From Alphaproteobacteria bacterium (GTDB lineage: Bacteria; Pseudomonadota; Alphaproteobacteria; GM7ARS4; G965262615): a stretch of 64,000 nucleotides of DNA. How positions within the stretch are numbered: the first letter of the stretch is position 1; the number at the start of each line of letters is the position of its first letter. Position numbers and translations under genes: made by a program. The notes under the pieces were generated by a model. The model saw nothing but the letters and a program-made list of their open reading frames with translations, ran no database searches and was not told the origin of the DNA. Below, piece by piece: positions 1 to 64,000 of this stretch. The stretch covers positions 1,115,113-1,179,112 of the forward strand of contig OZ253545.1 in NCBI GenBank assembly GCA_965262615.1. Direction: 5' to 3'.

Positions 1-877
1 GGAAGATGCTCTGACGCTGGAGCAGTTGGCGCAGCAGGAATCCGATGATGAGGTGTTGCGGGAGGTGGCGGAATCCTTGTTGCCGCTGCATGGCGAATTA
101 ATGCAGGCGCGGTTTTTGACCATGATGGAGGGCGAGGCTGACCATCGGGATTGTTTCGTTGAGATTCATGCGGGCTCCGGCGGCACAGAGGCACAAGACT
201 GGGCGGAGATGTTGCTGCGCATGTATATGCGCTGGGCGAATCGCCGTGATTTTGCCTGTGATTTCATTGAGAACAATGCCGGACAAGAAGCCGGCATCAA
301 ATCGGCAACCATTCGCATTGATGGTGAGTATGCCTATGGCTGGCTGAAGCGGGAGTCGGGGGTTCATCGCTTGGTGCGGCTCTCGCCGTTTGATTCCGCC
401 ATGCGCCGTCATACCAGTTTTGCCTCAATCAAATGCTATCCGGTGATTGATGACTCCATTGATATTGTCATTGAGGATAAAGATTTACGCATTGACACCT
501 ATCGCGCTTCGGGCGCGGGCGGACAGCATGTCAACAAAACCGACAGTGCGGTGCGGATTACCCATTTGCCCACATCGCTGGTGGTGCAGTGTCAAAATGA
601 TCGCTCGCAGCATCGCAACAAGGCGGCGGCGATGACCATGCTCAAAGCCAAACTGTTTGAGCTGGAACTGCAAAAGCGCGAATCAGAAAAACAAGCCGGC
701 AGACAGGCGGAAAAGGACATCTCGTGGGGCAATCAAATTCGCTCCTATGTGCTCCATCCCTATCGCATGATCAAAGACCTGAGAACTCACCACGAGAGCG
801 GCAACACCGATGCGGTATTAGGTGGCGAAATTGATGCCTTCCTGCAGGCATCTCTTACCGCCCAGCTGGAGTCATGA
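1..877 (+). CDS. prfB: Peptide chain release factor 2 (RF2), 5'-truncated at window edge
   Basis: Reading frame is open from nt 2. Contains the GGQ motif region ([24 protein letters not shown]) and an RF2-type C-terminal domain. The N-terminal part, including any programmed frameshift site, lies outside the window. Confidence 0.9.
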
Positions 878-2203
878 GGATAAATTGATTTCATTCAAAA
901 CTTTTTGAGCTTCGGCATAACCTTGTTTGGCAGATTCCTTTAGCCATTTCAACGCTTCTTTAACATCCTGCGTTACACCCTCGCCTTTGAAATACACTCC
1001 ACCCAGAAGATATTGAGCTTTGGCAAGACCTTGTTCAGCAGCTTTTTTGTACCAATTGAACGCCTCTTTTTGATCCTGTGCTACACCCTCGCCATCGAAA
1101 TAAATCACACCTAGATTATACTGGGCTTCATCCAATCCTTGTTCAGCAGCTTTTTTAATCCACTTGACTGCTTCTTTTTGATTATGCGTCACAGCCTCGC
1201 CTTTGTGATACATCACACCTAGATTATATTGTGCTTCGGCATGACCTTGCCCAGCAGCTTTTTCAAACCACTTAACTGCTTCTTTTATATCCTGTGTCAC
1301 ACCCTCGCCATTGAAATAAGCCAAGCCTAGATTACATTGGGCTGGAACATGACCTTGCTGGACAGCTTTTTTATACCAATTGACTGCTTGGGTTGTATCT
1401 TTCGTAATACCATCGCCTTCATGATAAACCACACCAAGATTGTATTGGGCTTCGACAATACCTTGTTCAGCAGCTTTTTTGTACCAATTGAACGCTTGGG
1501 CTTTATCCTGTGCCACACCCTTGCCATTGGTATAAAACACCCCTAGATTATATTGTGCTTCGGCAAGACCTTGTTCAGCAGCTTTTTCAAACCACTTGAT
1601 TGCTTTTGTTTGATCTTGCGTCACACCATCGCCATTGGCATAAAACACCCCTAGATTACATTGGGACTCGGCATGACCTTGTTCAGCAGCTTTTTTGTAC
1701 CATTTCGCCGCTTTTTTATAATCTTGCGTCACTCCTTCACCCTTGGCATACATGATACCAAGATTGCATTGGGCTTTGGCATAACCTCGTTGGGCAGCTT
1801 TTTCAAACCATTTGGCAGCTTCGTTGTAATTCTTAATAGAAACACATTCTAAACCGTAGTTGAAATACCCCTGTGGAGAGCCAAAAAACAAACCCTCTAT
1901 AAATAAAACCAAATTTTTAATGCCAGTAGGAATGTCAGCATCTATGTTATTTGTCATTAGTTGCAACAGTTTAATAATTTTGTGGGGAAATCTAGCAATG
2001 CCAAAGAGGACAATCGCAAAGATTCCCAATTCTACTAACAATTCTTCCAGCTTATTCACTATTAAGCCAAAAGCGAAAAGCAATACACAGATGCCAACTG
2101 CCCCTACACAGAGACAAAGTAACATCGCAAGGGCTTTCTTCCAATTGCGAGGCGCGTACTCTTTGATGAATTCTAATATGATTTTCAAATTAGAATCAGC
2201 CAT
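872..2203 (-). CDS. Sel1-like repeat (SLR) protein with N-terminal membrane domain (two predicted TM helices, FFGSPxGYFxYGxEC motif) and about 9 Sel1 repeats
   Basis: Repeated ~36-aa units AxAQxNLGxMYxxGxGVxQDxxKAxxWxxKAAEQG are typical of Sel1/TPR-like repeats. The N-terminal architecture is shared with ORF 3511..4620. Confidence 0.85.
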
Positions 2204-2295
2204 GCACTGGACATACCATACTTGCCCCCCCTCCGTCCATGTTTTTCACAACACTGAGGCGATTAGGCGGCGACATTGACGAATTCCTGCAAGCA

Positions 2296-3495
2296 TCACT
2301 CACTGAGCAGCTGAAGTAAAGCTTCTTGGGCTGGAGCAAGTCCTTGCTCGGCAGCTTTTTGATACAATTCCATGGCTTTTTTCTTATTCTTTTCTAATCC
2401 CCCATAACCATCTTCATACATGAGACCAAGATTGAATTGTGCTTGGGCATACCCTTGATTGGCAGCTTGTTGCCACCAAAACACCGCTTTTTTTATATTC
2501 TCCTTCAATCCCCCCTCACCTTTGCCATACATCAGACCAAGAGAGGTTTGGGCTGAGGCAAATCCTTGCTCGGCAGCTTGTTGCCACCATTCCACCGCTT
2601 TTTTCTTATTCACCTTCACCCCCAGCCCGTTGTAATACATTATACCAAGATTGTTTTGGGCTTGGGTATACTCTTGTTGGGCAGATTTTTGATACAATTT
2701 CAACGCTTCTTCCATATCCCGCTTCAATCCCCCTTCGCCGTTTTGATACATCACACCAAGGTTGTTTTGGGCTGGAGCAAATCCTTGGTCGGCAGATTTT
2801 TGATACAATTCCAACGCTTTTTCATCATCTTGCGTCACCCCATAACCGTTGGAATACATCACACCAAGATTGTATTGAGCTTCGGCATGTTTTTGTTGGG
2901 CAGCTTTTTGATACCATTGCACCGCCTTTTCATAATCCTGCGTCACTCCATAACCGTTGGCATACATCACACCAAGATTGGATTGGGCTTCGGTATTCTC
3001 TTGCTCGGCAGCTTTTTGATACCAATACACCGCTTTTTCATAATCCTGCGTGACACCTATGCCATTTTCATACATCACACCAAGATTGTATTGAGCTTCG
3101 GCATGTTTTTGTTGGGCAGCTTTTTGATACCATTGCACCGCCTTTTCATCATCCTGTGTCACTCCCCAACCATTGTCATACATCACACCAAGATTGTTTT
3201 GGGAATCGGCATGACCTTGTTCAGCAGATTTTTGCCACCATTGCACCGCCTCTTCATCATCCTGCGTCACCCCATCACCGTTGAGATACATCCAACCAAG
3301 CTCTGCTTGAGATTCGGCATCCCCTTGTTTGGCAGATTGCAATATCTCATAGTGGGAGTCTGATAAGGCATCATTCGCCGCGCTCAAGGAAAAACATGTC
3401 ATGACAATGGCGAACAAAAACGCCGTGCGACTCACACGCCCCGCCGAGATATTTGCTTTATGCCAATTCATCCAATCACTATATCCCTCGTCCAT
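2296..3495 (-). CDS. Secreted Sel1-like repeat protein (signal peptide plus about 9 Sel1 repeats)
   Basis: Sel1 consensus repeats. N-terminus MDEGYSDWMNWHKANISAGRVSRTAFLFAIV; the true start is probably the internal ATG at 3471 (MNWHK), because the upstream codons coincide with a TTGCAA-N17-TATAGT promoter. Confidence 0.85.
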   Translation of the reverse strand: MDEGYSDWMNWHKANISAGRVSRTAFLFAIVMTCFSLSAANDALSDSHYEILQSAKQGDAESQAELGWMYLNGDGVTQDDEEAVQWWQKSAEQGHADSQNNLGVMYDNGWGVTQDDEKAVQWYQKAAQQKHAEAQYNLGVMYENGIGVTQDYEKAVYWYQKAAEQENTEAQSNLGVMYANGYGVTQDYEKAVQWYQKAAQQKHAEAQYNLGVMYSNGYGVTQDDEKALELYQKSADQGFAPAQNNLGVMYQNGEGGLKRDMEEALKLYQKSAQQEYTQAQNNLGIMYYNGLGVKVNKKKAVEWWQQAAEQGFASAQTSLGLMYGKGEGGLKENIKKAVFWWQQAANQGYAQAQFNLGLMYEDGYGGLEKNKKKAMELYQKAAEQGLAPAQEALLQLLSE

Positions 3496-3506
3496 GTTTT
3501 TGCAAC
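3472..3506 (-). promoter_or_regulatory. Sigma70-like promoter (TTGCAA-N17-TATAGT) ending 6 nt before the ATG at 3471; predicted leaderless transcript
   Basis: Read directly from the sequence. The same TTGCAA/TTGTGA-N16-17-TATAGT/TATAAT/TATGGT-N6-ATG arrangement recurs at 5676..5709, 7055..7088, 13078..13110 and 13675..13707. Confidence 0.5.
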
Positions 3507-3510
3507 ACTG

Positions 3511-4620
3511 TCATAATCTTTCTTTGATTTTATTCAAGGCTTCTTGAGCATCGCCATGACCTTGCTCGGCGGCTTGTTGCCACCATTCCATCGCTTTTTC
3601 CGTGTCTTGCGGGACACCCTCGCCAGTGAAATAAATGATGCCCAGATAGAACTGAGATTGGGTAAAACCTTGCTGGGCGGCTTTGGTAATCCATTGTGCC
3701 GCCTGCCGATCATTTGCTTCCACACCGTAGCCATCGTAATAAGCCACGCCCAGATTATGCTGAGCGAAAACAAAACCCTGTCCAGCCGCTTTTTTGAACC
3801 ATTTCACGGCTTGTGTTTGATCCCTCGTAATGCCATCACCATTGGCATACGCCATACCGAGATTATGCTGGGCGAGAACAAAACCCTGTCCAGCCGCTTT
3901 TTTATACCACCTGACGGCTTCTTTTTGATTCTGCGCGATGCCATCACCATTGGCATACGCCACAGCGAGATTGTGTCGGGCGAGAACAAAGCCTTTGTGG
4001 GCGGCTTTTGTGTACCATTTGACGGCTTCTTCTTGATCCTTCGTAATCCCATCACCGTTGGCATACGCCACGCCGAGATTGTATTGAGCAGCGCCAAGAT
4101 TTTGCTCCGCCGCTTTTGTGTACCACTTGACGGCTTGTGTTTGATCCTTCATAATCCCATAGCCATTGTGATAAGCCACACCCAGATTGAATTGGGCTTG
4201 GGCAAGACCTTGTTCAGCAGCTTTTTGAAACCATTTGCCAGCTTCGGTGTCATTCTGGCTCAAAAGACATTCCACACCGTATTGAAAATACCCGCGCGGC
4301 GAGCCGAAAAACAAACCCTCCACGAAGAAAAGCGATTTTTTAATGGAAGTTGCCATGTCATCATGTGACATCGGCGGCAATGATTGAATCATGGCGGGGG
4401 AAAACGCGGCAACGAGAAAGAGACAATTCAACAACAATCCCAAGACTTCTGGCAGTCTTCCCAGCCCATCCGTTGCCGCCATAAGGAGCAGAACAGGAAA
4501 ATTGCAACAAATAAGTCTTGCAAGAGCCTCCGACAAATCGCGAGGCAGTTGTTCTTTGATGAATTCTAATGTGATTTTGGTATCAGAAGCAATCATGCGC
4601 CGGACATACCACGACTGCAC
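3511..4620 (-). CDS. Sel1-like repeat protein with N-terminal membrane domain (paralog of 872..2203)
   Basis: Sel1 repeats plus the shared motif [23 protein letters not shown]. Likely start is MIASDTKITLEF (ATG at about 4596), preceded by the conserved sequence GGTATGTCCGGCGC-ATG. Confidence 0.85.
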   Translation of the reverse strand: MQSWYVRRMIASDTKITLEFIKEQLPRDLSEALARLICCNFPVLLLMAATDGLGRLPEVLGLLLNCLFLVAAFSPAMIQSLPPMSHDDMATSIKKSLFFVEGLFFGSPRGYFQYGVECLLSQNDTEAGKWFQKAAEQGLAQAQFNLGVAYHNGYGIMKDQTQAVKWYTKAAEQNLGAAQYNLGVAYANGDGITKDQEEAVKWYTKAAHKGFVLARHNLAVAYANGDGIAQNQKEAVRWYKKAAGQGFVLAQHNLGMAYANGDGITRDQTQAVKWFKKAAGQGFVFAQHNLGVAYYDGYGVEANDRQAAQWITKAAQQGFTQSQFYLGIIYFTGEGVPQDTEKAMEWWQQAAEQGHGDAQEALNKIKERL

Positions 4621-4711
4621 TTTTCAATCAATATTTTGACAACACCAAGAGGCGGTATTAGGTGGCGACATTGACAAATTTTTGCAGGCATCTTTGACTG
4701 CCCAATTGGAG

Positions 4712-5675
4712 TCATGATGATTTTTTAACTACACTCAAGGCTCTTCGAGCTGGGACATAACCTTGTTCATCAGCTTTTTCAAGCCACTTGACACCTTCTT
4801 TTTGATCCTGCGTCACACCCTCGCCTTTACCATAAGCCACACCTAGATTATATTGAGCTGGGGCATCACCTTGTTCGGCGGCTTTTCGCCACCACCGCAC
4901 CGCCTCCTCTTTATCCTTATCCACACCGTTGCCATTAAGATAAGCCAAGCCAAGATTGTATTGAGCTTTGGCATAATTTTGTTTGACAGCTTCTTTGTAC
5001 CATCGCACTGCTTTCTCTTCATCCTTACCCACACCATTGCCATTTTCATACATCACGCCAAGATTATATTGAGCTTGAACAATTCCTTGTTGGGCAGCTT
5101 CTTGCCACCACCGCACGGCTTCTGTTTGATTCTGCGTCACACCCTCGCCATTGAAATACATCACACCGAGATTATATTGTGCTTCGGCATGACCCTTCTG
5201 GGCTGCGCTTTTGAAGTGCTGCAACGCTTTTACCTTATTTGGCTTCATCACTATCACCACTGTAATACCTCATACCAAGCCTGAATGCTTCTTCGGCTTC
5301 GTATTTATTTTTCTTGTCTCGCATGAATAAAAGCTCGCCAAGAATTGGAATTCCGATGACTAAAACAATACTAATTGCAAAACCTGACAAAAGAACGAGC
5401 AGAACAACAAACCCCCAAAAAATGAAGGATGCATCCATATGTGCCACCAGCCAGTTTTCTTGCAAACTTGACAGAGCATCCGCCAATGCACTAATAGCTA
5501 GGGATGAAAAATAAACAATGGGAAGAAAGAATACCGCAAGCCAAAAAAAGTTATGCCAATACCTTGGCAGGTTCTTCATGAAGGCTGAAACTTCAGATTC
5601 TCTAAGGTCACCTATTACTTGATGCTCTGGACGCACAGAGGCTACAAAACCGCTAGTATTTTCATTCTCACCCAT
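4712..5675 (-). pseudogene. Sel1-like repeat gene split by a single-base frameshift (membrane N-terminal ORF 5235..5675 plus Sel1 C-terminal ORF 4712..5260)
   Basis: The two ORFs overlap by 26 nt in different frames. Removing one A from the homopolymer run in CCAAATAAGG near 5240 restores a continuous Sel1 repeat (GDSDEANKVKALQHFKSAAQKG). A perfect TTGCAA-N16-TATAAT promoter lies at 5682..5709. Confidence 0.6.
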
Positions 5676-5770
5676 CCTCCTATTATATCCCCGTCCATAT
5701 TTTTTGCAACACTTTGCGGGGATTCATCACAAGGGGTGGAGCTGGCGAGGGCGCAATTGATGCCTTGGCA

Positions 5771-7078
5771 TCACTCACTGTACAGTTGAAGTAAAGCCTC
5801 TCGGGCATCGGCATGACCTTGCTCAGCAGCTTTTTGCCACCATTTCACCACTTTTTCATAATTTCGCGCCACCCCCTCACCGTTGGCATACATCTCACCA
5901 AGATTGAATTGGGCTTCAGCATTCCCTTGTTTGGCAGCTTTTTGATACCACTGCACCGCTTTTTTCTGATCCTGCGTTACCCCCTCACCTTCGTCATACA
6001 TCATACCAAGATATAATTGTGCTAGGGCATAACCTTGTTTGGCAGCTTTTTGCCACCATTCTATCGCTTTTTCCATATTCTGCCTCAATCCCCCCTCACC
6101 ATCGGCATACATGACAGCAAGCATGAATTGGGCTTTGGCGACACCTTGTTGGGCAGCTTGTTGTAACCAGAACACCGCTTTTCCCTTATCCTGTGCCACC
6201 TCCTCACCGTTCACATACATGACACCAAGAGCTGTTTGAGCTAGGGCATCACCTTGTTGGGCAGCTTTTTGCCACCATTCTATCGCTTTTTCCTTATCCT
6301 GCCTCAATCCCCCCTGCCCTTTGCCGTACATGAGACCAAAATTATATTGGGCTTCAGCATTCCCTTGTTCAGCAGCTTTTTGCCACAATTCCACCGCTTT
6401 TTCATAATCTTGCGTCACTCCCTTACCGCCATGATACATCAAGCCAAGATTAAATTGAGCATCAGCATAATCTTGTTGGGCAGCTTTTGTGTACCACTTG
6501 ACCGCTTCTTTTTTATCCTGCGTCACACCATAGCCATTGGCATAAGCCACACCAAGATTATATTGAGCTGGAGCATCACCTTGCTCAGCTGCTTTTTGAT
6601 ACCATTGCACCGCTTTTTCATAATTTTGCGTCACCCCCTTACCGGACTCATACATGACACCAAGACCGAATTGGGCTTCGGCAATACCTTGCTCGGCAGC
6701 TTTTAGCCACCATTCCGCCGCTTTTTCATAATTCTGAGTCACCCCATAACCATTGGCATACATGACACCAAGAGAAAATTGGGCTTGAACAATATCTTGT
6801 TGGGCAGCTTTTTGATACCAGAACATCGCTTTTTCATAATCCTGCGTCACCCCCTCACCGTTGAAATACATAAAGCCAAGATTGTGTTGGGCTTCGGCAT
6901 CCCCTTGTTTGGCAGATTGCAATATCTCATATTGCTCATCTGATAACGCTACCGCCACTGAGCTCAAGGCAGGGAATGTAATAAAGACAGTGACAAGCAA
7001 GAACGCCGCGCGACTCACACGCCGCGCCGATATCTTTGTTTCGTTCCAATTCATCCAATCACTATACCCCTCGCCCAT
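5771..7078 (-). CDS. Secreted Sel1-like repeat protein (about 10 repeats)
   Basis: Sel1 consensus repeats and the MGEGYSDWMNWNETKISARRVSRAAFLL N-terminus. Probable true start at 7054 (MNWNE), downstream of the TTGCAA(7083-7088)-N16-TATAGT(7061-7066) promoter. Confidence 0.85.
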   Translation of the reverse strand: MGEGYSDWMNWNETKISARRVSRAAFLLVTVFITFPALSSVAVALSDEQYEILQSAKQGDAEAQHNLGFMYFNGEGVTQDYEKAMFWYQKAAQQDIVQAQFSLGVMYANGYGVTQNYEKAAEWWLKAAEQGIAEAQFGLGVMYESGKGVTQNYEKAVQWYQKAAEQGDAPAQYNLGVAYANGYGVTQDKKEAVKWYTKAAQQDYADAQFNLGLMYHGGKGVTQDYEKAVELWQKAAEQGNAEAQYNFGLMYGKGQGGLRQDKEKAIEWWQKAAQQGDALAQTALGVMYVNGEEVAQDKGKAVFWLQQAAQQGVAKAQFMLAVMYADGEGGLRQNMEKAIEWWQKAAKQGYALAQLYLGMMYDEGEGVTQDQKKAVQWYQKAAKQGNAEAQFNLGEMYANGEGVARNYEKVVKWWQKAAEQGHADAREALLQLYSE

Positions 7079-7116
7079 CTTTTTGCAACACTTAGCGACA
7101 CTGTGTCACCAATGGT

Positions 7117-7736
7117 GCATGAAACATTTGACCCTTTGTCTTTTATCTTCGTTTTTTCTATCGTCTGTGGCATTGGCGGAGTCCTCGTCGCCGTTTGATG
7201 CCATGGGGGTGCGTGATGTGATGGCATCGGCGCGGGCTGGCGACAAAGAGGCGCAACATGCCCTCGCCATGCGCTATTATCACGGACGCGGCATCAAGCA
7301 GAATCTGGAAAAGGCCTATGAGTGGCACACCAAAGCCGCCATGCAAGATCACAGCGAGTCGCTGAACGAATTGGGATGGATGCACCTCAACGGTGAGTTC
7401 GTGCCGCAAGACGAAGACATCGCCATCGCCTTTTATGAGCGTTCGGCGGCGTTGGGCAATCCTCATGGGTGTGCGCATCTGGCGGAGATTTTTGCCATGC
7501 GCGGCGACTTCATGAACGCCACCATGCACCTGATGATGGCCAGCGACCCCACCGCAAGCCGCTATGTCATGAGCATGGGACACGCCGACCCAGAACTCCT
7601 CAAAATGCAAATCATGGATGAACTCACCCCCGAGCAGCTCATCACCGCTCGCCACAACGCCATGACATGGCAGCATCAACGGCGCGACACCATGAACAAT
7701 CAATCGCCCCTGCCCTTTGCGGTGAGCTTTCAATAA
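7117..7736 (+). CDS. Divergent Sel1-like repeat lipoprotein/secreted protein
   Basis: Signal peptide MKHLTLCLLSSFFLSSVALA, then degenerate Sel1 repeats (DKEAQHALAMRYYHGRGIKQNLEKAYEWHTKAA...). Start chosen at the first ATG with a signal peptide; the ORF-track start at 6861 overlaps the converging Sel1 gene. Confidence 0.6.
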
Positions 7737-7875
7737 ATTATCGCTCATTCGCCCCGCTCCCCTTCACCGGGGGGCGAGGCGCGCGGCTTGTTTTGATGAT
7801 CGCTCACATGAATTGCCACACAGAGCGTGGCGCGCGAGGCATTGTTTTAATGATCACTTTTTGCTACAGTCCTTC

Positions 7876-9022
7876 TATGGATGGTCAGACACATGTCTCA
7901 CTGCGTCAAAAAATTGACCACATCCGCACGATCCTGTCGCAAGAATATCAAAGAAAACACAAAGTCCCCTGGATTATCGCCTATTCGGGCGGTAAAGACA
8001 GCACATTTCTTTTGCATCTTGTCATGGAGTGCCTGCACAATGTGCCTGAAGAAAAGCGGGTGCGTCCTGTTTATGTTGTGTCCAATGATACCCTTGTGGA
8101 AAGTCCGCTTGTGAGTGAGCATTTACACAAAAGCATGAAGAAAATCAAATCATCGGCAAAAAAGCTTAATCTGCCCATCACCGCCACAATCACAGAGCCA
8201 GCACATTCCGATTCCTTTTGGGTGCAAGTCATTGGCAAAGGATACCCAACGCCCAATCGTATGTTTCGCTGGTGCACCGACCGTCTTAAAATCAAGCCCT
8301 CAACGGAATTCATCAAAAAGCAAGTGAGCCAAAGCGGCAATGTGATTTTACTCATGGGGACACGCAAATCAGAAAGTGCCTCAAGAGCCGCATCCATCAA
8401 TCGCCACAAACGCAAAGGCAACAGCATTTACAGTGACCACAATTCGCTGGAGCATTGCAAGGTCTTGTCCCCCATCGTGGATTTTGAGGATGATGAACTA
8501 TGGACATTTCTTTTGCAATCCAAGCCCCCCTGGGGAGGCAGCTATCGCAATTTGATTACATTGTATCGCAATGCGCGCGGCGGCGAATGCCCCACCGTCT
8601 TGAGCAAAACCGAAGCCCCAGGGTGCGGTTCGGCATCGCCGCGTTTTGGCTGTTGGGTCTGCACCGTGGTGGAAAAGGATAGCAGTCTTGAAGGATTGGT
8701 GGATTCGGGCTTTGAGCAGTTTGAGGCATTGGTGGATTTTCGCTTATGGCTACTGGAAATAAGAAGTGACCCCACATATCGCCTCGCCATTGACCGCAGA
8801 GGCAAAATCCGCACGAGAAAAGACGGCACAATCATGCCAAGAGCCTTTACAATTAAGGCGCGTGAGAAAATTTTGCAAAAACTATTGGAACTGCAAGAAG
8901 AAATGGCGATGAAATTAATTACGCCCCAAGAGATTGAAACAATTCGCGAAATATGGCAAAAAGACAAAGTGATGTTGAACAAGTCACCACACAAAAACAC
9001 ACGCCCCGTGTGTGTCATCTAA
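7876..9022 (+). CDS. PAPS-reductase superfamily protein, DndC/SspD-like (PP-loop ATP pyrophosphatase with C-terminal cysteine cluster)
   Basis: PP-loop motif IAYSGGKDST, followed by a Cys-rich segment GGECPTV...PGCGS...FGCWVC typical of DndC-type DNA sulfur-modification proteins. AT-richer than surrounding genes. Start chosen at MDGQTHV (7876) to avoid overlap with the upstream gene. Confidence 0.6.
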
Positions 9023-9040
9023 TCAGTCGGAGTATTCCAA

Positions 9041-10825
9041 ATGACGACAGAAAATGACGACTTGACAATCAGAGAAATGCCTGTTGGGGAAATTCTCGGA
9101 GGAAAATTTCTCGTTCCAGAATATCAGCGCGGCTATCGTTGGAGTAGAGACGAGGTTATAGAACTTCTTGAAGACATTCAAGATGCCCTCAATGATGGCG
9201 ATGACTACTATTTCATTGGCTCTTTCAATTTGATTAACGATAATCCAAACAAACCTTTTGAGGTTGTTGATGGGCAACAAAGATTGACAACAATTTCATT
9301 AATCGCAAGAGAAGCGCGCTTTTTGTTGCAAAAAGAGACTTCTAATTTGGGAGAAGAAGGGGTGGTTCATCTTATGTCAGCCCTTCTTAAAATTTCAGAC
9401 GAGGTTGTTCACTTTGATCGAAAAAGTGAACGAGAAGGATTTGAAAAACTTATGAAAGGCGACGCTACGAGCCACGACCAAATGTCAGTTGCTTCGAAAG
9501 AAGTAAAAGAATTTATAAAAAGAAAAAAAGAAGAGACCTCTCATGTAGGAAATACCGATGAGCTTGTTAGGTATATGAATTACCTTCTCAACAATGTGAA
9601 GGTAGTTTTTATCGTTGTTAAAGATGAAAAGATTGCATACAAAATTTTTGAAGCTCTTAATCTTCGGGGCAAACCTCTTGGCACGATAGATTCAATAAGA
9701 ATTTTTGTGTTCCGAAATATCAACAGGGAAAAATTTGAGTACTGCTTCAAATTGTGGGAAGACTTGGAGAATACCATGAGAATGACCCACAAAAGAGTTG
9801 ATGACCTTATGACTCAAATGTTTAATACATTCTTTGAGTGTCATAGAGGCATTAGAATTGAGGAAAATCACTTGTTCTCTAAAGTGGAGAATTCCTTTAA
9901 GCAGGAAGCACAAGATGAAAAAGAAAAAGAAAAAGAAAGCCAGAAAATATATCTGGATTTTTTTGAGAAAATCGTATCTATAGATGGTGGTAGCAAGAAA
10001 AATTTTCCTAACTATTACTTGGCTTCTGTTAAGCATGACCATGACCTGTGGAAAAAATTGGATGTGCCGATTTTTTTCAGAGAAGCTTTGTGCGGAACTA
10101 AAATATGGGATGGAAATAAAATATGCAGAGCTCCCATTGCTGCTATGTTTCATGCGTTAAATATGCCAAAACCTCGCATTACAACAGAACAAGCTAACAA
10201 TATTATGCATGACATGTACAGCTTAATTTCTCGCCTTGAAGCGTTGGGAATTCTTCGCGGGCAAAATGTATCAAAATGCAATTCTCGGCTAGCTGCTTTT
10301 GCTAAAAAACTCATCTATACAGAAGAAAATTTTGAGACAATCGCTCAAGAACTTTTTCAAGGCATCCATGACCAAGTTGATGGGGTCATGTCTGATAAAG
10401 ATTTTAGAGTTGAAATGACGGCTAATAAAAAAGTCAGAAGAGACAAAGCAAAAAGATTATTGCGGGATATTGAATTTGCCCGTAACAAGCAACTTGCCAA
10501 TGTGGGTAAAGAAATTCACATTGAACACATTTTGCCTCAAAATCCAAATGAAAAAGATTGGAAAGATTTTTCAGTGGAAGATAGGGATTACCACACAAAT
10601 CGCATTGGTAATTTTGCTTTGTTATTGGATGTTGATAATCAAAGAATCGGCAATAAGCCTTTTGCTGATAAAGTGCTTGTATACGCCGAAAACACGATAA
10701 CAACAACGAATGAATTAGCCAAAAACACAGATTGGACAAAAGATGATATTGATGAACGCAGTAAGCGGCTGGCAAAAGAGATTGCTGGTGTATGGAATTT
10801 CCATTACTACAACCCCTCACCCTGA
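9041..10825 (+). CDS. DUF262 (ParB-like NTPase) plus DUF1524 (HNH/His-Me nuclease) protein, GmrSD/SspE-like modification-dependent restriction enzyme candidate
   Basis: N-terminal DUF262 signature (YQRGYRW...FIGSF...VVDGQQRLTT) and C-terminal DUF1524-like HxxH...N motif (IHIEHILPQNP...NRIGNFALL). Markedly AT-rich, with poly-A/T tracts. Confidence 0.65.
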   Translation: MTTENDDLTIREMPVGEILGGKFLVPEYQRGYRWSRDEVIELLEDIQDALNDGDDYYFIGSFNLINDNPNKPFEVVDGQQRLTTISLIAREARFLLQKETSNLGEEGVVHLMSALLKISDEVVHFDRKSEREGFEKLMKGDATSHDQMSVASKEVKEFIKRKKEETSHVGNTDELVRYMNYLLNNVKVVFIVVKDEKIAYKIFEALNLRGKPLGTIDSIRIFVFRNINREKFEYCFKLWEDLENTMRMTHKRVDDLMTQMFNTFFECHRGIRIEENHLFSKVENSFKQEAQDEKEKEKESQKIYLDFFEKIVSIDGGSKKNFPNYYLASVKHDHDLWKKLDVPIFFREALCGTKIWDGNKICRAPIAAMFHALNMPKPRITTEQANNIMHDMYSLISRLEALGILRGQNVSKCNSRLAAFAKKLIYTEENFETIAQELFQGIHDQVDGVMSDKDFRVEMTANKKVRRDKAKRLLRDIEFARNKQLANVGKEIHIEHILPQNPNEKDWKDFSVEDRDYHTNRIGNFALLLDVDNQRIGNKPFADKVLVYAENTITTTNELAKNTDWTKDDIDERSKRLAKEIAGVWNFHYYNPSP

Positions 10826-11190
10826 GGGTGATTCTAGCAAATCTAATAACGCTTGAATTTTTATTGGTTTTTTCATGAGATGGAGCGTCATGCCGCGAGG
10901 TGATTCCACCGAATTTCGTGATTCCATCGCCTCGCCGCTGAGCATAATCAGATGGGTGATGCCCAGCGCGCGCCACTCATCTGCTGGTGGGGTGCGTGCG
11001 GCGTGGGAGGCTGTCTGGCGGTCGTAAATGAGAGTCACTCGTTTGTGCGGCGGCGGTGCGGTGAGCTCCTTCTTTTGCTTGACCTCTATTTTTGCTATGA
11101 CTTGCTCTATGATGCGTTTGAGTTCCCGCAAGAACAATGCGTCACTGACATCCAGAATCACAAGGTGATGGCGACTTTTCATATTTTTCA
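10817..11190 (-). CDS. Possible single-domain response-regulator receiver (CheY-like) protein
   Basis: C-terminal ...GITHLIMLSGEAME...HLMKKPIKIQALLDLLE resembles the receiver-domain alpha4-beta5-alpha5 region. Its start overlaps the divergent L,D-transpeptidase start, so the call is weak. Confidence 0.3.
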
Positions 11191-11704
11191 CACCCCTCAC
11201 ACTCCTTTTCGCGCCCATGCGGGCATTGTCAGATGGCGGCACCATACCATCTCTTGCCTGCTGGGCAAAGCGGGCGTGACGCGCCACAAGAAAGAAGGCG
11301 ATGGCGCAACGCCCGTGGGCATCATGCGGGGACACGCATTGTTCTACCGCAGCGACCGCATCCCGCCGCCGCCGTGCCCCATCACCCCCCGACCCATCCG
11401 CCGCTCCATGCGCTACTGTGATGACCCCGCCTCCCCTCTTTACAACCGCCTGTTTTTCACCTCATCCCCGCCGTCATGTTCTCATGAGCGATTGTGGCGC
11501 AATGACGGCATCTACGACATCATCCTCATCCTCACCCACAATCGCCACCCCAAAGTCGCGGGACACGGCAGCGCAATCTTCATTCATCTAGCAGACAATG
11601 AAACCTCCCACACCCAAGGCTGCATAGCTTGTCACTATGACGATTTGTGCAATTTGTTGTCTCATGTCTCTCGCTCAAGTCGCTTTATCATCCATCCCTC
11701 ATGA
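11174..11704 (+). CDS. L,D-transpeptidase (YkuD/ErfK) domain protein
   Basis: GDGATPVG ... HGSAIFIHLADNETSHTQGCIACHYDDL matches the YkuD catalytic His / S-x-GC-I-R/A motif. The exact start is uncertain. Confidence 0.55.
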   Translation, partial: TFHIFHTPHTPFRAHAGIVRWRHHTISCLLGKAGVTRHKKEGDGATPVGIMRGHALFYRSDRIPPPPCPITPRPIRRSMRYCDDPASPLYNRLFFTSSPPSCSHERLWRNDGIYDIILILTHNRHPKVAGHGSAIFIHLADNETSHTQGCIACHYDDLCNLLSHVSRSSRFIIHPS

Positions 11705-11766
11705 TGCGTCTTTCCCCGCACCCCGTCCAATTGCAACAAAGCGATGGAATATGGTAGGATAAGGGT

Positions 11767-13053
11767 ATGTCTGACAAAGCACCCAAAGCCATTGACAAAA
11801 CTAGTGAACCTGTGCCTGAGCCCACAAAAGACACTACCAGCAGTGGGTTGGATTATGTGCATCCTGATGCCGTTAACAAATTTATGAACCTGACGTTGGA
11901 CAAAATACCTGAGCAATTGCTCGAGCTTTTAGGTGGAACTGCTTTTTTATTAGCTCTTTTTTATTTTTCTGCCATCATTATTAAAAAATGGTTGGAAGCT
12001 TTAACACTTTATTCCAAAGATGTTACTGCACATTCGGCTATGAAGCGTTCCCTCTATGCCTCCCTCTATGCCTTTATCGTTATATTTGCTACAACAGCTA
12101 TTTATTCAGCGATTGTAACTATCGAAGATTTATTGCCCGAAGAAGGGCAAGATGAATACGAGCGTGGTATAAGGTATTATTACGGGATTGGCGTACCAAA
12201 AGATTACAAGAAAGCAGCTGAATGGTATCAAGAAGCTGCCGACCAAGGACTCGCCCAAGCCCAAAATAATCTTGGTGTGAGGTATGAGCGCGGCGAGGGT
12301 GTACCACAGGATTATGAAAAAGCGGTGGAATGGTATCAAGAGGCTGCCGACCAAGGACTCGCCCAAGCCCAAAACAATCTTGGTGTGATGTATGCCAACG
12401 GTTATGGGGTGACACAGGATTATAAAAAAGCGGTGGAATGGTATCAAAAAGCTGCCAAGCAAGGAAATGCCCAAGCCCAAAACAATCTTGGTGATATGTA
12501 TTACAGTGGTGATGGTGTGCCACAGGATTATAAAAAAGCGGTGAAATTCTATCAAGAAGCTGCCGACCAAGGACTCGCCCAAGCCCAAAGCAATCTTGGT
12601 TGGATGTATTACAACGGTTATGGTGTGACGCAGGATAGAAAAGAAGCTGTGGAATGGTGGCAAAAAGCTGCCGAGCAAGGATTCGCCAAAGCCCAGTTTA
12701 ATCTTGGTGCGGCGTATATCAAAGGTGATGATGTTAAGCAGGATTATGAAAAAGCGTTTGAATGGTATCAAAAAGCTGCCGAGCAAGGTTATGTCCAAGC
12801 CCAAACCAGTTTTGGTTTCATGTATGCCATGGGGCAGGGGGTGACGCAGGATTATAGAAAAGCGAAGGAGTGGTGGGAAAAAGCTGCCGACCAAGGGGAT
12901 GCCCAAGCCCAATTCAATCTTGGTTGGATGTATGAACACGGTGACGGGGTGACGAAAGATATAAAAAAAGCGATTGAATGGTATGAAAAAGCTGCCAAGC
13001 GAGGTCTTGAGGTAGCTATAGATGCTCTCAAAAGATTAAATAAAAACAAGTGA
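11767..13053 (+). CDS. Sel1-like repeat protein with N-terminal TM segments
   Basis: About 8 Sel1 repeats and a C-terminal ...AIDALKRLNKNK tail shared with paralogs. Upstream TTGCAA-N17-TAGGAT. Confidence 0.85.
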   Translation: MSDKAPKAIDKTSEPVPEPTKDTTSSGLDYVHPDAVNKFMNLTLDKIPEQLLELLGGTAFLLALFYFSAIIIKKWLEALTLYSKDVTAHSAMKRSLYASLYAFIVIFATTAIYSAIVTIEDLLPEEGQDEYERGIRYYYGIGVPKDYKKAAEWYQEAADQGLAQAQNNLGVRYERGEGVPQDYEKAVEWYQEAADQGLAQAQNNLGVMYANGYGVTQDYKKAVEWYQKAAKQGNAQAQNNLGDMYYSGDGVPQDYKKAVKFYQEAADQGLAQAQSNLGWMYYNGYGVTQDRKEAVEWWQKAAEQGFAKAQFNLGAAYIKGDDVKQDYEKAFEWYQKAAEQGYVQAQTSFGFMYAMGQGVTQDYRKAKEWWEKAADQGDAQAQFNLGWMYEHGDGVTKDIKKAIEWYEKAAKRGLEVAIDALKRLNKNK

Positions 13054-13077
13054 TACCATCGCCATCTCTTCCGTGTT

Positions 13078-13650
13078 GTGAAGAATGTGGCGATGGGATA
13101 TGGTGAGGGGATGGGTTGGAATAAAGCAAATGTATTGGCGAGGCGTGGTGGTGGCACGGCGTTTTTGTTTGCCATTGTCGTCATTGCTCATACGGGCTGG
13201 ATGGCGAGCGTGGCTCATGCTGATGCAACGGAAGAAGTGCAACAATGGATAGAATTCGCGAAGGGAGGCAGTGCCTTTTACCAAAACGAGGTTGGTTCTG
13301 CGTATGCCGATGGTCGGGGTGTCACGAAGGATTATGAAGAAGCGGTGTTCTGGTATCGCAGAGCCGCCGAACAAGGAAATGCCCTCGCCCAAGCCAATCT
13401 TGGGGTGATGTATAGGGATGGGATGGGTGTCACGCAGGATGATGAGGAAGCGGTGGAATGGTGGAAAAAAGCCGCCGAGCAAGAGAATGCCATAGCTCAA
13501 TTCAATCTTGGGGTGATGTATGGCAAGGGGATAGGCGTGGCACAGAGTGATGAAAAAGCCGTCTATTGGCTCACAAAAGCCGCCGAACAAGGCGATGAAG
13601 ATGCAACAGAAGTTCTCAAAACATTAGAAGAGTTAGAAAACAACAAGTGA
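13078..13650 (+). CDS. Secreted Sel1-like repeat protein (4 repeats)
   Basis: Signal peptide ...IAHTGWMASVAHA. Probable start at 13111 (MGWNK), after TTGTGA-N17-TATGGT-N6. The 3' 250 bp is about 95% identical to 37385..37630. Confidence 0.85.
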   Translation: MKNVAMGYGEGMGWNKANVLARRGGGTAFLFAIVVIAHTGWMASVAHADATEEVQQWIEFAKGGSAFYQNEVGSAYADGRGVTKDYEEAVFWYRRAAEQGNALAQANLGVMYRDGMGVTQDDEEAVEWWKKAAEQENAIAQFNLGVMYGKGIGVAQSDEKAVYWLTKAAEQGDEDATEVLKTLEELENNK

Positions 13651-13674
13651 TACTATCCCCATCTCTTCCGTGTT

Positions 13675-14565
13675 GTGAAGAATGTGGCGATGGGATATGG
13701 TGGGGGCATGAATTGGAATAAAGCAAATGTATTGGCGAGGCGTGGTGGTGGCATGGCTTTTTTGTTTGTCATTGTCGTCACATCTTTTTCCTTGAGTGCG
13801 GTGGCGGAGGATGACTTATCACAATTGGAAATTCTGGCAGAACAGGGGAATCCCTACGCCCAAAACGATCTTGGTGTCATGTATGAGGGCGGTGAGAGGG
13901 TGACGCAGGATTATGAAAAAGCGGTGTTTTGGTATCAACGCGCCGCTGAGCAGGGGTATGATGTCGCCCAATCCAATCTTGGCAATATGTATGACAGAGG
14001 CGATGGGGTGGCGCAGGATTATGAAGAGGCGGCTGAGTGGTATCAAAAAGCTGCTGAACAAGGCTATGCCCAAGCCCAATACAATCTTGGTGTGATGTAT
14101 GCTGAAGGTGAAGGGGTGATGCGAGATTATGAAAAGGTGGTGGAATGGTGGCAAAAAGCTGCCGACCAAGGTTTTGCCGATGCCCAATACAATCTTGGCT
14201 GGCTCTATTACTACGGCGAGGGAGTGACGCAGGATTATCAAAAAGCGGCTGAGTGGTATAGGCAAGCTGCTGGGCAAAATCATCACATTGCTCAGGCTCG
14301 GCTGGGTGTCATGGTTGCCAAGGGTTATGGGGTGAGGCAGGATGATGAAAAAGCGATGGAATGGTATCAAAAAGCGGAGGGACAAATCAAAAAGGATGCT
14401 GAGCGGGGCGATGACTATGCTCAATACACTCTTGGCTGGCTTTATGCTCAAGGTGGCGGAGCCAATCCCAGCATGCAACAGGCGATAAAATGGCTACGCA
14501 AAGCCGCAGAGCAAGGGAGTTCATTTGCTCACGATGAGCTCAAAAGATTAGAAAAAAACAACTAA
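13675..14565 (+). CDS. Secreted Sel1-like repeat protein
   Basis: Sel1 repeats. Probable start at 13708 (MNWNK), after the same promoter arrangement. Confidence 0.85.
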   Translation: MKNVAMGYGGGMNWNKANVLARRGGGMAFLFVIVVTSFSLSAVAEDDLSQLEILAEQGNPYAQNDLGVMYEGGERVTQDYEKAVFWYQRAAEQGYDVAQSNLGNMYDRGDGVAQDYEEAAEWYQKAAEQGYAQAQYNLGVMYAEGEGVMRDYEKVVEWWQKAADQGFADAQYNLGWLYYYGEGVTQDYQKAAEWYRQAAGQNHHIAQARLGVMVAKGYGVRQDDEKAMEWYQKAEGQIKKDAERGDDYAQYTLGWLYAQGGGANPSMQQAIKWLRKAAEQGSSFAHDELKRLEKNN

Positions 14566-14582
14566 TTCGCGCGCCTCTCTCA

Positions 14583-15257
14583 TCATTCGCGTTTTCCGAA
14601 TATTGCCGTGCCGATTCGGATGTGGGTTGCGCCGGCGTTGATGGCGTCTTCAAAGTCGTTGCTCATGCCCATGCTGAGCTGCGAGAGATGGCACCGTTTT
14701 GCCAGCTGTGCCAGCTCATTAAAATAGCGTTTGCCCTGACCGATGGGCGGCAGACACATCAGCCCCACGATTGGCAGGTGTGCGGAGCGCATGGCATCAA
14801 TGAGGCGGGGTGCGTCTTGGGGTGCGATTCCCGCTTTTTGCGTCTCTGCTGCCGCATTGACCTGCACAAACAAGGATGGATTTCTGCCCGTGCCGTCCCG
14901 CTCCCGCACGAATGGCTCAATGAGGCTGTGGCGATCAAACGCGTGAATGACATCACACACCCCCATGATTTTTTTCACCTGCCGCCGTTGCAACGCGCCG
15001 ATATGATGCAGCACCACATGAGGATGCTCTTGTTTCAGCTCATGCCATTTCCCATGAATCTCATCCATGCGATTCTCCCCAAAATCCCCATGCCCCACAT
15101 TGATGGCTTCACGAATAGAATCGCTGGATTGCTGTTTAGACACCGCAATCAAGGTGATTGATTGTCGCCGCTCCCCCGCCACAGCCGCAACCCGCCGTGT
15201 GATGGATTCAATCCGTTCCCTAATGGTTGTGTCATTGCCCATAATGTGTCTTTTCAC
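14583..15257 (-). CDS. yggS: YggS/PLPHP family pyridoxal-phosphate homeostasis protein
   Basis: LIAVSKQQSSDSIREAINVGHGDFGENRMDE matches the YggS N-terminal PLP-binding region. About 220 aa, typical length. Confidence 0.8.
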   Translation of the reverse strand: MKRHIMGNDTTIRERIESITRRVAAVAGERRQSITLIAVSKQQSSDSIREAINVGHGDFGENRMDEIHGKWHELKQEHPHVVLHHIGALQRRQVKKIMGVCDVIHAFDRHSLIEPFVRERDGTGRNPSLFVQVNAAAETQKAGIAPQDAPRLIDAMRSAHLPIVGLMCLPPIGQGKRYFNELAQLAKRCHLSQLSMGMSNDFEDAINAGATHIRIGTAIFGKRE

Positions 15258-15306
15258 GCCCGCAAATCAATTGCAACAAAATGATGAAATGTGGTAGGGT
15301 GGAGGC

Positions 15307-16536
15307 ATGAGCGACCAAGAAACAAAAACAGAGCTTCAACAGAATATCTTTTCCGTCACGCAAACAATTCCTAAAGAGTGGCAAAAGCCTACGGTGATAG
15401 GTATTTTGTTGCTCACTTTTTATTATTTTTCAACCACTATTATTAAGGATTGGCTTCGCCTTGTCATTATTTATGATTACGACTACCTACAGGATGCTTT
15501 AGATGCACTTTTTCATTTTTTTATTGTAGCATCTGTTTTATTTGCACTATGGCTAGTGGTGCAAATTGCCAAGCTATTACTGGAAGAAACTCAAGATGAA
15601 GCAAAAAAAGCTGCTGAGAAAGGAATACCTGAAGGTCAATACAGTCTTGGTTTGAAGTACTACTTTGGCAATGATGTGCCACAAGATTACGAGAAAGCGG
15701 TGGAATGGTGGCAAAAAGCTGCCCAACAAGGGATTGTCGAAGCCCAATACAATCTTGGTGTGATGTATGAGCGCGGTATGGGGGTGACGCAAAATTATGA
15801 AAAAGCGGTGGAATGGTATGAAAAAGCTGCCCAACAAGGGCTTGCCAAAGCCCAATACAATCTTGGTGTGATGTATGAGTTCAGTAAGGGAGTGGTGCAG
15901 AATTATGAAAAAGCGGTGCAATGGTATCAACAAGCTGCCCAACAAGGCGATGCCGATGCCCAATTCAATCTTGGTGGAATGTATGACAGAGGTTATGGGG
16001 TGGTGCAGGATTATGAAAAAGCGGTGGAATGGTATGAAAAAGCTGCCCAACAAGGGCTTGCCAAAGCCCAATACAATCTTGGTGGAATGTATAACAGAGG
16101 TGATGGGGTGACGCAGGATTACGAAAAAGCGGTGCAATGGTTTCAAAAAGCTGCCGAACAAGGTCTTGCAGAAGCTCAATACAATCTTGGTGGAATGTAT
16201 AACAGAGGTAATGGGGTGATGCAGAATTATGAAAAAGCGGTGGAATGGTGGCAAAAAGCTGCCCAACAAGGGATTGTCGAAGCCCAATCCAATCTTGGTA
16301 CGATGTATGATTTGGGTAGAGGAGTAAAGAAGAGTAAAGAAAAAGCTTTGGAATGGTATCAAAAAGCTGCCCAACAAGGTAATGCCCCAGCCCAATTCAA
16401 TCTTGGTTTAATGTATGCCAACGCTGATGGGGTGACGCAGGATTTGGAAAAAGCGAAGGAATGGATTAAAAAAGCTGCCGACCAAGGGCTTGAGGTAGCT
16501 ATAGATGCTCTCAAGGAATTAGAAAAAAAGAAGTGA
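15307..16536 (+). CDS. Sel1-like repeat protein with N-terminal TM segments
   Basis: About 9 Sel1 repeats. Upstream TTGCAA-N18-TAGGGT. C-terminal AIDALKELEKKK. Confidence 0.85.
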   Translation: MSDQETKTELQQNIFSVTQTIPKEWQKPTVIGILLLTFYYFSTTIIKDWLRLVIIYDYDYLQDALDALFHFFIVASVLFALWLVVQIAKLLLEETQDEAKKAAEKGIPEGQYSLGLKYYFGNDVPQDYEKAVEWWQKAAQQGIVEAQYNLGVMYERGMGVTQNYEKAVEWYEKAAQQGLAKAQYNLGVMYEFSKGVVQNYEKAVQWYQQAAQQGDADAQFNLGGMYDRGYGVVQDYEKAVEWYEKAAQQGLAKAQYNLGGMYNRGDGVTQDYEKAVQWFQKAAEQGLAEAQYNLGGMYNRGNGVMQNYEKAVEWWQKAAQQGIVEAQSNLGTMYDLGRGVKKSKEKALEWYQKAAQQGNAPAQFNLGLMYANADGVTQDLEKAKEWIKKAADQGLEVAIDALKELEKKK

Positions 16537-16604
16537 CACAGCCCTTGTCTTTTCACGAACGCCGTTCAGTTGCAACGCCTCATGAGCTGTGGTAGGGTGG
16601 CAAT

Positions 16605-17348
16605 GTGACAGATATTATCTCATCCCTCAAAGATATATTCCAAGAGTGGCACACGCTTATAGTGTTCCTTGCTGTTGCTTATTTTTTACCCAATATTATT
16701 AATAAATGGTCAGCTTTTGGGAAAAAAGATACAGACGCAACTAGAAAAATTGCCGAGAACGGAGAGCCCGACGGTCAAGACAATCTTATTTTTGTGCCAC
16801 AGGATGACGAGCAAACGGTGGAGTGGTGTCAAGAAGCTGCCGACCAAGGGATTGCCGAAGCCCAATACAATCTTGGTGAGATGTATCGCAGAGGTTATGG
16901 AGTAACGCAGAATTATGAAAAAATGGTGGAATGGTGGCAAAAAGCTGCCGACCAAGGATTTGCCGAAGCTCAATACAATCTTGGTGTGGCTTACGAAAAT
17001 GGGGTTGGTGTAAAAAAGGACTATAAAAAGGCGGTGCAATGGTATCAAAAAGCCGCGATGCAAGGTCATGCCAATACCCAAAACAATCTTGGTGGGATGT
17101 ATTCCAACGGTTATGGGGTAACGCAGAATATGGAAAAAGCGGTGGAATGGTGGCAAAAAGCTGCCAAACAAGAAAATGCCTCAGCCCAATACAATCTTGG
17201 CTTGATGTATGCCAACGGTGATGGTGTGACGCAGGATTATGAAAAAGCGAAGGAATGGTTGCAAAAAGCTGCACTGCAGGGGCATGATGATGCAGGGAAA
17301 ACTATTTTTAAATTAGAGGTATTGGAAGAATTAGCAAAAAAGAAGTGA
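16605..17348 (+). CDS. Sel1-like repeat protein
   Basis: About 5 Sel1 repeats with an N-terminal hydrophobic segment. Upstream TTGCAA-N17-TAGGGT. Confidence 0.8.
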   Translation: MTDIISSLKDIFQEWHTLIVFLAVAYFLPNIINKWSAFGKKDTDATRKIAENGEPDGQDNLIFVPQDDEQTVEWCQEAADQGIAEAQYNLGEMYRRGYGVTQNYEKMVEWWQKAADQGFAEAQYNLGVAYENGVGVKKDYKKAVQWYQKAAMQGHANTQNNLGGMYSNGYGVTQNMEKAVEWWQKAAKQENASAQYNLGLMYANGDGVTQDYEKAKEWLQKAALQGHDDAGKTIFKLEVLEELAKKK

Positions 17349-17932
17349 CACGATTCTTGTCTCTCTGGTTCATGACATCGGCTCACCACGCCGAGAGTGA
17401 CAGCGATGCCACAATTATAAGCCTTCTGCCAAGAGGACGCATCGCTTGTGTGGTGCGTTATTATGATGCCGCCGTTCCGCACCGCGCCGCCATCATCGCC
17501 CGCTTGCACACCATCGCGCGCGCCCGCCGAATTCAATTGTTCGTCTCTGTCATGAAGGGTCACCCTCTGCCGCACACCATCAAAACCATTCACATCTCAT
17601 CATGGTATTGTGCGCGCAATCTTGTCTCTTCATGGCGGCACAAACACTATACCGTCAGCACCTCTATTCATTCAGTGGCAGAATGGACACGCGCGCTACA
17701 ATACAATCCCACCTATTGCCTGATTTCGCCGATTTATGCAACAGGCGACAAAAAGGCTTTGCCGCGTTCCATCCGTTCCGCCATTCTTGCATCATCACAA
17801 CCCCACAACTTTCCTCGCCTGTTGGCATTGGGAGGCATCACGAATCGCACACCCATAGACAAGCGGTTCTATGGCAGAGCGATGCGGCGCGGTTTTACAT
17901 CCGCCATCAATCCATCTACAATAAAAACATGA
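17345..17932 (+). CDS. Possible thiamine-phosphate synthase/TenI-family protein
   Basis: C-terminal YCLISPIYATGDKKALP...LLALGGIT resembles the ThiE motif (GvGpifpTxTK ... aIGGI). Weak. Confidence 0.35.
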   Translation: MTRFLSLWFMTSAHHAESDSDATIISLLPRGRIACVVRYYDAAVPHRAAIIARLHTIARARRIQLFVSVMKGHPLPHTIKTIHISSWYCARNLVSSWRHKHYTVSTSIHSVAEWTRALQYNPTYCLISPIYATGDKKALPRSIRSAILASSQPHNFPRLLALGGITNRTPIDKRFYGRAMRRGFTSAINPSTIKT

Positions 17933-20451
17933 AAAACGATTCCTATCAGCACCAAACTCAGGAACTCTATTGGCAGCAGCAGTGGAAGCAAAACGGAGTC
18001 TTTCGCACCGACCTCACTCGCGCGGGCAGCGTTTATTATGTCTTAGAGATGTTTCCGTATCCGTCTGGGCGGATTCACATGGGGCATGTGCGCAACTACA
18101 CGCTGGGTGACATCGTGGCGCGGCTGAAAAAAATGCAAGGACACACGGTGCTGCATCCGATGGGATGGGATGCGTTCGGTCTGCCCGCCGAAAACGCCGC
18201 CCGATTGAAAAACTCCCATCCAAGAGACTGGACTTATGACAACATCAAAACAATGCGCGCTCAACTGCAACGCATGGGGTTTGGCTACGATTGGACGCGT
18301 GAAATCGCCAGCTGTCACCCCGACTACTACAAGCACGAGCAAAAAATGTTTCTGGACTTTCTCGCAAAAGATTTGCTTTATCGCAAGGAATCCATCGTCA
18401 ATTGGGACCCGGTGGAGCAAAGCGTCCTCGCCAATGAACAGGTCATAGACGGCAGAGGATGGCGGTCGGGAGCGGAGGTGCAGCAGAAAAAACTCACCCA
18501 ATGGTTCATGCGCATCTCGCGCTATAGTCAAGAACTGCTGGATGACCTGGCACACCTCACCCAATGGTCGCCCAAAGTCATTCACATGCAGGAAAACTGG
18601 ATTGGCAAAGGCACAGGGGCTCGGGTGCATTTTCGCCATGATAGCCAGCCCGCCATTGATGTCTTCACCACCCGCCCTGATACATTGTTTGGCGCGTCCT
18701 TTCTCGCCATCGCCGCCGCCCATCCCCTTGCCGAACGCCTCGCACGCGACGATGCCAAACTCGCCCGATTCATCAAGGAGTGCCTGCAATCATCCACCAA
18801 AGAACAAGACCAAGCCACCACCGACAAAAAAGGCTACGACACAGGGCTGCGCTATCCTCATCCGCTGGTGGAGGGGCAAGACCTGCCTTTGTATGTCGCC
18901 AATTTCATCATCATGGAGTATGGCACGGGGGCGATTTTTGGGTGTCCCGCTCATGATGAGCGCGATCACGAATTTGCCCGCCGCCACCACCTGCCCATTC
19001 GCCAAGTCATTGAACCGCCTTCAGGCGAACCCCATCACGACTGCTGGACGGGAGACGGAACGCTCATCAATTCGCAATTTCTCAATGGACTCACCGTGGA
19101 ACAAGCAAAGCAAAAAATGATTGACCATCTCACAAGGCACAAACACGGCGCAAGCGAGGTGACCTATCGTTTGCGGGATTGGTGCGTGTCGCGCCAGCGT
19201 TACTGGGGATGCCCCATTCCTGTCGTCTATTGTGATGCCTGCGGCATGATGCCCCTCTCCCCCGCCGACCTCCCCGTGCTGCTGCCCGAAGATGTGGATT
19301 TCAGCCAGCAAGGCAATCCGCTCAGCCGTCACGAAGGGTGGCTGGCGGCGCAATGCCCTCAATGCGGCGGCACGGCGCGGCGAGAATCCGACACATTGGA
19401 TACTTTTTTTGAGTCCTCATGGTATTTTGCTCGCTTCGTCTCACCCCGAGCCAGCACCGCCTATGACGCCGATGCCTTCGCCAAAGCCATGCCGGTGGAT
19501 CTCTATGTGGGAGGCATTGAACACGCCGTGCTGCACCTGCTCTATGCTCGTTTTTTCATGCGGGCATTGCGGGATTGCGGCTACCGTGCCGTCAATGAAC
19601 CCTTTGCCGCTTTGCTCACCCAAGGGATGGTGTGTCATCAAAGTTATCAGCGAGCGGACGGCTCATGGGTTGAACCCAAAGATGTGCGCGCGCAAGATGG
19701 TGGATGGGTGGATGCTCACGGCATGACGGTCACCCCGCAACGCATTGAGAAAATGAGCAAGTCCAAATCCAATGTGATAGACCCCGATGATATTCTGCAC
19801 ACCTACGGCGCGGATGTGGCGCGCCTGTTTATTGTGTCGGATTCGCCGCCGATGCGCGATTTTGAATGGCGCGAGGATGGAGTCAAGGGCACGGCGCGCT
19901 ATCTCAAGCGGCTGTGGAAAGTTGTCACGCAATCATCCACTGAGCCGCCAGCCGCCAGCGACACCACACAAGACGAGCTCTTGCAAAAAAAACAACACCA
20001 AACCATTGATGCCGTCACCCAAGCCTACGACCAGCACCATTTCAATCGCGTGGTGGCACTGCTCCACAGCTTCACCAATGACATTGAAAACACCCCCCAT
20101 GTCTCGCCATCAATACGCCACAATGCCGCATTAACACTGGTGCAATTGTTTCATCCCATCATTCCCCACATCACCGAAGAAATGCACAAAAAGCTGGGCG
20201 GCAAATCGCTGTTGGCAACATCGGCTTTTCCTATTGCCGATGGAGCATTTTTGACAGATGACACCGTGACCATCGCCGTGCAAATCAATGGCAAACTGCG
20301 CGGACAAATAAAAATGGTAACGGGCAGTGATGAGGAATCCGTTATTGCCGCCGCCAAACAACTGGACAACGCGGCAAAATACCTGCAAAAAGGTAAGATT
20401 GGTAAGGTTATTTTCGTTCCCAACCGCCTAATCAATTTGATCGTGTCGTGA
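17930..20451 (+). CDS. leuS: Leucine--tRNA ligase
   Basis: HIGH motif (HMGHVRNYT), KMSKS motif, and CP1 editing-domain-like regions. Start at MKNDSYQ. Confidence 0.93.
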
Positions 20452-20463
20452 GTGAGGGCTATG

Positions 20464-22020
20464 TCAATTGTGTTGTGTTAGTTTTTTGAGAATATCTTGA
20501 GCTTTGGCATCGCCTTGTTCGGCAGCTTTTTGCAACCAAAGCACCGCTTTTACAAGATTCTTCTTTACCCCCTCACCTCTGCCATACATCACACCAAGAT
20601 TGTATTGGGCTTCAGTATGACCCTGATCGGCAGCTTGTTGCCACCATTCCACCGCTTTTTGCTTATTCTTCGTCCCCCCCTCACCTTTGCCATACATCAC
20701 ACCAAGAATGTATTGGGCATCGGCATCCCCTTGGTCGGCAGCTTTTTGCAACCATTTTGACGCTTCTTTCTTATTCTCCTTCAATCCCCCCTCACCGTTG
20801 TAATACATCCCACCAAGATTGTGCTGAGCTAGAGCATGACCTTGGTCGGCAGATTTTTGAAGCCATTTTAAGGCTTCTTTCTTATTCTCCTTCAATCCCC
20901 CTTCACCGTTGTAATACATCACGCCAAGATTGGCTTGGGCGTTGGCAAGTCCTTGGTCGGCAGCTTTTTGATACCATTCCACCGCTTTTTCATAATCCTG
21001 CTTCACCCCCTTACCGTTGTAATACTTGATACCAAGATTGTATTGGGCTTCTGCAAGCCCTTGTTGGGCAGCTTTTTCATAACATTTCACCGCCTCCTTT
21101 GTATCAGTGTCAACGCCTCGCCCAGATTCATACATCCCACCAAGATTGATTTGAGCTAGAGCATAGCCCTGTTTGGCAGCTTTTTGATACCATTCCACCG
21201 CTTTTTCATAATCCTGCTTCAGTCCCCCATCACCGTTGGCATACATCACACCAAGATTAGATTGCGCTTCGGCATGACCTTGGTCGGCAGCTTTTTGATA
21301 CCATTCCACCGCTTTTTTCTTATCCTGCGTCACACCCCTACCATGCTCATACATCACACCAAGATTGTATTGGGCTGGGATAAGTCCTTGTTTAGCAGAT
21401 TTTTTCATCCATTTCAAAGATTCTTCCTTATTTTCCTTCACTCCCTCGCCGTTGTAATACATCACGCCAAGATTGAGTTGGGCTGGAGCATCCCCTTGGT
21501 CGGCAGCTTTATGATACCAAAACACCGCTTTTTCATCATCCTGTGCAACGCCATCCCCCAATTTATAAGCCACACCAAGATTGTATTGGGCTAGGGCAAT
21601 ACCTTGCTCCGCAGCTTGTTGCCACCATTCCAACGCTTTTTTCTTATCCTGCGTTACCCCTTTAGGACTGTGATACATCACACCAAGATTGAATTGGGCT
21701 AGGGCATCCCCTTGTTGGGCAGCTTTTTGATACCATTCCGCCATTTGCTCGTCATCCTGTGGCACACCATTGCCAAAGTAATTATAATTATAATTATAAT
21801 TATTGATAATTTGATTATTGATAAAAGTATTGTTTTGACCTTCGGGCTTGCCTTTCTCGGCAGCTTTATCTTTTTTAAACAAAGATTTAACAATGAGGAT
21901 GCACCCCAAAACACCCAAAACAAAAATGAGTGACAGAAAAACTACCACTATATCCTTGTAATCCTCTGGAAAAATCTCTTTGAGGAATGGGGTCATATCT
22001 GCAAGACCTGATAAAGTCAT
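20464..22020 (-). CDS. Sel1-like repeat protein with N-terminal TM and an Asn/Tyr low-complexity linker (NNYNYNYNY)
   Basis: About 11 Sel1 repeats. The linker is encoded by an (AATTAT)x4 hexanucleotide repeat at 21780..21803. Confidence 0.85.
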   Translation of the reverse strand: MTLSGLADMTPFLKEIFPEDYKDIVVVFLSLIFVLGVLGCILIVKSLFKKDKAAEKGKPEGQNNTFINNQIINNYNYNYNYFGNGVPQDDEQMAEWYQKAAQQGDALAQFNLGVMYHSPKGVTQDKKKALEWWQQAAEQGIALAQYNLGVAYKLGDGVAQDDEKAVFWYHKAADQGDAPAQLNLGVMYYNGEGVKENKEESLKWMKKSAKQGLIPAQYNLGVMYEHGRGVTQDKKKAVEWYQKAADQGHAEAQSNLGVMYANGDGGLKQDYEKAVEWYQKAAKQGYALAQINLGGMYESGRGVDTDTKEAVKCYEKAAQQGLAEAQYNLGIKYYNGKGVKQDYEKAVEWYQKAADQGLANAQANLGVMYYNGEGGLKENKKEALKWLQKSADQGHALAQHNLGGMYYNGEGGLKENKKEASKWLQKAADQGDADAQYILGVMYGKGEGGTKNKQKAVEWWQQAADQGHTEAQYNLGVMYGRGEGVKKNLVKAVLWLQKAAEQGDAKAQDILKKLTQHN

Positions 22021-22054
22021 CTCCCCATCCTATCACATTCCATCATTTTTTGTG

Positions 22055-23326
22055 CTATGAAATTGAGCGAATCATTTTTTTTCTTTTGTTGAGAAGATAT
22101 TCCATTGGTCTGTCACCCTTGATGCGATTGCAATTGCCACACAATAATTGCAGATTTTCCAACTCATTAGACCCGCCAAGGGATTTGGGGATGATGTGGT
22201 CTATTTCAAGATGCTGTGGTTCAAACGAAGTTCCACAGCCATTGCATTTTCCGCCTTGCTTGCCAAACAAGGTTTCTTTATCGGTATTGGTGATTTTTCT
22301 TTTGTGGTCTATATCCGTGCGTTTGGGGATGTCTTCTCGGTAGATGGGTTCTGTGCCTAACAGGTCTTGAACTTCTTTATGAAGACGCATTTTGACCAGT
22401 TCAAAAGCTTTTTCCGACACATCAATGCCAATCCATTGTCGCCCTAGTTTTTCAGCCGCCACACAAGTTGTCGCGCAGCCGCAAAATGGATCAAGCACCA
22501 CATCCCCTTCATTGCTGGAAGCCTCAATGACGCGGGTGAGAAGCTTCAGTGGCTTTTGCGTGGGATAGCCCACATATTCTGTTTTGCTTCTGGCGGCGAT
22601 GCGTATAATCCACCAGTTTTCCAGCAATTTGCCGCGCTTTCTTTGTTCCAACACATCTTCTTGGGAAACAGAGCCATCGGCAGACATCGCACCGACTAAT
22701 CCCTGCTCTTTTTTTTTGTAAGGAACACGCATGGCGGTGTTGTTAAAAGTCCATTGGTCGGTTTTGGCATACCAGAAAATCGTATCACTTTTTCTGTTGA
22801 ACTGCTTCATGTTGGGTGAGCCGGGGCCATGATAGCACCACACAATCTCATTGATGAGACGATTATTGCCAAAAATGGTATCCATGAGTAGTTTCAAATA
22901 GTGGCTTGCTGTGGGGTCACAATGCAGATAGACACTGCCCGTATCTTTAAGAATACGCTTTATTTCCATCAGCCTCACCGCCATATAGATGAGATAATAC
23001 TTTGCCGAACGGCTGCCGATGCGTCCGACGGCATCAAGATACTCATACAGGTTGGGGTGGCGATCATTGATTTGATTGTGCCACGCATCGTCCATTGTGT
23101 CGGGCGACCATATGTCGGTAAAAGATGCTCCCTCTGCCGTTGTGCCAATGGGTGCGTGAAATTGTCTGCCTTTATTGAAGGGCGGGTCAAGATAAATCAA
23201 GTCTATGGAATTGCTGTTGATTCCTCGCAAAATGGGAAGATTGTCGTGACAAAAAATCGTGCTTGGTTTGAGAGTGGCTTGATGCAACATCCCTTTTACT
23301 ATCCATATTTTTTGCATCAAATGCAA
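22055..23326 (-). CDS. DNA methyltransferase (beta-class N6-adenine/N4-cytosine, DPPF motif) fused to a C-terminal HNH endonuclease domain
   Basis: Motif IV IYLDPPF precedes motif I VLDPFCGCATTC (beta-class order). C-terminal CNGCG...HLEIDHIIPKSLGG...NLQLLCGNCNRIKGDRP is an HNH signature. Confidence 0.8.
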   Translation of the reverse strand: MHLMQKIWIVKGMLHQATLKPSTIFCHDNLPILRGINSNSIDLIYLDPPFNKGRQFHAPIGTTAEGASFTDIWSPDTMDDAWHNQINDRHPNLYEYLDAVGRIGSRSAKYYLIYMAVRLMEIKRILKDTGSVYLHCDPTASHYLKLLMDTIFGNNRLINEIVWCYHGPGSPNMKQFNRKSDTIFWYAKTDQWTFNNTAMRVPYKKKEQGLVGAMSADGSVSQEDVLEQRKRGKLLENWWIIRIAARSKTEYVGYPTQKPLKLLTRVIEASSNEGDVVLDPFCGCATTCVAAEKLGRQWIGIDVSEKAFELVKMRLHKEVQDLLGTEPIYREDIPKRTDIDHKRKITNTDKETLFGKQGGKCNGCGTSFEPQHLEIDHIIPKSLGGSNELENLQLLCGNCNRIKGDRPMEYLLNKRKKMIRSIS

Positions 23327-23337
23327 GAGTGATGATG

Positions 23338-24726
23338 TTAATCAAGCAAATACAATGTGGCGAGGCTTAGGAAGGTGAAAAATCCGATGACATCGGTGAG
23401 GGCGGTGACGCATGGACCCGATGCCACGGCGGGGTCAATGGTGAGGCGATGAAAAAGCCACGGCATGAGTGCGCCCAGCAATCCCGCCAATGCCAGATTG
23501 GCGATCATGGCGACCAGCAGCAATAATCCCAAAGACAGATCCCCGAGCCACAACCAGATGACACCAATGGCAACGCATCCCAACAAAACGCCGCCGATGG
23601 TATTGACGAAAACCTCGCGGGTGATGGTGCGGATGAGATTGTCGCCTCCCAACTCCTTCATGGCAAGGGCGCGCACGGTGACTGTCAGGCTTTGGACGGC
23701 GGCAATGCCGCTCATGGATGCCACCATGGGCATGAACATGGCAAGGGCGACAATTTGTTCAATGGCATGGGTGAATTGGGCAACCACCAATGCGGTGGCA
23801 AAAGTGGCACACAAATTGAACATGAGCCATCCCACCCGAGAGCGCAGAATTCCCCATTGGCTGGGTGTGCCGCCATCGGTGGCAACGCCTCCCAAATGCA
23901 GAAAGTCTTCTTTTGCCTGATCATCAATGACGCCCACCACATCATCAATGGTGATGATGCCCAGCAGGCGTCCTTCAGAATCCACCACCGGATGGGAGGC
24001 GATGTTTTGATCGCGAAAGAAAAAGGCAACCTCTTCTTGCGATGTGGTCACTTCAATGGGACGCAAATGATCTCGCATCAGTGATGTCACACTTTGATTG
24101 CGCTTGCCTCGCACCAGTGTGTCCAGCGTCACCACCCCCAACGGATGTTGACGCACATCCACCACCTGTACATCAAAAAAATTGGCGGGCAGGGAGTCGT
24201 CTTGTTGCAGATGGGAAAGAGTTTGTCCCACCGTCCAATGAGAGGGAATGGCAACGATTTCGCTTTGCATCAAGCGTCCTGCGGTTTTCTCGGGATAGGA
24301 TAAGCCCACCTCAAGAAAACGCCGCTTTTGTTTGGAAAGACGATGACCAATATCAGCGCGCATATCCACAGGCAATGATTCCACAACCGCCGTGACATCA
24401 TCGGTGGGCAGATGCTCCAATGCTTTGGCAATGCGCGCCACGCCCAGTGAGGAAACCACCCCATGCCATGACGAATCATCCAGTTCGGTGAGAATATGAG
24501 GCAAAACATCATCGCTCATGCGAGAGAGCAGCGTGCGGGCTCGTTCCTGCTCCATTTGTTTGACAATGCGCGCCACCACCGCCCCGCCCCACGCCGAGCC
24601 ATGACGATGCAGGGCGGCATCATCATCGTGATTCAAAGCATCCGACATCAATTGATACTGCTGTTCAAATTCCAGCGCGTCAGATTGCCGTCCATCTCCC
24701 TTGACCGAGTGGCGATCATGAGCCAT
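23338..24726 (-). CDS. mgtE: Magnesium transporter MgtE
   Basis: MgtE N-domain, a tandem CBS pair and a five-TM C-terminal domain with typical MgtE motifs. Start set at MAHDRH (24726); the ORF-track start would run across the tRNA gene. Confidence 0.85.
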   Translation of the reverse strand: MAHDRHSVKGDGRQSDALEFEQQYQLMSDALNHDDDAALHRHGSAWGGAVVARIVKQMEQERARTLLSRMSDDVLPHILTELDDSSWHGVVSSLGVARIAKALEHLPTDDVTAVVESLPVDMRADIGHRLSKQKRRFLEVGLSYPEKTAGRLMQSEIVAIPSHWTVGQTLSHLQQDDSLPANFFDVQVVDVRQHPLGVVTLDTLVRGKRNQSVTSLMRDHLRPIEVTTSQEEVAFFFRDQNIASHPVVDSEGRLLGIITIDDVVGVIDDQAKEDFLHLGGVATDGGTPSQWGILRSRVGWLMFNLCATFATALVVAQFTHAIEQIVALAMFMPMVASMSGIAAVQSLTVTVRALAMKELGGDNLIRTITREVFVNTIGGVLLGCVAIGVIWLWLGDLSLGLLLLVAMIANLALAGLLGALMPWLFHRLTIDPAVASGPCVTALTDVIGFFTFLSLATLYLLD

Positions 24727-24779
24727 CTTAATTACTCCTATGACATTTGTGCCCGACAATGCTCTGCCCGACAATGCGA

Positions 24780-24866
24780 TGGTGCGGTCGAGAAGACTCG
24801 AACTTCCACGGGATCGCTCCCACAACGCCCTCAACGTTGCGCGTCTACCAGTTCCGCCACGACCGC
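24780..24866 (-). tRNA. tRNA-Leu (anticodon GAG), type II with long variable arm, CCA encoded
   Basis: Reverse complement reads GCGGTCG...CAACG-TTGAGGG-CGTTG...long variable arm...TCGACCGCACCA. The 7/7 acceptor stem, anticodon stem-loop and TpsiC-like GTTCGAGTC were folded by eye. Confidence 0.8.
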
Positions 24867-24907
24867 ACAACCATCACAATACCCCTAGCACATCTGATGA
24901 TGCCATT

Positions 24908-25051
24908 CAATGGACGGTCAGTGATTGTGTTCCCTATCCTGATGCCGTGCAATTCATGGAAGACACCATTGCCGCCATTCAATGGACGGTCAGTGATTGC
25001 GTTCCCTACCCTGATGCCGTGCAATTCATGGAAAACACCATTGCCGCCATT
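24908..25051 (+). repeat. 72-bp perfect-phase tandem duplication (2 copies, 3 mismatches) covering the lipB start region
   Basis: Seen directly in the sequence: CAATGGACGGTCAGTGATTG(T/C)GTTCCCTA(T/C)CCTGATGCCGTGCAATTCATGGAA(G/A)ACACCATTGCCGCCATT occurs twice. Confidence 0.9.
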
Positions 25052-25585
25052 CATCATGGCAAAGCGGCGGAAACCGTGTGGCTCTTGTCTCATCCTCACT
25101 GTTATGTGAGTGGCAAACGCACCGAATATGCTCACATTCTCAATCAATCGGCAGCTCTGCCTTTGTATTGCTCCGTCAGAGGCGGCTCGGTCAGCTGGCA
25201 TGGAACGGGGCAGCGCATCGCTTACATCATGGTGAATCTGAAAAAACGCGGCTGGCACGACATCAGACAATTTGTCGTGGCACTGGAGAACTGTCTCATT
25301 GACACAATGGGCGAATGGAACATCAAAGCACAACGCAATGACAGACATCATGGCGTGTGGGTGAATGGTTCTATGGTGGCATCTGTTGGTTTGGCGGTGC
25401 GTCATGGCATCAGTTGGCATGGCGTGGCGGTCAATCTCACCAATGATTTGACTCCCTACGATGCCATCCTGCCCTGTGGCATGAAGCCGCAATTGGTGAG
25501 CTCTCTCGCCGCACAAGGATATAGCATCACACATGATGCATGGGATGCCGCCTTTGCTCATCACTGTGCCAGATGGCTTCAATGA
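24956..25585 (+). CDS. lipB: Octanoyltransferase (lipoyl(octanoyl) transferase)
   Basis: N-terminus MEDTIAAIQWTVSDCVPYPDAVQFME... aligns with the E. coli LipB N-terminus. Conserved VWLLSHP, RGGxxTYHGPGQ-like (RGGSVSWHGTGQ) and catalytic-region motifs. Confidence 0.8.
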   Translation: MEDTIAAIQWTVSDCVPYPDAVQFMENTIAAIHHGKAAETVWLLSHPHCYVSGKRTEYAHILNQSAALPLYCSVRGGSVSWHGTGQRIAYIMVNLKKRGWHDIRQFVVALENCLIDTMGEWNIKAQRNDRHHGVWVNGSMVASVGLAVRHGISWHGVAVNLTNDLTPYDAILPCGMKPQLVSSLAAQGYSITHDAWDAAFAHHCARWLQ

Positions 25586-25593
25586 GGGCTTCA

Positions 25594-26907
25594 ATGAGCG
25601 ATTCTCCTCTCATTCTTCCTTTTACCAATCATCAGTTGTTTCATGATGCGCCGCGTCAAGTGGTGGCGGCAAAGGGTGTGTATTACACCAAAGACAATGG
25701 CGAGCCACTGCTGGACGGCACATCCGGCTTGTGGTGCGTCAATGCGGGACACAGCCGCACCGCCATCACCAAAGCCATTGCCGCTCAAACCGAGACGCTG
25801 GATTATGCTCCCGCCTTTCAGATGGGACATCCCACCGCTTTTGCCTTGGCGGAGCGTTTGAGCTCCCTCATGCCGCCGCCCATTCATCATGTGATGTTTG
25901 TCTCATCGGGGTCTGAGGCGGTGGAGAGCGCGCTTAAATTGGCTATACGCTATCACCGTTTGCGTCATCCTTCTTTTGAAGGCACACCTTTCGTTATTGC
26001 GCGACAGCGTAGTTATCATGGTGTCTGTTGGGGAGGCGTGACGGTGGGCGGCATTGTCAATAACCGAGTGCCCTTTGAGCGATGGACTCACACGGCGGTG
26101 GAATTTGTCAGAGCCTTTGATGATATACCCCAAAACCTCATGCAGCCGCACTTTCCGCCTCATGGCGGCATTGAGCGCGCCGATGATGTTCTTGCCATCA
26201 TTGAAAAACACGGCGCAGATGCCATTGCCGCCGTCATCATGGAGCCCGTCTCTGGCTCGGCGGGCGTTCTCGTGCCGCCTGATGGTTATTTGCAGCGAGT
26301 CAATGACATCTGTCAAACCTACGAGATTCCGCTCATTTTGGATGAGGTCATCACCGCCTTTGGGCGACTGGGTGACATCACCGCCGCCAGTCGTTTTCAT
26401 CTCAAGCCAGACATGATTTGTTGTGCCAAAGGTCTCACCAATGGCACTGTTCCCATGGGCATGGTGGGGGTTTCTCGTGCCATTATGGACACCATTAGAA
26501 ACGCTGTGTCTCATCCCTATCAGATTGAATTTCCGCACGGCTTTACCTATAGCGGCCATCCCCTTGCCTGTGCGGCGGCTGATGCCGCGCTCACCATTTA
26601 TCAAACGGAAGACCTATTTGCGCGGTCAAGAGAGATGGAGTCGTTTTTTGCCGATGGGATTCATTCTTTGGGTGATCTTGCCGCCGTTTGCGACATCCGC
26701 TCCATCGGCATGATGGCAGCCATTGAGCTGAAGCCGCAAGGTCATTCAAGTCAGCGGGCGTTTGATGTTTACAATCGCCTGTTTCACAAGGGATTTCTCG
26801 TGCGCACCACCGGTGACACCATTGCCCTGTCGCCCCCTCTCATCATTGGACACGAACACATTGAGCAATTGATTGAAAATCTGCGAACGGAAATTGCCGC
26901 CAGCTGA
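25594..26907 (+). CDS. Class-III (omega) aminotransferase, beta-alanine/omega-amino acid--pyruvate type
   Basis: SGSEAVESALKLA, DEVITAFGRLG and the PLP-lysine motif CCAKGLTNG. Confidence 0.85.
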   Translation: MSDSPLILPFTNHQLFHDAPRQVVAAKGVYYTKDNGEPLLDGTSGLWCVNAGHSRTAITKAIAAQTETLDYAPAFQMGHPTAFALAERLSSLMPPPIHHVMFVSSGSEAVESALKLAIRYHRLRHPSFEGTPFVIARQRSYHGVCWGGVTVGGIVNNRVPFERWTHTAVEFVRAFDDIPQNLMQPHFPPHGGIERADDVLAIIEKHGADAIAAVIMEPVSGSAGVLVPPDGYLQRVNDICQTYEIPLILDEVITAFGRLGDITAASRFHLKPDMICCAKGLTNGTVPMGMVGVSRAIMDTIRNAVSHPYQIEFPHGFTYSGHPLACAAADAALTIYQTEDLFARSREMESFFADGIHSLGDLAAVCDIRSIGMMAAIELKPQGHSSQRAFDVYNRLFHKGFLVRTTGDTIALSPPLIIGHEHIEQLIENLRTEIAAS

Positions 26908-26920
26908 ACTATTTTTGCGG

Positions 26921-27190
26921 CTATGTCTGCGCCATGTTTTTGATTGCCTTGTTGAGGCGTGACACCATGCGGGACACTGTCTTTTGGTGAAAAATCCCCT
27001 TGCGGGCGGCTCGTTGCAGTTCGGGTTCTACCTGTTTGAAGCCGAGCCGCGCGGCTTGTTCATCGTTATTGGCGATGGCGAGGCGTGTTTTTTTCACCAT
27101 CGTGCGCACTCGCGAGCGTCGCTCACGATTGATCTGCGTATGGCGCGCCGTCACACGCATACGCTTGATGGCTGAACGAATATTTGGCAT
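26921..27190 (-). CDS. rpsT: 30S ribosomal protein S20
   Basis: MPNIRSAIKRMRVT...RERRSRVRT is the characteristic S20 N-terminus; 89 aa. Confidence 0.9.
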   Translation of the reverse strand: MPNIRSAIKRMRVTARHTQINRERRSRVRTMVKKTRLAIANNDEQAARLGFKQVEPELQRAARKGIFHQKTVSRMVSRLNKAIKNMAQT

Positions 27191-27235
27191 GAATACCTCT
27201 CAATCCATTTGTGCCAATCATTGCGTGTCCTGTCA

Positions 27236-28048
27236 ATGCCCGAGCTGCCAGAAATTGAGACTCTCAAACGCTCCCTTGAGCCACTGGTGCTGAGACGGCG
27301 CATTGAGCGGGTCACCGTCTTTCAGCCTCATTTACGTTTTGCGGTGGCGGCGGATTTTGCTCGCCGTTGCCGTCATCAAACCATTCATGAATTGCAACGG
27401 CGCGGCAAGTATTTGTTGTGGAGAATGGACACAGACCAATTGCTCATTCATTGCGGCATGGCGGGCAGTCTGCACTACCATGCACGCAGAAGCGACCGCC
27501 GCAAGCATGACCATGTCATCATTGAACTGTCGGACGGCTTTGTTCATTATCATGATTCCCGCCGCTTCGGCTTAATGAGACTGATTTCCCACGAACACAA
27601 CGACACGGCTCTTGATACTTTAGGCAAAGAGCCTCTCAGTGATGACTTTACCGCAGACTGGCTATTAGATGTCTGTGGCGCGCAAAAAAGCGTCACCATA
27701 AAAACATTGCTGATGAATCAACATCTAATCGCGGGCTTGGGCAATATTTATGTGTGTGAGGCTTTGTATGAGGCACGAATTCATCCCGCTCGCACCGCAA
27801 AAACTATTTCGGGTGACGAAAGCATCATTCTTGTTGATGCCATCCGCCACACACTGCTCGCCGCCATTCAAAGCGGCGGCTCCACCATTCGTGATTACCG
27901 CAACAGTATGGGGGATACCGGATATTTTCAACATCATTTTAAGGTGTATGGAAGAGATAATGAACCATGCGCGAATTGTGATAATTACATTGTCAAAGAA
28001 AAAATGAACGGAAGAAGTAGTTTTTTTTGTCCTTCTTGTCAAAAATAA
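27236..28048 (+). CDS. mutM: Formamidopyrimidine-DNA glycosylase
   Basis: N-terminal MPELPEIETLKRSLE (catalytic Pro2/Glu3), H2TH region and a C-terminal CxxC...CxxC zinc finger. Confidence 0.9.
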   Translation: MPELPEIETLKRSLEPLVLRRRIERVTVFQPHLRFAVAADFARRCRHQTIHELQRRGKYLLWRMDTDQLLIHCGMAGSLHYHARRSDRRKHDHVIIELSDGFVHYHDSRRFGLMRLISHEHNDTALDTLGKEPLSDDFTADWLLDVCGAQKSVTIKTLLMNQHLIAGLGNIYVCEALYEARIHPARTAKTISGDESIILVDAIRHTLLAAIQSGGSTIRDYRNSMGDTGYFQHHFKVYGRDNEPCANCDNYIVKEKMNGRSSFFCPSCQK

Positions 28049-28063
28049 TGTGGTAGGTTAGAC

Positions 28064-28285
28064 ATGTCAGTTATGAAAATCCCACACCTAACAGAAGAAA
28101 TACTGAAAGCAAATGCAGATTATGACGCATGGCAAAATACACAGCGTCCATATAAGCAAGACAAAAAGATTGCCGAAGTCATGAGAGAAGCAAAAGGGCG
28201 CGGCTACATGACAAAAGATGACCTTGTGGCAGCTGCAGAAGTGGAAAGCACTCTAGAAATAAAACAGGTGCAAAGAAAATTCTGA
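28064..28285 (+). CDS. Hypothetical small protein in a low-GC islet
   Basis: ORF only. The adjacent out-of-frame ORF 28312..28590 may be a continuation, which would make this a disrupted gene. Confidence 0.25.
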   Translation: MSVMKIPHLTEEILKANADYDAWQNTQRPYKQDKKIAEVMREAKGRGYMTKDDLVAAAEVESTLEIKQVQRKF

Positions 28286-28603
28286 CACAATCATCAAACA
28301 GGTTACCGAAATTGCCTTTGCTCCTGATTGTGATGAGAAAAATCCGCGTTACAATTTTACAAAGAATTCACGGTGTCAACTGGGCGATGGCAAGTGTTAT
28401 TTTGCATTTTATTTTCCTGAAAGAATATCCGATTGTGGATATAAGAGCGATGGCAAGCGTAGGTGGTGTAACAAATTACAATTACAGCTTTGATAAATGG
28501 TGGGAATATACTTTGATTTGTCGCGAAGCTGCTAAAAAACACAATATAACCATGCGTGAGCTGGACAGAGTATTGGATGATAGACAGGCAAAGGAATTGA
28601 TGA

Positions 28604-28816
28604 TTATTTCTTCTTTGGCTTTGCATCCAACTTTTCGGCTTCCGCCTCCAACAAAATCGCGATGCCTTCTTTTATTGGATATGCCAGTTTCGCCTTGTCA
28701 CTAATTAGGCGTTGGGTTTTTTCGTCATACCGTAGTTTTCCGCCGCTCACCGGGCAGATTAAAAACTCAAGCAGCGAGGTATCAAAAGAATTAGACATCA
28801 AAGGAATTCCCGTCAT
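28604..28816 (-). CDS. Trm112/YcaR-like (UPF0434) small zinc-ribbon protein
   Basis: LLEFLICPVSGGKLRYDEKTQRLISDKAKLAYPIKEGIAILLEAEA matches the Trm112p-like family pattern. Confidence 0.6.
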   Translation of the reverse strand: MTGIPLMSNSFDTSLLEFLICPVSGGKLRYDEKTQRLISDKAKLAYPIKEGIAILLEAEAEKLDAKPKKK

Positions 28817-28824
28817 CAGTCATC

Positions 28825-29373
28825 TTATCTCATCCATTCATCATTTTGCAAGACTATTGGTTCATGGTGATGATGACGGGCAAACCGCCAGACATCCTCG
28901 CCGCGTAACGCCAGTGTCATGTCATTGACGAGAGGATGCACATAGACGCGTCCACCATTTCGCACTTGGTCATCCAGCAATAATCGCACCCGATGGTGGG
29001 TGTCGTTCATCACAGCCAGTGGCGTGACCGAACCAACGGGAACATGAAGACATTTCAGCACGCGCGCCTCATCGGCAAACGAGAGCCGCCGTGTGCCTAG
29101 ATTTTTTGCCACCGTCTGCCATGAGACGCGACAATTCGCACGGCATGTCAAAAGATACAAAGTCTTTGCATCACTTTCCGTTACACAGAGATTTTTGGTG
29201 TGAATGCCGTTGGGCAGTGCGTCATGAACGGCGGACGCATCCTCCACGCGCGGCGTGGGCGGATGCCGCCACAACTGCCATTCAATGGCAAGGGAATCCA
29301 ATTGGTGCAACAGATGAGTGACAACGGGCGGTAATGTGCCGTCAGCCTCACCGTTCCACAATGTAATGGTCAT
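28825..29373 (-). CDS. YbaK/ProX-like aminoacyl-tRNA deacylase domain protein
   Basis: KNLCVTESDAKTLYLLTCRANCRVSWQTVAKNLGTRRLSFADEARV...GSVTP resembles the YbaK editing-domain core. Confidence 0.45.
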   Translation of the reverse strand: MTITLWNGEADGTLPPVVTHLLHQLDSLAIEWQLWRHPPTPRVEDASAVHDALPNGIHTKNLCVTESDAKTLYLLTCRANCRVSWQTVAKNLGTRRLSFADEARVLKCLHVPVGSVTPLAVMNDTHHRVRLLLDDQVRNGGRVYVHPLVNDMTLALRGEDVWRFARHHHHEPIVLQNDEWMR

Positions 29374-29915
29374 CTATCGTCGGCAAAGCGGTCATGATTA
29401 AAGACATAGTCGCGTCCTTCCGCCGCCGCATGGCACAAAATACACCCGGTGCGTTCGCCCTTTGCCACTCGTCCAGCCAACGCAATGGCTCTGTTGTTTT
29501 TCATCACCGTGCCATCGGGGGCATACTTGACCCAAAACCAATTGCGGTTTTCCTCATCATATCCCTTCTCACGCTGCACCATCACGGTGATTGCCTTGAG
29601 ATAGCGCGCGGGATTGGCTGACACCCGTTCCACCGTCACCCCCGCAGGACCGTAATTGCGTTTGACAAGCACCCACATTTTTTTGCCGCCAATGCTCATT
29701 TGACGCTCCAAAAACTCCAGCACAAAACCGTGTGGCTCAACGCCCTCATAGAATTTCACATGAACGGGATTATCCCCCACCAGACGCATTTTCTTCAAGC
29801 CAAACCACAAGCCTTGAGCAAAACGAATGTCATCGGACTTGCCAAACTGCTGAGCGGAAGCATCAACCGTCCATAAGAGTGCAACGGACAATGTCCATGC
29901 CCATAGCCATCTCAT
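29370..29915 (-). CDS. Periplasmic mono-haem c-type protein, cytochrome P460/c'-beta-like
   Basis: Signal peptide; about 160-aa mature protein with a single CxxCH (CILCH) near the C-terminus, as in the P460 family. Confidence 0.4.
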   Translation of the reverse strand: MRWLWAWTLSVALLWTVDASAQQFGKSDDIRFAQGLWFGLKKMRLVGDNPVHVKFYEGVEPHGFVLEFLERQMSIGGKKMWVLVKRNYGPAGVTVERVSANPARYLKAITVMVQREKGYDEENRNWFWVKYAPDGTVMKNNRAIALAGRVAKGERTGCILCHAAAEGRDYVFNHDRFADDR

Positions 29916-32677
29916 TTTATTTTCTCCAGGCGCGCGGCGCAGTATTTGACCTCCGCAATCTTGCCAAAGGGATCCAAGGCATCATTGGTGAGTTTATTGA
30001 CGGCGGCATCCTCATAGCAAAACGGCATAAAAACCATGCCTTCGGGAATCTGCCTGTCCTCTCGCACATGGGTTTCAATGCGTCCCCGCCGCGTCTCCAA
30101 CGCGACACTGTCACCGATGCCCAGACGCAAGCGTTTCATTTCCTTAGGGGATAAATGCACAAAGGCGCGCGGCTCAATGGCATCCAGCACGCCCGCCCGC
30201 CGCGTCATAGAGCCGGTGTGCCAGTGCTCCAGCAAGCGTCCCGTGGTGAGAATGAGCGGATACTCCTCATCGGGCTGTTCATCGGGCGGCACAATGTCGG
30301 CACTGACCAAGCGTCCGCGTCCCGATTCGGTGGGAAAGCCATCGCCGAAAATGACAAACTCGCCCTCGGATTCCTCGCTGTCACAGGGATACACCACCCA
30401 TCCCTCTTTTTGCAAACGCTTCCACGAAATGCCCTTCATAGACGGCACACAGCTGCGCAATTCCTCATAAATCTCGCCCTCATCGGTGTAGCTCCAATTG
30501 AGTCCCATGCGATTGGCGAGGTCTTGAATAATCCGCCAATCATGACGCGCCTCACCGGGGGGCGACACCGCTTGGCGTCCCAACTGCACATAGCGGTCGG
30601 TGTTGGTGAAACTGCCGGTCTTTTCGGGAAACGCAGAGGCGGGCAGAATCACATCGGCAAGATAGGCGGTCTCGGTGAGGAAAATATCCTGCACCACCAA
30701 ATGCTCAAGGCGAGCCAATGCCTCGCGCGCATGGTGCGCGTCTGGGTCTGACATGGCGGGGTTCTCGCCCATGATGTACAAGCCCTTGATGGAACGCTCA
30801 TAGATGGCTTTCATAATCTCCACCACCGTCAAGCCCTTGTTGGCATTGAGGCTTGTGCCCCATTTTTTCTCAAAAAAGGCGCGCGTGTCATCATCATCCA
30901 CAGGCTGATAGTCGGGAAAGACCATGGGAATGAGCCCCATGTCGGACGCGCCCTGCACATTGTTTTGTCCCCGCAAAGGATGAAGCCCCGTGCCTTGTCT
31001 GCCCACCTGCCCGGTGAGCAGTGCCAGTGAGATCAAACAGCGAGCATTGTCAGTGCCATGCACATGCTGCGAGACGCCCATGCCCCAAAAAATCATGGCT
31101 CGGTCGGCTTTGCCATACAAAAGAGCCATCTCACGAATGACTTCGGCATCCACGCCACAAATGGGCGACATGGCTTCGGGGGAGAAATCCGCCACATGAT
31201 TTTTAATCTCTTCAAAGCCTTGCGTGTGAGTCTCCACATATTGTTTGTCCACCAAGCCCTCACTGATGATGACATTAATCATGGCGTTCAGCAGAGCCAC
31301 ATCAGTGCCCGCTCTGAACTGCACCGCGTGGGTGGCGTAGCGCGCCAGTTCATTGGCGCGCGGGTCTAGCACAATCAGCTGCGTTCCCTTCTTGGCGGCA
31401 TTTTTGATAAAAGTCGCCGCCACAGGATGATTTTGTGCCGGGCGCGCCCCAATCACAATGGCGACATCGGCGTGTGCCACATCAGAGACGGGAGCGGTCA
31501 CCGCACCGGAGCCAATGGTCTCCATCAATGCCGCCACCGATGACGCATGGCACAAGCGCGTGCAGTGATCCACATGATTATTACGAAAGCCCGTCCGCAC
31601 CAATTTTTGAAACAAATAAGCTTCCTCATTAGAGCCCTTAGCACAGCCAAATCCCGCCAGAGCATCAATGCCCGCCTCATCGCGCAGACGCACCAAGCCA
31701 GAGGCGGCGTAATCCAGAGCCTCATCCCAACTGGCTTCGCGAAAATGAGTCAACGGATTGCTGGGATCAAGGCGTTCTTCGGCGTTTTTGGGCGCGCCCT
31801 CACGGCGAATCAGCGGCTTGGTCAGACGATGAGGATGAGTCACATAGTCAAAGCCAAAGCGTCCCTTGACACACAAGCGTTGTTCATTGGCAGGGCCATC
31901 TCGTCCATCCACCGCAATGATGTCATTGCCCTTGGTGTGAAAGGTCAATTGACACCCCACCCCGCAATAAGGACACAAACTCTCCACATGGTCATCCGCC
32001 TTCAATGCACCCATGCCTTTGTCATCCAGCAGTGAGCTCTCCATCAATGCCCCCGTCGGACACGCCTGCACACACTCTCCGCATGACACACAACTGCTCG
32101 CGCCCATAGGGTCATCAAAGTCAAAGACAATCTTCGCCCCCGCCCCCCGATACGCCATGCCAATCACATCATTGACCTGCACATCGCGACACGCCCGCAC
32201 ACACAAATTACAATGAATACACGCATCCAAATGCACCGCCATGGCGTGATGACTGAGGTCAGGTGACGGCACATGAGATGATTCGCGCGCCGCAAAACGA
32301 CTGGAGGTGACTTCAACCGCATCCGCCATTTTCCAAAAATGCGAGTCATCATCATGGGCGCGCGTGCGTGGCGGCTGGTCAGCGACAAGCAATTCCATCA
32401 CCATGCGGCGAGAATCACGAGAGCGGTCATCTTTGCTCTGCACCACCATGCCTTCGGTGGGCTGGCGAATACAGGATGCCGATAGCACGCGCTCGCCCTC
32501 AATGTGCACCATGCAGGCGCGACAATTGCCGTCAGGCTCATAACCCACCTCATCGGCGTGACACAAATGGGGCAGCAGTGTGCCTTCTCGTTTGGCAACC
32601 TGCCAGATGGTCTCCCCTTCCCGAGCCTCCACATCACGCCCGTCCAAGCGAAACCGTATCGTTCTGTCCATTTTCAT
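29912..32677 (-). CDS. NAD-dependent formate dehydrogenase alpha subunit (FdsA/FdhF-type molybdopterin oxidoreductase with NuoG-like N-terminus)
   Basis: N-terminal 2Fe-2S ferredoxin and 4Fe-4S clusters (NuoG-like), the CPYCGVGCQL molybdopterin 4Fe-4S motif, then MopB and MopB-CT domains. Start at MKMDRTIRF overlaps the upstream stop (ATGA). Confidence 0.85.
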   Translation of the reverse strand: MKMDRTIRFRLDGRDVEAREGETIWQVAKREGTLLPHLCHADEVGYEPDGNCRACMVHIEGERVLSASCIRQPTEGMVVQSKDDRSRDSRRMVMELLVADQPPRTRAHDDDSHFWKMADAVEVTSSRFAARESSHVPSPDLSHHAMAVHLDACIHCNLCVRACRDVQVNDVIGMAYRGAGAKIVFDFDDPMGASSCVSCGECVQACPTGALMESSLLDDKGMGALKADDHVESLCPYCGVGCQLTFHTKGNDIIAVDGRDGPANEQRLCVKGRFGFDYVTHPHRLTKPLIRREGAPKNAEERLDPSNPLTHFREASWDEALDYAASGLVRLRDEAGIDALAGFGCAKGSNEEAYLFQKLVRTGFRNNHVDHCTRLCHASSVAALMETIGSGAVTAPVSDVAHADVAIVIGARPAQNHPVAATFIKNAAKKGTQLIVLDPRANELARYATHAVQFRAGTDVALLNAMINVIISEGLVDKQYVETHTQGFEEIKNHVADFSPEAMSPICGVDAEVIREMALLYGKADRAMIFWGMGVSQHVHGTDNARCLISLALLTGQVGRQGTGLHPLRGQNNVQGASDMGLIPMVFPDYQPVDDDDTRAFFEKKWGTSLNANKGLTVVEIMKAIYERSIKGLYIMGENPAMSDPDAHHAREALARLEHLVVQDIFLTETAYLADVILPASAFPEKTGSFTNTDRYVQLGRQAVSPPGEARHDWRIIQDLANRMGLNWSYTDEGEIYEELRSCVPSMKGISWKRLQKEGWVVYPCDSEESEGEFVIFGDGFPTESGRGRLVSADIVPPDEQPDEEYPLILTTGRLLEHWHTGSMTRRAGVLDAIEPRAFVHLSPKEMKRLRLGIGDSVALETRRGRIETHVREDRQIPEGMVFMPFCYEDAAVNKLTNDALDPFGKIAEVKYCAARLEKIK

Positions 32678-34401
32678 GAGATTCCTACCTCCTGTGGAAA
32701 AAATCTTAACGCACAGTCTATCGGATTTCCAGCCGCTTGTCCAAGCCCACAAATAGAGGCATCTCGCATGGCACTCACCAGCTGTGTGAGCAGTGGTGCG
32801 TTCCACTGATTTTTCTCCAGCAACGCCACCGCCTTTTCCGTTCCCACACGACAGGGGGTGCATTGTCCGCAGCTCTCATCTTCAAAAAAGCGCAACAGAT
32901 TGACAACCACATCGCGCACCGAATCTTTGTCAGAAAACACCACCACCGCCGCCGAGCCCAAAAAGCACCCGTGTTCCTCCAATTGACCAAAATCCAATGG
33001 AATGTCCGCCATGCTGGCAGGCAGCACCCCACCTGATGCCCCACCGGGCAGATAGCCTTTGAATTCATGTCCGTCTTCCATGCCATCACAATGCTCATGG
33101 AGCAATTCGTTCATGGTGATGCCCGCCGCCGCCACCTTAACACCGGGATTTTTCACCCTGCCCGAGACCGAAAAGGAATGAATTCCCTTGAAATCCCCCT
33201 TGCCCAAAGAGGCATACCATGACGCTCCTTTTTCCATGATGTCACGAATCCAATACACCGTCTCCACATTTTGATTGAGTGTGGGTTTGCCAAAGAGTCC
33301 CACCGTTGAAATATACGGCGGCTTGTGACGAGGCATCCCCCGCTTGCCTTCAATGCTTTCAATCATGGCGGATTCTTCGCCGCAGATATATGCTCCCGCG
33401 CCGCGCCGCACATGAATGGCGGGCAAGGACGGCAATGAGGTATTCACAACGGTCAATTCTTTCATCAGCATGTGATGAATGGCGGGATACTCATCTCGCA
33501 GATAGATATAGATGGCTTGTGCCTCCACCGCCCATGCGGCAATGAGCGCGCCCTCCAAGAAACGATGAAGATCCTTTTCCATGTAGTATTTGTCTTTGAA
33601 GGTGCCTGGCTCGCCTTCATCGGCATTGATGGTCAGCAAGCGCGGTTTGGAGGCGGCTCGCACAAATTTCCATTTTTGCGCCGCAGGAAAGCCCGCGCCG
33701 CCTTTGCCGCGCAGATTCGCCTGCCCCAGCTGTTCAATCACCTGTTCGGGATCATGTTGCCCCGCCACGCACGCCTCATACAAACGATACCCCCCCTCGC
33801 GGCGATAGATGCCAAAATCTCTGTAGGATGGCACGACAGGGGCGATGTCTTTTTTGCTGACGGTCTTTTTGATGTCCGCCAAAGTGCTGTGTGCCAAATG
33901 GTGCTGCCCCACGACCGTGACGGGAGCTTCATCGCATCGTCCCATGCAGGGAGCCGCCACCACCCGCACGGAATCATCGTTTTGCCACTGTTTTTGAGCC
34001 TCCGCCAACAGGGATGATGCTCCCCGCAACGCACAACTGATGCTGTCACACACCCGCACGGTGATGTGCGGCACGGTGGCATCATCGGCACAAATATCAA
34101 AGTGAGCGTAAAAGCTCGCCACTTCAAACACTTCGGCAAGGGGCAGACGCAAAATCTCCGCCAGTGCCACCAAATGACGATGAAACAATGCTCTTTGCGA
34201 ATCCTGCAATCGGTGCAAATACTCCACCAACAAATCTCGGCGCAAGGGCATTGCTCCTAACAGAGCGCGCACTTCCTTGAGTGATGCCTCATCGGCTTGC
34301 CGTCCCTTCGGATAAGGGACATACATGCTTTGCGGCATATTTTTGCGTCCTTCCTTCAGGGTCTTGGTGTTCATGAATTGACAATGACCCATAACCACCA
34401 T
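32674..34401 (-). CDS. Fused gamma-beta subunit of NAD-linked formate dehydrogenase (NuoE-like 2Fe-2S plus NuoF-like FMN/NADH/4Fe-4S)
   Basis: NuoE-type cysteines (CDSISC), the NuoF FMN motif GKGGAGFPAAQKW, and 4Fe-4S ESCGQCTPCR. Confidence 0.85.
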   Translation of the reverse strand: MVVMGHCQFMNTKTLKEGRKNMPQSMYVPYPKGRQADEASLKEVRALLGAMPLRRDLLVEYLHRLQDSQRALFHRHLVALAEILRLPLAEVFEVASFYAHFDICADDATVPHITVRVCDSISCALRGASSLLAEAQKQWQNDDSVRVVAAPCMGRCDEAPVTVVGQHHLAHSTLADIKKTVSKKDIAPVVPSYRDFGIYRREGGYRLYEACVAGQHDPEQVIEQLGQANLRGKGGAGFPAAQKWKFVRAASKPRLLTINADEGEPGTFKDKYYMEKDLHRFLEGALIAAWAVEAQAIYIYLRDEYPAIHHMLMKELTVVNTSLPSLPAIHVRRGAGAYICGEESAMIESIEGKRGMPRHKPPYISTVGLFGKPTLNQNVETVYWIRDIMEKGASWYASLGKGDFKGIHSFSVSGRVKNPGVKVAAAGITMNELLHEHCDGMEDGHEFKGYLPGGASGGVLPASMADIPLDFGQLEEHGCFLGSAAVVVFSDKDSVRDVVVNLLRFFEDESCGQCTPCRVGTEKAVALLEKNQWNAPLLTQLVSAMRDASICGLGQAAGNPIDCALRFFPQEVGIS

Positions 34402-34705
34402 GATTGCAAGCTCAGCTATCCGATAAAATCAGCTGAATATCGCGCAATCTTTATTGACGAGGCGAGTCTTTTGCCAGTCATGTTTTGGGATGCCTCACCT
34501 TTTGGGATGCCTCATCGGCCTGCCGTCCCTTCGGATAAGGGACATACATGCTTTGCGGCATATTTTTGCGTCCTTCCTTCAGGGTCTTGGTGTTCATGAA
34601 GCGACAATGACCCATAACCGCCATGATTGCAAGCTCAGCTATCCGATAAAATCAGCTGAATATCGCGCAATCTTTGTTGATGGGGTGAGTCTTTTGCGAG
34701 CCATG
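34283..34705 (+). repeat. Tandem duplication, period 223 bp (two ~200-bp copies, about 97% identical), covering the fdsGB 5' end and intergenic region
   Basis: GATGCCTCATCGGC(T/C)TGCCGTCCCTTCGGATAAGGGACATACATGC... recurs at 34283 and 34506. Confidence 0.9.
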
Positions 34706-35954
34706 TGTTGGCGCGCTGCGTGTGACGCTGTGCACTTTCGCCATCCCCCATGAGCAGGCTGCGTTCTGCCAGAGCCAGTTCGGCGAGTCCCATGTTGCCA
34801 TTGCGTCCTGCCGCCGTGCTGTAAAAATGCCACGCCATGATGTTGTCGGATTCCTCCACCAGCACCAATTCCAATGCCTGCAACACCAGTGGCAGCAACG
34901 ATTCATCATTCATCGCCAGTGCGGCTTGCGCCCATCCCATTAAAATGAGCGGATGATTATCGCTCAGCTCCACCGCGCGCGCATACGATATGACGGCGGC
35001 ATGAGGCTGACCGTGTTCAAACAAAATCTGCCCTCGCAGTTCGTGCAGGTATGGGTCGTTTTCTCGCCCTTGCAAAAGTCCATCAATGATTGCCAGTGCA
35101 GTGTTCACATCCCCCGCTCGGTGGTGCACAATGGCTTTGGCGTAGTGACTGCCGAAGGAGTTGGGGTGAGTGGCGTAGAAATCAAGCACTTCATTGGGGG
35201 GCAGTAAAAACCCTTTGAGTTTGGCAACCATGCGCTCATGACGCATCTCATCGTGGGGATGATGGCAGCAGTCGTGCGGTTCATGATGCAGATGCTCCGC
35301 CATGAGGCGAATGCGCTCACCACTGAGAGGGTGGGTGAGTTGATAGGGGTCTATGTCCAAGCCTTGTTCTTTTTCTGCCAGCATGGAGAGGAATGAGTAT
35401 AGCCCTCCCACCGATTGTCCGCTGTTTTGCAGATAACTGACGGCGGCTTGGTCTGCCAGCGTCTCGTTGTGACGAAATTCCTCCAGCAACAGGCGATTGC
35501 CCACATTGGGCATGGCGATGACCCCCGCCAGCCCCACATCAAACTGCCCGCCTGCCATGGCGGCGGCACTGAGCAGCATGGTCATGAGATTGAAGATGCT
35601 GGTGTCAAAGGCGGCATCCTGCAGACGCAACAAATGCCCGCCGGTGATGTGTCCGATTTCGTGCGCCAGCACCCCCTTGACCTCATCGGCATTGCGGGTG
35701 TTCATCAAAAGCCCACTGTGCAAAAACATCCGTTGCCCCTCGGTGACAAAGGCATTGATGGATGAGTCGTTCAGCACCACCATCTGCACGGTGCCGAAAT
35801 CCAGCCCGCCCGCCGCAGCCAAAGGATACGCCCAAGAGTTAAGAGTGTCTTCAATTTCAGCGTCGCGAATGATGCTCGCAGCGGGGGTTGATGACGCAAC
35901 CACGCTCACCCACGACATCAGCACAAGAAAAATAAAGCGTTTCATAAAGGTCAT
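34635..35954 (-). CDS. M48-family zinc metalloprotease with C-terminal TPR domain (BepA/YfgC-like), periplasmic
   Basis: Signal peptide, HEIGHITGGH zincin motif and C-terminal TPR-like repeats. The 3' end lies inside copy 2 of the tandem duplication. Confidence 0.8.
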   Translation of the reverse strand: MTFMKRFIFLVLMSWVSVVASSTPAASIIRDAEIEDTLNSWAYPLAAAGGLDFGTVQMVVLNDSSINAFVTEGQRMFLHSGLLMNTRNADEVKGVLAHEIGHITGGHLLRLQDAAFDTSIFNLMTMLLSAAAMAGGQFDVGLAGVIAMPNVGNRLLLEEFRHNETLADQAAVSYLQNSGQSVGGLYSFLSMLAEKEQGLDIDPYQLTHPLSGERIRLMAEHLHHEPHDCCHHPHDEMRHERMVAKLKGFLLPPNEVLDFYATHPNSFGSHYAKAIVHHRAGDVNTALAIIDGLLQGRENDPYLHELRGQILFEHGQPHAAVISYARAVELSDNHPLILMGWAQAALAMNDESLLPLVLQALELVLVEESDNIMAWHFYSTAAGRNGNMGLAELALAERSLLMGDGESAQRHTQRANTWLAKDSPHQQRLRDIQLILSDS

Positions 35955-35999
35955 AGTATGATATAATCATGACGGTTAGCAAGGCAAAGGGCAAGAATC

Positions 36000-37652
36000 A
36001 TGAACAACAAAAAACTCATCGCATGGATTGCCATCACCGTCATTGCCCACACGGGATGGACAATGGGCGTGGCTCATGCCGATGAAACGGTAGATTTGCA
36101 CCAATTGATGGAAGACGCTCAACAAGGCGATGCCGATGCCCAATTCTATCTTGGGTTGATGTATGGCAATGGCGCGGGTGTCACGCAGGATTATGAGGCA
36201 GGCATCTATTGGGTCACAAAAGCCGCGGAACAATGGCATGCCGATGCCCAATACGCTCTTGGGGTGTTTTATAAAAATGGCGATGGTGTGGCACAGAATT
36301 ATGAGAAAGCCGTGTATTGGTATCAAAAAGCCGCGGCGCAAGGAAATGCCGATGCCCAATACGATCTTGGGTTGATGTATGGCAAGGGCGCAGGTGTCAC
36401 GCAGGATTATGAGGCAGGCATCTATTGGTTCACAAAAGCCGCAGAGCAAAACCATGCTGATGCAATAGAAATACTCAAGGAATTAGGCATGGCTCATGAA
36501 ACGGACGAATTGCACCATTTGATGGAACGCGCCCAGCAAGGCGACTCCGTATCCCAATTCTATCTTGGGACGATGTATGAACAGGGCAGAGGTGTCTCTC
36601 GAGATGTTGGACAAGCGGTGCAATGGTATCAAAAAGCCGCCAAGCAAGGATTTGCCCAAGCCCAATACAACCTTGGGTGGATGTATGAAAATGGCACAGG
36701 TGTTCCGCAAGATGATGAACAGGCGGTAGAATGGTATCAAAAAGCCGCGGCACAAGGACTTGCCAATGCTCAAAACAATCTGGCGGAGATGTATCGCGAG
36801 GGCAGAGGTGTTCCGCAGGATGATGAGCAAGCGTTGGAATTGTATCTAAAATCCGCCGAGCAAGGATATGATCGCGCTCAAACCACTATGGGCTGGATGT
36901 ATGACAATGGCATTGGTGTTGTGCAAGATTATGAGCAAGCCGCGCAATGGTTCACAAAAGCCGCGGTGCAAGGATTTGCCCGAGCTCAAAGTAATCTTGC
37001 TATGATGTATCTTCATGGCAGAGGTGTTCCGCAGGATTATGAGCAAGCCGCGCAATGGTGGAGAAAAGCCGCAAGGCAAGGCTATGCCAAGGCTCAATTC
37101 AATCTTGGGCTGATGTATCACAATGGAGATGGGGTTGCACAGGACGATGAGCAAGCTTTGTATTGGTGGGAGAAAGCCGCAAGACAAGGAAATAAAGATG
37201 CAATAGAAGCTCTCAAAATATTAGGCATGGCTGATGAAACGGACGAATTGCACCAATTGAGAGAACGCGCCGAGCAAGGCGATGCCGATGCCCAAAACTA
37301 TCTTGGTGTGATGTATAACACTGGCATGGGTGTGACGCAGGATAAAAAAGAAGCCGTGGAATGGTTCAAAAAATCCGCCGAACAAGGAAATGCCCTCGCC
37401 CAAGCCAATCTTGGAGTGATGTATAGGGATGGGATGGGTGTCACGCAGGATGATGAGGAAGCTGTGGAATGGTGGAAAAAAGCCGCAGAGCAAGAAAATG
37501 CCGTAGCCCAATACAATCTTGCTGTGATGTATGGCAAGGGAATCGGCGTGGCACAGAGTGATGAAAAAGCCGTCTATTGGTTCACAAAAGCCGCCAAACA
37601 AGGCGATGTTGATGCAATAGAAGTTCTCAAGAAATTAGGCATCACCGACTGA
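36000..37652 (+). CDS. Secreted Sel1-like repeat protein (550 aa; three tandem modules each ending DAIE-LK-LGM)
   Basis: Signal peptide ...IAHTGWTMGVAHA and about 13 Sel1 repeats. The last module is about 95% DNA-identical to 13380..13625. Confidence 0.85.
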   Translation: MNNKKLIAWIAITVIAHTGWTMGVAHADETVDLHQLMEDAQQGDADAQFYLGLMYGNGAGVTQDYEAGIYWVTKAAEQWHADAQYALGVFYKNGDGVAQNYEKAVYWYQKAAAQGNADAQYDLGLMYGKGAGVTQDYEAGIYWFTKAAEQNHADAIEILKELGMAHETDELHHLMERAQQGDSVSQFYLGTMYEQGRGVSRDVGQAVQWYQKAAKQGFAQAQYNLGWMYENGTGVPQDDEQAVEWYQKAAAQGLANAQNNLAEMYREGRGVPQDDEQALELYLKSAEQGYDRAQTTMGWMYDNGIGVVQDYEQAAQWFTKAAVQGFARAQSNLAMMYLHGRGVPQDYEQAAQWWRKAARQGYAKAQFNLGLMYHNGDGVAQDDEQALYWWEKAARQGNKDAIEALKILGMADETDELHQLRERAEQGDADAQNYLGVMYNTGMGVTQDKKEAVEWFKKSAEQGNALAQANLGVMYRDGMGVTQDDEEAVEWWKKAAEQENAVAQYNLAVMYGKGIGVAQSDEKAVYWFTKAAKQGDVDAIEVLKKLGITD

Positions 37653-37682
37653 TTCCCCCTCGCCTTGAGGCAAGGACAGGCA

Positions 37683-38114
37683 TCAAAAAAGTGCCGTGGC
37701 AACCATTCCCAACAGAGCCACCATCACGCTCACAAGAACAACAATCACCCGCGTCGCAAAGAGATTGAAAGCCTGCAACAACACATTGATATCTTCCTTA
37801 ATTTCAGTTCGCGCCTGAGCGATTTGAGTTTCCAGTTTGGCGATTTGAGTTTCCAGTTTGGCGTTATTTTCATTATTTTCAGCTCGCGCCTGAGCGATTT
37901 GAGCTTCCAGTTTGGCGATTTGAGCTTCCAGTTTGGCGATTTTGGTCTCCAGTTTGGCGATATCTTCCTTCGTGGCAAAATTCTTGCCTTGCTCTTTGAT
38001 GGTGGCAACATCCACCTTCAGAGCAACCACATCCGCTTTGAGGGCGACCACATCATCATACAAGCCATTCGCCTTGCGATGTTCGGTTGGTTTTTGTTCC
38101 GTCTGGATAGTCAT
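37683..38114 (-). CDS. Small coiled-coil protein with C-terminal TM anchor (DUF1640/CCDC90-like, tail-anchored)
   Basis: ...ALKADVVALKVDVATIKE...FATKEDIAKLE(IAKLEAQ)n...RVIVVLVSVMVALLGMVATALF. The ATKxDL/I motif and C-terminal TM resemble DUF1640. Start set at MTIQTEQ because the ORF-track extension is the promoter. Confidence 0.55.
   Translation of the reverse strand: MTIQTEQKPTEHRKANGLYDDVVALKADVVALKVDVATIKEQGKNFATKEDIAKLETKIAKLEAQIAKLEAQIAQARAENNENNAKLETQIAKLETQIAQARTEIKEDINVLLQAFNLFATRVIVVLVSVMVALLGMVATALF
37804..37957 (-). repeat. In-frame 21-bp tandem repeats (about 5 copies; heptad IAKLE(A/T)Q) nested within a ~75-bp repeat
   Basis: GATTTGAG(T/C)TTCCAGTTTGGC repeated on the plus strand. 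Confidence 0.85.
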
Positions 38115-38183
38115 GGTGGTTAGAATATGTGCATTTGCAGGGTTTGTCAATGCCAAGATGCCTTACGGTCATTGCAGATGACC
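38115..38183 (-). promoter_or_regulatory. Conserved promoter TTGACA-N17-TATTCT-N7-ATG plus upstream palindrome GGTCATTGCAGATGACC (38167..38183)
   Basis: Promoter and palindrome are conserved upstream of 4 of the 5 DUF1640-like paralogs (41657..41735, 45649..45715, 46249..46300). Confidence 0.5.
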
Positions 38184-38294
38184 ATGAGCAAGAGAAAACA
38201 TCACTCAAAACATTGGGCATACCCAACTAATTCGCCCTCGCTCTTGCTTTTTGCCATTGGTTTTTGTATGGGTGGCGTGCCCAATGGCAATCAA

Positions 38295-39476
38295 ATGAGG
38301 ATAGCTCCATTGAATGATCGACATCTCCCGTCTCGCCGCAGTGCCATTCCCTCATTTATTGTGATGGACATGATGGCGAAGGCATCGGCACTGGAACGGC
38401 GCGGGGTGAAGGTCATGCGTTTGGAGGCGGGCGCGCCGGACACCGCTCCGCCGCCCGCCATCCTCAAACAACTGGCACACACCCTCACCAAGCGCAATTT
38501 TGGCTACACCGATTCCACCGGAACGCCCCAGCTCAAAGAACGCATTGCATGGCTCTATGGGCATCGCTATGGGCTTGAGATTGACCCATCCCGCATCGTC
38601 ATCTCCAGTGGCTCATCGGCGTGTCTGACTCTGGCACTGCTGGCGGCGTTTGAGCATGGGGATGTGATTGCTCTGCCGCGTCCGTGTTATCCCGCCTATC
38701 GCCCCATGGCGGAGGCGTTGGGTCTGCGGGTGGTGGATATGCCGCTCACGGATGAGGACGGCTGGTGTCTGACGGCGCGTCATATTGAGCAGTGTGAGAC
38801 CAAACCGAGCGGCATCATTCTCACCAATCCCGCCAACCCCACCGGCGCACTGATGGACGAACACCAACTGGCAACCATTGCTGATTATTGCCGACATAAT
38901 GGTATCCGCATCATCAGCGATGAGATTTATCACGATGTCACCGATGATGACCACACAGCTCACAGCATCCTCTCGTTTGACCCCGATGCCATCGTGACCA
39001 GTGGCTTTTCCAAGTTTTTTGCGCTGCCGGGCTGGCGTGTGGGCTGGATGATCGCGCCTGTCGCTTTTGCCTCCTCCCTGCTGGCATTACAGCAAAATCT
39101 CTATGTCGCGCCGCCCAGCGCAGGACAAGAACTCGCGATTTCCATGCTACAAGAAGAGGTTATGGACACCATGAAACACCATGTACGGCGATGGAATGAC
39201 AACCGCAATGTTTTGTTGCGGTTTATTGAGCAAAGCCCACTCAGTCTGACGGCTCAGCCGCGCGGCGGATTTTACATTTATTGCGATGCCGCCGCCGTCA
39301 CCCATGACAGCGTGGCGTGGTGTGATGAGATATTGCATCGTCATCATGTGGCACTGGCGGCGGGCGTGGATTTTGACCCCGTGGACGGTCATAAATTCGT
39401 GCGTTTTTCCTTCTGCCGACCAAACAATGAGATTACTACTGCCTGCAAGATTCTCGACAAAGTGTTTAATTCTTAA
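38295..39476 (+). CDS. Class I/II (aspartate/aromatic-type) PLP aminotransferase
   Basis: PLP-lysine motif SGFSKFFALPGWRVGW and N-terminal ...SAIPSFIVMDMMAKASALERRG. Confidence 0.8.
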   Translation: MRIAPLNDRHLPSRRSAIPSFIVMDMMAKASALERRGVKVMRLEAGAPDTAPPPAILKQLAHTLTKRNFGYTDSTGTPQLKERIAWLYGHRYGLEIDPSRIVISSGSSACLTLALLAAFEHGDVIALPRPCYPAYRPMAEALGLRVVDMPLTDEDGWCLTARHIEQCETKPSGIILTNPANPTGALMDEHQLATIADYCRHNGIRIISDEIYHDVTDDDHTAHSILSFDPDAIVTSGFSKFFALPGWRVGWMIAPVAFASSLLALQQNLYVAPPSAGQELAISMLQEEVMDTMKHHVRRWNDNRNVLLRFIEQSPLSLTAQPRGGFYIYCDAAAVTHDSVAWCDEILHRHHVALAAGVDFDPVDGHKFVRFSFCRPNNEITTACKILDKVFNS

Positions 39477-39553
39477 CCGTGAAAAAGCTGTTTTATCAGC
39501 CTCATCAGTGTGATACAATCGCGGCGGTCAATTGATGGCGCGAGGAGTTTGGT

Positions 39554-41077
39554 GTGGAAAAATTCTTTGAATACATTTTCCCAAAAAAAATCAGTACGAG
39601 GTCGCGAGTCTGTCTCTTATTCCTTGTACCCGCATTGTCCATTTTAATCCTTCTTCCATCAATTCTTGAAGCTTGGAATCAACCTCCATTGCCAAGCCAA
39701 TTTTTCTATTCTTTAATTACGGTAACAGGATTTCTGCTTTTTGCTTTGATTTTATCATTAATAAAAGATTTTGAAAAATCATCCGAGCCAACGCGTGACA
39801 TAGCTAAAGACTTACATGATATGCTTCCTGAATTGGCGTTGTATATCACCGAACAATTGGTATCGGATAACATAAAAAATATGCAAAAGAAAGAAGCAAC
39901 AAGACAATTTAATCTTGGTGTCAAACATTTATTTGGCAAGGGTGTTAAAAAAAATGCACAAAAAGCATTCCTCCACTTTGAAGCAGCCGCCCAACAAGGG
40001 GATGCCTACGCCCAATTCAATCTTGCTTTGATGTATAGGAATGGCAAAGGAGTGGCACAAAATGATAAGAAAGCCCTGTATTGGTATCAAAAAGCCGCCC
40101 AACAAGGGGATGCTAGAGCCCAATTCAATCTTGCTTGGATGTATCATGAGGGCAAAGGAGTGGCACAGAATGATGAGAAAGCCCTGTATTGGTATCAAGA
40201 ATCCGCCCAACAAGGGGATGCTAGAGCCCAATTCAATCTTGCTTTAATGTATCATGAGGGCAAAGGAGTGGCACAAAATGATGAGAAAGCCCTGTATTGG
40301 TATCAAAAAGCCGCCCAACAAGGGAATGCCAAAGCCCAATTCAATCTTGCTTGGATGTATGATGAGGGCAAAGGAGTGGCACAGAATGATGAGAAAGCTG
40401 TGTATTGGTATCAAGAATCCGCCCAGCAAGGGGATGCCAAAGCCCAATTCAATCTTGCTTGGATGTATGATGAGGGCAAAGGAGTGGCACAAAATGATAA
40501 GAAAGCACTATATTGGTATCAAGAATCCGCACAACAAGGAAGTGCCAGAGCCCAAATCAGTCTTGGGATGGCTTATGTTGGCGGAAAAGGTATTTCACAG
40601 GATTATCATGAGGCGATGCAATGGTTCAAAAAAGCCGCAGAACAAGGGAGTACCGATGCCCAAAACAATATTGGCTTTATGTATGCCACTGGCATGGGTA
40701 TTAAACCAAATGAGAAAAAAGCAGTGCATTGGCTCACAAAAGCTTCAGAGCAAGGATTTGCCATAGCCCAATTCAATCTCGCTGTGGTGTATGAAAGTGT
40801 GACACAGAATGATCAAAAAGCGAAGCACTGGTATCAAAAAGCCGTCCAGCAAGTTAGTGACGAAACCAAATTCACTCAGCAAGAAGAGCAGGAGAGGATC
40901 AAAGAAGCGGAACAAGAAGGGGATGCCAATTCCTTGTATCTTCTTGGCGTGAGATACGCCATTGGCGAAGAAGTCACGCGAGATTATGAAAAAGCGGCGC
41001 ACTGGTTCACCCAAGCATCTCAGCTGAACTTTATTCAAGCCACGCGAGCTCTTGAATTGCTGAAAAAAGTCAAATAA
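39554..41077 (+). CDS. Sel1-like repeat protein with N-terminal TM segments (AQFNLAxMYxEGKGVAQNDxKA variant)
   Basis: About 11 Sel1 repeats. Confidence 0.85.
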   Translation: MEKFFEYIFPKKISTRSRVCLLFLVPALSILILLPSILEAWNQPPLPSQFFYSLITVTGFLLFALILSLIKDFEKSSEPTRDIAKDLHDMLPELALYITEQLVSDNIKNMQKKEATRQFNLGVKHLFGKGVKKNAQKAFLHFEAAAQQGDAYAQFNLALMYRNGKGVAQNDKKALYWYQKAAQQGDARAQFNLAWMYHEGKGVAQNDEKALYWYQESAQQGDARAQFNLALMYHEGKGVAQNDEKALYWYQKAAQQGNAKAQFNLAWMYDEGKGVAQNDEKAVYWYQESAQQGDAKAQFNLAWMYDEGKGVAQNDKKALYWYQESAQQGSARAQISLGMAYVGGKGISQDYHEAMQWFKKAAEQGSTDAQNNIGFMYATGMGIKPNEKKAVHWLTKASEQGFAIAQFNLAVVYESVTQNDQKAKHWYQKAVQQVSDETKFTQQEEQERIKEAEQEGDANSLYLLGVRYAIGEEVTRDYEKAAHWFTQASQLNFIQATRALELLKKVK

Positions 41078-41101
41078 AGCTCAAACTACACGGGGTAAAC
41101 A

Positions 41102-41312
41102 ATGGACATGGCTCATACTGATTTGCAACAATTGATGGAGCGCGCTCAACAAGGCGATGCCCTCAGCCCAAAACAGTCTGGGGTGCATGTATGAACAAGG
41201 CAGAGGTGTCACGCAGGATTATGAAGAAGCCGTGCGATGGTTCAAAAAAGCCGCGAGGCAAGGAAATAAAGCTGCCATAAAATCCCTCAAAATTTTAGGC
41301 ATGACCGACTAA
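41102..41312 (+). pseudogene. Degenerate fragment of a Sel1-like repeat gene (internal stop), ending ...KILGMTD*
   Basis: MDMAHTDLQQLMERAQQGDA...(stop)...RGVTQDYEEAVRWFKKAARQGNKAAIKSLKILGMTD is homologous to the module boundaries of the 36000..37652 gene. Confidence 0.6.
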
Positions 41313-41326
41313 TTCAAGGGTTTTCG

Positions 41327-41656
41327 TCACTTCAAAATAAGTGTCACCAGAATGCCCACAAGGGACACAATCACTCCCGCCAGAGCCACAATCACTCGCG
41401 CAGCGGCGCGATTGACGGCATCCAACAACTCATTTTTCGCCTTATCAATCTTGCCATCCACGACCGATATTTTGTCCAGCAGTTCAGCTCGCAAATCGGC
41501 AACATCTTCCTTCGTGGCAAAATGATTGCACTGCTCCTTGATGGTGGCAACATCCACTTTGAGAGTCACCACATCCGCTTTGAGAGCGACCACATCATCA
41601 TGCAAGCCATTCGCACCGCGATGCTTTGGTGGTTCTTGATTCGTTTCTATCGTCAT
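41327..41656 (-). CDS. DUF1640/CCDC90-like small coiled-coil tail-anchored protein
   Basis: Paralog of 37683..38114, with the same C-terminal TM and the FATKEDVADL motif. Confidence 0.55.
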   Translation of the reverse strand: MTIETNQEPPKHRGANGLHDDVVALKADVVTLKVDVATIKEQCNHFATKEDVADLRAELLDKISVVDGKIDKAKNELLDAVNRAAARVIVALAGVIVSLVGILVTLILK

Positions 41657-41808
41657 GGTGATGAGAGTATGGGCATTTCAAGAATTTGTCAATGGCAAGA
41701 CGCATTACGATCATTGCAGATGACCATGAGGCAAGAGTCACCATCATTCAAAAAAGAGCAGTTGCAATTGCGTCTTAACTTTGCCATCCAAAAGCGGTAT
41801 AAAAGCCC

Positions 41809-42307
41809 CATGATGATTGCACGGTTGCTCGCCATCATAATGTTGCTCATGAGTGTCACCGCAACTTCCAGTCACGGCGAGATGATGCGCGTCAAAGGCA
41901 TGGGGGGAATCTTCAATTTTGCCAAGGACAATAATTTTGCCTACGGCGCGGAGGTCACCCTGCCTTCACTCTTTTTGCCTTTGGGCTTGAATTTTGATGT
42001 GGGATTTCTCGCCACCGACCGCCGCGCCGTCTACGGCTACGCCGCCATTGAACGCGCTTTTTATGTTGATGACGACTGGCGCATCATCCCCTCATTGGCG
42101 ATGGGATACTACGAACAAAAGGACGATAAAGATCTCGGATTTGAACTCAACTTCAAATCGGGCGGCGAGATTGCCTACCGCTTTGCTCACAACGCATGGG
42201 CGGGAATTTCGGCTTTTCATATCTCCAACGCCTCGCTCAGCAGTCATAATCCGGGCACGGAGCTCTTTGTCTTCACCCTCACCTACGATGTCAGTATAAT
42301 TCCATGA
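41809..42307 (+). CDS. Possible outer-membrane lipid A deacylase (PagL-like) / small beta-barrel protein
   Basis: Signal peptide, about 145-aa mature protein with alternating hydrophobic beta-strand pattern, and an FHISNAS (His-x-Ser) motif near the C-terminus. Confidence 0.35.
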
Positions 42308-43254
42308 GCGAGCGCATTCACGACTCCATCACCGACCTCATTGGCAAAACGCCTCTGTTGCGCCTCAATCGCTTTGCGCGCTTTCACCAGTGCGAGGCGG
42401 AGCTCATCGCCAAACTGGAGCTTCTCAATCCTCTTTCATCGGTGAAGGATCGCATCGGGCTTGCCATGATTGATGATGCCGTGGCAGCGGGACGCATCAC
42501 CGCAAACACCACCATCATAGAACCCACATCCGGCAACACGGGCATTGCTCTGGCATTCGTGGCAGCCGCCCGAGGGCTGAAACTCATTTTAACCATGCCC
42601 GCCAGCATGTCTGTGGAACGCCGCAAAATGCTCCAATTGCTGGGCGCACAAACCCATCTCACCGACCCCGCCCGAGGCATGAAGGGCGCGATTGAAAAAG
42701 CACACGAACTGCACAAAGAAATCAAGGATTCCATCATTTTGCAACAGTTTGAAAATCCCGCCAATCCAACCATTCATCGCCACACCACGGCGCAAGAAAT
42801 ATGGCACGATGTGGGCAGGCGGCTGGATATTTTCGTCTCGGGCGTGGGAACGGGCGGCACGGTGACCGGCGTGAGTGAGGTCATCAAAGAGCAGCACCCC
42901 GCCCTTCATGTGGTGGCGGTAGAACCCGAAGACTCCCCCGTTCTGTCGGGAGGCACGGCGGGACCCCACAAAATTCAAGGCATTGGCGCAGGCATGATTC
43001 CCAAAAATCTCAACCAACAAATGATTGATGAGGTCATCACCATCAGCAACGAGACGGCGTTTGAGACGGCGCGCACGGTGGCGCGTCTTGAGGGCTTGGC
43101 GGTAGGCATTTCATCGGGGGCGGCTCTGGCGGCGGCTTTAGAGGTGGGACAGCGAGCCCAAAACAAAGGCAAACGAATCCTTGTCATTCTGCCGTCCGCC
43201 GCCGAACGCTACCTCTCCACCGAGCTTTTTTCCGATGGCATGGATACCAAATAA
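42304..43254 (+). CDS. cysK: Cysteine synthase A (O-acetylserine sulfhydrylase)
   Basis: PLP-lysine motif SVKDRIG, GNTGIALA, and TGGT/SSGA loops. Confidence 0.9.
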   Translation: MSERIHDSITDLIGKTPLLRLNRFARFHQCEAELIAKLELLNPLSSVKDRIGLAMIDDAVAAGRITANTTIIEPTSGNTGIALAFVAAARGLKLILTMPASMSVERRKMLQLLGAQTHLTDPARGMKGAIEKAHELHKEIKDSIILQQFENPANPTIHRHTTAQEIWHDVGRRLDIFVSGVGTGGTVTGVSEVIKEQHPALHVVAVEPEDSPVLSGGTAGPHKIQGIGAGMIPKNLNQQMIDEVITISNETAFETARTVARLEGLAVGISSGAALAAALEVGQRAQNKGKRILVILPSAAERYLSTELFSDGMDTK

Positions 43255-43308
43255 CCGTGAAGAATTTTGGTATTGACAAATTCTGCAAATTCACATATTC
43301 TCACCATC

Positions 43309-43590
43309 ATGACGACAGAGACGAAGCAAAAAAAAGAATATCTCACGGTGACGGCAAAAACCTATCGCTTGAAGAGCGGTCGCGCTCTTCTCATGGTGGA
43401 TTTTACCACTCATGAAAGTGTCGCCGCCCTGCAAAGTGACGATGCTGTCAGTTTGTTGCGGGGAGATATCGCTCAACTGCGTGAAGAAATTGAGAGGGCG
43501 AAAAATGAAGTGATCTATGCCATCAATCGCGCCGCTGTGGGAGTCATTGTTTCTTGTGTGATCGTTATGGTGGCAATCATTCTTAAGTGA
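43309..43590 (+). CDS. DUF1640/CCDC90-like small coiled-coil tail-anchored protein
   Basis: Paralog. Preceded by TTGACA-N17-TATTCT-N7-ATG. Confidence 0.5.
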   Translation: MTTETKQKKEYLTVTAKTYRLKSGRALLMVDFTTHESVAALQSDDAVSLLRGDIAQLREEIERAKNEVIYAINRAAVGVIVSCVIVMVAIILK

Positions 43591-44348
43591 CCCTCTCTCG
43601 CCATGAGATGGAATTCTATGCCAGCCACATCATGCTCCCGCAGATTGGCGGCAGGGGACAAGAAAAAATCGGGCGTGCCAAAGTGCTGGTGGTGGGTGCG
43701 GGAGGCATCGGCACACCCCTCATCATCTATCTGACTACTGCGGGCGTGGGAACAATCGGCATCGCCGATGATGACACCGTTGAAACCAGCAATTTGCAAC
43801 GCCAAATTCTCTACCGCCAAAACCACATCGGCGCGCTCAAAACCACCACCGCCATTGATGAAGCACGCGCCATCAATTCCGCCGTCACCCTCATTCCTCA
43901 CCCCCAACGCATGGATGATGACACTCTTGCCCACATCCTGCCGAGCTATGACATCATTGCCGATGGCTCGGACAACATCACCACCGCTCACTGTCTCAAT
44001 AAAGCGGCGGTCAAACAGGGCAAAATCCTCATCAAGGCATCGGTGAGCGGCTGGAGCGGACAAATCACCACCATCATGGGCGGCAATACAAACGCTCCCT
44101 GCTACGCCTGCCTCTTTCCACCATCGGACACCGATGCCAACGCTCCTTCATGCGTTGAGCAAGGGGTTCTCAATATGGCGGTGTGTGTCATGGCGGGATG
44201 GCTCGGTGCGGAGGTCATCAAGTGCATTATCGGGACGGGACAATCCCTCAAAGGACGACTCCTCCTCTATGACGCGCTGCAAGCGTCCATGCACACCATC
44301 CAATACGATAAAAATCCCAGCTGCCCCGTCTGTGCCGCTAGGGTTTGA
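43587..44348 (+). CDS. ThiF/MoeB/HesA-family E1-like adenylyltransferase
   Basis: Rossmann motif VLVVGAGGIGTP, and CxxC pairs (CYAC ... CPVC). Confidence 0.8.
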   Translation: MTLSRHEMEFYASHIMLPQIGGRGQEKIGRAKVLVVGAGGIGTPLIIYLTTAGVGTIGIADDDTVETSNLQRQILYRQNHIGALKTTTAIDEARAINSAVTLIPHPQRMDDDTLAHILPSYDIIADGSDNITTAHCLNKAAVKQGKILIKASVSGWSGQITTIMGGNTNAPCYACLFPPSDTDANAPSCVEQGVLNMAVCVMAGWLGAEVIKCIIGTGQSLKGRLLLYDALQASMHTIQYDKNPSCPVCAARV

Positions 44349-44871
44349 CCTGAATGCTACAGCCCCTCGTCATGTAATAGCGCGGGCTATCATCATCGTC
44401 TCTTGCCAACAAGCCAAAGCGTTGCGGGTCATAGGCGTAGGAAATGGTCTGTTCGCGCGGGCGATAGCGATAGGGAAACTGACGAATATACATTGATTGA
44501 ATGTCATGAGCCTCTTGTTCTCGCATTGCATAGCGCACGCGCTCGCTGTAGTCACCAAAGCGTTCCTGATGCTTATTGCGGTGCTGCATATGATGCACCA
44601 GTTCATGCACCAAAATAGAGACTGCGCACACATTCATCGCCCGTCCCATATCGTCACGCAAATAAACCGTCCGCTCCTCAATGTGATAAAATGCCACCAC
44701 CGCACACCGTCGTCCCCCACACGCCATCTCTTGCAACGAATCCGATGACGCAAAAACCACCGAAGGGGTCTCCGAAGGCATGTCATAGCCAGAGACGCTC
44801 GCCACCCACAGCAATAACGAGGCAACCATATCTGTCAAAGAACTGACTCCAGAGTGAATCATGATACTCAC
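44338..44871 (-). CDS. Putative secreted HExxH zinc metallopeptidase-like protein
   Basis: N-terminal hydrophobic segment and a single HELVHHMQH motif. The family was not recognised. Confidence 0.3.
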   Translation of the reverse strand: MSIMIHSGVSSLTDMVASLLLWVASVSGYDMPSETPSVVFASSDSLQEMACGGRRCAVVAFYHIEERTVYLRDDMGRAMNVCAVSILVHELVHHMQHRNKHQERFGDYSERVRYAMREQEAHDIQSMYIRQFPYRYRPREQTISYAYDPQRFGLLARDDDDSPRYYMTRGCSIQVKP

Positions 44872-44981
44872 CTATAGTCTCAATGACAAGATGAATGAGG
44901 CATGAATTGGGAAAGAATTTCAAGCTGTGAGATTCTTGGCAAAGTGTTTAATTCTTAATGGGAATATGGTAAGCTGCCACC

Positions 44982-45352
44982 ATGAGAACCACCCGCCTTA
45001 TCACATGGATTGCCATTGTCGTCATTGCTCATACGGGCTGGATGCCGAGCGTGGCTCATGCCGAAGAAGATGCCATAGCCCAATACAATCTTGGGGTGGA
45101 TTATTACAACGACAAGGACTACCTACAAGCAGCGTATTGGTGGAAAAAAGCCGCCGAACAAGGGAATGCCAATGCTCAAACCACTCTGGCGTTGATGTAT
45201 TACGATGGCACAGGTGTCACACAGGACGGTCTGCAGGCGGCGTATTGGTTCAAAAAAGCCGCAGAACAAGGACATAAAGGGGCGATAAAAGCCCTCAAGA
45301 AGGAAATAAAGATGCGATAAAAGCCCTCAAAACATTAGGCATGACCAACTAA
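44982..45352 (+). CDS. Short secreted Sel1-like repeat protein, C-terminus disrupted by a 32-bp duplication
   Basis: Signal peptide IAHTGWMPSVAHA and 2 Sel1 repeats. The GCGATAAAAGCCCTCAA direct repeat causes a premature stop at 45320; removing the insertion restores ...KALKTLGMTN*. Confidence 0.6.
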
Positions 45353-45366
45353 TTCAAGGGGTTTTA

Positions 45367-45648
45367 TCATTTAAGAATTAGTGTTACCAGAATGCCGCCC
45401 AGAGCCACAATCACTCCCACGAGAGCCACAATCACCCGCACGGCAAAGCGATTGATGGCTTCCAACAACTCATTTTTCGCCTCAATGACATCTTTTTTGG
45501 TGGCAAAATGATTGCACCGCTCCTTGATGGTGGCAACATCCACCTTGAGATCCACCATATCATCACGCGAGCCATTGGCACCGCGATGCTTGGGTGTTTT
45601 CTGCACCTCGCGATGCTTTGGTGGTTCTTGCTGCGTTTCCATTGTCAT
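45367..45648 (-). CDS. DUF1640/CCDC90-like small coiled-coil tail-anchored protein
   Basis: Paralog with the same promoter and C-terminal TM. Confidence 0.5.
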   Translation of the reverse strand: MTMETQQEPPKHREVQKTPKHRGANGSRDDMVDLKVDVATIKERCNHFATKKDVIEAKNELLEAINRFAVRVIVALVGVIVALGGILVTLILK

Positions 45649-45735
45649 GGTGATGAGAATATGTGCGTTTGCAGGGTTTGTCAATAACAAAATTCTTCAC
45701 GGTCATTTGGCATGACCATGAGGCAAGGGTTTTCG

Positions 45736-46248
45736 TCACTTCAAAATAAGTGTCACCAAGATGCCCACAAGAGACACAATCACTCCCACAAGAGTCACAA
45801 TCACCCGCGTAGCAACGCGATTGAAAGCTTCTAACACCTCATTTTTTGCCTTCTCAATCTTGTGATCCGTGGCTGACATTTTCTCCAGCAGTTCAGCTCG
45901 CAGTTCAGCCATGTCAGCTCGCAGTTCGGCGATGTTTTCCCTATTGTCAGCTCGCAGTTCGGCGATGTTTTCCCTATTGTCAGCTCGCAGTTCGGCGATG
46001 TTTTCCTTATTGTCAGCTCGCGCCTCAGCAATTTGAGTTTCCAGCTTGGCGATTTGAGCTTCCAGTTTGGCGATTTTGGTCTCCAACTTGGCGATATCTT
46101 CCTTCGTGGCAAAATTCTTGCCTTGCTCTTTGATGGTGGCAACATCCACCTTCAGAGCGACCACATCCGCTTTGAGGGCGACCACATCATCATACAAGCC
46201 ATTCGCCTTGCGATGTTCGGTTGGTTTTTGTTCCGTCTGGATAGCCAT
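45736..46248 (-). CDS. DUF1640/CCDC90-like small coiled-coil tail-anchored protein with two in-frame repeat arrays
   Basis: Paralog. Contains (ADNRENIAELR)x3 and the IAKLE heptad array. Confidence 0.55.
   Translation of the reverse strand: MAIQTEQKPTEHRKANGLYDDVVALKADVVALKVDVATIKEQGKNFATKEDIAKLETKIAKLEAQIAKLETQIAEARADNKENIAELRADNRENIAELRADNRENIAELRADMAELRAELLEKMSATDHKIEKAKNEVLEAFNRVATRVIVTLVGVIVSLVGILVTLILK
45913..46011 (-). repeat. In-frame 33-bp tandem repeat (3 copies)
   Basis: GTCAGCTCGCAGTTCGGCGATGTTTTCCCTATT occurs 3 times on the plus strand. Confidence 0.9.
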
Positions 46249-46280
46249 AGTGGTTAGAATATGTGCATGTCAAGCGTTTG

Positions 46281-47615
46281 TCAATCACAAGATGCCTCAC
46301 GGTCATTTGGCATGAATTGGGCAAGAATTTCATGCAGCTGCTGCCACGCTTCACGCAGTGCCTGTGGTGCGATGCAATACGGTGGCATCATATAGACCAC
46401 ATTACCCAACGGACGCAGCAACAGCCCGCGCCGCAACGCCTCTTCGCCAATGGCTGTGCCAATGGTGGCGTGATAGCCTTCATCCTTGCCATCAATGGTG
46501 AAGGCGGCAATCGTTCCCATGATGCGCGGCTTGGTGATGTGAGGCAGAGTCATGATGTCTTGCATGGCGGTGTGATGAATGTGTTCTATGGCGCGAATGC
46601 GCGTCCATGTGTCGTCCGCATCAAACAGCTGCAATGATGCCAGTGCCGCGGCGCATGCCAATGGATTGGCGGTGTAGGAATGACCATGAGCAAAAAAGTG
46701 TCCCCCATCATGAGCAAAAGCCTCATAGATATGGTTCTGAATGATGGTCGCCGCAAGGGGAAGCGTGCCACCAGTCAATCCTTTGGCACAACAGAGAATG
46801 TCCGGCTGGTGTGCCAATTGGTCGCTGGCGAACAATGAGCCCAAGCGTCCAAAGGCGGTCATGACTTCGTCAAAAATAATAAGCGCATCGCTTTTGGTGC
46901 GAATCATGGCAACCGCCTCATTGAAAAAACGCCTTGAGCTCATCCGCATGCCACTCGCTCCCTGCACCAACGGCTCTAAAATGACCGCATTGAGAGTGTG
47001 CCCGTTGGTGTGCAAGTGTTCAGATAGTGTCTCAAGGGCGCGCTCTTCGGTCACGCCCATTGCGTTGTCATGCAGCCATGTCTCGGGATACGAGGTGAAA
47101 TGAAACGGATAGAGCAAGGATTCAAACCCCTCATAGAGCTGGCATGAGACCCCCGCCGCCATCGCCCCCATGGTGTCACCGTGATAGCCTCCCTCCAATG
47201 CCAGAAAGTGCTTGGGTTCTTTGCCCTTTTTGCGCCAGTAGAGCCATGCCATTTTGAGAGCAATTTCAACGGCGCACGAGCCATTATCGGAGAAAAACAC
47301 CCGCTGCAATGATGATGGTGTCACCCGCGCCAGATGCTCTGCCACCCGCACCGCGCCCTCATGAGTCACACCGGCAAACAACACATGAGACAATCGCTCA
47401 CTTTGTTTGTGAATGGCTTTCATGATGGCAGGATGACGATGACCGTGGGTCACCACCCACCACGAAGAGATGAGATCCTGATAGCCGCGATCCGTTTCAT
47501 CATAGAGAACACTGCCTTCAGCTCGCGTGATGACCAACGGCGCACCGCCCTTATCAAACGGATGCCACAAATGAGTCGCGTCTAAAGACGAAAGATTATG
47601 TGGAAACGCCATCAA
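46281..47615 (-). CDS. bioA: Adenosylmethionine-8-amino-7-oxononanoate aminotransferase
   Basis: Class-III aminotransferase with PLP-lysine motif CCAKGLTGG, in a bio operon. Confidence 0.88.
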   Translation of the reverse strand: MMAFPHNLSSLDATHLWHPFDKGGAPLVITRAEGSVLYDETDRGYQDLISSWWVVTHGHRHPAIMKAIHKQSERLSHVLFAGVTHEGAVRVAEHLARVTPSSLQRVFFSDNGSCAVEIALKMAWLYWRKKGKEPKHFLALEGGYHGDTMGAMAAGVSCQLYEGFESLLYPFHFTSYPETWLHDNAMGVTEERALETLSEHLHTNGHTLNAVILEPLVQGASGMRMSSRRFFNEAVAMIRTKSDALIIFDEVMTAFGRLGSLFASDQLAHQPDILCCAKGLTGGTLPLAATIIQNHIYEAFAHDGGHFFAHGHSYTANPLACAAALASLQLFDADDTWTRIRAIEHIHHTAMQDIMTLPHITKPRIMGTIAAFTIDGKDEGYHATIGTAIGEEALRRGLLLRPLGNVVYMMPPYCIAPQALREAWQQLHEILAQFMPNDREASCD

Positions 47616-48010
47616 ACAAGATGGTGAATTTTTTCATGATGCCCTTGAGGGGATTTTGAGTTTTTGCCATCACGACCATCCAAATAGGTCTTGTAGAAAA
47701 GATTGTGATAGTGAGCAATGAGCTGTGTGACATCATTGTCATCTTCCACTCTAAAAACACGCACATTTCTGACACACTGACCAAACCACTCATGATGTGC
47801 CACCATCTCTTGCAAGGCACTGACGCACTCCAGCCAAGAAGATGCTCCCAAATAGACACTGCCCTGCACATTGACCAAAGCATACTTCTTGAAAACATCA
47901 CCAATGGCTTTGTAGGCATTTTGATAGGAAGTGGGACATTCTCGCTCCAGACACTTTGTGTCCATATCAAACACCACGGCATAAGTTGAACTGCTGGTTT
48001 TCGGTGTCAT
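47612..48010 (-). CDS. vapD: VapD-family (Cas2-fold) endoribonuclease-like protein
   Basis: YAVVFDMD...YQNAYKAIGDVFKKYALVNVQGSVYLG...EWFGQCVRNVRVFRVEDDNDVTQ parallels H. pylori/Haemophilus VapD (YALAFDL...QGSVYV...EWFKKSVRDIRAFKVEDFSD). Confidence 0.75.
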   Translation of the reverse strand: MTPKTSSSTYAVVFDMDTKCLERECPTSYQNAYKAIGDVFKKYALVNVQGSVYLGASSWLECVSALQEMVAHHEWFGQCVRNVRVFRVEDDNDVTQLIAHYHNLFYKTYLDGRDGKNSKSPQGHHEKIHHLV

Positions 48011-48027
48011 GGTTCTAATTTAATCAA

Positions 48028-48807
48028 TTACGATAACGATAGCAAGCTTGTGTCATAAGGCGGATGGCGGGCAAAAAATTCTTCTGACAATGGCTGATGA
48101 AACGGCAGATGACCGACAATTGACACATCACCATAACGCTCAATTGCGGACGCGTTTTCATCATCGGCGTCTCCCACCAACACGACTCCCGCCACCTCAA
48201 TGCCGTGCAGACGCAATGCCTGCAGTGTCAAACAGGTATGATTGATCGTTCCCAGAGCGGTGCGCGCCACCACAATCGCCGATGCTTGCCACAAGGCAAA
48301 GGCATCAATCATGAATTGGGAATCATTGAGAGGCACCATCACGCCGCCTGCGCCTTCAATGATGAGAGGGGCATCATCAGGAGTTGGCGGTGTCAATTGG
48401 TCAAGGGCAATGGTGACTCCTTCGGCGGCGGCGGCTTCATGAGGCGAGCGCGCCAGCTGAAAATCATAGGCGGGAGGTGCGGCAACCACGCCGCCCAGTG
48501 ATGCCACACGAGATGAATCATCCGTGCCGCTCTCGTCTCGTCCGCATTGAATCGCCTTCCAGTAAGCCCCGCCACCATGATGCAGCAACCACGCCGCCAC
48601 CACGGTTTTACCCACATTGGTATCGCTTCCTGTGACAATCATACGAGGTGTCATATTGTCTTTTTGGCTGTCTTTTTGGGTCATGATAGCCGCCGCGCCA
48701 CACGATAGGCAATTTTCCAATCCACAATCAAGGGTGTCTGTTGACGCACCACCCACGCTCGCTCGCCGAAGGGCGCGCCTTTGTATGAGGCGGCGGCGGT
48801 GTGACAT
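48028..48807 (-). CDS. bioD: Dethiobiotin synthetase
   Basis: P-loop VTGSDTNVGKT. True start is probably the internal Met (MTPRMIVTG). Confidence 0.85.
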   Translation of the reverse strand: MSHRRRLIQRRALRRASVGGASTDTLDCGLENCLSCGAAAIMTQKDSQKDNMTPRMIVTGSDTNVGKTVVAAWLLHHGGGAYWKAIQCGRDESGTDDSSRVASLGGVVAAPPAYDFQLARSPHEAAAAEGVTIALDQLTPPTPDDAPLIIEGAGGVMVPLNDSQFMIDAFALWQASAIVVARTALGTINHTCLTLQALRLHGIEVAGVVLVGDADDENASAIERYGDVSIVGHLPFHQPLSEEFFARHPPYDTSLLSLS

Positions 48808-49463
48808 CCTGTCATTTTCAATTGACGCACAAAGGCGCGCGGGGAGGCGGCAAACTGCTCATGAACAATGGTCTCAGATGCGAGTGTATCGCAATGAGCG
48901 AGACGCAGCCATTCATCCAGTTCAGACGCGCACGGCAGAGGCAGCAATCCATGACGCAACGCCCGCGAGCCAATCAATCGCCGCCATGACGACCAGCTCT
49001 GTGCCAACGGCACAGAAAACGCCAGCAAGCCTCCATCCGCCACCAACGATGCCAGTTTTTCCAGTGCTCGCGCGCCATCATTCATCCAGTGAAGCCCCAT
49101 GTTGATGGTGACAAGATCAAAGATGCCCGCCCGCACCGCCAGCCGATTCACATCCCCCACCACACGCCCCACAGATGATGACACTTCCCGCATCATGGCA
49201 TGACTGCAATCCATCATCACGACACGACCCGTCGCCACCGTTCCATAACGACAACGCGCCTCATACAATGCACCCGTGCCACACGCCACATCCAACCAGT
49301 GGCGCGGCGCATCATGAACCGACAGCATCCGCGCCAAATGGGCGGCAATGGTCTTTTGCACCGTTGCCCATTCATCATAGTGAGGCGCGGCGCGTGAGAA
49401 ATTAGCATGACACTCACGAACCGACATGAGACATACAGTCACGAATGGCGGCGGCACAGTCAT
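48681..49463 (-). CDS. bioC: Malonyl-ACP O-methyltransferase
   Basis: SAM motif I LDVACGTGAL, and MGLHWMND. Confidence 0.8.
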   Translation of the reverse strand: MTVPPPFVTVCLMSVRECHANFSRAAPHYDEWATVQKTIAAHLARMLSVHDAPRHWLDVACGTGALYEARCRYGTVATGRVVMMDCSHAMMREVSSSVGRVVGDVNRLAVRAGIFDLVTINMGLHWMNDGARALEKLASLVADGGLLAFSVPLAQSWSSWRRLIGSRALRHGLLPLPCASELDEWLRLAHCDTLASETIVHEQFAASPRAFVRQLKMTGCHTAAASYKGAPFGERAWVVRQQTPLIVDWKIAYRVARRLS

Positions 49464-50043
49464 GAGGATGGGTCACAGGCAGCAGGTGATTGCCATCATC
49501 ACACCAGCGCACAGGCTTTATGGTGCATTGTGGTGACACAATGGCATCGCGCCGTCCCGCCAAAGACACAATGGGAACATGGCTCTTGTGCAGTTGCTCA
49601 AGAGGTTTCCGTCCATCCCATGTGGCAAGCCAGTGCAATCCCTCGTCCAGACGCTGCCAGTTGTAGCGGCAGTGCGGCATGGATGACACACCACACGCTC
49701 TATGAAAATTCGCCACCGTCTCTTGCGGCGATGTTTGCAGACGCTGCCTCATGGCGCGCAACGCGGCTTTGGTGTCAGAAGTGACAAAATGACTAAACCC
49801 ATTGATGCTCACATATCCATCATACACGACTGGCTGCATGAGCAGCCATAAAAATCCGAGAGAATGTCCCACCGCCACAGTTTTGTGTGCCGTCTTCTCA
49901 TGCCATTGCGGCGTGCCACTAAATCCCAAATTGATGTGGTTCACGGGTTCATCATGCCACAGCGAATCAACGAACCGCCACAGACGCTCATCCCACGCCC
50001 AGCCATGAACAAAAAGGATGGTCATGATGATTTCTCCTGCCAT
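49414..50043 (-). CDS. bioH: Pimeloyl-ACP methyl ester esterase (BioH-like alpha/beta hydrolase)
   Basis: LFVHGWAWDERLW and the nucleophile elbow GHSLG, in bio-operon context. Confidence 0.75.
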   Translation of the reverse strand: MAGEIIMTILFVHGWAWDERLWRFVDSLWHDEPVNHINLGFSGTPQWHEKTAHKTVAVGHSLGFLWLLMQPVVYDGYVSINGFSHFVTSDTKAALRAMRQRLQTSPQETVANFHRACGVSSMPHCRYNWQRLDEGLHWLATWDGRKPLEQLHKSHVPIVSLAGRRDAIVSPQCTIKPVRWCDDGNHLLPVTHPHDCAAAIRDCMSHVGS

Positions 50044-51197
50044 GACAACAAAAGGCTCGCCACACGGTCTATATCATCCTTGCGATGCGCGGCAGACAAG
50101 GAAAGACGCAAGCGCGCCGTGTGCGGCGGCACGGTGGGCGGACGCACAGCAGGCACAAAAAAGCCATGCTCATAAAGAAAATCCGATGCCGCCAGAGCGC
50201 GCTCATTAGAACCCATAATAATAGGCACAATAGGCGTGTCATGGGACGGGCAATTCAATTGATCGCCTAGAAATTGTCTGAGGCGTTTGCCATGTGCCAT
50301 AACACTCTGTCTCAGGTAATTCCATTGATTCATATTGTCAAACACCGCCTCAATGGCTCCCAGCACGGGCGGCGGCAGAGCGGTGGAATAAACCAGTCCC
50401 CCCGCTTTTTGCAGCAACAGCTGAGCGATGGTGTCATTGCAAAAACACACCGCGCCATAACAGCCATACGCCTTGCCAAAAGTCGCCGTGATGATGCCGC
50501 TCGGCATGGCGCGCGCCAAGCCGTGTCCATTTTTGCCCAACACACCAAAGGCATGGGCATCATCCAACAGCAGCAACGCATCGTATTCAGCTGCCAATGA
50601 TTGCAACATCGCCACATCACAGCAATCACCATCCATGCTAAACAGCGTGTCTGACACAATAAAACGACACAAATTTTTATCTCGGTCACGCTCAAGCAAT
50701 GATGCCAAGTGGTCATAATCCAAATGACGATATCGCCGCATACGCGCACCCGCCGTGCGCACGCCGTGATACAAACTGGCATGATTGAGACGATCCATAT
50801 AGACCATAGAATCAAAAGGTAGAAGTGATTTATCCAAAACAGACGCTAACACACTGCCGTTACAGGAAAATCCATTGCCAAAAATAATGGCACGGGGCAT
50901 TTCTTTCGCCGCCGCCATGCGCGCCTCCAATTGCGCCACCGCCGTGAGTGATGCTCCCAGCAGGCGCGAGCCATTCATCCCCGTGCCATAGCGTTGCAAC
51001 CATCGCTGCGCACCCTCACGCACCACCTCATGATGACTCAGTCCCAAATAGTCATTGCTGGCGTAATTGACCAGTGTCCGACCACCAATGACCACCTCAC
51101 CAGCATCATAAGTCTCCACATGGGTTAAATGACGCAACGCTCCCTGCCTTTGCAATGCGCGCAAATAATCATCATAATAGGACAGCAATTGAGTCAT
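50022..51197 (-). CDS. bioF: 8-amino-7-oxononanoate synthase
   Basis: AONS/KBL family; PLP lysine in TFGKAYG; LDDAHAFGVLG. Confidence 0.85.
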   Translation of the reverse strand: MTQLLSYYDDYLRALQRQGALRHLTHVETYDAGEVVIGGRTLVNYASNDYLGLSHHEVVREGAQRWLQRYGTGMNGSRLLGASLTAVAQLEARMAAAKEMPRAIIFGNGFSCNGSVLASVLDKSLLPFDSMVYMDRLNHASLYHGVRTAGARMRRYRHLDYDHLASLLERDRDKNLCRFIVSDTLFSMDGDCCDVAMLQSLAAEYDALLLLDDAHAFGVLGKNGHGLARAMPSGIITATFGKAYGCYGAVCFCNDTIAQLLLQKAGGLVYSTALPPPVLGAIEAVFDNMNQWNYLRQSVMAHGKRLRQFLGDQLNCPSHDTPIVPIIMGSNERALAASDFLYEHGFFVPAVRPPTVPPHTARLRLSLSAAHRKDDIDRVASLLLSWQEKSS

Positions 51198-52194
51198 GAG
51201 CGACACACTATCACATTTTGGCAGATATCCCACCACGCGTCTGCGGCGTTTGCGTCAGCATGAGTGGCTGCGTCTTTTGGTGCGAGAGCATGAGCTGCGT
51301 CCTCATCACCTGATCATGCCTCTGTTTGTTCATGACCATCCTTCCACTCCCATTGAATCTCTGCCCACCCACCACAGATTGAGCCTTGATGACCTTTTGC
51401 ACAAAGCGGACGAATGTCTGCAGCACGGCATCACCGCCATTGCCCTGTTTGCCGTGATTGACGACACACTCAAAGATGACAAAGGCTCGCACGCCCTGCA
51501 AGAGGATAATCTGCTCTGTCGCGCCATAGCCCATGTGAAGAAGCATCACCCCCAATTGGGAGTCATTGCCGATGTGGCTCTTGACCCTTTCACCAGTCAC
51601 GGACACGATGGCATCGTGCGTGACGGCACAATTCTCAATGATGAGACCGTGGCGGTGCTGTGTCGCCAAGCGGTGCTGCAAGCTCACGCGGGAGCAGACA
51701 TCATCGCCCCCTCCGACATGATGGATGGACGCATTGCCGCCATTCGGCAGTCACTGGACGAATCACATCACACCCATTGTCTGATTTTATCTTATGCCGC
51801 AAAGTATGCCTCGGCATTTTATGGTCCTTTTCGTGATGCCGTGGGCAGCCGCTCTTTGCTGGGCACGAGTGATAAAAAAACCTACCAGATGGATTGTCAC
51901 AACAGACGCGAGGCATTGCGAGAAATCGCCCTTGATATTGATGAAGGAGCGGACATGGTCATGGTGAAGCCAGCCCTGCCCTATTTGGATGTCATTTGTC
52001 ATGCGGCGCAATCGTTTGCCGTGCCTTTGTTTGCCTATCAGGTGAGCGGTGAGTATGCCATGCTGCGTCATGGCAGCTCGCACCTCTCTTATGATGATTG
52101 TCTGCTGGAGTCTTTGGTCGCCATTCGCCGTGCGGGCGCACAAGCCATTGTGTCGTATGGCGCATTGGATGCCGCACGACTGCTCACATCATGA
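51196..52194 (+). CDS. hemB: Porphobilinogen synthase (delta-aminolevulinic acid dehydratase)
   Basis: Active-site region SDMMDGRI plus other conserved ALAD motifs. Confidence 0.88.
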   Translation: MSDTLSHFGRYPTTRLRRLRQHEWLRLLVREHELRPHHLIMPLFVHDHPSTPIESLPTHHRLSLDDLLHKADECLQHGITAIALFAVIDDTLKDDKGSHALQEDNLLCRAIAHVKKHHPQLGVIADVALDPFTSHGHDGIVRDGTILNDETVAVLCRQAVLQAHAGADIIAPSDMMDGRIAAIRQSLDESHHTHCLILSYAAKYASAFYGPFRDAVGSRSLLGTSDKKTYQMDCHNRREALREIALDIDEGADMVMVKPALPYLDVICHAAQSFAVPLFAYQVSGEYAMLRHGSSHLSYDDCLLESLVAIRRAGAQAIVSYGALDAARLLTS

Positions 52195-53309
52195 CCACAC
52201 CGCCACTGCAAGGCATCACCGTCATTGACTGCAGCCGTGTGCTGGCGGGACCCTTTGCCACCATGATTTTGAGCGATCTTGGCGCGCGCGTCATCAAAGT
52301 AGAATCCGAGACCGGTGATGACGCACGCGCCATTGGGCCCTTTGTCAATGGACAATCCCTCTATTTTGCCTCACTCAATCGCGGCAAGGAAAGCGTCACC
52401 CTCAATCTCAAAAAAGACAGCCACCGCTCGCTCTTTGAAGACATGCTCGCCACCGCCGACATTCTGGTGGAGAACTTTCGCCCCGGCGTGATGCAACGAC
52501 TGGGCTACGACTGGCTCACCCTTCATGAACGCTATAAACGGCTGATTCTGGCATCCATCAGTGGCTTTGGGCAGGAAGGGACGCGGCGCGCAAAGCCCGC
52601 CTATGACATCATCATTCAAGCCATGAGCGGCATGATGAGCATCAATGGTGAGGAAAACAGCGAGGGGGTGCGGGTCGGCACATCCATCGGCGACATGACG
52701 GCTGGACTCTATGGCGTGGCGGGCATTCTCGCCGCCCTTCACAAGCGGCACAGCAGCGGCGTGGGGTCTCATGTGGACATCGCCATGCTGGATTGTCAGG
52801 TCGCCCTGCTGGAAAATGCCCTCGTGCGCTATGCCAGTGACGGCATTGTGCCGCGCCCCATTGGTAATCGTCATCCCAGCATCACCCCCTTTGCCAGTTT
52901 TCAAACCAAAGATCGTCCCATTGTCATTGCCTGTGGCAATGACGCACTGTTTGCCTCTTTGTGTCGGGCTCTCAAGCAGCCGCAGTGGCTTGATGACACA
53001 CGCTTTGCCACCAATGACCAACGCACCAAACATCACCATCAGCTGCACCAACTGATTGAATCGTGCCTTGCCACCAAGACCGCCGATGAATGGATTGATA
53101 TGCTGGAGAAAAACGCCATCCCCGTGGGACTCATTCGCACCGTGGCTGAGGTGTGTGACGACAAGAATCTACGCGCCCGCCGTATGCTGGTCGCGGTGCA
53201 TGACACCGCCGCAGGCCCCATCACCGTGAGTGGCAACCCCATCAAAATCAGCAACTGCCCCGATGATGACACACGACCACCACCACCCCTCAAAAAGCCT
53301 CTTGCATAA
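52191..53309 (+). CDS. Family III CoA-transferase (CaiB/BaiF-like)
   Basis: N-terminal GITVIDCSRVLAGPFATMILSDLGARVIKVE is a family-III CoA-transferase signature. Confidence 0.8.
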   Translation: MTTPPLQGITVIDCSRVLAGPFATMILSDLGARVIKVESETGDDARAIGPFVNGQSLYFASLNRGKESVTLNLKKDSHRSLFEDMLATADILVENFRPGVMQRLGYDWLTLHERYKRLILASISGFGQEGTRRAKPAYDIIIQAMSGMMSINGEENSEGVRVGTSIGDMTAGLYGVAGILAALHKRHSSGVGSHVDIAMLDCQVALLENALVRYASDGIVPRPIGNRHPSITPFASFQTKDRPIVIACGNDALFASLCRALKQPQWLDDTRFATNDQRTKHHHQLHQLIESCLATKTADEWIDMLEKNAIPVGLIRTVAEVCDDKNLRARRMLVAVHDTAAGPITVSGNPIKISNCPDDDTRPPPPLKKPLA

Positions 53310-53348
53310 TCAATAAAGTCATGGCAAAAGAAAACGAGGAATAATACG

Positions 53349-54860
53349 ATGATAAAATCGGGCAGTCTTGCAAAAGGCATTACGACAATCTTTTTCTTTG
53401 GCATCATTGCGTATGGTTTGGCTCTCGCCTTTCCCATAGAGGGAGCGTGTAGCCTCACCAGTGCTTCATTGGATGCCCGTATCAATCACGCCATTTGCCC
53501 CATCAGCAGCAGTTTGGCGTCCTTGGTGTTTTTCACCGTGCCGTTTTTTGGTGGCGAAGCCATGTTTGTGGTCTTGTTGCTCATCGGCACGGCTCTTGTG
53601 CTCACTTTTTATCTCAATTTTGTCAATATCAGAGGCTTGAGGCAATCGTGGCGCGTGCTCAAAAAAGGACGCACAAAGGAAAAAGAAGGCGCAGGCGAAC
53701 TCAGTCACTTTCAAGCCATGACCGCCGCCCTTTCGGGAACGGTGGGACTGGGAAATATTGCTGGAGTCGCCATTGCCATCTCCATCGGAGGACCGGGCGC
53801 AATCTTTTGGATGGTGGTCGCAGGATTTCTCGCCATGGCAACCAAATTCGCCGAATGCACCATCGGACACCAATACCGACACATTCGCAAAGATGGCAGT
53901 GTCTCGGGCGGGGCGATGTATTATCTCACCATTGGACTTGGGGAACGGCGAATGCCCATGCTGGGCAGTGTTCTGAGCTCGGCTTTTGCGCTGTTTTGTG
54001 TGGGCGTTTCCCTCGGAGCCGGCAACATGTTTCAAGCCAACCAAGCCTTTGAACAACTGGACAGTGTGGTCTCTCACAGTCTGCTGGGTTATGGCTGGCT
54101 CTTTGGCACGGTGGTGGCGGTGATGGTGGCTTTTGTCATTATTGGCGGCATCAAAAGCATCGGCAGAGTCACCGAAAAACTCGTGCCCACCATGGGCGCG
54201 ATTTATATCATCGGCTGTCTTTTGATTATTATGACGCATATCGGTCAGCTGCCCGAAACTTTTGCTAAAATCATACACCAAGCCTTCACCCCCGATGCCC
54301 AATACGGCGGCATCATTGGCGTGATGATGTGGGGCTTTCGCCGCGCTCTGTTCTCCAATGAGGCGGGACTGGGCTCTGCCCCCATTGCCTATGCCGCCGT
54401 CAAGACAAAAAACTCCGCCTCCGTAGGATACATCGCCCTGCTGGGGCCCTTTATTGACACAGTCGTCATTTGCACCATGACGGGACTCGTGATTGTCATC
54501 AGTGGCTCCTATCTCGGCACGGAAGGGCTCACAGGAGTCACCATGACCTCCCAAGCCTTTGCATCGGTTGCTTCTTGGTTTCCCTATGTGCTCACGGTGG
54601 CGATTTTATTGTTCTCGTTCTCCACCCTCATCACATGGTCTTATTATGGACTGAAGGGCTGGAGCTTTTTGTTTGGTGAGAGCAAATTCACCGAAGGCGT
54701 GTTCAAGACACTCTTTTGCGTCTGTATTGTTGTGGGAGCGGCGATGGATGTGACCCAAATCGTCAATTTGTCCGATGCCATGATCTTCCTCATGCTTGTG
54801 CCTAATTTGGTGGGACTCATCATCTTCGCCCCCACCATCCGAAAACATTTGGCTTCATAA
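53349..54860 (+). CDS. Alanine/glycine:cation symporter (AGCS family)
   Basis: GGPGAIFWMVVAGFLAMATKFAEC motif; about 11 TM segments; 503 aa. Confidence 0.85.
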   Translation: MIKSGSLAKGITTIFFFGIIAYGLALAFPIEGACSLTSASLDARINHAICPISSSLASLVFFTVPFFGGEAMFVVLLLIGTALVLTFYLNFVNIRGLRQSWRVLKKGRTKEKEGAGELSHFQAMTAALSGTVGLGNIAGVAIAISIGGPGAIFWMVVAGFLAMATKFAECTIGHQYRHIRKDGSVSGGAMYYLTIGLGERRMPMLGSVLSSAFALFCVGVSLGAGNMFQANQAFEQLDSVVSHSLLGYGWLFGTVVAVMVAFVIIGGIKSIGRVTEKLVPTMGAIYIIGCLLIIMTHIGQLPETFAKIIHQAFTPDAQYGGIIGVMMWGFRRALFSNEAGLGSAPIAYAAVKTKNSASVGYIALLGPFIDTVVICTMTGLVIVISGSYLGTEGLTGVTMTSQAFASVASWFPYVLTVAILLFSFSTLITWSYYGLKGWSFLFGESKFTEGVFKTLFCVCIVVGAAMDVTQIVNLSDAMIFLMLVPNLVGLIIFAPTIRKHLAS

Positions 54861-54882
54861 TCCGAGCTCATGAAAATAGAAA

Positions 54883-54910
54883 AGCCCAAGCCCCGAAAGG
54901 CTTGAGCTTT
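54883..54910. terminator. Bidirectional rho-independent terminator hairpin (10-bp stem, 1 mismatch, loop CCGAAA)
   Basis: AGCCCAAGCC-CCGAAA-GGCTTGAGCT, flanked by T-rich sequence on the minus strand and TTT on the plus strand. It sits between the convergent symporter and the pqqA-like ORF. Confidence 0.6.
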
Positions 54911-54932
54911 CCCTACCGAATGGCTGAAGCTC

Positions 54933-55010
54933 TTAGACTTCGGCGCAAGCGTAGCTGTTGATTTCCAAACCAACGCTCACTTCGGTGACCTTAGGTGTGT
55001 TCCAAGACAT
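54933..55010 (-). CDS. pqqA: PqqA-like 25-aa RiPP precursor peptide (coenzyme PQQ precursor family)
   Basis: MSWNTPKVTEVSVGLEINSYACAEV aligns position-by-position with Methylorubrum PqqA (MKWAAPIVSEICVGMEVTSYESAEI), including the crosslinked E-x-x-x-Y pair. An AAGGAG RBS lies 7 nt upstream. Missing from the ORF track because it is under 60 aa. Confidence 0.7.
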   Translation of the reverse strand: MSWNTPKVTEVSVGLEINSYACAEV

Positions 55011-55161
55011 GGCACGACTCCTTTAGGGTTGACAAAACGATGAACTCCCGTTCACTTGTCGCCAACATAGACTTCTTGTGTGAATAGAAAATGAAAATGA
55101 TAATGATTTGCAAAAAAATACAACAAAATTAACTAAGGGAATTAATTTGACACACGGCAAA

Positions 55162-55458
55162 TTATGGCAGTTTTCTTGGGTCTTTTACCACCCTACGAAT
55201 TCTACGGTCTTTGATCATCTTGCGTCTTTTCGCAATCCCCTCTTTCAAGGGGAAGTCAGGGCACAACCCATGTGCTTTGGCATTAGCCATCATAACCAAA
55301 AAACTATGTGTGTATGGCGGCATCTCATCATCATCCTCCACCAAGATGGTGCTTGCGTTTTTACCTTCACGCAAAAGCTGTCTTTTTAATGCGATCGTTT
55401 CGGGCGGGTCATTAGGCTTGATCGGTGCTTGTTTGGGTGTCCATTCAAATGTGCTCAT
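55162..55458 (-). CDS. Hypothetical protein (98 aa)
   Basis: ORF only; no family recognised. Confidence 0.3.
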   Translation of the reverse strand: MSTFEWTPKQAPIKPNDPPETIALKRQLLREGKNASTILVEDDDEMPPYTHSFLVMMANAKAHGLCPDFPLKEGIAKRRKMIKDRRIRRVVKDPRKLP

Positions 55459-55472
55459 GACGACACCCTTAA

Positions 55473-55778
55473 CTAATCATCGCTGCCGCACTTGCCCTCG
55501 CCGATACAAATGGCATAGGCTGATGCGCCCACAACAATCATGGTGGGCACAGCCGATATGACCGTGGCGGCGGCATCACAGGTATCAAACTGTTTAATCA
55601 GCTGCTCCTTTGTGAACGGCGGACGACGCTTATTCTCAAGGGCATCCTTATAGCGCACCAGTTCCACCTCAAGGGCACTCTTACACGCCGAGCCATAAGG
55701 CACAAGCACCGTGGACTTGCCAACACTGCACCCCGTCAGCACAACAGACACCATCAATAAAGAAAAAATCCTCATCAT
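55473..55778 (-). CDS. Small lipoprotein (lipobox LTGC) with C-terminal hydrophobic segment; tandem paralog 1
   Basis: MMRIFSLLMVSVVLTGCSVGKSTVLVPYGSACKSALEVELVRYKDALE...; about 65% identical to the next gene. Confidence 0.55.
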   Translation of the reverse strand: MMRIFSLLMVSVVLTGCSVGKSTVLVPYGSACKSALEVELVRYKDALENKRRPPFTKEQLIKQFDTCDAAATVISAVPTMIVVGASAYAICIGEGKCGSDD

Positions 55779-56125
55779 CCACCTCCACCACCTTGACTAT
55801 TTGTCGGTGGCGGTGGCCCATCGTCATCATCAGAGCCGCATTTGCCTTCACCGAGACAGAAGGCATACGCCGATGCTCCCACAACAATAATCGCCGGCAC
55901 CGCCGAGACCACCGTCGCCACCGAATCACAGTCATCAAACTGATTGATCAAATCATCCTTTGAGAACGATGGGCGACGCTTGCGCTCCAACTCATCCTCA
56001 TGACGCACCAACTCCACTTCAAGAGCATCCTTACACGCCGTCCCAAAAGGAACAAGAACCGTGGACTTGCCAATGCTACACCCCGAAATCAAGGCACATA
56101 AACCCAGTAAGAACAAAAATCTCAT
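55775..56125 (-). CDS. Small lipoprotein (lipobox ISGC); tandem paralog 2 with Asp/Pro/Gly-rich tail
   Basis: MRFLFLLGLCALISGCSIGKSTVLVPFGTACKDALEVELVRHEDELE... The exact start is ambiguous (Met at 56125 or further upstream). Confidence 0.55.
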   Translation of the reverse strand: MRFLFLLGLCALISGCSIGKSTVLVPFGTACKDALEVELVRHEDELERKRRPSFSKDDLINQFDDCDSVATVVSAVPAIIVVGASAYAFCLGEGKCGSDDDDGPPPPTNSQGGGGG

Positions 56126-56173
56126 AACCTTTCTCTCCTCAACTCGTAGGGTCATTGTGCCACAAATTGTCAC

Positions 56174-57646
56174 TCAATTCAAATCTTTTTTGCCATAATT
56201 ATGCCCCCACGAAGGCACTCGCAAACTGCCCTCTTGCAATTCCACCGATGACGAGACTTCCACAGACTCCCTGTGTTCAGCAGGAATGGCATCATCCTCG
56301 CTTTGCTGCGGTGCTTGAAATAGTGGCAGCTCATCATTTGGCGGTTTGCGGTGTTCTGTCACCTGTGGTGAGTCATGATGAGAAACCTCATCGGTAAAAT
56401 CATTTTCTTTGGCGATGGATTCATGAACCGCCGCTGGCTGATGAGACGGTATCGGCGGTATCGGCGGTGACTGCGTCACCGCCTCTTGTGTCATCTTTTC
56501 CTCGTTTTTCCTCCACCAATTCCACCAGCTTTTTTTCTTGTCTGTCTGCTGCTCCTCGTGATGCACTGGCGGCGATGACGGCTGTGCTTCGCCCTGTCTC
56601 AAATCAAAGGGATGAGCCGCCCCATCGTCATGAGGCTCATAGTGGTGATTGTGTTGCTCAAATCCGGACGCAATGATGGTCACTCGCAAGGAATCATTCA
56701 TGGTGGTATCATGAATGACACCACAATTAATTTCCGCCAGTGCCATGCGCTGCCGCACCGCTTGAATAATCTTGGGCATTTCGTCAGCAGCCACATTGCC
56801 TGTCACATTGATGAGCATCCTCTTGGCTTGCCCCATTTGATGATTATCCAGCAATTGATGAGACGATAACGCCTTTTCCAAAGCCTTATGAGCGCGATCC
56901 TGACCGCGCGCCTGTCCGCTTGCCAGCTGGGCTCGCCCGCCGCGCAGCAGCACTCGTTTGACATCGGCAAAGTCCAAATTAATCAGCCCCTGCTTCAAAA
57001 CCAAATCACTCACCGCCCGCACCGATTCGGCAAGAACATCATTCATCATCGCCAAACCCTTTTGAAAACTGCCCTGTTCACCGTCTTGCTGAAATTCCAG
57101 CAGCTTTTCATTAGCTCCCACAATCAATGTATCGGTCAATGGAGCCAGTCGCTTCAGGGCATCTTGAGCAATGACCTGCTTGCCAAATTCCCAGTCAAAG
57201 GGCGTTGTCACAAAAGACACCGTCAAAATATTCATCTCTCGTGCCAGACGCGCCACAAAAGGAGTCGCCCCCGAACCCGTGCCGCCACCCAGTGTTGACA
57301 CAATAAACAATAAGCTCAAACCCTCAAGGGCGACACGCAACGCCTGCTCCGCCTCTTGAGCCGCACGATAGCCAATATCGGGATCCATGCCCGCTCCCGC
57401 TCCCCCCGTCAATTGAGGACCCAACTGAATGTGATAGGGAACATCAACACTGGCGAGATCTTGTGCATCCGTGTTGGCAGCCATCATGCGAATATCCGTG
57501 ATATCACGCTGCGCCAAACTATTGATCGCATTGCCGCCGCCGCCGCCAATACCAATGACACCAATTTCACATGTGCCAAAAGTAAGTCCAGCATCAGACC
57601 GAGAATGCGAGCCCCCATGAGGAATAGAAAAGTCACTGGTCATCAT
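56174..57646 (-). CDS. ftsZ: Cell division GTPase FtsZ (long C-terminal linker)
   Basis: GGGTGSG tubulin signature (STLGGGTGSGATPFVARLARE), NAINSL and T7-loop motifs. Confidence 0.92.
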   Translation of the reverse strand: MMTSDFSIPHGGSHSRSDAGLTFGTCEIGVIGIGGGGGNAINSLAQRDITDIRMMAANTDAQDLASVDVPYHIQLGPQLTGGAGAGMDPDIGYRAAQEAEQALRVALEGLSLLFIVSTLGGGTGSGATPFVARLAREMNILTVSFVTTPFDWEFGKQVIAQDALKRLAPLTDTLIVGANEKLLEFQQDGEQGSFQKGLAMMNDVLAESVRAVSDLVLKQGLINLDFADVKRVLLRGGRAQLASGQARGQDRAHKALEKALSSHQLLDNHQMGQAKRMLINVTGNVAADEMPKIIQAVRQRMALAEINCGVIHDTTMNDSLRVTIIASGFEQHNHHYEPHDDGAAHPFDLRQGEAQPSSPPVHHEEQQTDKKKSWWNWWRKNEEKMTQEAVTQSPPIPPIPSHQPAAVHESIAKENDFTDEVSHHDSPQVTEHRKPPNDELPLFQAPQQSEDDAIPAEHRESVEVSSSVELQEGSLRVPSWGHNYGKKDLN

Positions 57647-57661
57647 GATCTCCTTTGCATG

Positions 57662-58801
57662 TTACGAAAAACCCATTGCCGCGTTGCGATCACTGTTGGC
57701 AAAAGGCGACTGAAAAACTCGTTCATCCGTTGGGACTTTCGGATTCTCATTGGCAATGGGAGCAATGGGCAGTGGCTTGCTCTTTGAGAGTGGTGGCATC
57801 ACGCCGCCCATCACAGAATACGCCATTGCCAACAATTCCACCATGCGATCGGCAAAGAGAGGTTCTTGGGTCACCGTCCTCATGGCGCGATTCCATTGGC
57901 GTTGCATCAAACCAATCATGCCCTTTGCCCGCACTTTATCTTGTGCCACAATCCAATCAAACGCACCGCCAATGCCAACCTCCAACGGCTTGAGTTCATC
58001 AGCCAGCCAGACCACCATATCTTGCACAATGCCGCGCAAGCGATCCCCCAGCGCATCATTGCCACGCAAACCAAAAGACTTCAAAAACTGCCACGATTGA
58101 TAAACCGATAAAAGCAACGCCTTCCTCACACAGCGCACCAATTGATCAAAGCCCTTTTTGTCAAATCCTATGCGACACAATACATTATTCTTGAAAGCAA
58201 CATACAATACCTCCCCCTCACCCATGTGAATGTACGCCACCCCATCCTTTTTTTGCTGCTCCGATGCAAAGTACTGAGCCGCATCATAGGTCGCCGAGCG
58301 CACCCCCGCCAGACGAACGCCCATGTGCTCGGTCAATTGCTCCAATTTCTGATACAACTCTTCGGTCACCGCCAACGCACACACAGGATAACAGCCCACG
58401 CCATTCTCCAATCGCCGCGTTCCCACACTGGCATGACATTGGCGATATCCCCGCTGTTTCAGCAGCAATGACATTTCTTCCATCACCGCTTTCCGACAGA
58501 CTTGGTCATCAGGCACACCATGACACGCAATCTCGGCTTCAAAAGTCACAAACCAACTCTCACCAGAATCATGACACAGAGGAAGATCAATATACAACTG
58601 ATCAATGGTCACATTGGCTTTTTGTTCGGCATCACGCAACAATTGCGTCCACAGCTCTGTGGGGTCATCATCTTTATAGAGAGAGTCCGTGACATAAGAC
58701 TGAGGCATTAATTGCCGCCCATTGCCCACGCGCTCAATCATCACACAGCTGGGACGGGTTGTGCCGATGGATAAAATACCGATCAATTGTCGTCCCATCA
58801 T
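57662..58801 (-). CDS. ftsA: Cell division protein FtsA
   Basis: Actin-fold ATPase. Position between ftsQ and ftsZ; N-terminal LIGILSIGTT phosphate-1-like motif. Confidence 0.8.
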   Translation of the reverse strand: MMGRQLIGILSIGTTRPSCVMIERVGNGRQLMPQSYVTDSLYKDDDPTELWTQLLRDAEQKANVTIDQLYIDLPLCHDSGESWFVTFEAEIACHGVPDDQVCRKAVMEEMSLLLKQRGYRQCHASVGTRRLENGVGCYPVCALAVTEELYQKLEQLTEHMGVRLAGVRSATYDAAQYFASEQQKKDGVAYIHMGEGEVLYVAFKNNVLCRIGFDKKGFDQLVRCVRKALLLSVYQSWQFLKSFGLRGNDALGDRLRGIVQDMVVWLADELKPLEVGIGGAFDWIVAQDKVRAKGMIGLMQRQWNRAMRTVTQEPLFADRMVELLAMAYSVMGGVMPPLSKSKPLPIAPIANENPKVPTDERVFQSPFANSDRNAAMGFS

Positions 58802-59553
58802 CCCGCCTCTCCGTGATGAGCAATCATGGAAAAAAGAATATTGGCTGGCTGGCGGGCATCAATAATTTGAGGTTTTTTGTGCAAGTGCCGCTCCAGTGCA
58901 TCGGTACGCAAAAACGCACGCCACGAGGCGGCAACATCATTCTCCGCCAGCATGATGCGAGTGTCATGATTCACAAAAATATCCCAGCGACCATCCACAT
59001 AGTGATAAAGGGTCACATCATGCCCCAGCAACGGATAATTCAGCGTCAAATGCCACACAGCCATTGATTCCTGAGGTGACGGATTGCCTTTGAAAATGGG
59101 CAAATCATAGGCATTCAAGTCTTCCACATCGCTTAGATGAAACCCCTCTTCATCCAAAAGGGCAAAATTGCCATCGGCAGTGATGTGAATCATGGCAGGA
59201 ATGCGCTCGGTAATCATCAAACGCACCACACCATGACTCAAACGCTGAAGCTGAGCACTCGCCACCAACGGCAATGAGCTCACACGCCTCTGAGCCTCAC
59301 CCAATGAAAATCCATACAGAGCATCCCCTGTTGCAATCTGTAGTGCATCCAATAAGGTTTGTTCGGGTATTTTTGCTTCACCATAGATGTCAATCCGCTC
59401 TATGCGCGGCATGTCTTTGACACTCCACACCATCAAAGACATGAACAAGAGCCCCAGCACAATTGTGCGCCCGTGCCATCTGCCAAGAGTCACGCCTCGG
59501 TGCTCCTTAATCTCATCTTGACATGTGAAGGGATTATCATGCAATTGGCTCAT
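58798..59553 (-). CDS. ftsQ: Cell division protein FtsQ
   Basis: Single N-terminal TM, POTRA-like region, and position in the dcw cluster. Confidence 0.75.
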   Translation of the reverse strand: MSQLHDNPFTCQDEIKEHRGVTLGRWHGRTIVLGLLFMSLMVWSVKDMPRIERIDIYGEAKIPEQTLLDALQIATGDALYGFSLGEAQRRVSSLPLVASAQLQRLSHGVVRLMITERIPAMIHITADGNFALLDEEGFHLSDVEDLNAYDLPIFKGNPSPQESMAVWHLTLNYPLLGHDVTLYHYVDGRWDIFVNHDTRIMLAENDVAASWRAFLRTDALERHLHKKPQIIDARQPANILFSMIAHHGEAG

Positions 59554-60452
59554 TGTGCCGCCTCCAAAATAGTTGTGACCAATTGATCAAACGCAATGCC
59601 ACGATGCGCCGCCATTGCCGGCAGCAAAGAATGAGAGGTCAAACCGGGCTGAGTGTTGATTTCCAAAAAATACAATCCCGCCTCACCGTGACTTTCGTCA
59701 AACAAAAAGTCCGACCGACTGACGCAAGAACATCCCATCGTGCGATGCATGGCAAGAGCCCACCGCTGAGCTTGGGTCGTGATGGCATCAGGCACTGTGG
59801 CGGGAATATGATACTGCGTTGCGGCATCATCATACTTGGCGTTATAATCATAGAACGATTGCGCCGGGACAATTTCCATAACATCCAGTGGCTCATCATT
59901 GAGAATTCCCACGGTGAGTTCTCGCCCATCAATGTGCTGTTGCACCATCAAGACATCGCCGTGCTGCCATGACGCAATAACATCGGGCAGTTGTTTCTCA
60001 TCATGGACAATGGTCACGCCGACGCTAGAGCCCTCGCTGATGGGCTTGATGACAAACGGCAACGCCATGACATCGGCAATGGTATGCCATTTCTTTCTGG
60101 CAAGAAGCTGATGGTGCGGCACGCGCATAGAGAGCATGGAAGCAATGCTGGCAGAGGCGTGTTTATCCATCGCAATGGCAGAGGCATGCACCGAAGAGTG
60201 GGTATGGGGAATGTGCATGGATTCAAGCAAGCCCTGCACCGTGCCATCCTCACCCCATGTGCCGTGCAGGGCGTTAAAGACAATGGTGTTGTCATCAAGT
60301 GCGTCCATCCACGCACGATTGGGCGCATCGCCCACATCCACTGCCTTTACATGGTGGTGCTTTTTGAGCGCGTCCGCAACGCATCGCCCGCTCTCCAAAG
60401 AGACCTCGCGTTCCGCTGACCATCCACCCATCAAGACAACAATCTTTTTCAT
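59550..60452 (-). CDS. ddl: D-alanine--D-alanine ligase
   Basis: ATP-grasp motifs. MKKIVVLMGGWSAEREVSLESG is the typical Ddl N-terminus. Confidence 0.9.
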   Translation of the reverse strand: MKKIVVLMGGWSAEREVSLESGRCVADALKKHHHVKAVDVGDAPNRAWMDALDDNTIVFNALHGTWGEDGTVQGLLESMHIPHTHSSVHASAIAMDKHASASIASMLSMRVPHHQLLARKKWHTIADVMALPFVIKPISEGSSVGVTIVHDEKQLPDVIASWQHGDVLMVQQHIDGRELTVGILNDEPLDVMEIVPAQSFYDYNAKYDDAATQYHIPATVPDAITTQAQRWALAMHRTMGCSCVSRSDFLFDESHGEAGLYFLEINTQPGLTSHSLLPAMAAHRGIAFDQLVTTILEAAQ

Positions 60453-61360
60453 GACACTCTTCCCATGCGTTCAATCTCCCATTCCAGCGTAATGCCGCTG
60501 TGTTCAGCCACGGCATGGCGAATGGCGTTGCCCAGTTGCTCCAAATCTGAGGCGCGCGCGCCTCCTTTGTTGATCATAAAGTTGCAATGATGAGGTGCGA
60601 GAGCCGCGTCTCCCACTGTCATGTGACGGCATCCCGCTTGGTCAATCAGCTGCCACGCCTTATGCTGTGGCGGATTTTTGAAAATACTGCCGCCCGTGCG
60701 CGCCTTGATGGGCTGAGTGCGCCGTCTTTGGTGACGCATATCAGCCATGCGCGCGGCGATCTCATCACGAGATGCCTTCACGGTGCGTAAAATCGCCGCC
60801 ACAATAATCCAATCGCGAGGAATAGCACTGTGACGATAGCTAAAGTCATTTGATGTCATACCATGCTCATGCCACTGTCCGTTGCCATCAAAGGCGAAGA
60901 TGGTTTTGACACAATCACCCATGGCTCTGCCGTATGCTCCGGCATTCATGCGTAATGCGCCGCCGATGGTGGCGGGAATGTTGGCGAGAAATTCCAATCC
61001 CCCGCGCCCAGCCCGCAAACACGCTCGCGCCAACTGCACGGTGCGCACTCCTGCTTCCACAAACACCTCATCGGCAGACATTTCGTATTGATTCAAACGA
61101 TGCAAACGCACCGTCACGCCATCCAAACCGCCATCACGAATGATCACATTGGACATCGCCCCCACCACATGAACAGGCAAAACTGATGACTGCCGTGCCA
61201 CAAGAAATTTCCGCAATTGGTCGGTGTTGAATGGTTCAAAGAGCATGGCGGCATGCCCCCCCGCGCCAAACCATGACCACTGCCCCACAGGGGCATTCGC
61301 CTGCCAGTGTCCTTCAATATGCTCATAGGGTGTCATGGCGGGTGTCACGGCGGCTCTCAT
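60449..61360 (-). CDS. murB: UDP-N-acetylenolpyruvoylglucosamine reductase
   Basis: FAD-binding PCMH domain (GGGSN-like IGGALRMNAGAYG) and dcw-cluster position. Confidence 0.85.
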   Translation of the reverse strand: MRAAVTPAMTPYEHIEGHWQANAPVGQWSWFGAGGHAAMLFEPFNTDQLRKFLVARQSSVLPVHVVGAMSNVIIRDGGLDGVTVRLHRLNQYEMSADEVFVEAGVRTVQLARACLRAGRGGLEFLANIPATIGGALRMNAGAYGRAMGDCVKTIFAFDGNGQWHEHGMTSNDFSYRHSAIPRDWIIVAAILRTVKASRDEIAARMADMRHQRRRTQPIKARTGGSIFKNPPQHKAWQLIDQAGCRHMTVGDAALAPHHCNFMINKGGARASDLEQLGNAIRHAVAEHSGITLEWEIERMGRVS

Positions 61361-62793
61361 GATATTTTCCTCTGACTTTCATGACCCTCGCTGAGCCGAT
61401 GAAACAGTTGTTTGCTCCAACCTCCAATAGACCCCGCCCCCATGCAGACAACAATGGCATCATCGCCCGCCATGTCATGAACCATGCTTGCCAATTGGTG
61501 CGGTTGCTTCAGACGCATCACGGTGGGATGCCCTGCGGCGCGCAATTCATCCGCCAGACGGTCGGCATCATATCCCGCAATGGGACGCTCCCCCGCTTCA
61601 TAGACATCGGCAATGATGATGCCGTCAGCATCATTGAACGCCGCGAGAAATTGATTAAACACATCCCTAAGGCGAGAGTAGCGATGAGGCTGATGAACGG
61701 CAATCAATGACCGCTTGCCATAATGCTCCCGCGCCGCTTGCAGTGTGGCATGAATTTCTGTGGGATGATGGGCATAATCATTGATGACCACCACGCCTCG
61801 TGATGTCACCCCCATGATTTGAAAGCGTCTGTGGACACCGCCAAATGAGGCAATGCCCTTTTGAATGGCGGCAATATCAACGCCCATGCACAGTGCGGTG
61901 GCAATGGCTGCCAAAGCATTGGATAAATTATGACGCCCCACCATTGGTAGCGTGATGGCAAAAGAGTCACACGATTGCACGACTCCATCCCGCAGCACCA
62001 CATCACATTGCCATCCCAATCCTTTTTTCTTCGCATTGATGGCGCGCACATCGGCATGGGCTGCAAAGCCGTAGGTGATGACTCTTCTGCCGTCTCCCAT
62101 GCGGGCTCGCATTTCTTGAACATTGTGGGAATCCATATTGAGAATGGCGCATCCATAAAATGGGATGGTGGCGATGAATTCATCAAAGGCGCGCCGCAAG
62201 GCGGCAAAATCACCGTAATGATTGATGTGTTCGGCATCAATGTTGGTGACAACGGCAAATTCGGGATGATAATGAACAAACGACCCATCGGATTCATCGG
62301 TCTCCGCCAACAAAAAATCCCCCGTTCCCAAACGCACATTAGAGCCCCACTCCTCAATCACCCCGCCATTGACCACAGTGGGTGATAATTGAGCGTGCTC
62401 CAAAACATGCGCCAACAAGGATGTGGTGGTGGTTTTGCCATGGGACCCCGCAACGGCAATGGCGCGCTTGAAATGCATCAATTCCGCCAGCATGGTGGCA
62501 CGAGAAATGATGGGAATGCGCCGTTCACGCGCCCCTTGCAGTTCCACATTATCAGAGCCAATGGCGGAGGAATAAACCACCACAGATGCTTCACCCAGAT
62601 GAGCGACATCATGCCCGATGGCAATATCAATGCCGCGAGCGCGCAAGCGGTGCACATTGGCATTGTCGCTGATATCACTGCCGCGCACGGTGCATCCCAT
62701 GTCATGAAGCAGTTCGGCAATGCCACTCATGCCGATGCCGCCGATACCGACACAATGAATCACATAATCTTTGAATGGCAGTAAGGCGGTCAT
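61357..62793 (-). CDS. murC: UDP-N-acetylmuramate--L-alanine ligase
   Basis: Mur ligase P-loop GSHGKTTTT; N-terminal HCVGIGGIGMSGIAE. Confidence 0.9.
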   Translation of the reverse strand: MTALLPFKDYVIHCVGIGGIGMSGIAELLHDMGCTVRGSDISDNANVHRLRARGIDIAIGHDVAHLGEASVVVYSSAIGSDNVELQGARERRIPIISRATMLAELMHFKRAIAVAGSHGKTTTTSLLAHVLEHAQLSPTVVNGGVIEEWGSNVRLGTGDFLLAETDESDGSFVHYHPEFAVVTNIDAEHINHYGDFAALRRAFDEFIATIPFYGCAILNMDSHNVQEMRARMGDGRRVITYGFAAHADVRAINAKKKGLGWQCDVVLRDGVVQSCDSFAITLPMVGRHNLSNALAAIATALCMGVDIAAIQKGIASFGGVHRRFQIMGVTSRGVVVINDYAHHPTEIHATLQAAREHYGKRSLIAVHQPHRYSRLRDVFNQFLAAFNDADGIIIADVYEAGERPIAGYDADRLADELRAAGHPTVMRLKQPHQLASMVHDMAGDDAIVVCMGAGSIGGWSKQLFHRLSEGHESQRKIS

Positions 62794-63863
62794 AATTGTC
62801 TCCTCAGCATGGTGCGCGCCAATAATGCCAGTTTTGTCGCCGCTTTGAAATGAGACATCCGTTCTGAGGCACGGCTCATGGATGTCATTGTCTGAGGTGA
62901 TGTCATCAATTGATTCAAATGCCGATGCAGCTGCCGATCTGCTTGAGGCTGTTCATTCACCACGATGGCTGCACCGTGATGGGCAACGGCGCGCGCATTG
63001 TCATCTTGATGATGGTTCGCCGCATGGGGATACGGAATGAGGATGAGCGGCAGCCGCATGGCGGTTGCCTCGGCAATGGTGGATGCACCCGCACGGGCAA
63101 TCAACACATCACAGCGGCGATAGAAATCACTCATATCGTCAAAAAACGGACGCACATCGTGCGTCACCGCCAGTGATTCATAGTGCTGCCGCACCCGATT
63201 CTCATCCTCGCGCCGCGCTTGATGCAAAACGGTAATTGTCTCTTTGTGTGCCAGCTGTCCAATGGCGGACGGCACGATGTCGGATAGAGCGTGTGCTCCC
63301 TGTGAGCCCCCCAACACGCCAATAGTGAATGATGATGTGTCTTTTTTTGTGAATTCACGCGTCATTGCACGAATTGGGACACCCACAAGAGTTATTTTCT
63401 TTTTCCATCGCTTAATAACTGAATTTGGCTTGGTGTGGGCAAATGACAGAGCGATGGCGGATGCCAGCCGTGCGCCATAGCGATTGACTCGTCCCAGCAC
63501 GGCATTTTGTTCATGAATGATGAGGGGTAATGCCATCAGCCGTGCGGCAATCATGGCGGGAATGGCGGCATAGCTGCCGAAAGTCACCACCAGATGCACA
63601 TTTTTTTGCCGAAACAGCCGCATCACCCGCCAAAGCCACATCGGCATCAGCCACATCATGCGCAGAATTCGTCCTCGCACACCGTGCGGCATGGCAAGCA
63701 CAAGGCTTCCATCAGGTGTGCCGTAACGCGCCCCTCTGACATCGGTGACAAAATGACTGGCAACATGCTGCTCACCCAAAGCGTCAGCAAAGGCAAGAGC
63801 GGGAAAGACATGCCCTCCCGTGCCGCCAGTGGCAATCGCAACACACCCGCGCACCATGTTCAT
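62790..63863 (-). CDS. murG: UDP-GlcNAc:undecaprenyl-PP-MurNAc-pentapeptide GlcNAc transferase
   Basis: N-terminal IATGGTGGHVFPALA and GT28 C-terminal domain. Start at MNMVRG overlaps the ftsW stop (ATGA). Confidence 0.88.
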   Translation of the reverse strand: MNMVRGCVAIATGGTGGHVFPALAFADALGEQHVASHFVTDVRGARYGTPDGSLVLAMPHGVRGRILRMMWLMPMWLWRVMRLFRQKNVHLVVTFGSYAAIPAMIAARLMALPLIIHEQNAVLGRVNRYGARLASAIALSFAHTKPNSVIKRWKKKITLVGVPIRAMTREFTKKDTSSFTIGVLGGSQGAHALSDIVPSAIGQLAHKETITVLHQARREDENRVRQHYESLAVTHDVRPFFDDMSDFYRRCDVLIARAGASTIAEATAMRLPLILIPYPHAANHHQDDNARAVAHHGAAIVVNEQPQADRQLHRHLNQLMTSPQTMTSMSRASERMSHFKAATKLALLARTMLRRQL

Positions 63864-64000
63864 GACACCTCCTTTTGCCGACTCAAATTGAGCGATAGGG
63901 CAATGGTGAGCAATGCCCCCCACAACGCCGACCCGCCATAAGAGACAAATGGAAACGCAATGCCCGTGGGAGGCATCAGTTGCACATTGGTGGCAATATG
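63860..64000 (-). CDS. ftsW: Cell division protein FtsW, 3' end only
   Basis: Translates to ...QLMPPTGIAFPFVSYGGSALWGALLTIALSLNLSRQKEVS*, the conserved SEDS C-terminal motif (PxTGIPLPFISYGGSS). Confidence 0.75.
   Translation of the reverse strand, partial: HIATNVQLMPPTGIAFPFVSYGGSALWGALLTIALSLNLSRQKEVS

Follow-up and report, generated by a model that had tools for sequence, protein, structure and literature searches.

The locus described here raises the question of whether a lone gene, in which a DNA methyltransferase (MTase) is fused to an HNH nuclease domain, is the relic of an island inserted at a tRNA gene or an intact enzyme and, in the latter case, how such an enzyme may work. The gene lies in a window of 64,000 nucleotides, which is the whole stretch of DNA that was analysed, and its surroundings are as follows.

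20464..22020, minus strand: gene of a Sel1-repeat protein, 34 nt downstream of the MTase-HNH gene (Pfam Sel1, 12 repeats)
22055..23290, minus strand: MTase-HNH gene, 411 aa (ORF, Pfam domains, start deduced from homologues)
23338..24726, minus strand: mgtE, a core gene, 47 nt upstream of the MTase-HNH gene (Pfam MgtE_N, CBS and MgtE; homologues of 462 aa)
24780..24866, minus strand: tRNA-Leu(gag), predicted by ARAGORN, about 1.45 kb from the MTase-HNH gene

In the ORF listing, the gene extends over 22055..23326 on the minus strand and codes for 423 aa at its maximal extent from a TTG codon at 23326. Residue numbers given here follow this maximal ORF. The true start is probably the ATG at 23290 (M13), giving 411 aa, and the TTG is probably not used, because the homologues begin at M13 (with P0001 and L081 as guides) and because residues 1-12 correspond to 78% gaps in the family alignment. 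The ATG at 23317 is a possible alternative start.

No restriction, specificity, helicase or integrase gene adjoins the MTase-HNH gene among the ORFs of the window and their Pfam matches. As a separate restriction endonuclease gene was not found beside the MTase, the locus does not have the layout of a classical two-gene Type II system. The preliminary description had presented the gene as solitary, with no integrase in sight and a tRNA-Leu gene about 1.5 kb away. This picture was confirmed, mgtE and the Sel1-repeat protein gene being the direct neighbours. Searches for flanking repeats, promoter and terminator signals around the gene returned chance-level matches only. Sel1-repeat genes are abundant across the window, and the Sel1 side of the gene is a variable region which differs in the close relative L084.

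The same description had proposed a remnant at a tRNA-Leu integration hotspot, possibly of phage origin and cooperating with a DUF262-DUF1524 nuclease 12 kb away. The GC content of the gene (0.456, below the 0.504 of the window and the roughly 0.52-0.58 of the core genes beside it), the tRNA gene at 1.45 kb and the presence of the GmrSD-like DUF262-DUF1524 gene at 9041-10825 speak in its favour. The arrangement of the locus in relatives points the other way. The close relatives L084, L085 and L089, which are near-identical strains, hold the gene at the same mgtE locus, while the distant relative GM202ARS2 (mgtE 46% identical) has kept the order lipB-tRNA-Leu-mgtE without the MTase-HNH gene downstream of it. 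Comparison of the locus between relatives, a check suggested beforehand, thus identified the gene as accessory and not core. The adjacency of tRNA-Leu and mgtE is ancestral, with core mgtE separating the tRNA from the gene. Since the tRNA adjoins mgtE in distant relatives too, it was not the insertion point. A tRNA-linked island or prophage remnant was therefore rejected, considering the intervening ancestral mgtE and the lack of an integrase, phage genes and flanking direct repeats. The gene is also intact and under purifying selection, with a dN/dS of 0.06 over its length in comparison with L085. In 76 other loci of the family, a lone gene is likewise the rule, so nothing is missing here. 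The GmrSD-like gene directly follows a DndC-like partner of its own, and no such gene recurs beside family members among 144 immediate neighbours, which leaves the suggested link unsupported. Such a remnant is highly improbable.

The statement that such fusions occur in phages fared no better: tblastn against 50,697 phage genomes returned no full-length MTase-HNH fusion, and about 6 of the best 80 IMG/VR matches were full-length. Among 72,556 plasmid records searched by tblastn, a query coverage of at least 80% was reached in three only. The plasmid matches listed are E. coli records of chromosome length, about 25% identical, in which the alignment stops at aa 373, before the HNH motif. From these searches the family is overwhelmingly chromosomal.

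The protein is composed of the following elements.

22391..23206, minus strand: N6_N4_Mtase domain (PF01555), aa 41-312, E 1.1e-50
23177..23188, minus strand: motif IV (DPPF), catalytic and adenine-binding, aa 47-50, read from the sequence
22577..22831, minus strand: variable central cassette of about 85 aa, presumed target-recognition domain, aa 166-250
22469..22492, minus strand: motif I (DPFCGCAT), AdoMet-binding variant of FxGxG, aa 279-286, read from the sequence
22247..22390, minus strand: linker, aa 313-360, with near-invariant P334-x-R336-x-D338 and Q357
22313/22314: breakpoint of an HNH-less allele, directly after D338 in the linker
22109..22246, minus strand: HNH (beta-beta-alpha-metal) nuclease domain, aa 361-406, PF01844 E 1.4e-14

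The PF01555 profile was matched over nearly its whole length (1-220 of 221) and HNH_5 also matched the C-terminal domain (E 1.5e-13), so that Pfam support for both domains is far beyond chance. Motif IV precedes motif I, which is the order of beta-class MTases. DPPF is kept in 321 of the 345 family sequences, D279, P280, F281 and G283 of motif I are invariant in the family alignment, and a helical insert (aa 58-124) is conserved after motif IV. As a rule of thumb, an aspartate instead of a serine in motif IV favours N6-adenine over N4-cytosine methylation. The AF2 model (pLDDT 90.7) held both domains in a single confident arrangement (pTM 0.89). Its top matches in Foldseek were the beta-class N6-adenine MTases RsrI, CcrM, M.BceJIV and MboIIA, with a probability of 1.00 and a target-normalised TM of 0.57-0.85, placing it in the beta-class fold. 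A beta-class MTase acting on adenine N6 is thereby predicted. No solved or characterised enzyme is known to share the architecture of the fusion, and the best PDB match spans the MTase alone (TMq <=0.50).

In the C-terminal domain, the motif reads C361-x2-C364, D376-H377, N391 and C396-x2-C399-N400, and the catalytic His, the metal-binding Asn/Asp and the Cys4 zinc-site residues are all present. The nearest profile models are the HNH domains of IscB and Cas9d, and the D-H-N-N set is intact in 306 of the 345 family sequences. The domain is, on this evidence, a zinc-bound putative nuclease with all catalytic residues intact. Pfam, motifs and Foldseek together bear out the fusion of a beta-class amino-MTase with a C-terminal HNH domain as first described. 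The CxxC, H and N elements of the HNH motif given at that time were found again; its HxxxH is actually H372-x4-H377. A substituted catalytic His or Asn had been named as a sign against the proposal, and both residues are intact.

Both active sites are, judging by their conservation, under selection. The dN/dS within the HNH domain is 0.049 (versus L085). Across 118-190 sequences of 40-80% identity, DPPF, DPFxG and C-C-DH-N-C-C-N show 99-100% conservation, and both active sites are intact in 289 of the 345 family sequences. An HNH-less allele was detected in L084 and L089, two independent assemblies of near-identical strains, with an identical junction cut exactly at the boundary of the HNH domain. 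Purifying selection still acts on its MTase part (dN/dS 0.14-0.15). Among the 345 sequences, an intact MTase motif with an absent or mutated HNH was seen in 35 and the reverse in 5, an asymmetry which is biased because HNH-only proteins are out of reach of an MTase-led search; with point mutations alone, the numbers are 9 and 5. Some of the 35 carry a T5orf172 domain in place of the HNH. Taken together, these sequences indicate a recurrent loss of the nuclease with retention of the MTase. The nuclease-deleted allele in the population of the window itself offers a natural control for methylome comparison.

The nuclease was not only lost but also exchanged. In at least eight sister proteins, the MTase part is 45-54% identical and T5orf172/MUG113 occupies the position of the HNH. 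Iyer et al. (PMC4738411) count T5orf172 as one of the nuclease domains found in N6A restriction-modification systems. By this comparison, the C-terminal module is an interchangeable nuclease.

The second exchangeable part is the central cassette. Residues 166-250 display the highest entropy along the family alignment and include a low-confidence loop of the AF2 model (aa 201-220). Outside this region, paralogues of one genome and tandem copies mostly share 73-100% identity; inside it, they share 20-39%. The cassette of the present protein is 99% identical to that of P0002 and 87% identical to that of P0003, on diverged backbones, and the nucleotide profile is mosaic. Compared with the L084 allele there are 14 differences, eight of which lie within aa 205-220. 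These patterns indicate cassette swapping between copies and suggest that aa 166-250 are the target-recognition domain. The alignment of the cassette to M.BceJIV was too weak for a motif to be transferred from solved relatives.

These data also bear on the reading of the protein as an orphan regulatory or housekeeping adenine MTase, in which the HNH would be a DNA-binding or structural zinc module as in CcrM, or a repair-type nickase, rather than a restriction nuclease. In its favour, orphan regulators (M.BceJIV and CcrM) are the nearest relatives with a solved structure, CcrM possesses an extra C-terminal domain and gave a longer Foldseek alignment (378-380 columns), the gene forms an apparent operon with mgtE, and HNH-less alleles are viable. 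However, it is the catalytic D-H-N-N, and not merely the zinc cysteines, that is 99% conserved, and what replaces the HNH is a nuclease of unrelated fold rather than a DNA-binding domain. Multi-copy arrays with differing cassettes are ill-suited to a single regulatory methylase. A core orphan MTase is expected as a single copy at a conserved locus; this gene is absent from the mgtE locus of GM202ARS2 and is multi-copy in many genomes. An orphan MTase is for these reasons an improbable explanation.

The homologue search returned at least 8000 scored candidates, all with E<=0.001. A separate search gave 3219 clusters at 50% identity with E<=1e-30, a figure which includes MTase-only relatives. 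According to record titles, the family occurs mostly in uncultured symbiont genomes from sponges, termites and protists, often with several copies per genome and in tandem arrays of 2-3 copies, such as those in L012 and L018. The preliminary description had not covered this family size and copy arrangement, nor the exchange of cassettes. When the four flanking genes on either side of 76 loci were clustered all-vs-all, no recurrent neighbour emerged, and no Pfam or PADLOC family was found in more than 2 of 144 immediate neighbours. This indicates that the MTase-HNH gene is autonomous of its neighbours. PADLOC recognised the protein itself by generic MTase models only. The neighbours of family members are housekeeping genes and not defence islands, and the members are currently annotated merely as 'DNA methyltransferase' or 'HNH endonuclease'. 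No description of an MTase-HNH fusion enzyme was found in the full-text literature or in restriction-modification reviews, though an entry as a putative enzyme may exist in REBASE.

The symbiotic origin of many members brings up a host-directed effector, which the symbiont would export and which would act on the DNA of the eukaryotic host by methylation or damage. The concentration of the family in sponge, termite and protist symbionts (from record titles), the many Sel1-repeat genes of the window and a relative fused to ankyrin repeats (P0212) would agree with it. Against this, the protein has no signal peptide and no secretion-associated neighbour, and the diversified cassettes and tandem arrays are better explained by defence. 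The motifs of P0212 are degenerate in both domains, so that this relative looks like a case of exaptation. The effector is scarcely credible.

Mobility of the gene is better documented. In L075/L076, it is carried by an IS1595 transposon which has a transposase and terminal inverted repeats of 36 nt and is present in two identical 2973-bp copies. In L092, a Pfam-confirmed IS1595 transposase accompanies the MTase-HNH gene, and the association was seen in about 8 MTase-HNH loci. Neither the IS1595 transposase (DDE_Tnp_IS1595) nor the inverted repeat of L075 had a match in the 64-kb window. The low GC, the absence from GM202ARS2 and the IS1595 cargo in relatives indicate a mobile and accessory gene.

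Free-standing homing nucleases have two classic families, with HNH and with GIY-YIG-like domains respectively. The HNH or T5orf172 domain could belong to a selfish mobility element, acting as a free-standing homing endonuclease or helping the gene or its IS to spread by nicking target DNA, with the MTase only protecting the carrier genome. The scatter of single genes among housekeeping genes, at positions unrelated to each other and for the most part with no transposase, the presence/absence polymorphism at the mgtE locus and the IS1595 association all agree with such an element. An element that homes depends on a stable target, but in this protein it is the recognition cassette that varies most. 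There is moreover no common insertion context and no flanking repeat, and tandem arrays of diverged copies are unexpected from homing. We regard this explanation as rather unlikely, noting that much of it coincides with the selfish behaviour already known from restriction-modification systems and that it is therefore not fully exclusive of the reading preferred below. On the evidence of its sequence, the gene of this window is an intact accessory defence or selfish gene and not a relic.

The preferred reading, to which we assign a probability of roughly 55%, is that of an autonomous single-polypeptide restriction-modification enzyme whose methylating and cutting activities are both guided by one cassette. 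Within the beta-class MTase, the central cassette (aa 166-250) would read a short DNA sequence and, with AdoMet, the DPPF centre would methylate adenine N6 of this target in the DNA of the cell itself. When the enzyme meets incoming DNA that lacks the methylation, recognition by the same cassette would bring the C-terminal HNH into position to nick or cut nearby. This HNH would be zinc-stabilised and of the Cas9/IscB type, for which no intrinsic sequence preference is known. As one HNH centre generally nicks only one strand, a dimer or two sites would be needed for double-strand cleavage. Cutting in a dimer is probable, because other beta-class MTases are dimers. Exchange of the cassette would alter specificity without parting protection from attack, and since one cassette would set both activities, arrays of copies differing only in the cassette would be explained. 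The gene may also act as a mobile, addictive element. Cleavage, its dependence on the methylation state, the target sequence, dimerisation and the anti-phage benefit are parts of the model that we infer.

A broader proposal, which we hold tentatively and at somewhat less than even odds, is that MTase-HNH and MTase-T5orf172 proteins form an unrecognised major class of single-chain restriction-modification enzymes of about 410 aa, in which a cassette of about 85 aa would program both activities, with tandem libraries in symbionts and transfer by IS1595. If true, this would define a new Type II subtype and provide a nuclease-methylase scaffold that is modular by nature and programmable through its cassette, and thousands of family members would gain a function. 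It would help to explain the enrichment of PF01555 and PF01844 in sponge-symbiont metagenomes (PMC12284385). For enzymologists, it would provide a very small restriction-modification scaffold with its specificity in one swappable cassette, and the cassette libraries of the L012 and L018 arrays would be ready-made test sets.

Several known systems share parts of this design. Type III Mod proteins (EcoP15I, Mbo45V and the phase-variable mod alleles) have in common with it the beta-class PF01555 domain and a central variable recognition domain between conserved lobes, and mod alleles differ mainly in the central region, as the MTase-HNH copies do. The PADLOC MTase_III models match the protein at 1e-44, and 4zcf and 7dsu are among the fold matches. 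In contrast to Type III, no Res subunit (SF2 helicase and nuclease) lies beside the gene and no helicase family recurs near the homologues, the fused nuclease is of a different fold, and the protein is much smaller than Mod.

For aa 20-320, the best sequence and fold matches are M.BceJIV, YhdJ, CcrM, M.RsrI and M.MboIIA, which display DPPF/Y followed by FxGxG and N6-adenine chemistry. They are devoid of a nuclease domain and about 22-24% identical, and the MTase-HNH protein adds its helical insert. In MboII-type systems, the same two enzyme folds cooperate: M.MboIIA is one of the top structural matches, and R.MboII has been listed among HNH enzymes (PMC4081073). There, two genes each provide their own DNA recognition, whereas here one chain carries one cassette. 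Type IV fusions of a sensor with a nuclease (SRA-HNH in TagI, EVE-HNH in VcaM4I, winged-helix-HNH/GIY-YIG) equally combine a modular DNA reader with an interchangeable nuclease (PMC12707154). Their sensors bind already-modified bases and have no MTase activity, while the reader here is an MTase with intact catalytic motifs.

To our knowledge, combined restriction-modification enzymes pair a PD-(D/E)XK nuclease with a gamma-class MTase. The Type IIC/IIG enzymes (MmeI family, Eco57I, BpuSI, the Thermus TspGWI/Tth111II family) join nuclease and MTase in one polypeptide with no partner gene, as does the present protein with its single ORF and the absence of a partner in 76 loci. They are described as proteins of 900-1300 aa with an N-terminal PD-(D/E)XK domain, a gamma-class MTase and a C-terminal recognition domain, while the MTase-HNH protein has about 410 aa, a beta-class MTase, an internal cassette and a C-terminal HNH or T5orf172, and its cleavage is a prediction. 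No sequence relationship exists beyond the Rossmann core, and no PDB or NCBIfam match to MmeI- or BpuSI-type proteins was obtained. In Type IIC/IIG enzymes, a single recognition module serves both activities, so that its exchange or mutation can alter specificity, and this is the closest match to the predicted working mode. Combining a beta-class MTase with an HNH and lacking this homology, the MTase-HNH protein would therefore work like a Type IIC/IIG enzyme from outside the known families.

The methyltransferase-HNH fusion of the preliminary description was confirmed by Pfam domains, by motifs read directly in the sequence and by AF2 modelling with Foldseek comparison. The following features were located, with residues numbered on the maximal ORF.

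22055..23326, minus strand: MTase-HNH ORF, 423 aa
aa 41-312: complete N6_N4_Mtase domain (Pfam, E 1.1e-50)
aa 47-50: DPPF motif, read directly
aa 279-286: DPFCGCAT motif, read directly
aa 361-406: HNH domain (Pfam, E 1.4e-14)
C361-x2-C364 ... D376-H377 ... N391 ... C396-x2-C399-N400: HNH motif, read directly

The start is likely ATG 23290, for a product of 411 aa that matches the homologues; over residues 1-12 the family alignment consists largely of gaps. Among NCBIfam models, the N-terminal part comes closest to PRK11524 (YhdJ-type adenine methyltransferase) and the C-terminal part to the HNH domains of IscB, Cas9d and Cas9, in each case below the family cut-off. PADLOC returned generic Type II/III methyltransferase models only. 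A confident AF2 model (118 homologues as input, pLDDT 90.7, pTM 0.89) showed the loop aa 201-220 as its sole weak stretch. In the Foldseek search of this model against the PDB, the beta-class N6-adenine methyltransferases RsrI, CcrM, M.BceJIV and MboIIA ranked first, and no solved chain spanned both methyltransferase and HNH. The HNH catalytic His and Asn, named earlier as a refuting check, are intact (H377, N391).

A word-indexed search scored at least 8000 candidates, all at E<=0.001, and nearly all of the best 120 share the two-domain architecture (390-510 aa). An exhaustive search of 50%-identity representatives gave 3219 clusters at E<=1e-30, methyltransferase-only relatives included; full-length fusions make up most of the best 150. 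The window gene is one ordinary member of a large, apparently uncharacterised family. Relatives in species-representative genomes, where the near clade alone was sampled because the peptide patterns were drawn from the query, are almost all MAGs with titles pointing to symbionts (Poriferihabitaceae, Spongiisociaceae, Spongiihabitans, many Dehalococcoidia/Chloroflexota, Deianiraea, Adiutrix, Symbiobacter). Such symbiont genomes bring to mind a host-directed effector, a reading judged extremely improbable. Both catalytic centres are 99-100% conserved among sequences 40-80% identical, and both motif sets are intact in 289 of 345 sequences. Methyltransferase motifs are intact with HNH absent or mutated in 35 of the 345 and the reverse holds in 5, an asymmetry biased by the methyltransferase-led search. 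Two unusual homologues were also seen: P0212 (650 aa) is an MTase-HNH protein extended by C-terminal ankyrin repeats, and its methyltransferase and HNH motifs are both degenerate (DPPL; V-H-N-R); the giant P0121 (1598 aa) combines three PF01555 domains with a further N6_Mtase/UPF0020-type methyltransferase region.

In the window, the gene is part of a minus-strand trio on which leuS converges from the other side.

20464-22020, minus strand: Sel1-repeat gene, with MTase-HNH 34 nt upstream of it
23338-24726, minus strand: mgtE, with the MTase-HNH gene beginning 47 nt downstream
24780-24866: tRNA-Leu(gag)

No restriction, specificity, helicase, integrase or transposase gene was seen near MTase-HNH in the window, which bears out the earlier remark on missing restriction, specificity and integrase genes, and no flanking direct or inverted repeats exceeded chance. 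GC content is 0.456 in the gene; the window as a whole has 0.504, and the flanking core genes have about 0.52-0.58.

Comparison of the mgtE-tRNA-Leu locus in relatives revealed that the gene is not core. The L085 contig (91% DNA identity) carries fpg-rpsT-aminotransferase-lipB-tRNA-Leu-mgtE and then the complete fusion gene; compared with it, the full allele of the window has a dN/dS of 0.06 over the whole gene and 0.049 within the HNH. Two independent assemblies, about 96% identical to the window, hold an HNH-less 332-aa allele.

L084 (long-read ENA assembly), 501-1499: HNH-less allele
L089 (Logan short-read assembly), 1520-2518: HNH-less allele

Both alleles end at the identical junction, ...EDIPKRTD|KNFMTQ*, which immediately follows the near-invariant motif P334-x-R336-x-D338, and different sequence running into a Sel1 gene replaces the entire HNH domain. 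In the next available relative, GM202ARS2 (Alphaproteobacteria bacterium; mgtE 46% identical), MTase-HNH is absent downstream of mgtE, where unrelated small ORFs and ankyrin genes lie. Judged from this presence, absence and truncation across relatives, the gene is accessory and was inserted downstream of mgtE, where the sequence is variable. The tRNA-Leu, suspected earlier as integration hotspot, is not the insertion point, since lipB-tRNA-Leu-mgtE is kept without MTase-HNH in GM202ARS2; an island remnant at the tRNA is very improbable.

In the HNH-less allele, purifying selection still acts on the methyltransferase part (dN/dS 0.14-0.15), and 8 of the 14 amino-acid differences between the L084 allele and the window cluster in aa 205-220, a recognition-domain loop. 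Such alleles would also fit an orphan methylase in which the HNH is an accessory part, a reading considered quite unlikely beside the conservation of the HNH. T5orf172/MUG113 occupies the HNH position in at least eight sister proteins (P0214, P0215, P0226, P0230, P0236, P0239, P0254, P0265), with methyltransferase parts 45-54% identical to the query. T5orf172 presumably belongs to the GIY-YIG clan of Pfam. Iyer et al. (PMC4738411) include it in their list of nuclease domains from N6A restriction-modification systems. This exchange of HNH for an unrelated nuclease fold argues for DNA cleavage, and not zinc-finger binding, as the selected function of the C-terminus.

Some further observations were made in the window. 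The mechanical mgtE ORF (23338-24870, minus strand, 510 aa) overruns tRNA-Leu; the protein really begins at M49 (24726) and has the 462 aa seen in relatives. At the lipB 5' end, a 72-bp tandem duplication (24902-25053, 2.1 copies, 96% match) repeats about 24 aa, IQWTVSDCVPYPDAVQFME[D/N]TIAA. Sel1-repeat genes, typically expanded in host-associated bacteria, are greatly so here (872-7078, 11767-17348, 20464-22020, probably also 36000-41077), with 65-80% DNA similarity among themselves and in lower-GC patches; the one adjoining MTase-HNH varies between near-identical strains (L084 vs window). A low-GC patch (0.37-0.40) holds a two-gene module (7667-10825, plus strand): a DndC-like PAPS-reductase gene (PADLOC DndC, 2e-118) and, immediately after it, a GmrSD-type DUF262/DUF1524 nuclease gene (PADLOC HEC-06/Orf5/SspE-like). 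No remaining dnd or ssp genes were seen adjoining the pair, which may by itself constitute a minimal defence system of modification plus nuclease.

Clustering of four genes on each side at 76 loci gave no recurrent neighbour. The 144 immediate neighbours are ordinary metabolic genes, and no Pfam/PADLOC family was seen more than twice among them. Many genomes carry several MTase-HNH copies (for example three each in OZ253546.1, OZ245364.1 and OZ253463.1), with two copies 3.3 kb apart at locus L086 and head-to-tail arrays of two or three at L012, L018, L020, L044, L047 and L058.

L018, 27-3738: triple head-to-tail MTase-HNH array
L012, 7261-11206: triple head-to-tail MTase-HNH array

Between same-genome paralogues and tandem copies, aa 166-250 are only 20-39% identical, while N-lobe, C-lobe and HNH are mostly 73-100% identical; the DNA is alignable at both gene ends, not in the middle. 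The L018 triplet (24-32% inside this central cassette vs 88-100% outside) makes a natural 'cassette library'. Conversely, the window cassette is 99% identical to that of homologue P0002 and 87% to that of P0003 (other segments 40-92%), and nucleotide identity to locus L081 is 80-91% over aa ~133-295 vs 62-79% elsewhere. The corresponding central segment of beta-class enzymes is their target-recognition domain.

Mobility was visible in OY759598.1, where two identical 2973-bp units (L075, L076) consist of fusion gene, small ORF and IS1595-family transposase, with 36-nt terminal inverted repeats at the boundaries.

L075, 9849-12844: IS1595-family transposon with MTase-HNH and a 113-aa ORF as cargo

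This transposon has a CRISPR array on one side (repeat-derived ORFs 8886-9733) and a cas1-like gene on the other (12796-13683). At L023 (partial), L038, L041, L054, L063 and L092, an IS1595-type transposase is found no more than about 1 kb from the MTase-HNH gene; L092 is a viral contig, and its transposase is confirmed by Pfam. No full-length fusion was found in 50,697 phage genomes, and about six were among the best 80 IMG/VR matches. Of 72,556 plasmid records, only three reached >=80% query coverage; the matches listed come from chromosome-length E. coli records, have about 25% identity and stop at aa 373, ahead of the HNH motif. A homing-type selfish nickase would also spread by itself, and this reading is regarded as unlikely next to the variable cassettes.

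The simplest model covering all observations, with a probability of roughly 55%, is an autonomous single-chain restriction-modification enzyme. A single cassette would set the target for N6-adenine methylation as well as for HNH cleavage, and exchanging it would therefore alter specificity; cleavage, methylation dependence, dimerisation and target motif are predictions of this model. Nuclease loss would leave an orphan methylase, and the gene would spread as a selfish unit.

No description of a methyltransferase-HNH fusion enzyme was found in full-text literature or comprehensive restriction-modification reviews, REBASE entries being outside this scope. An exchangeable reader amid conserved catalytic modules is the pattern of Type III mod alleles and Type I specificity subunits, which MTase-HNH resembles in this respect. 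Type III systems, however, have a Res partner and MTase-HNH does not. In its proposed working mode, with cleavage predicted, it is like Type IIC/IIG enzymes, but in the known families of these the nuclease is of the PD-(D/E)XK type and the methyltransferase is gamma-class, and MTase-HNH is not homologous to these families.

What the first reader, a model, noticed from the sequence alone, without database searches (positions are those of the whole stretch)
36000..46330. Three repeats of a convergent cassette: secreted Sel1-repeat gene followed by an opposite-strand DUF1640-like tail-anchored coiled-coil gene
At 37652/37683, 41312/41327 and 45352/45367 a Sel1-type ORF ending ...LK-LGMTD/ITD* is followed within 15-30 bp by the stop codon of an opposite-strand small coiled-coil/TM gene. 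The junction DNA (TAATTCAAGGG(G)TTTTCGTCACTTCAAAATAAGTGTCACC) is conserved between copies, so the pair was duplicated as one unit. In two copies the Sel1 partner has decayed to a fragment while the small gene stays intact, which argues that the small gene is the selected component. Five such small genes occur within 9 kb. DUF1640/CCDC90-like proteins are essentially uncharacterised in bacteria. Repeated physical coupling to secreted Sel1 proteins suggests a functional pair, for example a membrane-anchored partner or chaperone for a Sel1 effector, or a cassette used for recombinational variation.
Basis: seen in the sequence. Interest (0 to 1): 0.7.

Follow-up and report, generated by a model that had tools for sequence, protein, structure and literature searches.

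The report
Duplicated Sel1 plus tail-anchored coiled-coil module
A Sel1-repeat gene facing one or two small membrane-anchored coiled-coil genes has been copied to three places in this 10-kb stretch and is still being gained, lost and reshuffled between co-occurring strains, but nothing shows that the two proteins work together.

Summary
Five paralogous small genes lie in 37.6-46.3 kb, and three arrays end stop-to-stop against a Sel1 gene or gene fragment.

- **The small genes.** Each is a compact unit: TTGACA-N17-TA(T/C)TCT, then ATG 7 nt later (probably leaderless). The ORF encodes 93-170 aa (88-172 in relatives). The protein has a conserved N-terminus, an invariant FATKED beta-layer motif, a length-variable heptad/11-mer stalk and a C-terminal membrane helix.
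- **Family.** It is tiny: about 25 sequences, all from a few ENA metagenomes. It is a head-less remote relative of DUF1640 and scores below Pfam's threshold.
- **The pairing is largely by descent.**
  - The site-3 module carries a copy of the site-2 aminotransferase 3' end.
  - It is inserted in the bioA 3' end between 24-27-nt direct repeats.
  - It is absent from 3 of 7 haplotypes of this locus.
  - One haplotype keeps the Sel1 gene but lacks the small gene.
  - Small genes also occur without Sel1 at 3 of 8 sites, and once among ankyrin genes.
  - 11 of the window's 13 intact Sel1 genes have no small-gene neighbour.
- **Topology.** The predicted topology puts the two proteins on opposite sides of the inner membrane.

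Verdict: a recombination-prone paralogous module, not a demonstrated functional pair. Moderate interest.

The parts
36000..37652 (+). Sel1-A: 550 aa, signal-peptide-like N-terminus, 12 Sel1 repeats in three sub-modules that each end ...LKxLGMx(H/D); tail ...LKKLGITD*
   Evidence: (PF08238, E=3e-146, 12 stretches)
37653..37682 (.). Site-1 junction: 30-nt spacer with a short hairpin (CCTTGCC/GGCGAGG)
37683..38114 (-). S1: small tail-anchored coiled-coil gene, 143 aa from the conserved ATG
38122..38190 (-). S1 promoter (TTGACA-17-TATTCT, ending 7 nt before the ATG) and upstream hairpin GGTCAT-N5-ATGACC
38194..38267 (+). Remnant of a second Sel1 tail (...LKTLGIPN*) followed by a remnant of a small-gene 5' end. 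It corresponds to the real Sel1 tail in haplotype L089, which has no small gene here
   Evidence: (D16, D17)
39554..41077 (+). Sel1-B: 507 aa, two N-terminal hydrophobic segments, 10 Sel1 repeats, different tail (...LELLKKVK*). It does not abut a small gene. The same gene type sits at site 1 in haplotype L087
41100..41312 (+). Frameshifted last sub-module of an A-type Sel1 gene (ORF 41157-41312, one repeat, tail ...LKILGMTD*)
   Evidence: (D14)
41327..41656 (-). S2: small gene, 109 aa
41664..41720 (-). S2 promoter (TTGACA-17-TACTCT) plus a remnant of the stop codon and hairpin of a deleted upstream paralogue. That paralogue is present in 5 of 7 haplotypes
43244..43301 (+). S3 5' flank element and promoter. 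The element begins 11 nt before the end of cysK, so the cysK stop codon lies inside it
   Evidence: (I1)
43309..43590 (+). S3: divergent paralogue, 93 aa, degenerate beta-layer (FTTHES), no Sel1 neighbour, overlaps the moeB start. The protein is identical in 7 haplotypes
44899..44925 (.). Left direct repeat of the site-3 insertion. Within 44871-44925 (minus strand) lies the left-behind original bioA 3' end (EILSQFMPHSSCH*)
   Evidence: (D20)
44925..44958 (+). Copy of the aminotransferase 3' end (matches 39443-39476), marking site 3 as a segmental duplication of site 2
   Evidence: (D19)
44982..45352 (+). Sel1-C fragment: signal peptide plus 2 repeats (ORF to 45320). A 32-nt tandem duplication throws the tail ...LKTLGMTN* out of frame
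   Evidence: (D15, D18)
45367..45648 (-). S4: small gene, 93 aa
45656..45721 (-). S4 promoter and the S5-S4 intergenic hairpin (10-bp stem, -14.7 kcal/mol, z = -3.75, followed by AGAAUUUUGU)
45736..46248 (-). S5: small gene, 170 aa. It is a mosaic: the 5' half is 93% identical to S1 and the 3' half 85% to S2. It has 3.3 near-identical 33-nt repeats. Orthologues in L089 and L090 are 148 aa
   Evidence: (D6, D9, D13)
46256..46335 (-). S5 promoter overlapping the new bioA C-terminus (...FMPNDREASCD*, stop codon inside the -35 box), plus the right direct repeat 46309-46335

Best explanation
The region holds three paralogous copies of one recombination-prone module.

**The module.** An 'A-type' Sel1-repeat gene converges on an array of one or two small genes. 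The Sel1 gene has a signal peptide and the tail ...LKxLG[MI]x[DN]*.

**The small-gene unit.** Each small gene is a self-contained unit with three parts:
- A near-consensus sigma-70 promoter whose -10 box ends 7 nt before the ATG. This implies a leaderless mRNA.
- An ORF for a short protein: conserved N-terminal helix, FATKED beta-layer, variable-length heptad/11-mer stalk, and a C-terminal membrane helix.
- A 3' hairpin.

The proteins are a lineage-restricted, head-less offshoot of the DUF1640 type of membrane-anchored stalk proteins, which are probably trimeric. The stalk most likely faces the cytoplasm.

**Why the pairing recurs.** The repeated Sel1/small-gene pairing is inherited, not independently assembled. 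The module spread by segmental duplication and illegitimate recombination into the 3' ends of housekeeping genes. This happened in a genome where about a quarter of the local DNA is Sel1 genes. The module is still being remodelled by unequal crossing-over and gene conversion.

**Shown:** the anatomy, the paralogy, the duplication scars, the polymorphism between haplotypes, purifying selection on the N-terminus, and the remote DUF1640 relationship.

**Inferred:** the leaderless transcript, the topology, trimer formation, and the lack of a direct Sel1 partnership.
For: **Unit anatomy**
- The promoter-ATG motif occurs 5 times against 0 expected, once at each small gene.
- The same geometry is kept in distant homologues from other samples (L091, L093, L096).
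- No Shine-Dalgarno sequence is present in the 7 nt before the ATG (read directly from the sequence).

**The small ORFs encode proteins**
- pN/pS is 0.20 over the 24 codons ending at FATKED, from 17 distinct copies.
- All length differences between orthologues are in frame, by 7 or 11 aa.

**Fold and family**
- F46, A47, T48, K49 and D51 are invariant or nearly invariant. They match the beta-layer consensus [aliphatic]-A-T-K-[polar]-[DE] described for DUF3782 and DUF1640 (PMC4786415).
- The AF2 monomer breaks its helix exactly at HFAT, residues 45-48.
- The best PDB sequence hit is the Tcar0761 beta-layer construct 5APZ, E=5.7e-4.
- hhalign against DUF1640 proteins gives 98.4% probability over the KxKNExL-plus-membrane-helix region.

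**Restricted distribution**
- 17 hits in 5.8 billion proteins, all from ENA.
- 7 representatives below 1e-10, then a gap in scores.
- Nothing in GTDB representative genomes, JGI metagenomes, IMG/VR, phages or plasmids.

**Descent and dynamics**
- Site 3 carries a copy of the aminotransferase 3' end from site 2.
- Site 3 sits between 24-27-nt direct repeats of the bioA 3' end. The old bioA tail is left behind. The site is empty in L086, L087 and L088.
- Small-gene copy number varies from 0 to 2 per site among 7 haplotypes whose housekeeping proteins are mostly 94-100% identical.
- S5 is a mosaic of S1 and S2.
- Different Sel1 types occupy the same site in different haplotypes.

**Loose coupling between the two gene types**
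- Small genes occur without Sel1 in L001-L003 and L095 (two sites) and at the S3 site. One lies among ankyrin genes in L093.
- 11 other intact Sel1 genes in the window have no small gene nearby.
Against: - A fourth, separate site (L004/L094, next to atpI) also has small genes converging on a Sel1 gene. In L094 the same A-type tail fragment and junction travel with the small gene. So 4 of 8 sites show the pairing, which is more than Sel1 density alone would predict. The Sel1 tail may be retained because it supplies the small gene's 3' end or terminator.
- The comparison haplotypes are low-coverage (3-10x) long-read metagenome contigs. Their small indels are unreliable, and some structural differences could be assembly artefacts, although each state is seen in at least 2 contigs.
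- No expression, localisation or oligomerisation data exist.
- The DUF1640 proteins used for hhalign were themselves picked by similarity to this family, so that test is partly circular.
Confidence: 0.6

Rival explanations
1. Functional pair. The A-type Sel1 gene and the small gene are co-selected. Either the proteins cooperate, or convergent transcription across a 14-nt gap couples their expression. In the second case the small gene would read antisense into the Sel1 3' end, and the Sel1 tail would supply the small gene's terminator or 3' UTR.
For: - The pairing is seen at 4 of 8 sites, including an unlinked one (L004/L094).
- The Sel1 tail fragment is retained next to the small gene even when the rest of the Sel1 gene is gone (41100-41312, L094).
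- The 14-nt spacer leaves no room for separate terminators.
- Terminator-like antisense sites lie inside Sel1 tails (37606-37591). The antisense of the KKAA codons gives GCGGCTTTTTT (read from the sequence).
Against: - L089 has the Sel1 gene without a small gene.
- Tandem upstream copies (S5, and the distal site-2 genes), S3 and the L001 and L093 copies have no Sel1 tail.
- 11 of 13 intact Sel1 genes are unpaired.
- Predicted compartments differ (inference).
- The fold of the junction region is not better than shuffled sequence (z = -0.26 and -1.25).
- All paired copies share one junction, so they may trace to a single event.
Confidence: 0.2
2. Programmed variation system. The Sel1 fragments and extra small-gene copies act as silent donor cassettes for gene conversion into expressed copies, diversifying an exposed protein.
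For: - Sel1 genes differ strongly between haplotypes (about 66-86% in local alignments) while flanks are about 96% identical.
- The small genes are mosaics, and there are in-frame repeat-number changes, partial Sel1 copies and allele replacement at the same site.
Against: - No recombinase, invertase or invertible promoter lies in the region.
- Every small gene has its own intact promoter, so none is 'silent'.
- The window holds only three Sel1 pieces (two ORF fragments and a tail remnant).
- The variation seen is between strains, not within a clone.
- Ordinary unequal crossing-over between 108-nt, 21-nt and 33-nt repeats explains it.
Confidence: 0.1
3. Selfish or mobile small-gene unit. The promoter-ORF-hairpin unit proliferates on its own, by analogy with type I toxin loci or hairpin-bearing miniature elements, and lands at the 3' ends of genes.
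For: - The compact autonomous units are found at 8 or more sites, often in tandem, with copy number varying between strains.
- The C-terminal codons or stop codons of cysK and bioA lie inside the unit's flank. The A-type Sel1 tail also resembles the unit's 3' flank (reading).
- Site 3 is flanked by 24-27-nt direct repeats.
- The protein has a membrane-inserting C-terminus.
Against: - No transposase and no terminal inverted repeats are present.
- The site-3 insert is a segmental copy that includes foreign flanking DNA (the aminotransferase 3' end), not a clean element.
- The proteins (88-172 aa, mostly hydrophilic coiled coil) are unlike type I toxins, which are under 60 aa and hydrophobic.
- The N-terminus is under purifying selection.
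- No antisense RNA is evident and Rfam finds nothing.
Confidence: 0.08

Closest known systems
DUF1640 / CCDC90-like family (Pfam PF07798; MCUR1, CCDC90B and prokaryotic homologues; Adlakha et al. 2019, Structure 27:464, cited via PMC7279490; Hartmann et al. 2016, PMC4786415)
   Same: - The beta-layer motif x-A-T-K-x-[DE] sits at the start of the stalk.
- The stalk repeats resemble DIAxLRxE.
- A KxKNExL motif precedes a C-terminal membrane helix.
- Overall size is similar.
- hhalign gives 98.4% probability over the last 58 columns, and 37 of 60 weak profile hits belong to this Pfam family.
   Different: - There is no N-terminal head (the FDTxxxVKxL...QAE helix pair). In its place is a unique conserved N-terminus, MTIQTEQKP..HR.ANGLxDD.
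- Scores are below Pfam's gathering threshold.
- The gene has a conserved leaderless promoter.
- The family is multi-copy, recombining and confined to one uncultured lineage.
Tcar0761 / DUF3782-type alpha/beta coiled coils (PDB 5APZ; PMC4786415)
   Same: It shares the MATKDD-type beta-layer motif. This is the best PDB sequence match (E=5.7e-4). The AF2 model breaks its helix at this motif.
   Different: The proteins here have a single beta-layer rather than 14 nonad repeats. They have a membrane anchor and no endonuclease domain.
Borrelia Bdr proteins (from my own knowledge, not tested here)
   Same: A multi-copy paralogous family of small proteins with a conserved N-terminus, a central repeat region that varies in copy number between paralogues and strains, and a C-terminal hydrophobic anchor in the inner membrane.
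   Different: No sequence similarity was detected. Bdr genes are plasmid-borne in spirochaetes and have different repeats.
E. coli ElaB/YqjD/YgaM (DUF883) C-tail-anchored inner-membrane proteins (from my own knowledge)
   Same: They are about 100 aa, with a helical cytoplasmic part and an extreme C-terminal membrane helix.
   Different: No Pfam match to DUF883 was found. They have no beta-layer and no repeat-length variation.
Sel1-repeat (SLR) proteins, Pfam PF08238
   Same: The partner genes are textbook members, with 10-14 repeats and E down to 1e-146.
   Different: The local gene density is unusual: 13 genes, 24.5% of 64 kb. The A-type sub-module structure ends LKxLGMxD.

Membership tests
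DUF1640 / CCDC90-like (PF07798) | Score at or above Pfam's gathering threshold (33.5 bits) | tested here: not met
   The best score is S5 at 21.0 bits, E=3.3e-4; S3 scores 16.4 bits; the others give no hit. Only 2 of 20 family members match at E<0.01.
DUF1640 / CCDC90-like (PF07798) | N-terminal head domain preceding the stalk | tested here: not met
   HMM matches cover only profile positions 55-172 or 138-172 of 175. The FDTxxxVKxL...QAE head seen in true members has no counterpart in alignment A2.
DUF1640 / CCDC90-like (PF07798) | Beta-layer motif [aliphatic]-A-T-K-[polar]-[DE] at the start of the stalk (PMC4786415) | tested here: met
   F-A-T-K-E-D is present, with F46 invariant and A47, T48, K49 and D51 at least 90% conserved. 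The first residue is F rather than aliphatic. S3 is degenerate (FTTHES). The AF2 helix breaks at residues 45-48.
DUF1640 / CCDC90-like (PF07798) | C-terminal transmembrane anchor after the coiled-coil stalk | tested here: met
   The last 20-25 residues are hydrophobic (…RVIVALVGVIVSLVGILVTLILK) with 0-1 residues after them. hhalign aligns this region with DUF1640 anchors.
DUF1640 / CCDC90-like (PF07798) | Trimeric coiled coil | not testable with these tools
   Only a monomer model was possible. Foldseek against the PDB gave no match.
Sel1 repeat proteins (PF08238) | Tandem ~36-aa Sel1 repeats above the Pfam threshold | tested here: met
   36000-37652: 471 bits, 12 stretches. 39554-41077: 334 bits, 10 stretches. 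Fragments score 53 and 60 bits.
Type I toxin-antitoxin loci | Toxin under ~60 aa and mostly hydrophobic; overlapping antisense RNA | tested here: not met
   The proteins are 88-172 aa with a long hydrophilic coiled coil. Rfam found nothing in the window. The presence of an antisense RNA could not be tested.
Integron gene cassettes | Promoterless ORFs in one orientation, attC sites, adjacent integrase | tested here: not met
   Every unit has its own promoter. Orientations are mixed: S3 is on + and the others on -. The neighbours are housekeeping genes and there is no integrase.
Prophage, plasmid or defence-island gene | Homologues in phage, plasmid or defence collections | tested here: not met
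   No tblastn hit in phages or plasmids and none in IMG/VR. PADLOC hits are coiled-coil noise. The only notable hit is phrog_9415 (unknown function), E=4.5e-12 for S5.

The most novel reading that the evidence does not exclude
The small proteins could be more than housekeeping membrane stalks. They might be tail-anchored, SNARE-like or 'ruler' proteins that belong to the same host- or envelope-interaction gene islands as the Sel1 and ankyrin repeat proteins. On this reading, stalk length and copy number would be under diversifying selection. The 14-nt convergent arrangement would act as an antisense-coupled switch between a Sel1 gene and its small-gene array.

My evidence does not exclude this. 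The genes sit next to eukaryote-like repeat genes at 5 of 8 sites, they vary between co-occurring strains, and nothing is known about their targets.
Probability: 0.1. Interest if true: 0.65.

Novelty: new variant of a known kind. Interest (0 to 1): 0.35.

Why it matters
- Bacterial DUF1640-type proteins have no known function. This lineage offers a stripped-down version: no head, one beta-layer, and a stalk that changes length in units of 7 or 11 residues. It also has natural copy-number and knock-out variants among co-occurring strains. That makes it a convenient system for asking what such membrane stalks do and whether stalk length matters.
- The conserved promoter-at-the-ATG design is a clean candidate for leaderless expression.
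- The locus documents how a repeat-rich genome copies a gene module into the 3' ends of essential genes, rewriting the bioA and cysK ends, without disrupting them.
- The finding does not reveal a new Sel1 partner system. That part of the original idea should be set aside unless interaction data appear.

Tried and rejected
- **Curated families.** Pfam and NCBIfam searches with the five small proteins gave only sub-threshold coiled-coil matches (FlxA, ABC_tran_CTD, DUF4349, SMC-like). PADLOC gave only coiled-coil noise.
- **RNA families.** Rfam found nothing in the whole window.
- **Structure search.** Foldseek of the AF2 monomer against the PDB gave 0 matches. A two-helix rod is uninformative.
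- **Wider collections.** The family profile found nothing in GTDB representative genomes, JGI metagenomes or IMG/VR. There was no tblastn hit in phage or plasmid collections.
- **Exact look-up.** S2 is not on record as an exact sequence. S3 is, and that look-up gave the six comparison haplotypes.
- **Organism.** A cysK scan gave at most 65% identity, mostly to Alphaproteobacteria. The lineage therefore has no close species representative. Searching papers for the sample names gave nothing relevant.
- **Bidirectional terminator at the 14-nt junction.** The predicted hairpin contains G-U pairs and a 21-nt loop, and the region folds no better than shuffled sequence. Not claimed.
- **GGTCAT-N5-ATGACC inverted repeat as an operator.** It sits directly after the stop codon of the upstream gene in tandem arrays and folds well (z = -3.75). 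A 3' hairpin of the preceding unit is therefore the simpler reading.
- **Integron cassette, type I toxin and prophage readings** were rejected (see the membership tests).

Full report
**1. What is in the sequence**

The ORF map and Pfam give this order:

| Coordinates | Strand | Feature |
|---|---|---|
| 34635-35954 | - | M48 peptidase |
| 36000-37652 | + | Sel1-A (550 aa, 12 repeats) |
| 37683-38114 | - | S1 |
| ~38385-39476 | + | aminotransferase |
| 39554-41077 | + | Sel1-B (507 aa, 10 repeats) |
| 41157-41312 | + | Sel1 fragment |
| 41327-41656 | - | S2 |
| to 42307 | + | PagL-like gene |
| 42304-43254 | + | cysK |
| 43309-43590 | + | S3 |
| 43587-44348 | + | moeB/thiF |
| 44338-44871 | - | 177-aa zincin-like gene |
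| 44982-45320 | + | Sel1 fragment |
| 45367-45648 | - | S4 |
| 45736-46248 | - | S5 |
| 46281-47615 | - | bioA |

- tblastn finds exactly these five small paralogues in the 64-kb window.
- The third Sel1 tail (...LKTLGMTN*, ending at 45352) is out of frame with its ORF because of a 32-nt tandem duplication.
- The junction core CCCTTGAATTAGTYGGTCATGCC occurs only at sites 2 and 3. Site 1 has a 30-nt spacer with a small hairpin.

**2. Anatomy of the small-gene unit**

Aligning the five copies with their flanks shows that the best-conserved DNA is not the ORF. It is the 39 nt TTGACA-N17-TA(T/C)TCT-N7-ATG.

- This motif occurs five times in the window against 0 expected by chance.
- The generic promoter scan picks up four of the five copies.
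- The -10 box ends 7 nt before the ATG, and those 7 nt (for example AACCACC) hold no Shine-Dalgarno sequence. I therefore infer leaderless mRNAs.
- The same geometry is present in distant homologues from other samples (L091, L093, L096).

Upstream of the promoter lies an inverted repeat, GGTCAT-N5-ATGACC.

- In tandem arrays it follows the previous gene's stop codon directly.
- It folds into a 10-bp hairpin (-14.7 kcal/mol, z = -3.75).
- The terminator scan flags it.
- I read it as the 3' hairpin of the unit.

**3. The proteins**

Alignment of the five window copies with 15 database relatives shows four parts:
- a conserved N-terminus, MTIQTEQKP.(E/K)HR.ANGL(H/Y)DD;
- a helix, LKVDVATIKEQ, followed by the invariant F-A-T-K-E-D;
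- a middle made of heptads (IAKLE[AT][KQ]) and 11-mers (ADNRENIAELR) that varies from 0 to about 80 residues;
- the motif KAKNE(L/V)L.A.NR, then about 22 hydrophobic residues ending the protein.

FATKED fits the beta-layer consensus [aliphatic]-A-T-K-[polar]-[DE]. Hartmann et al. described this consensus for DUF3782 and found it 'prominently at the beginning of the C-terminal stalk' of DUF1640 membrane proteins (PMC4786415).

Structure-related results:
- The AF2 monomer (pLDDT 77) has helices 15-44 and 49-108. The break falls exactly at HFAT.
- The best PDB sequence hit is the Tcar0761 beta-layer construct 5APZ (E=5.7e-4). 6H9L follows at E=0.5.
- Foldseek found nothing.

The ORFs are real:
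- pN/pS is 0.20 in the N-terminal block.
- All orthologue length differences are in frame: S5 is 170 aa against 148 aa; the distal site-2 gene is 149 against 156 aa; the L001 and L003 copies are 98 against 105 aa.

**4. Family relationships**

- No curated model passes its threshold.
- The word-indexed search of 5.8 billion proteins gives only 17 relatives, all unnamed and all from ENA metagenomes.
- The exhaustive profile search gives 7 representatives below 1e-10. After a gap there are about 60 hits between 1e-6 and 1e-3.
- 37 of those 60 are Pfam CCDC90-like/DUF1640.
- Most of the rest are head-less tail-anchored proteins with xATKxD motifs and the same architecture.
- hhalign against 18 head-bearing DUF1640 proteins gives 98.4% probability over 58 columns, covering KxKNExL and the membrane helix. 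This test is partly circular, because those proteins were found with this profile.
- phrog_9415, a phage family of unknown function, matches S5 at E=4.5e-12.

My conclusion is that these proteins are a lineage-restricted, head-less relative of DUF1640 and not a Pfam member.

**5. Is the Sel1 pairing functional or inherited?**

S3 is on record as an exact sequence. Looking it up returned six versions of this same locus from one long-read metagenome (L085-L090). Their housekeeping proteins are mostly 94-100% identical to the window's.

Small-gene counts per site:

| Haplotype | Site 1 | Site 2 | S3 site | Site 3 |
|---|---|---|---|---|
| window | 1 | 1 | 1 | 2 |
| L085 | 1 | 2 | 1 | 1 |
| L086 | 1 | 2 | 1 | empty |
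| L087 | 1 | 1 | 1 | empty |
| L088 | truncated remnant (67-aa C-terminal ORF) | 2 | 1 | empty |
| L089 | 0 | 2 | 1 | 2 |
| L090 | 1 | 2 | 1 | 2 |

- In L089 the site-1 Sel1 gene ends ...LKMLGITN* and runs straight into the aminotransferase upstream region.
- The S3 protein is identical in all seven haplotypes.

Comparison of the empty and filled site 3:
- The 1.4-kb block 44923-46308 lies between 24-27-nt direct repeats of the bioA 3' end.
- The original bioA tail (EILSQFMPHSSCH*) is stranded at 44871-44925.
- bioA now ends ...FMPNDREASCD*. These codons come from the small-gene 5' flank, and the stop codon lies inside the -35 box.
- The left end of the block is a copy of the aminotransferase 3' end. 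Site 3 is therefore a segmental duplication of site 2.
- In the same way, the cysK stop codon lies inside the S3 5' flank.

Other signs of ongoing recombination:
- S5 is a mosaic: its 5' half is 93% identical to S1 and its 3' half 85% identical to S2.
- The Sel1-B gene type sits at site 2 in the window but at site 1 in L087.

**6. Association statistics**

Eight genomic sites are known for the small-gene family in this lineage:
- four have a convergent Sel1 gene (sites 1, 2 and 3, and the atpI site in L004/L094);
- one lies inside an ankyrin-repeat gene cluster (L093);
- three have neither (S3, and the two sites in L001-L003 and L095).

Conversely, the window contains 13 full-length Sel1 genes, which with the two fragments make up 24.5% of its bases. 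Eleven of the 13 have different tails and no small gene or promoter motif nearby.

- With Sel1 genes this dense, some adjacency is expected by chance.
- All paired copies share one junction, which points to one founding event followed by copying.
- In L094 the A-type tail fragment travels with the small gene to the atpI site. This fits copying, but it also fits a cis role for the tail as the small gene's 3' end. I keep that as the main rival.

**7. Mechanism and confidence**

*Shown*
- A compact promoter-ORF-hairpin unit.
- Paralogy and mosaicism.
- Duplication scars.
- Strain-level gain, loss and repeat-number change.
- Purifying selection.
- A remote DUF1640 relationship.

*Inferred*
- Leaderless translation.
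- A cytoplasm-facing, probably trimeric stalk anchored by its tail in the inner membrane.
- Periplasmic Sel1 proteins. Sel1-A and Sel1-C begin M..KK/R-hydrophobic-AHA|(D/E)E.
- Hence no direct protein partnership.

I put 0.6 on 'module inherited by duplication in a Sel1-saturated, recombination-prone genome, with no specific partnership'. I put 0.2 on a real cis or trans coupling, and less on programmed variation or selfish spread.

**8. Caveats**

- The comparison contigs have 3-10x long-read coverage, so their frameshifted Sel1 ORFs may be sequencing errors. Each large structural state is seen in at least two contigs.
- The organism is unidentified. cysK is at most 65% identical to GTDB representatives, mostly Alphaproteobacteria. 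The atpI-atpB-atpE-atpF'F layout in L004 is alphaproteobacterial in type (from my own knowledge).
- No expression or biochemical data exist.

**9. Verdict**

This is a new, head-less, multi-copy variant of a known but uncharacterised kind of membrane stalk protein. It sits in a paralogous module with Sel1 genes, and the pairing is best explained by descent.

Noticed in passing
window 875-22029: There are eleven further full-length Sel1-repeat genes: 875-2245, 2299-3510, 3514-4623, 4715-5269, 5774-7105, 11758-13050, 13054-13647, 13651-14562, 15298-16533, 16596-17345 and 20467-22029. Many have N-terminal hydrophobic segments. Counting the flagged region as well, Sel1 genes make up 24.5% of the 64-kb window, an extreme local expansion.
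   Followed up: partly
window 34283-34711: A 223-nt tandem duplication (1.9 copies, 94% identical) lies between the NuoF-like formate dehydrogenase subunit gene and the M48 peptidase gene. In related contigs 48-aa ORFs are called here, one or two depending on the haplotype.
   Followed up: no
window 46281-46308 and 44871-44925: bioA has a replaced C-terminus (...FMPNDREASCD*), encoded by the small-gene 5' flank, with its stop codon inside the -35 box. The original tail (EILSQFMPHSSCH*) is stranded 1.4 kb away. Haplotypes without the insert end ...FMPHSSRH* or ...FMPHSSCH*.
   Followed up: yes
window 43244-43254: The last codons and stop codon of cysK (GMDTK*) lie inside the S3 5' flank element. 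The last five residues did not align with cysK homologues in the genome scan.
   Followed up: partly
window 47612-48010: A VapD-like ORF (NCBIfam E=1.2e-8, below cut-off) sits between bioA and bioD. It is only about 80% identical among haplotypes whose flanking genes are 95-99% identical.
   Followed up: no
window 44338-44871: A 177-aa protein with an HELVH zincin motif (weak DUF6647/DUF6782 matches). It is 99-100% conserved in all haplotypes (100% in five of six) and borders the variable site 3.
   Followed up: no
L004 1260-1345 and L094 5860-6005: A variable-number tandem repeat of a 15-nt unit containing the -35 box (ATTATTGACAAACCA) lies upstream of the first small gene at the atpI site: 3 copies in L004 and 6 in L094.
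   Followed up: no
L093 7290-10284: A small-family gene (P0012, 130 aa) is embedded co-directionally in a cluster of three ankyrin-repeat genes (232, 210 and 414 aa), next to the tuf-secE-nusG-rplKAJL cluster. The lineage therefore carries both Sel1 and ankyrin expansions, a pattern typical of host-associated bacteria.
   Followed up: partly
window 36000-37652: Sel1-A is built of three sub-modules. Each begins (E)T(D/V)(E/D)LHxL(M/R)E(D/R)A(Q/E)QGD and ends AIExLKxLG(M/I)x(H/D). It looks like three fused A-type genes. The gene tail LGMTD* corresponds to an internal module boundary.
   Followed up: partly
window 43309-43590: S3 is a strongly diverged paralogue. It has no ANGLxDD motif and its beta-layer is degenerate (FTTHES). 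Even so, its protein is identical in 7 haplotypes, and its last codon and stop overlap the moeB GTG start.
   Followed up: partly

Follow-up and report, generated by a model that had tools for sequence, protein, structure and literature searches.

In-frame expansion and contraction of repeats is a textbook source of length variation in bacterial surface fibers: in streptococcal M proteins and in the stalks of trimeric autotransporter adhesins (TAAs; YadA, UspA, BadA), near-identical units with lengths that are multiples of 3 expand and contract, and the fiber varies in length in frame. In Braun's lipoprotein Lpp, a small trimeric coiled coil, the heptad-counted length sets an envelope distance. 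Closest to the locus described here are the DUF1640/CCDC90-like proteins (PF07798), which include human MCUR1 and CCDC90B and their prokaryotic homologs. To our knowledge, no function is known for prokaryotic members of the MCUR1/CCDC90B family, and neither copy-number polymorphism nor multi-paralog cassettes have been described for DUF1640. DUF1640 proteins bear a beta-layer motif with the consensus [aliphatic]-A-T-K-[polar]-[D/E] at the start of their stalk (PMC4786415).

We analyzed a 64-kb stretch of DNA (64,000 nucleotides, hereafter the window) from an uncultured, deeply branching, alphaproteobacterium-like lineage. The window holds five paralogous genes (A, B, C1, C2, and D) for small proteins with a predicted tail anchor, and all period-21 and period-33 arrays of the whole window lie within these genes (Table 1). 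There is one other short-period array, of 32 bp, in the adjacent Sel1 gene (45268-45330). We consider it quite probable that the stalk arrays are in-frame minisatellites and that the stalks they build belong to small coiled-coil membrane proteins, about 93-170 aa long and tail-anchored, which form a lineage-specific family.

Table 1. Coordinates of the paralogous genes, their repeats, and associated elements in the window (TRF, Tandem Repeats Finder; percentages are TRF matches).
Feature	Position	Strand	Remarks
Paralog A	37683..38114	-	143 aa from ATG at 38114; the ORF finder's TTG start, 38156, falls within the promoter
Paralog B	41327..41656	-	109 aa; short stalk with one heptad
Divergent paralog D	43309..43590	+	93 aa; family promoter and anchor kept, no ATK motif
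Paralog C2	45367..45648	-	93 aa; minimal 17-aa stalk, no stalk repeats
Paralog C1	45736..46248	-	170 aa (ORF and translation)
75-bp higher-order repeat x2	37790-37938		91% (TRF)
21-bp array	37819-37863		2.1 copies, 100% (TRF)
21-bp array	37894-37961		3.2 copies, 91% (TRF)
33-bp array	45912-46021		3.3 copies, 98% (TRF)
21-bp array	46031-46095		3.1 copies, 81% (TRF)
Paralog A heptads x2	37824..37865	-	NAKLETQ, IAKLETQ; part of the 75-bp higher-order repeat with the preceding units
Paralog A single 33-bp hendecad	37866..37898	-	IAQARAENNEN; splits the two heptad runs
Paralog A heptads x3	37899..37961	-	IAKLETK, IAKLEAQ, IAKLEAQ (in-frame translation)
C1 partial fourth hendecad	45901-45933	-	IAELRADMAEL; closes the 33-bp array 45901..46032
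C1 hendecads	45934-46032	-	IAEARADNKEN, IAELRADNREN, IAELRADNREN (in-frame translation)
C1 heptads x3	46033..46095	-	IAKLETK, IAKLEAQ, IAKLETQ (in-frame translation)
N-terminal 21-bp repeat	38008..38054	-	VVALKAD / VVALKVD / VATIKEQ (TRF)
Further copies of N-terminal 21-bp repeat	41550-41596, 46142-46188		VVALKAD/VVALKVD (TRF)
21-bp repeats in membrane anchor	45764-45804 (C1), 45401-45442		TRF
FATKED beta-layer motif, C1	46096..46113	-	Directly before the repeat stalk
C1 C-terminal membrane anchor	45742..45807	-	Predicted; 21-bp tandem duplication VTLVGVI / VSLVGIL
Promoter-like element TTGACA-N17-TATTCT	46256..46284	-	Ends 7 nt before ATG
Other TTGACA-N17-TATTCT copies	45656-45684 (-), 43273-43301 (+), 41664-41692 (-), 38122-38150 (-)
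C cassette	44922-46308		C1, C2, and a short Sel1 gene
23-bp direct repeat	46309..46331	-	GAAATTCTTGCCCAATTCATGCC; bioA-proximal edge of C cassette
Second 23-bp direct repeat	44899..44921	-	1 mismatch; distal edge of C cassette

The stalk repeats come in units of 21 or 33 bp that lie head to tail and in frame within the ORFs. Since all are multiples of 3, copy changes alter length, not expression; with every stalk unit measuring 21 or 33 bp, this is not a phase-variable on/off frameshift locus. In-frame repeats are found where the original prediction had placed them, to within a few bases. Its count of about five copies near 37.8 kb holds for the number of heptads but not for their arrangement, as a hendecad splits them 3 + 2. 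It had also called the units near-perfect at the DNA level, which is right for most of them (arrays with 91-100% matches) but too strong for the looser heptad array at 46 kb (81%). Two 33-bp units are identical at 33/33 nucleotides and two 21-bp units at 21/21, a likeness that extends to synonymous sites. Additional 21-bp repeats, which the prediction had not listed, occur in the N-terminal segment and in the membrane anchor; one N-terminal heptad is missing from many family members in the alignment.

Units had been predicted to be gained and lost in frame, altering coiled-coil length, and invariant copy number among related genomes had been named in advance as the observation that would speak against this. 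Copy number is not invariant in our comparison set, which consists of syntenic metagenome contigs at 2-10x coverage and offers only a few clean unit indels, gaps of 66, 21, and 21 bp. The housekeeping flanks of these related strains are 93-98% identical (~95%), with that of L011 at 86%. C1 and its L008 ortholog differ by one 66-bp gap (2 x 33 bp) and are otherwise 97.8% identical, the array having 3.3 hendecads in the window and 1.3 in L008 and the proteins measuring 170 and 148 aa, respectively. The heptad array of C1 has three units in the window and in L008 but two in L006 (a 21-bp gap), and a sister paralog has three heptads in L008 but two in L007, L009, and L006 (one 21-bp gap, with 98.4% identity otherwise). 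At 37.8 kb, copy number is the same in L005, the sole close strain with that allele, so that not every array turns over quickly; in more distant relatives this array is shorter or rearranged. The chromosomal site of paralog A (site A) carries a 107-aa allele in L011, compared with 143 aa in the window, and another allele type in L007 and L009. Across 41 family proteins, the stalk ranges from 17 to 117 aa, with 0-7 heptads and 0-6 hendecads, and family members with yet other module counts occur in samples ERZ23497010 and ERZ23496358.

Other parts of the family are conserved. The paralog A protein is 100% identical in L005, and the 9/9 synonymous nucleotide differences between the two genes indicate that the family consists of real coding genes under purifying selection. 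C2 is 99.6% identical to its L008 counterpart, paralog B has orthologs in L005, L006, L008, and L009, and paralog D occurs in every strain with hardly any change. At the chromosomal site of paralog B, other strains carry an additional 149/156-aa paralog.

From N to C terminus, C1 consists of a short heptad helix, the FATKED beta-layer, three heptads with 3.3 hendecads, and the membrane anchor. In a 28-sequence family alignment, A47, K49, and D51 of the motif are invariant and F46, T48, and E50 nearly so (F46 is invariant too in a 22-sequence alignment); the motif fits the published beta-layer consensus, although its first residue is Phe and not strictly aliphatic. The AF2 model of C1 (pLDDT 85) has helices at residues 11-42 and 49-169, and the break between them, at 43-48, coincides with the motif. 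The Kyte-Doolittle 19-residue maximum reaches 2.8-2.9 within the last ~22 residues of the family proteins (2.92 at residue 150 in C1), whereas the same scan gave no second hydrophobic segment (N-terminal maximum 1.34), and Pfam and NCBIfam searches gave no YadA-anchor or other anchor domains. Because the only membrane segment is C-terminal and is flanked by Arg residues on its N-side, the proteins are predicted to be tail-anchored, with the coiled coil probably in the cytoplasm. As published beta-layer constructs are all trimeric (PMC4786415), we infer that the family likewise forms trimeric alpha/beta coiled coils, which would project from the inner membrane on its cytoplasmic side.

The A-T-K-x-[D/E] beta-layer and the single C-terminal anchor are common to this family and to DUF1640/CCDC90-like proteins, and the family appears to be a lineage-specific offshoot of the DUF1640/MCUR1-type alpha/beta coiled coils. 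The original label of DUF1640-like was a fair one: besides these two features, hhalign aligned the family to bacterial DUF1640 proteins from the ATK motif onward with 98.7% probability, though PF07798 scores are below the 33.5-bit gathering cut-off (C1 21.0 bits, D 16.4 bits) and coiled-coil composition pushes up hhalign as well as HMM scores. The other three paralogs had no PF07798 match in the Pfam search. Bacterial DUF1640 members likewise have 11-residue stalk repeats (IAELRAELK-type consensus), but their head (DTL..L..AG....QAEA) is without counterpart in the family, which has a heptad helix of ~30 residues instead. Among PDB profiles the best match was 5apz/Tcar0761 (E 6.5e-4), with a weak match to 6h9l (E 0.04). 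Tcar0761 from Thermosinus carboxydivorans (PDB 5APZ; Hartmann et al. 2016, PMC4786415) has a MATKDD-type beta-layer followed by IAKL-type heptads, as in the family; it repeats a beta-layer nonad 14 times, whereas the family has a single beta-layer, then heptads and hendecads and a membrane anchor. Matches at least as good as E<=1e-10 came to 6 cluster representatives out of 1.84 billion, which argues for a narrow offshoot.

The promoter-like element TTGACA-N17-TATTCT (10/12 matches in a promoter scan) occurs five times in the window, exclusively upstream of family genes, with 0 occurrences expected by chance. In the C cassette, C2 lies in tandem with and downstream of C1. The cassette is missing from L004, L005, L007, L009, and L010, and the empty sites in L004, L005, and L007 were used for junction comparison with the cassette edges. 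Complete promoter-gene cassettes are gained, lost, and recombined among strains, and conserved boundary sequences mark the points of insertion, deletion, or exchange. Neighboring genes encode Sel1-repeat proteins with signal peptides.

In the explanation we propose, each protein would begin with a disordered N-terminal part and a short heptad helix, followed by an A-T-K-x-D beta-layer and by a stalk in which 7-residue (IAKLExx) and 11-residue (IAxxRAxNxxN) modules are combined, and would end in a single C-terminal transmembrane helix. Gain or loss of whole units alters stalk length but keeps the frame and the local coiled-coil register. The underlying event may be replication slippage or unequal recombination; slippage, unequal crossing-over, and gene conversion are indistinguishable in the present data. 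Length would change in steps of about 1 nm per heptad and about 1.6 nm per hendecad. Paralogs also swap modules, creating mosaic alleles, and the outcome is a strain-specific repertoire of stalk lengths. Stalk length probably sets the distance or valency for a partner.

Length could instead come mainly from recombination or gene conversion between paralogs together with cassette exchange, with slippage inside arrays minor and the tandem units by-products of module shuffling. Such an origin is possible, if somewhat doubtful, and several observations suit it: the L006 gene at site C is a mosaic with a site-C-like 5' end and a site-A-type 3' half, L007 and L009 differ in allele type at site A, module order varies among family members in addition to module number, and cassette borders are made of conserved sequences and direct repeats. 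The three cleanest differences, however, are exact gaps of one or two units between near-identical alleles, in runs of identical units, a signature of slippage or unequal exchange within the array, for which a paralog donor is unnecessary. Both processes could operate side by side. In-frame gain and loss of units, as originally predicted, is supported, but the prediction is incomplete: much of the variation is mosaic recombination and cassette turnover, beyond simple slippage. It is very improbable that the repeats are static, their periodicity being the plain look of a coiled coil and the copy-number differences assembly artifacts. Low contig coverage (2-10x) and the identical site-A arrays of the window and L005 count in favor of that reading, but the identity at synonymous positions (33/33, 21/21 nt) goes beyond what protein-level constraint explains, the gaps are exact in-frame multiples of the unit in independent contigs and three different arrays, and the two ERZ samples add further module counts.

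The original prediction had also pointed to surface or stalk length variation in host-associated bacteria. In that reading the proteins would be surface-exposed stalks, with length variation that would be antigenic or adhesive, as in TAAs or M proteins. The variation is indeed in frame and strain-specific, the beta-layer motif is also found in TAA stalks, and the Sel1-repeat neighbors have signal peptides, Sel1 proteins being common in eukaryote-associated bacteria. The family proteins themselves are without a signal peptide, which makes a surface stalk unlikely, and also lack an N-terminal hydrophobic segment, a beta-barrel, and a cell-wall anchor; their sole membrane segment is at the extreme C terminus with its positive charges on the N-side. 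In the nearest characterized relatives, such as MCUR1, the coiled coil faces the mitochondrial matrix, which corresponds to the cytoplasm and thus to the side predicted here. A host association is likewise unsupported, the lineage being uncultured and its LeuRS sharing only ~55% identity with any named (alphaproteobacterial) sequence. We regard surface exposure as improbable and favor the cytoplasm-facing, tail-anchored minisatellite proteins proposed above.

Compared with M proteins and TAAs, which are exported, surface-anchored, and facing host immunity, the family is without export signals and is predicted to face the cytoplasm; its units are single heptads and hendecads, whereas theirs are longer blocks. 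The proteins were not classed as a TAA or other surface fiber, having neither a signal peptide nor an outer-membrane or cell-wall anchor. Lpp is an analogy only, for stalk length as a functional parameter: it is periplasmic, lipid-anchored, and single-copy and is not known to vary naturally in length, unlike the family, and a Pfam search gave no homology to it (LPP match E 0.74).

The mechanism is already known, and what is new is its setting, an unusual multi-copy family whose very small, tail-anchored members probably face the cytoplasm and are relatives of the mitochondrial MCUR1/CCDC90B scaffold proteins. A broader reading, which we hold to be rather unlikely, is that the five genes are part of a dedicated diversity-generating cassette system of self-contained, probably leaderless promoter-gene modules. 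These would encode a cytoplasm-facing, tail-anchored trimeric "ruler" tuned in 1.0-/1.6-nm steps, with modules shuffled between fixed chromosomal sites, often beside equally variable periplasmic Sel1-repeat genes, and diversifying selection would act on the repertoire, whose members might serve, for example, as phage decoys or exclusion factors close to the membrane or as spacers of intracellular structures. If true, this would be the first case in which VNTRs vary the length of an intracellular bacterial scaffold instead of that of a surface protein. The comparison also shows cassettes turning over between strains of this uncultured and deeply branching lineage. Its natural alleles form a ready series of stalks, from 17 to 117 residues in exact heptad and hendecad increments, that may be used for asking what role stalk length has in DUF1640-type proteins and for studying mixed 7/11-residue periodicities after a beta-layer.

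Tandem Repeats Finder, run on 36-48 kb and then on the whole window, recovered in-frame arrays at the positions and with the units of the original prediction, and translation placed them in two genes, A and C1, of a family of small coiled-coil membrane proteins. Gene A reads ...FATKED-IAKLETK-IAKLEAQ-IAKLEAQ-IAQARAENNEN-NAKLETQ-IAKLETQ-IAQARTE..., and gene C1 reads ...FATKED-IAKLETK-IAKLEAQ-IAKLETQ-IAEARADNKEN-IAELRADNREN-IAELRADNREN-IAELRADMAEL..., each built of heptads (7-residue IAKLExx, 21 bp) and hendecads (11-residue units such as IAELRADNREN or IAQARAENNEN, 33 bp). The five heptads expected at 37.8 kb are all present but do not form one run, being split three plus two by a single hendecad. 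Two hendecads are identical at 33/33 nucleotides and two heptads at 21/21; since this likeness reaches synonymous sites, it reflects recent duplication and not protein constraint alone. The membrane anchors are themselves 21-bp tandem duplications (VTLVGVI/VSLVGIL at 45764-45804, VALVGVI/VALGGIL at 45401-45442), as is the N-terminal helix (VVALKAD/VVALKVD), so the whole gene looks assembled from heptad-sized duplications.

Repeat arrays, family genes and associated elements in the window
Feature	Coordinates	Gene	Details
21-bp array	37819-37863	A, minus-strand ORF	2.1 copies, 100% matches
21-bp array	37894-37961	A, minus-strand ORF	3.2 copies, 91%
75-bp higher-order repeat	37790-37938	A, minus-strand ORF	2 copies
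33-bp array	45912-46021	C1, minus-strand ORF	3.3 copies, 98%
21-bp array	46031-46095	C1, minus-strand ORF	3.1 copies, 81%
Paralog A	37683-38114		143 aa
Paralog B	41327-41656		109 aa, repeat-poor
Paralog D	43309-43590		93 aa, divergent
Paralog C2	45367-45648		93 aa
Paralog C1	45736-46248		170 aa
Upstream element, ~80 bp, common to the five paralogs	38115-38200; 41657-41740; 43230-43308; 45649-45735; 46249-46330		
Sel1-repeat genes, unusually many	905-6915; 12202-17272; 20513-21739; 36130-37603; 39985-40794; 44982-45320		

Across the 64 kb of the window, all arrays with periods of 21 or 33 bp fall in this family, which tblastn resolved into five paralogs between 37.6 and 46.3 kb. Common to them are an N-terminus reading M(T/A)IQTEQKPTEHRKANGLYDDVVALKADVVALKVDVATIKEQGKNFATKED, a middle part that varies, and a C-terminal hydrophobic helix, ...RVIVALVGVIVALGGILVTLILK (Kyte-Doolittle 19-residue maximum 2.8-2.9); hydropathy revealed no N-terminal hydrophobic segment. 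Gene A differs from its ortholog on a related metagenome contig, L005, at nine nucleotides, all nine synonymous, which argues that the family genes are real and constrained. Paralog D, which sits between thiF and cysK, keeps the promoter and anchor and lacks the ATK motif and repeats; all related contigs carry it with hardly any change, unlike the variable paralogs.

The sole other short-period array of the window is a 32-bp tandem duplication (45268-45330) at the 3' end of the adjacent Sel1 gene at 44982-45320. Not being a multiple of three, it shifts the frame, so that the protein ends ...KEIKMR* where ...LKTLGMTN* is typical of the family. At least 14 arrays of 108-bp units lie in the Sel1-repeat genes, several of which encode signal peptides. 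Two further tandem duplications are unrelated to the stalk arrays: 223 bp x1.9 (94%) at 34283-34711, between NuoF-like and M48 peptidase genes, and 72 bp x2.1 (96%) at 24902-25053, beside tRNA-Leu.

Proteins of the window itself are missing from the public collections, where an exact look-up of its CysK found no record. Related strains were therefore reached through a cluster of 13 BioA sequences, 97% identical (BioA, 46281-47615, adjoins C1). The contigs retrieved for this cluster belong to a single long-read metagenome assembly (ERZ26695794) and a single Logan run (SRR33343645). Seven of the retrieved contigs, L004-L010, are syntenic with the window, to which their housekeeping flanks are 93-98% identical. 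Checked against invariance in these contigs, the predicted variation in copy number was borne out as gaps of whole units. Between C1 of the window and its counterpart in L008 (2351-2797; 170 vs 148 aa), the 33-bp array shows a single 66-bp gap, exactly two IAELRADNREN units, with 97.8% identity outside it. The gene at the same chromosomal position (site C) in L006 has a 21-bp gap in the 46-kb heptad array, leaving two units against three. A sister paralog at site B, not in the window, carries three IAKLExx heptads in L008 and two in L007, L009 and L006, a difference of one 21-bp gap in sequence otherwise 98.4% identical. At site A, L005 has exactly the architecture of the window, L007 and L009 have a different allele type (IADLRTKD...), and L011, a contig from another sample with an M48-peptidase flank 86% identical, has an allele of 107 aa that contains two heptads but lacks a hendecad. 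Repeat turnover is uneven; in the closest strain, none could be detected at the 37.8-kb array.

We parsed 41 family proteins: members encoded in the window, at the syntenic loci and at two further genomic sites (L002 and L003), together with homologs P0001-P0020. The stalk between the ATK motif and the anchor spans 17-117 residues and contains 0-7 heptads and 0-6 hendecads in varying order, often paired as 18-residue (7+11) super-units. The L006 gene at site C is a mosaic, with a site-C-like 5' end and a site-A-type C-terminus. Entire cassettes are also gained or lost: a 1.39-kb segment of the window (44922-46308), which comprises C1, C2 and a short Sel1 gene, lies between two copies of a 23-bp direct repeat (44899-44921 and 46309-46331). 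Contigs L004, L005, L007, L009 and L010 lack this cassette; they have just one copy of the repeat and, after it, a degenerate remnant of the promoter element before the next gene. Different versions of the cassette occur in L006 and L008. Where the cassette is inserted, the final codons of bioA are replaced (444 aa vs 440 aa), and the cassette boundaries have in common the sequence CCCTTGCCTCATGG(T)CAT, with a 10-bp-stem hairpin inside. Unit gaps, mosaic alleles and cassette turnover together give the variation three layers: unit slippage or unequal exchange, recombination between paralogs, and cassette gain or loss.

We considered whether the family forms a fixed two-gene module with Sel1 genes and rejected this, since no Sel1 gene adjoins the members in L002 and L003, and L011 lacks the Sel1 gene but has the gene of site A. 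Among related strains, the Sel1 genes beside the coiled-coil paralogs are strongly variable in length or presence, with, for instance, 550/507/112 aa in the window and 446, 535, 651, 402 or 478 aa elsewhere. Next to ftsZ (56174-57646) lie two tandem paralogous small lipoprotein-like genes (55473-56173, minus strand) with a signal peptide and Cys lipobox (...LTGCSVGKSTVLVP...). At the matching position after ftsZ, the number of small genes in related contigs ranges from two to five and their size from roughly 31 to 119 aa; this may be another copy-number-variable cluster.

Pfam matches to CCDC90-like/DUF1640 were below threshold (at most 21 bits vs a 33.5-bit cut-off), and NCBIfam added nothing specific. 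Dozens of other sub-threshold Pfam and NCBIfam coiled-coil matches (FlxA, apolipoprotein, SMC and others) were treated as compositional; for paralog A, FlxA scored 29.5 bits, nominally above its cut-off of 26.3, but the match was confined to the heptad repeats. Directly before the first heptad stands an invariant A-T-K-E-D, which fits [aliphatic]-A-T-K-[polar]-[D/E], the consensus for a beta-layer given by Hartmann et al., 2016 (PMC4786415). Against PDB sequences, the family profile best matched 5apz, the Tcar0761 alpha/beta coiled coil (E 6.5e-4), followed weakly by 6h9l. An hhalign comparison with bacterial PF07798-carrying proteins gave 98.7% probability, with an alignment that begins at the ATK motif and covers the stalk only; the DUF1640 head consensus (DTL..L..AG....QAEA) had no counterpart in the family. 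AlphaFold2 (pLDDT 85) predicts a helix at 11-42, a break at 43-48 (GKNFAT) and a single long helix at 49-169. An exhaustive phmmer search with paralog B against 1.84 billion cluster representatives returned only six proteins at E<=1e-10. From the sub-threshold Pfam scores, the ATK match, the stalk-only alignment, the missing head and these six matches, we file the family as a narrow, headless offshoot of the DUF1640/MCUR1-CCDC90B kind and not as a bona fide Pfam member.

Searches with C1 gave no database match above 54% identity, one distant Binataceae match (25% identity) and no close genome among GTDB species representatives, and no tblastn match in phage (50,697 genomes) or plasmid collections. 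PHROG 9415, a 168-position phage protein family of unknown function, matches C1 nearly end to end (E 4.5e-12, a score that composition may inflate), which may reflect either homology or composition. Membership in a known defence system was rejected, since all PADLOC matches were weak ones to SMC-like coiled-coil arms (LmuB, JetC, PbeC).

Surface exposure, implied by the original prediction, found no support: Pfam and NCBIfam gave no adhesin-type anchor, and the hydropathy profiles argue against it. The family proteins have no signal peptide. Their one transmembrane segment lies right at the C-terminus, flanked on the N-terminal side by Arg residues and followed by no more than one Lys; together these features predict a tail-anchored, N-in protein. 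Such a topology would agree with that of MCUR1, proposed to meet MCU on the matrix side (PMC7279490). Nothing establishes the implied host association either. LeuRS and BioA are at most ~50-55% identical to named sequences, all from Alphaproteobacteria such as Stellaceae, Rhodospirillales and Magnetococcales; a search for papers on samples ERZ26695794, SRR33343645 and two SAMN identifiers found no relevant one; and the abundant signal-peptide Sel1-repeat genes are a weak hint at most. One-carbon metabolism in the lineage is hinted at by a tetrahydromethanopterin-type C1-transfer gene set adjoining a family member in L002 (ctg497398, ERZ26695794; 11704-18511) and by a formate dehydrogenase alpha subunit with a NuoF-like partner in the window (29912-34401).

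Each family gene is preceded by a promoter-like TTGACA-N17-TATTCT ending 7 nt upstream of the ATG; the five occurrences in the window are all at family genes, with none expected by chance. It follows a palindrome, CATGGTCAT-N5-ATGACCGTG, that forms a 10-bp RNA stem; in the copy that separates C1 from C2, the stem has z = -4.2. The ~80-bp element contains no Shine-Dalgarno sequence, and Rfam gave no match over 36000-47000 at E<=0.1, so it is not a known RNA family. With this arrangement, the mRNAs may be leaderless, and the genes may share a regulator or terminator. A conserved 177-aa gene with an HExxH motif (VHELVHH) at 44338-44871, whose L010 ortholog bears a weak DUF6647 Pfam mark, has its own promoter, TTGTCA-N17-TATCAT, resembling the family element.

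The contig comparisons show whole-unit, in-frame indels inside runs of identical units, as would arise from replication slippage or unequal recombination between direct repeats. Both units would keep the hydrophobic seam, heptads with a = I and d = L, hendecads with a = I, d = L/A and h = N. Taking ~0.15 nm as the rise per residue, a heptad would lengthen the stalk by ~1.0 nm and a hendecad by ~1.6 nm; the window C1 allele would be ~3.3 nm longer than that of L008, and stalks across the family would measure roughly 2.5-17 nm. The stalks would probably be trimers, since all published beta-layer constructs are trimeric (PMC4786415).

In-frame repeat variation is well known in coiled-coil fibres such as M proteins and trimeric autotransporter stalks. 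In contrast to these, the proteins described here are tiny, DUF1640-like and predicted to be tail-anchored, probably located on the cytoplasmic face of the inner membrane, with single heptads and hendecads as units and an organisation in multi-copy, promoter-bearing cassettes. The mechanism is conventional; what the locus offers is a natural allelic length series for a family without known prokaryotic function.
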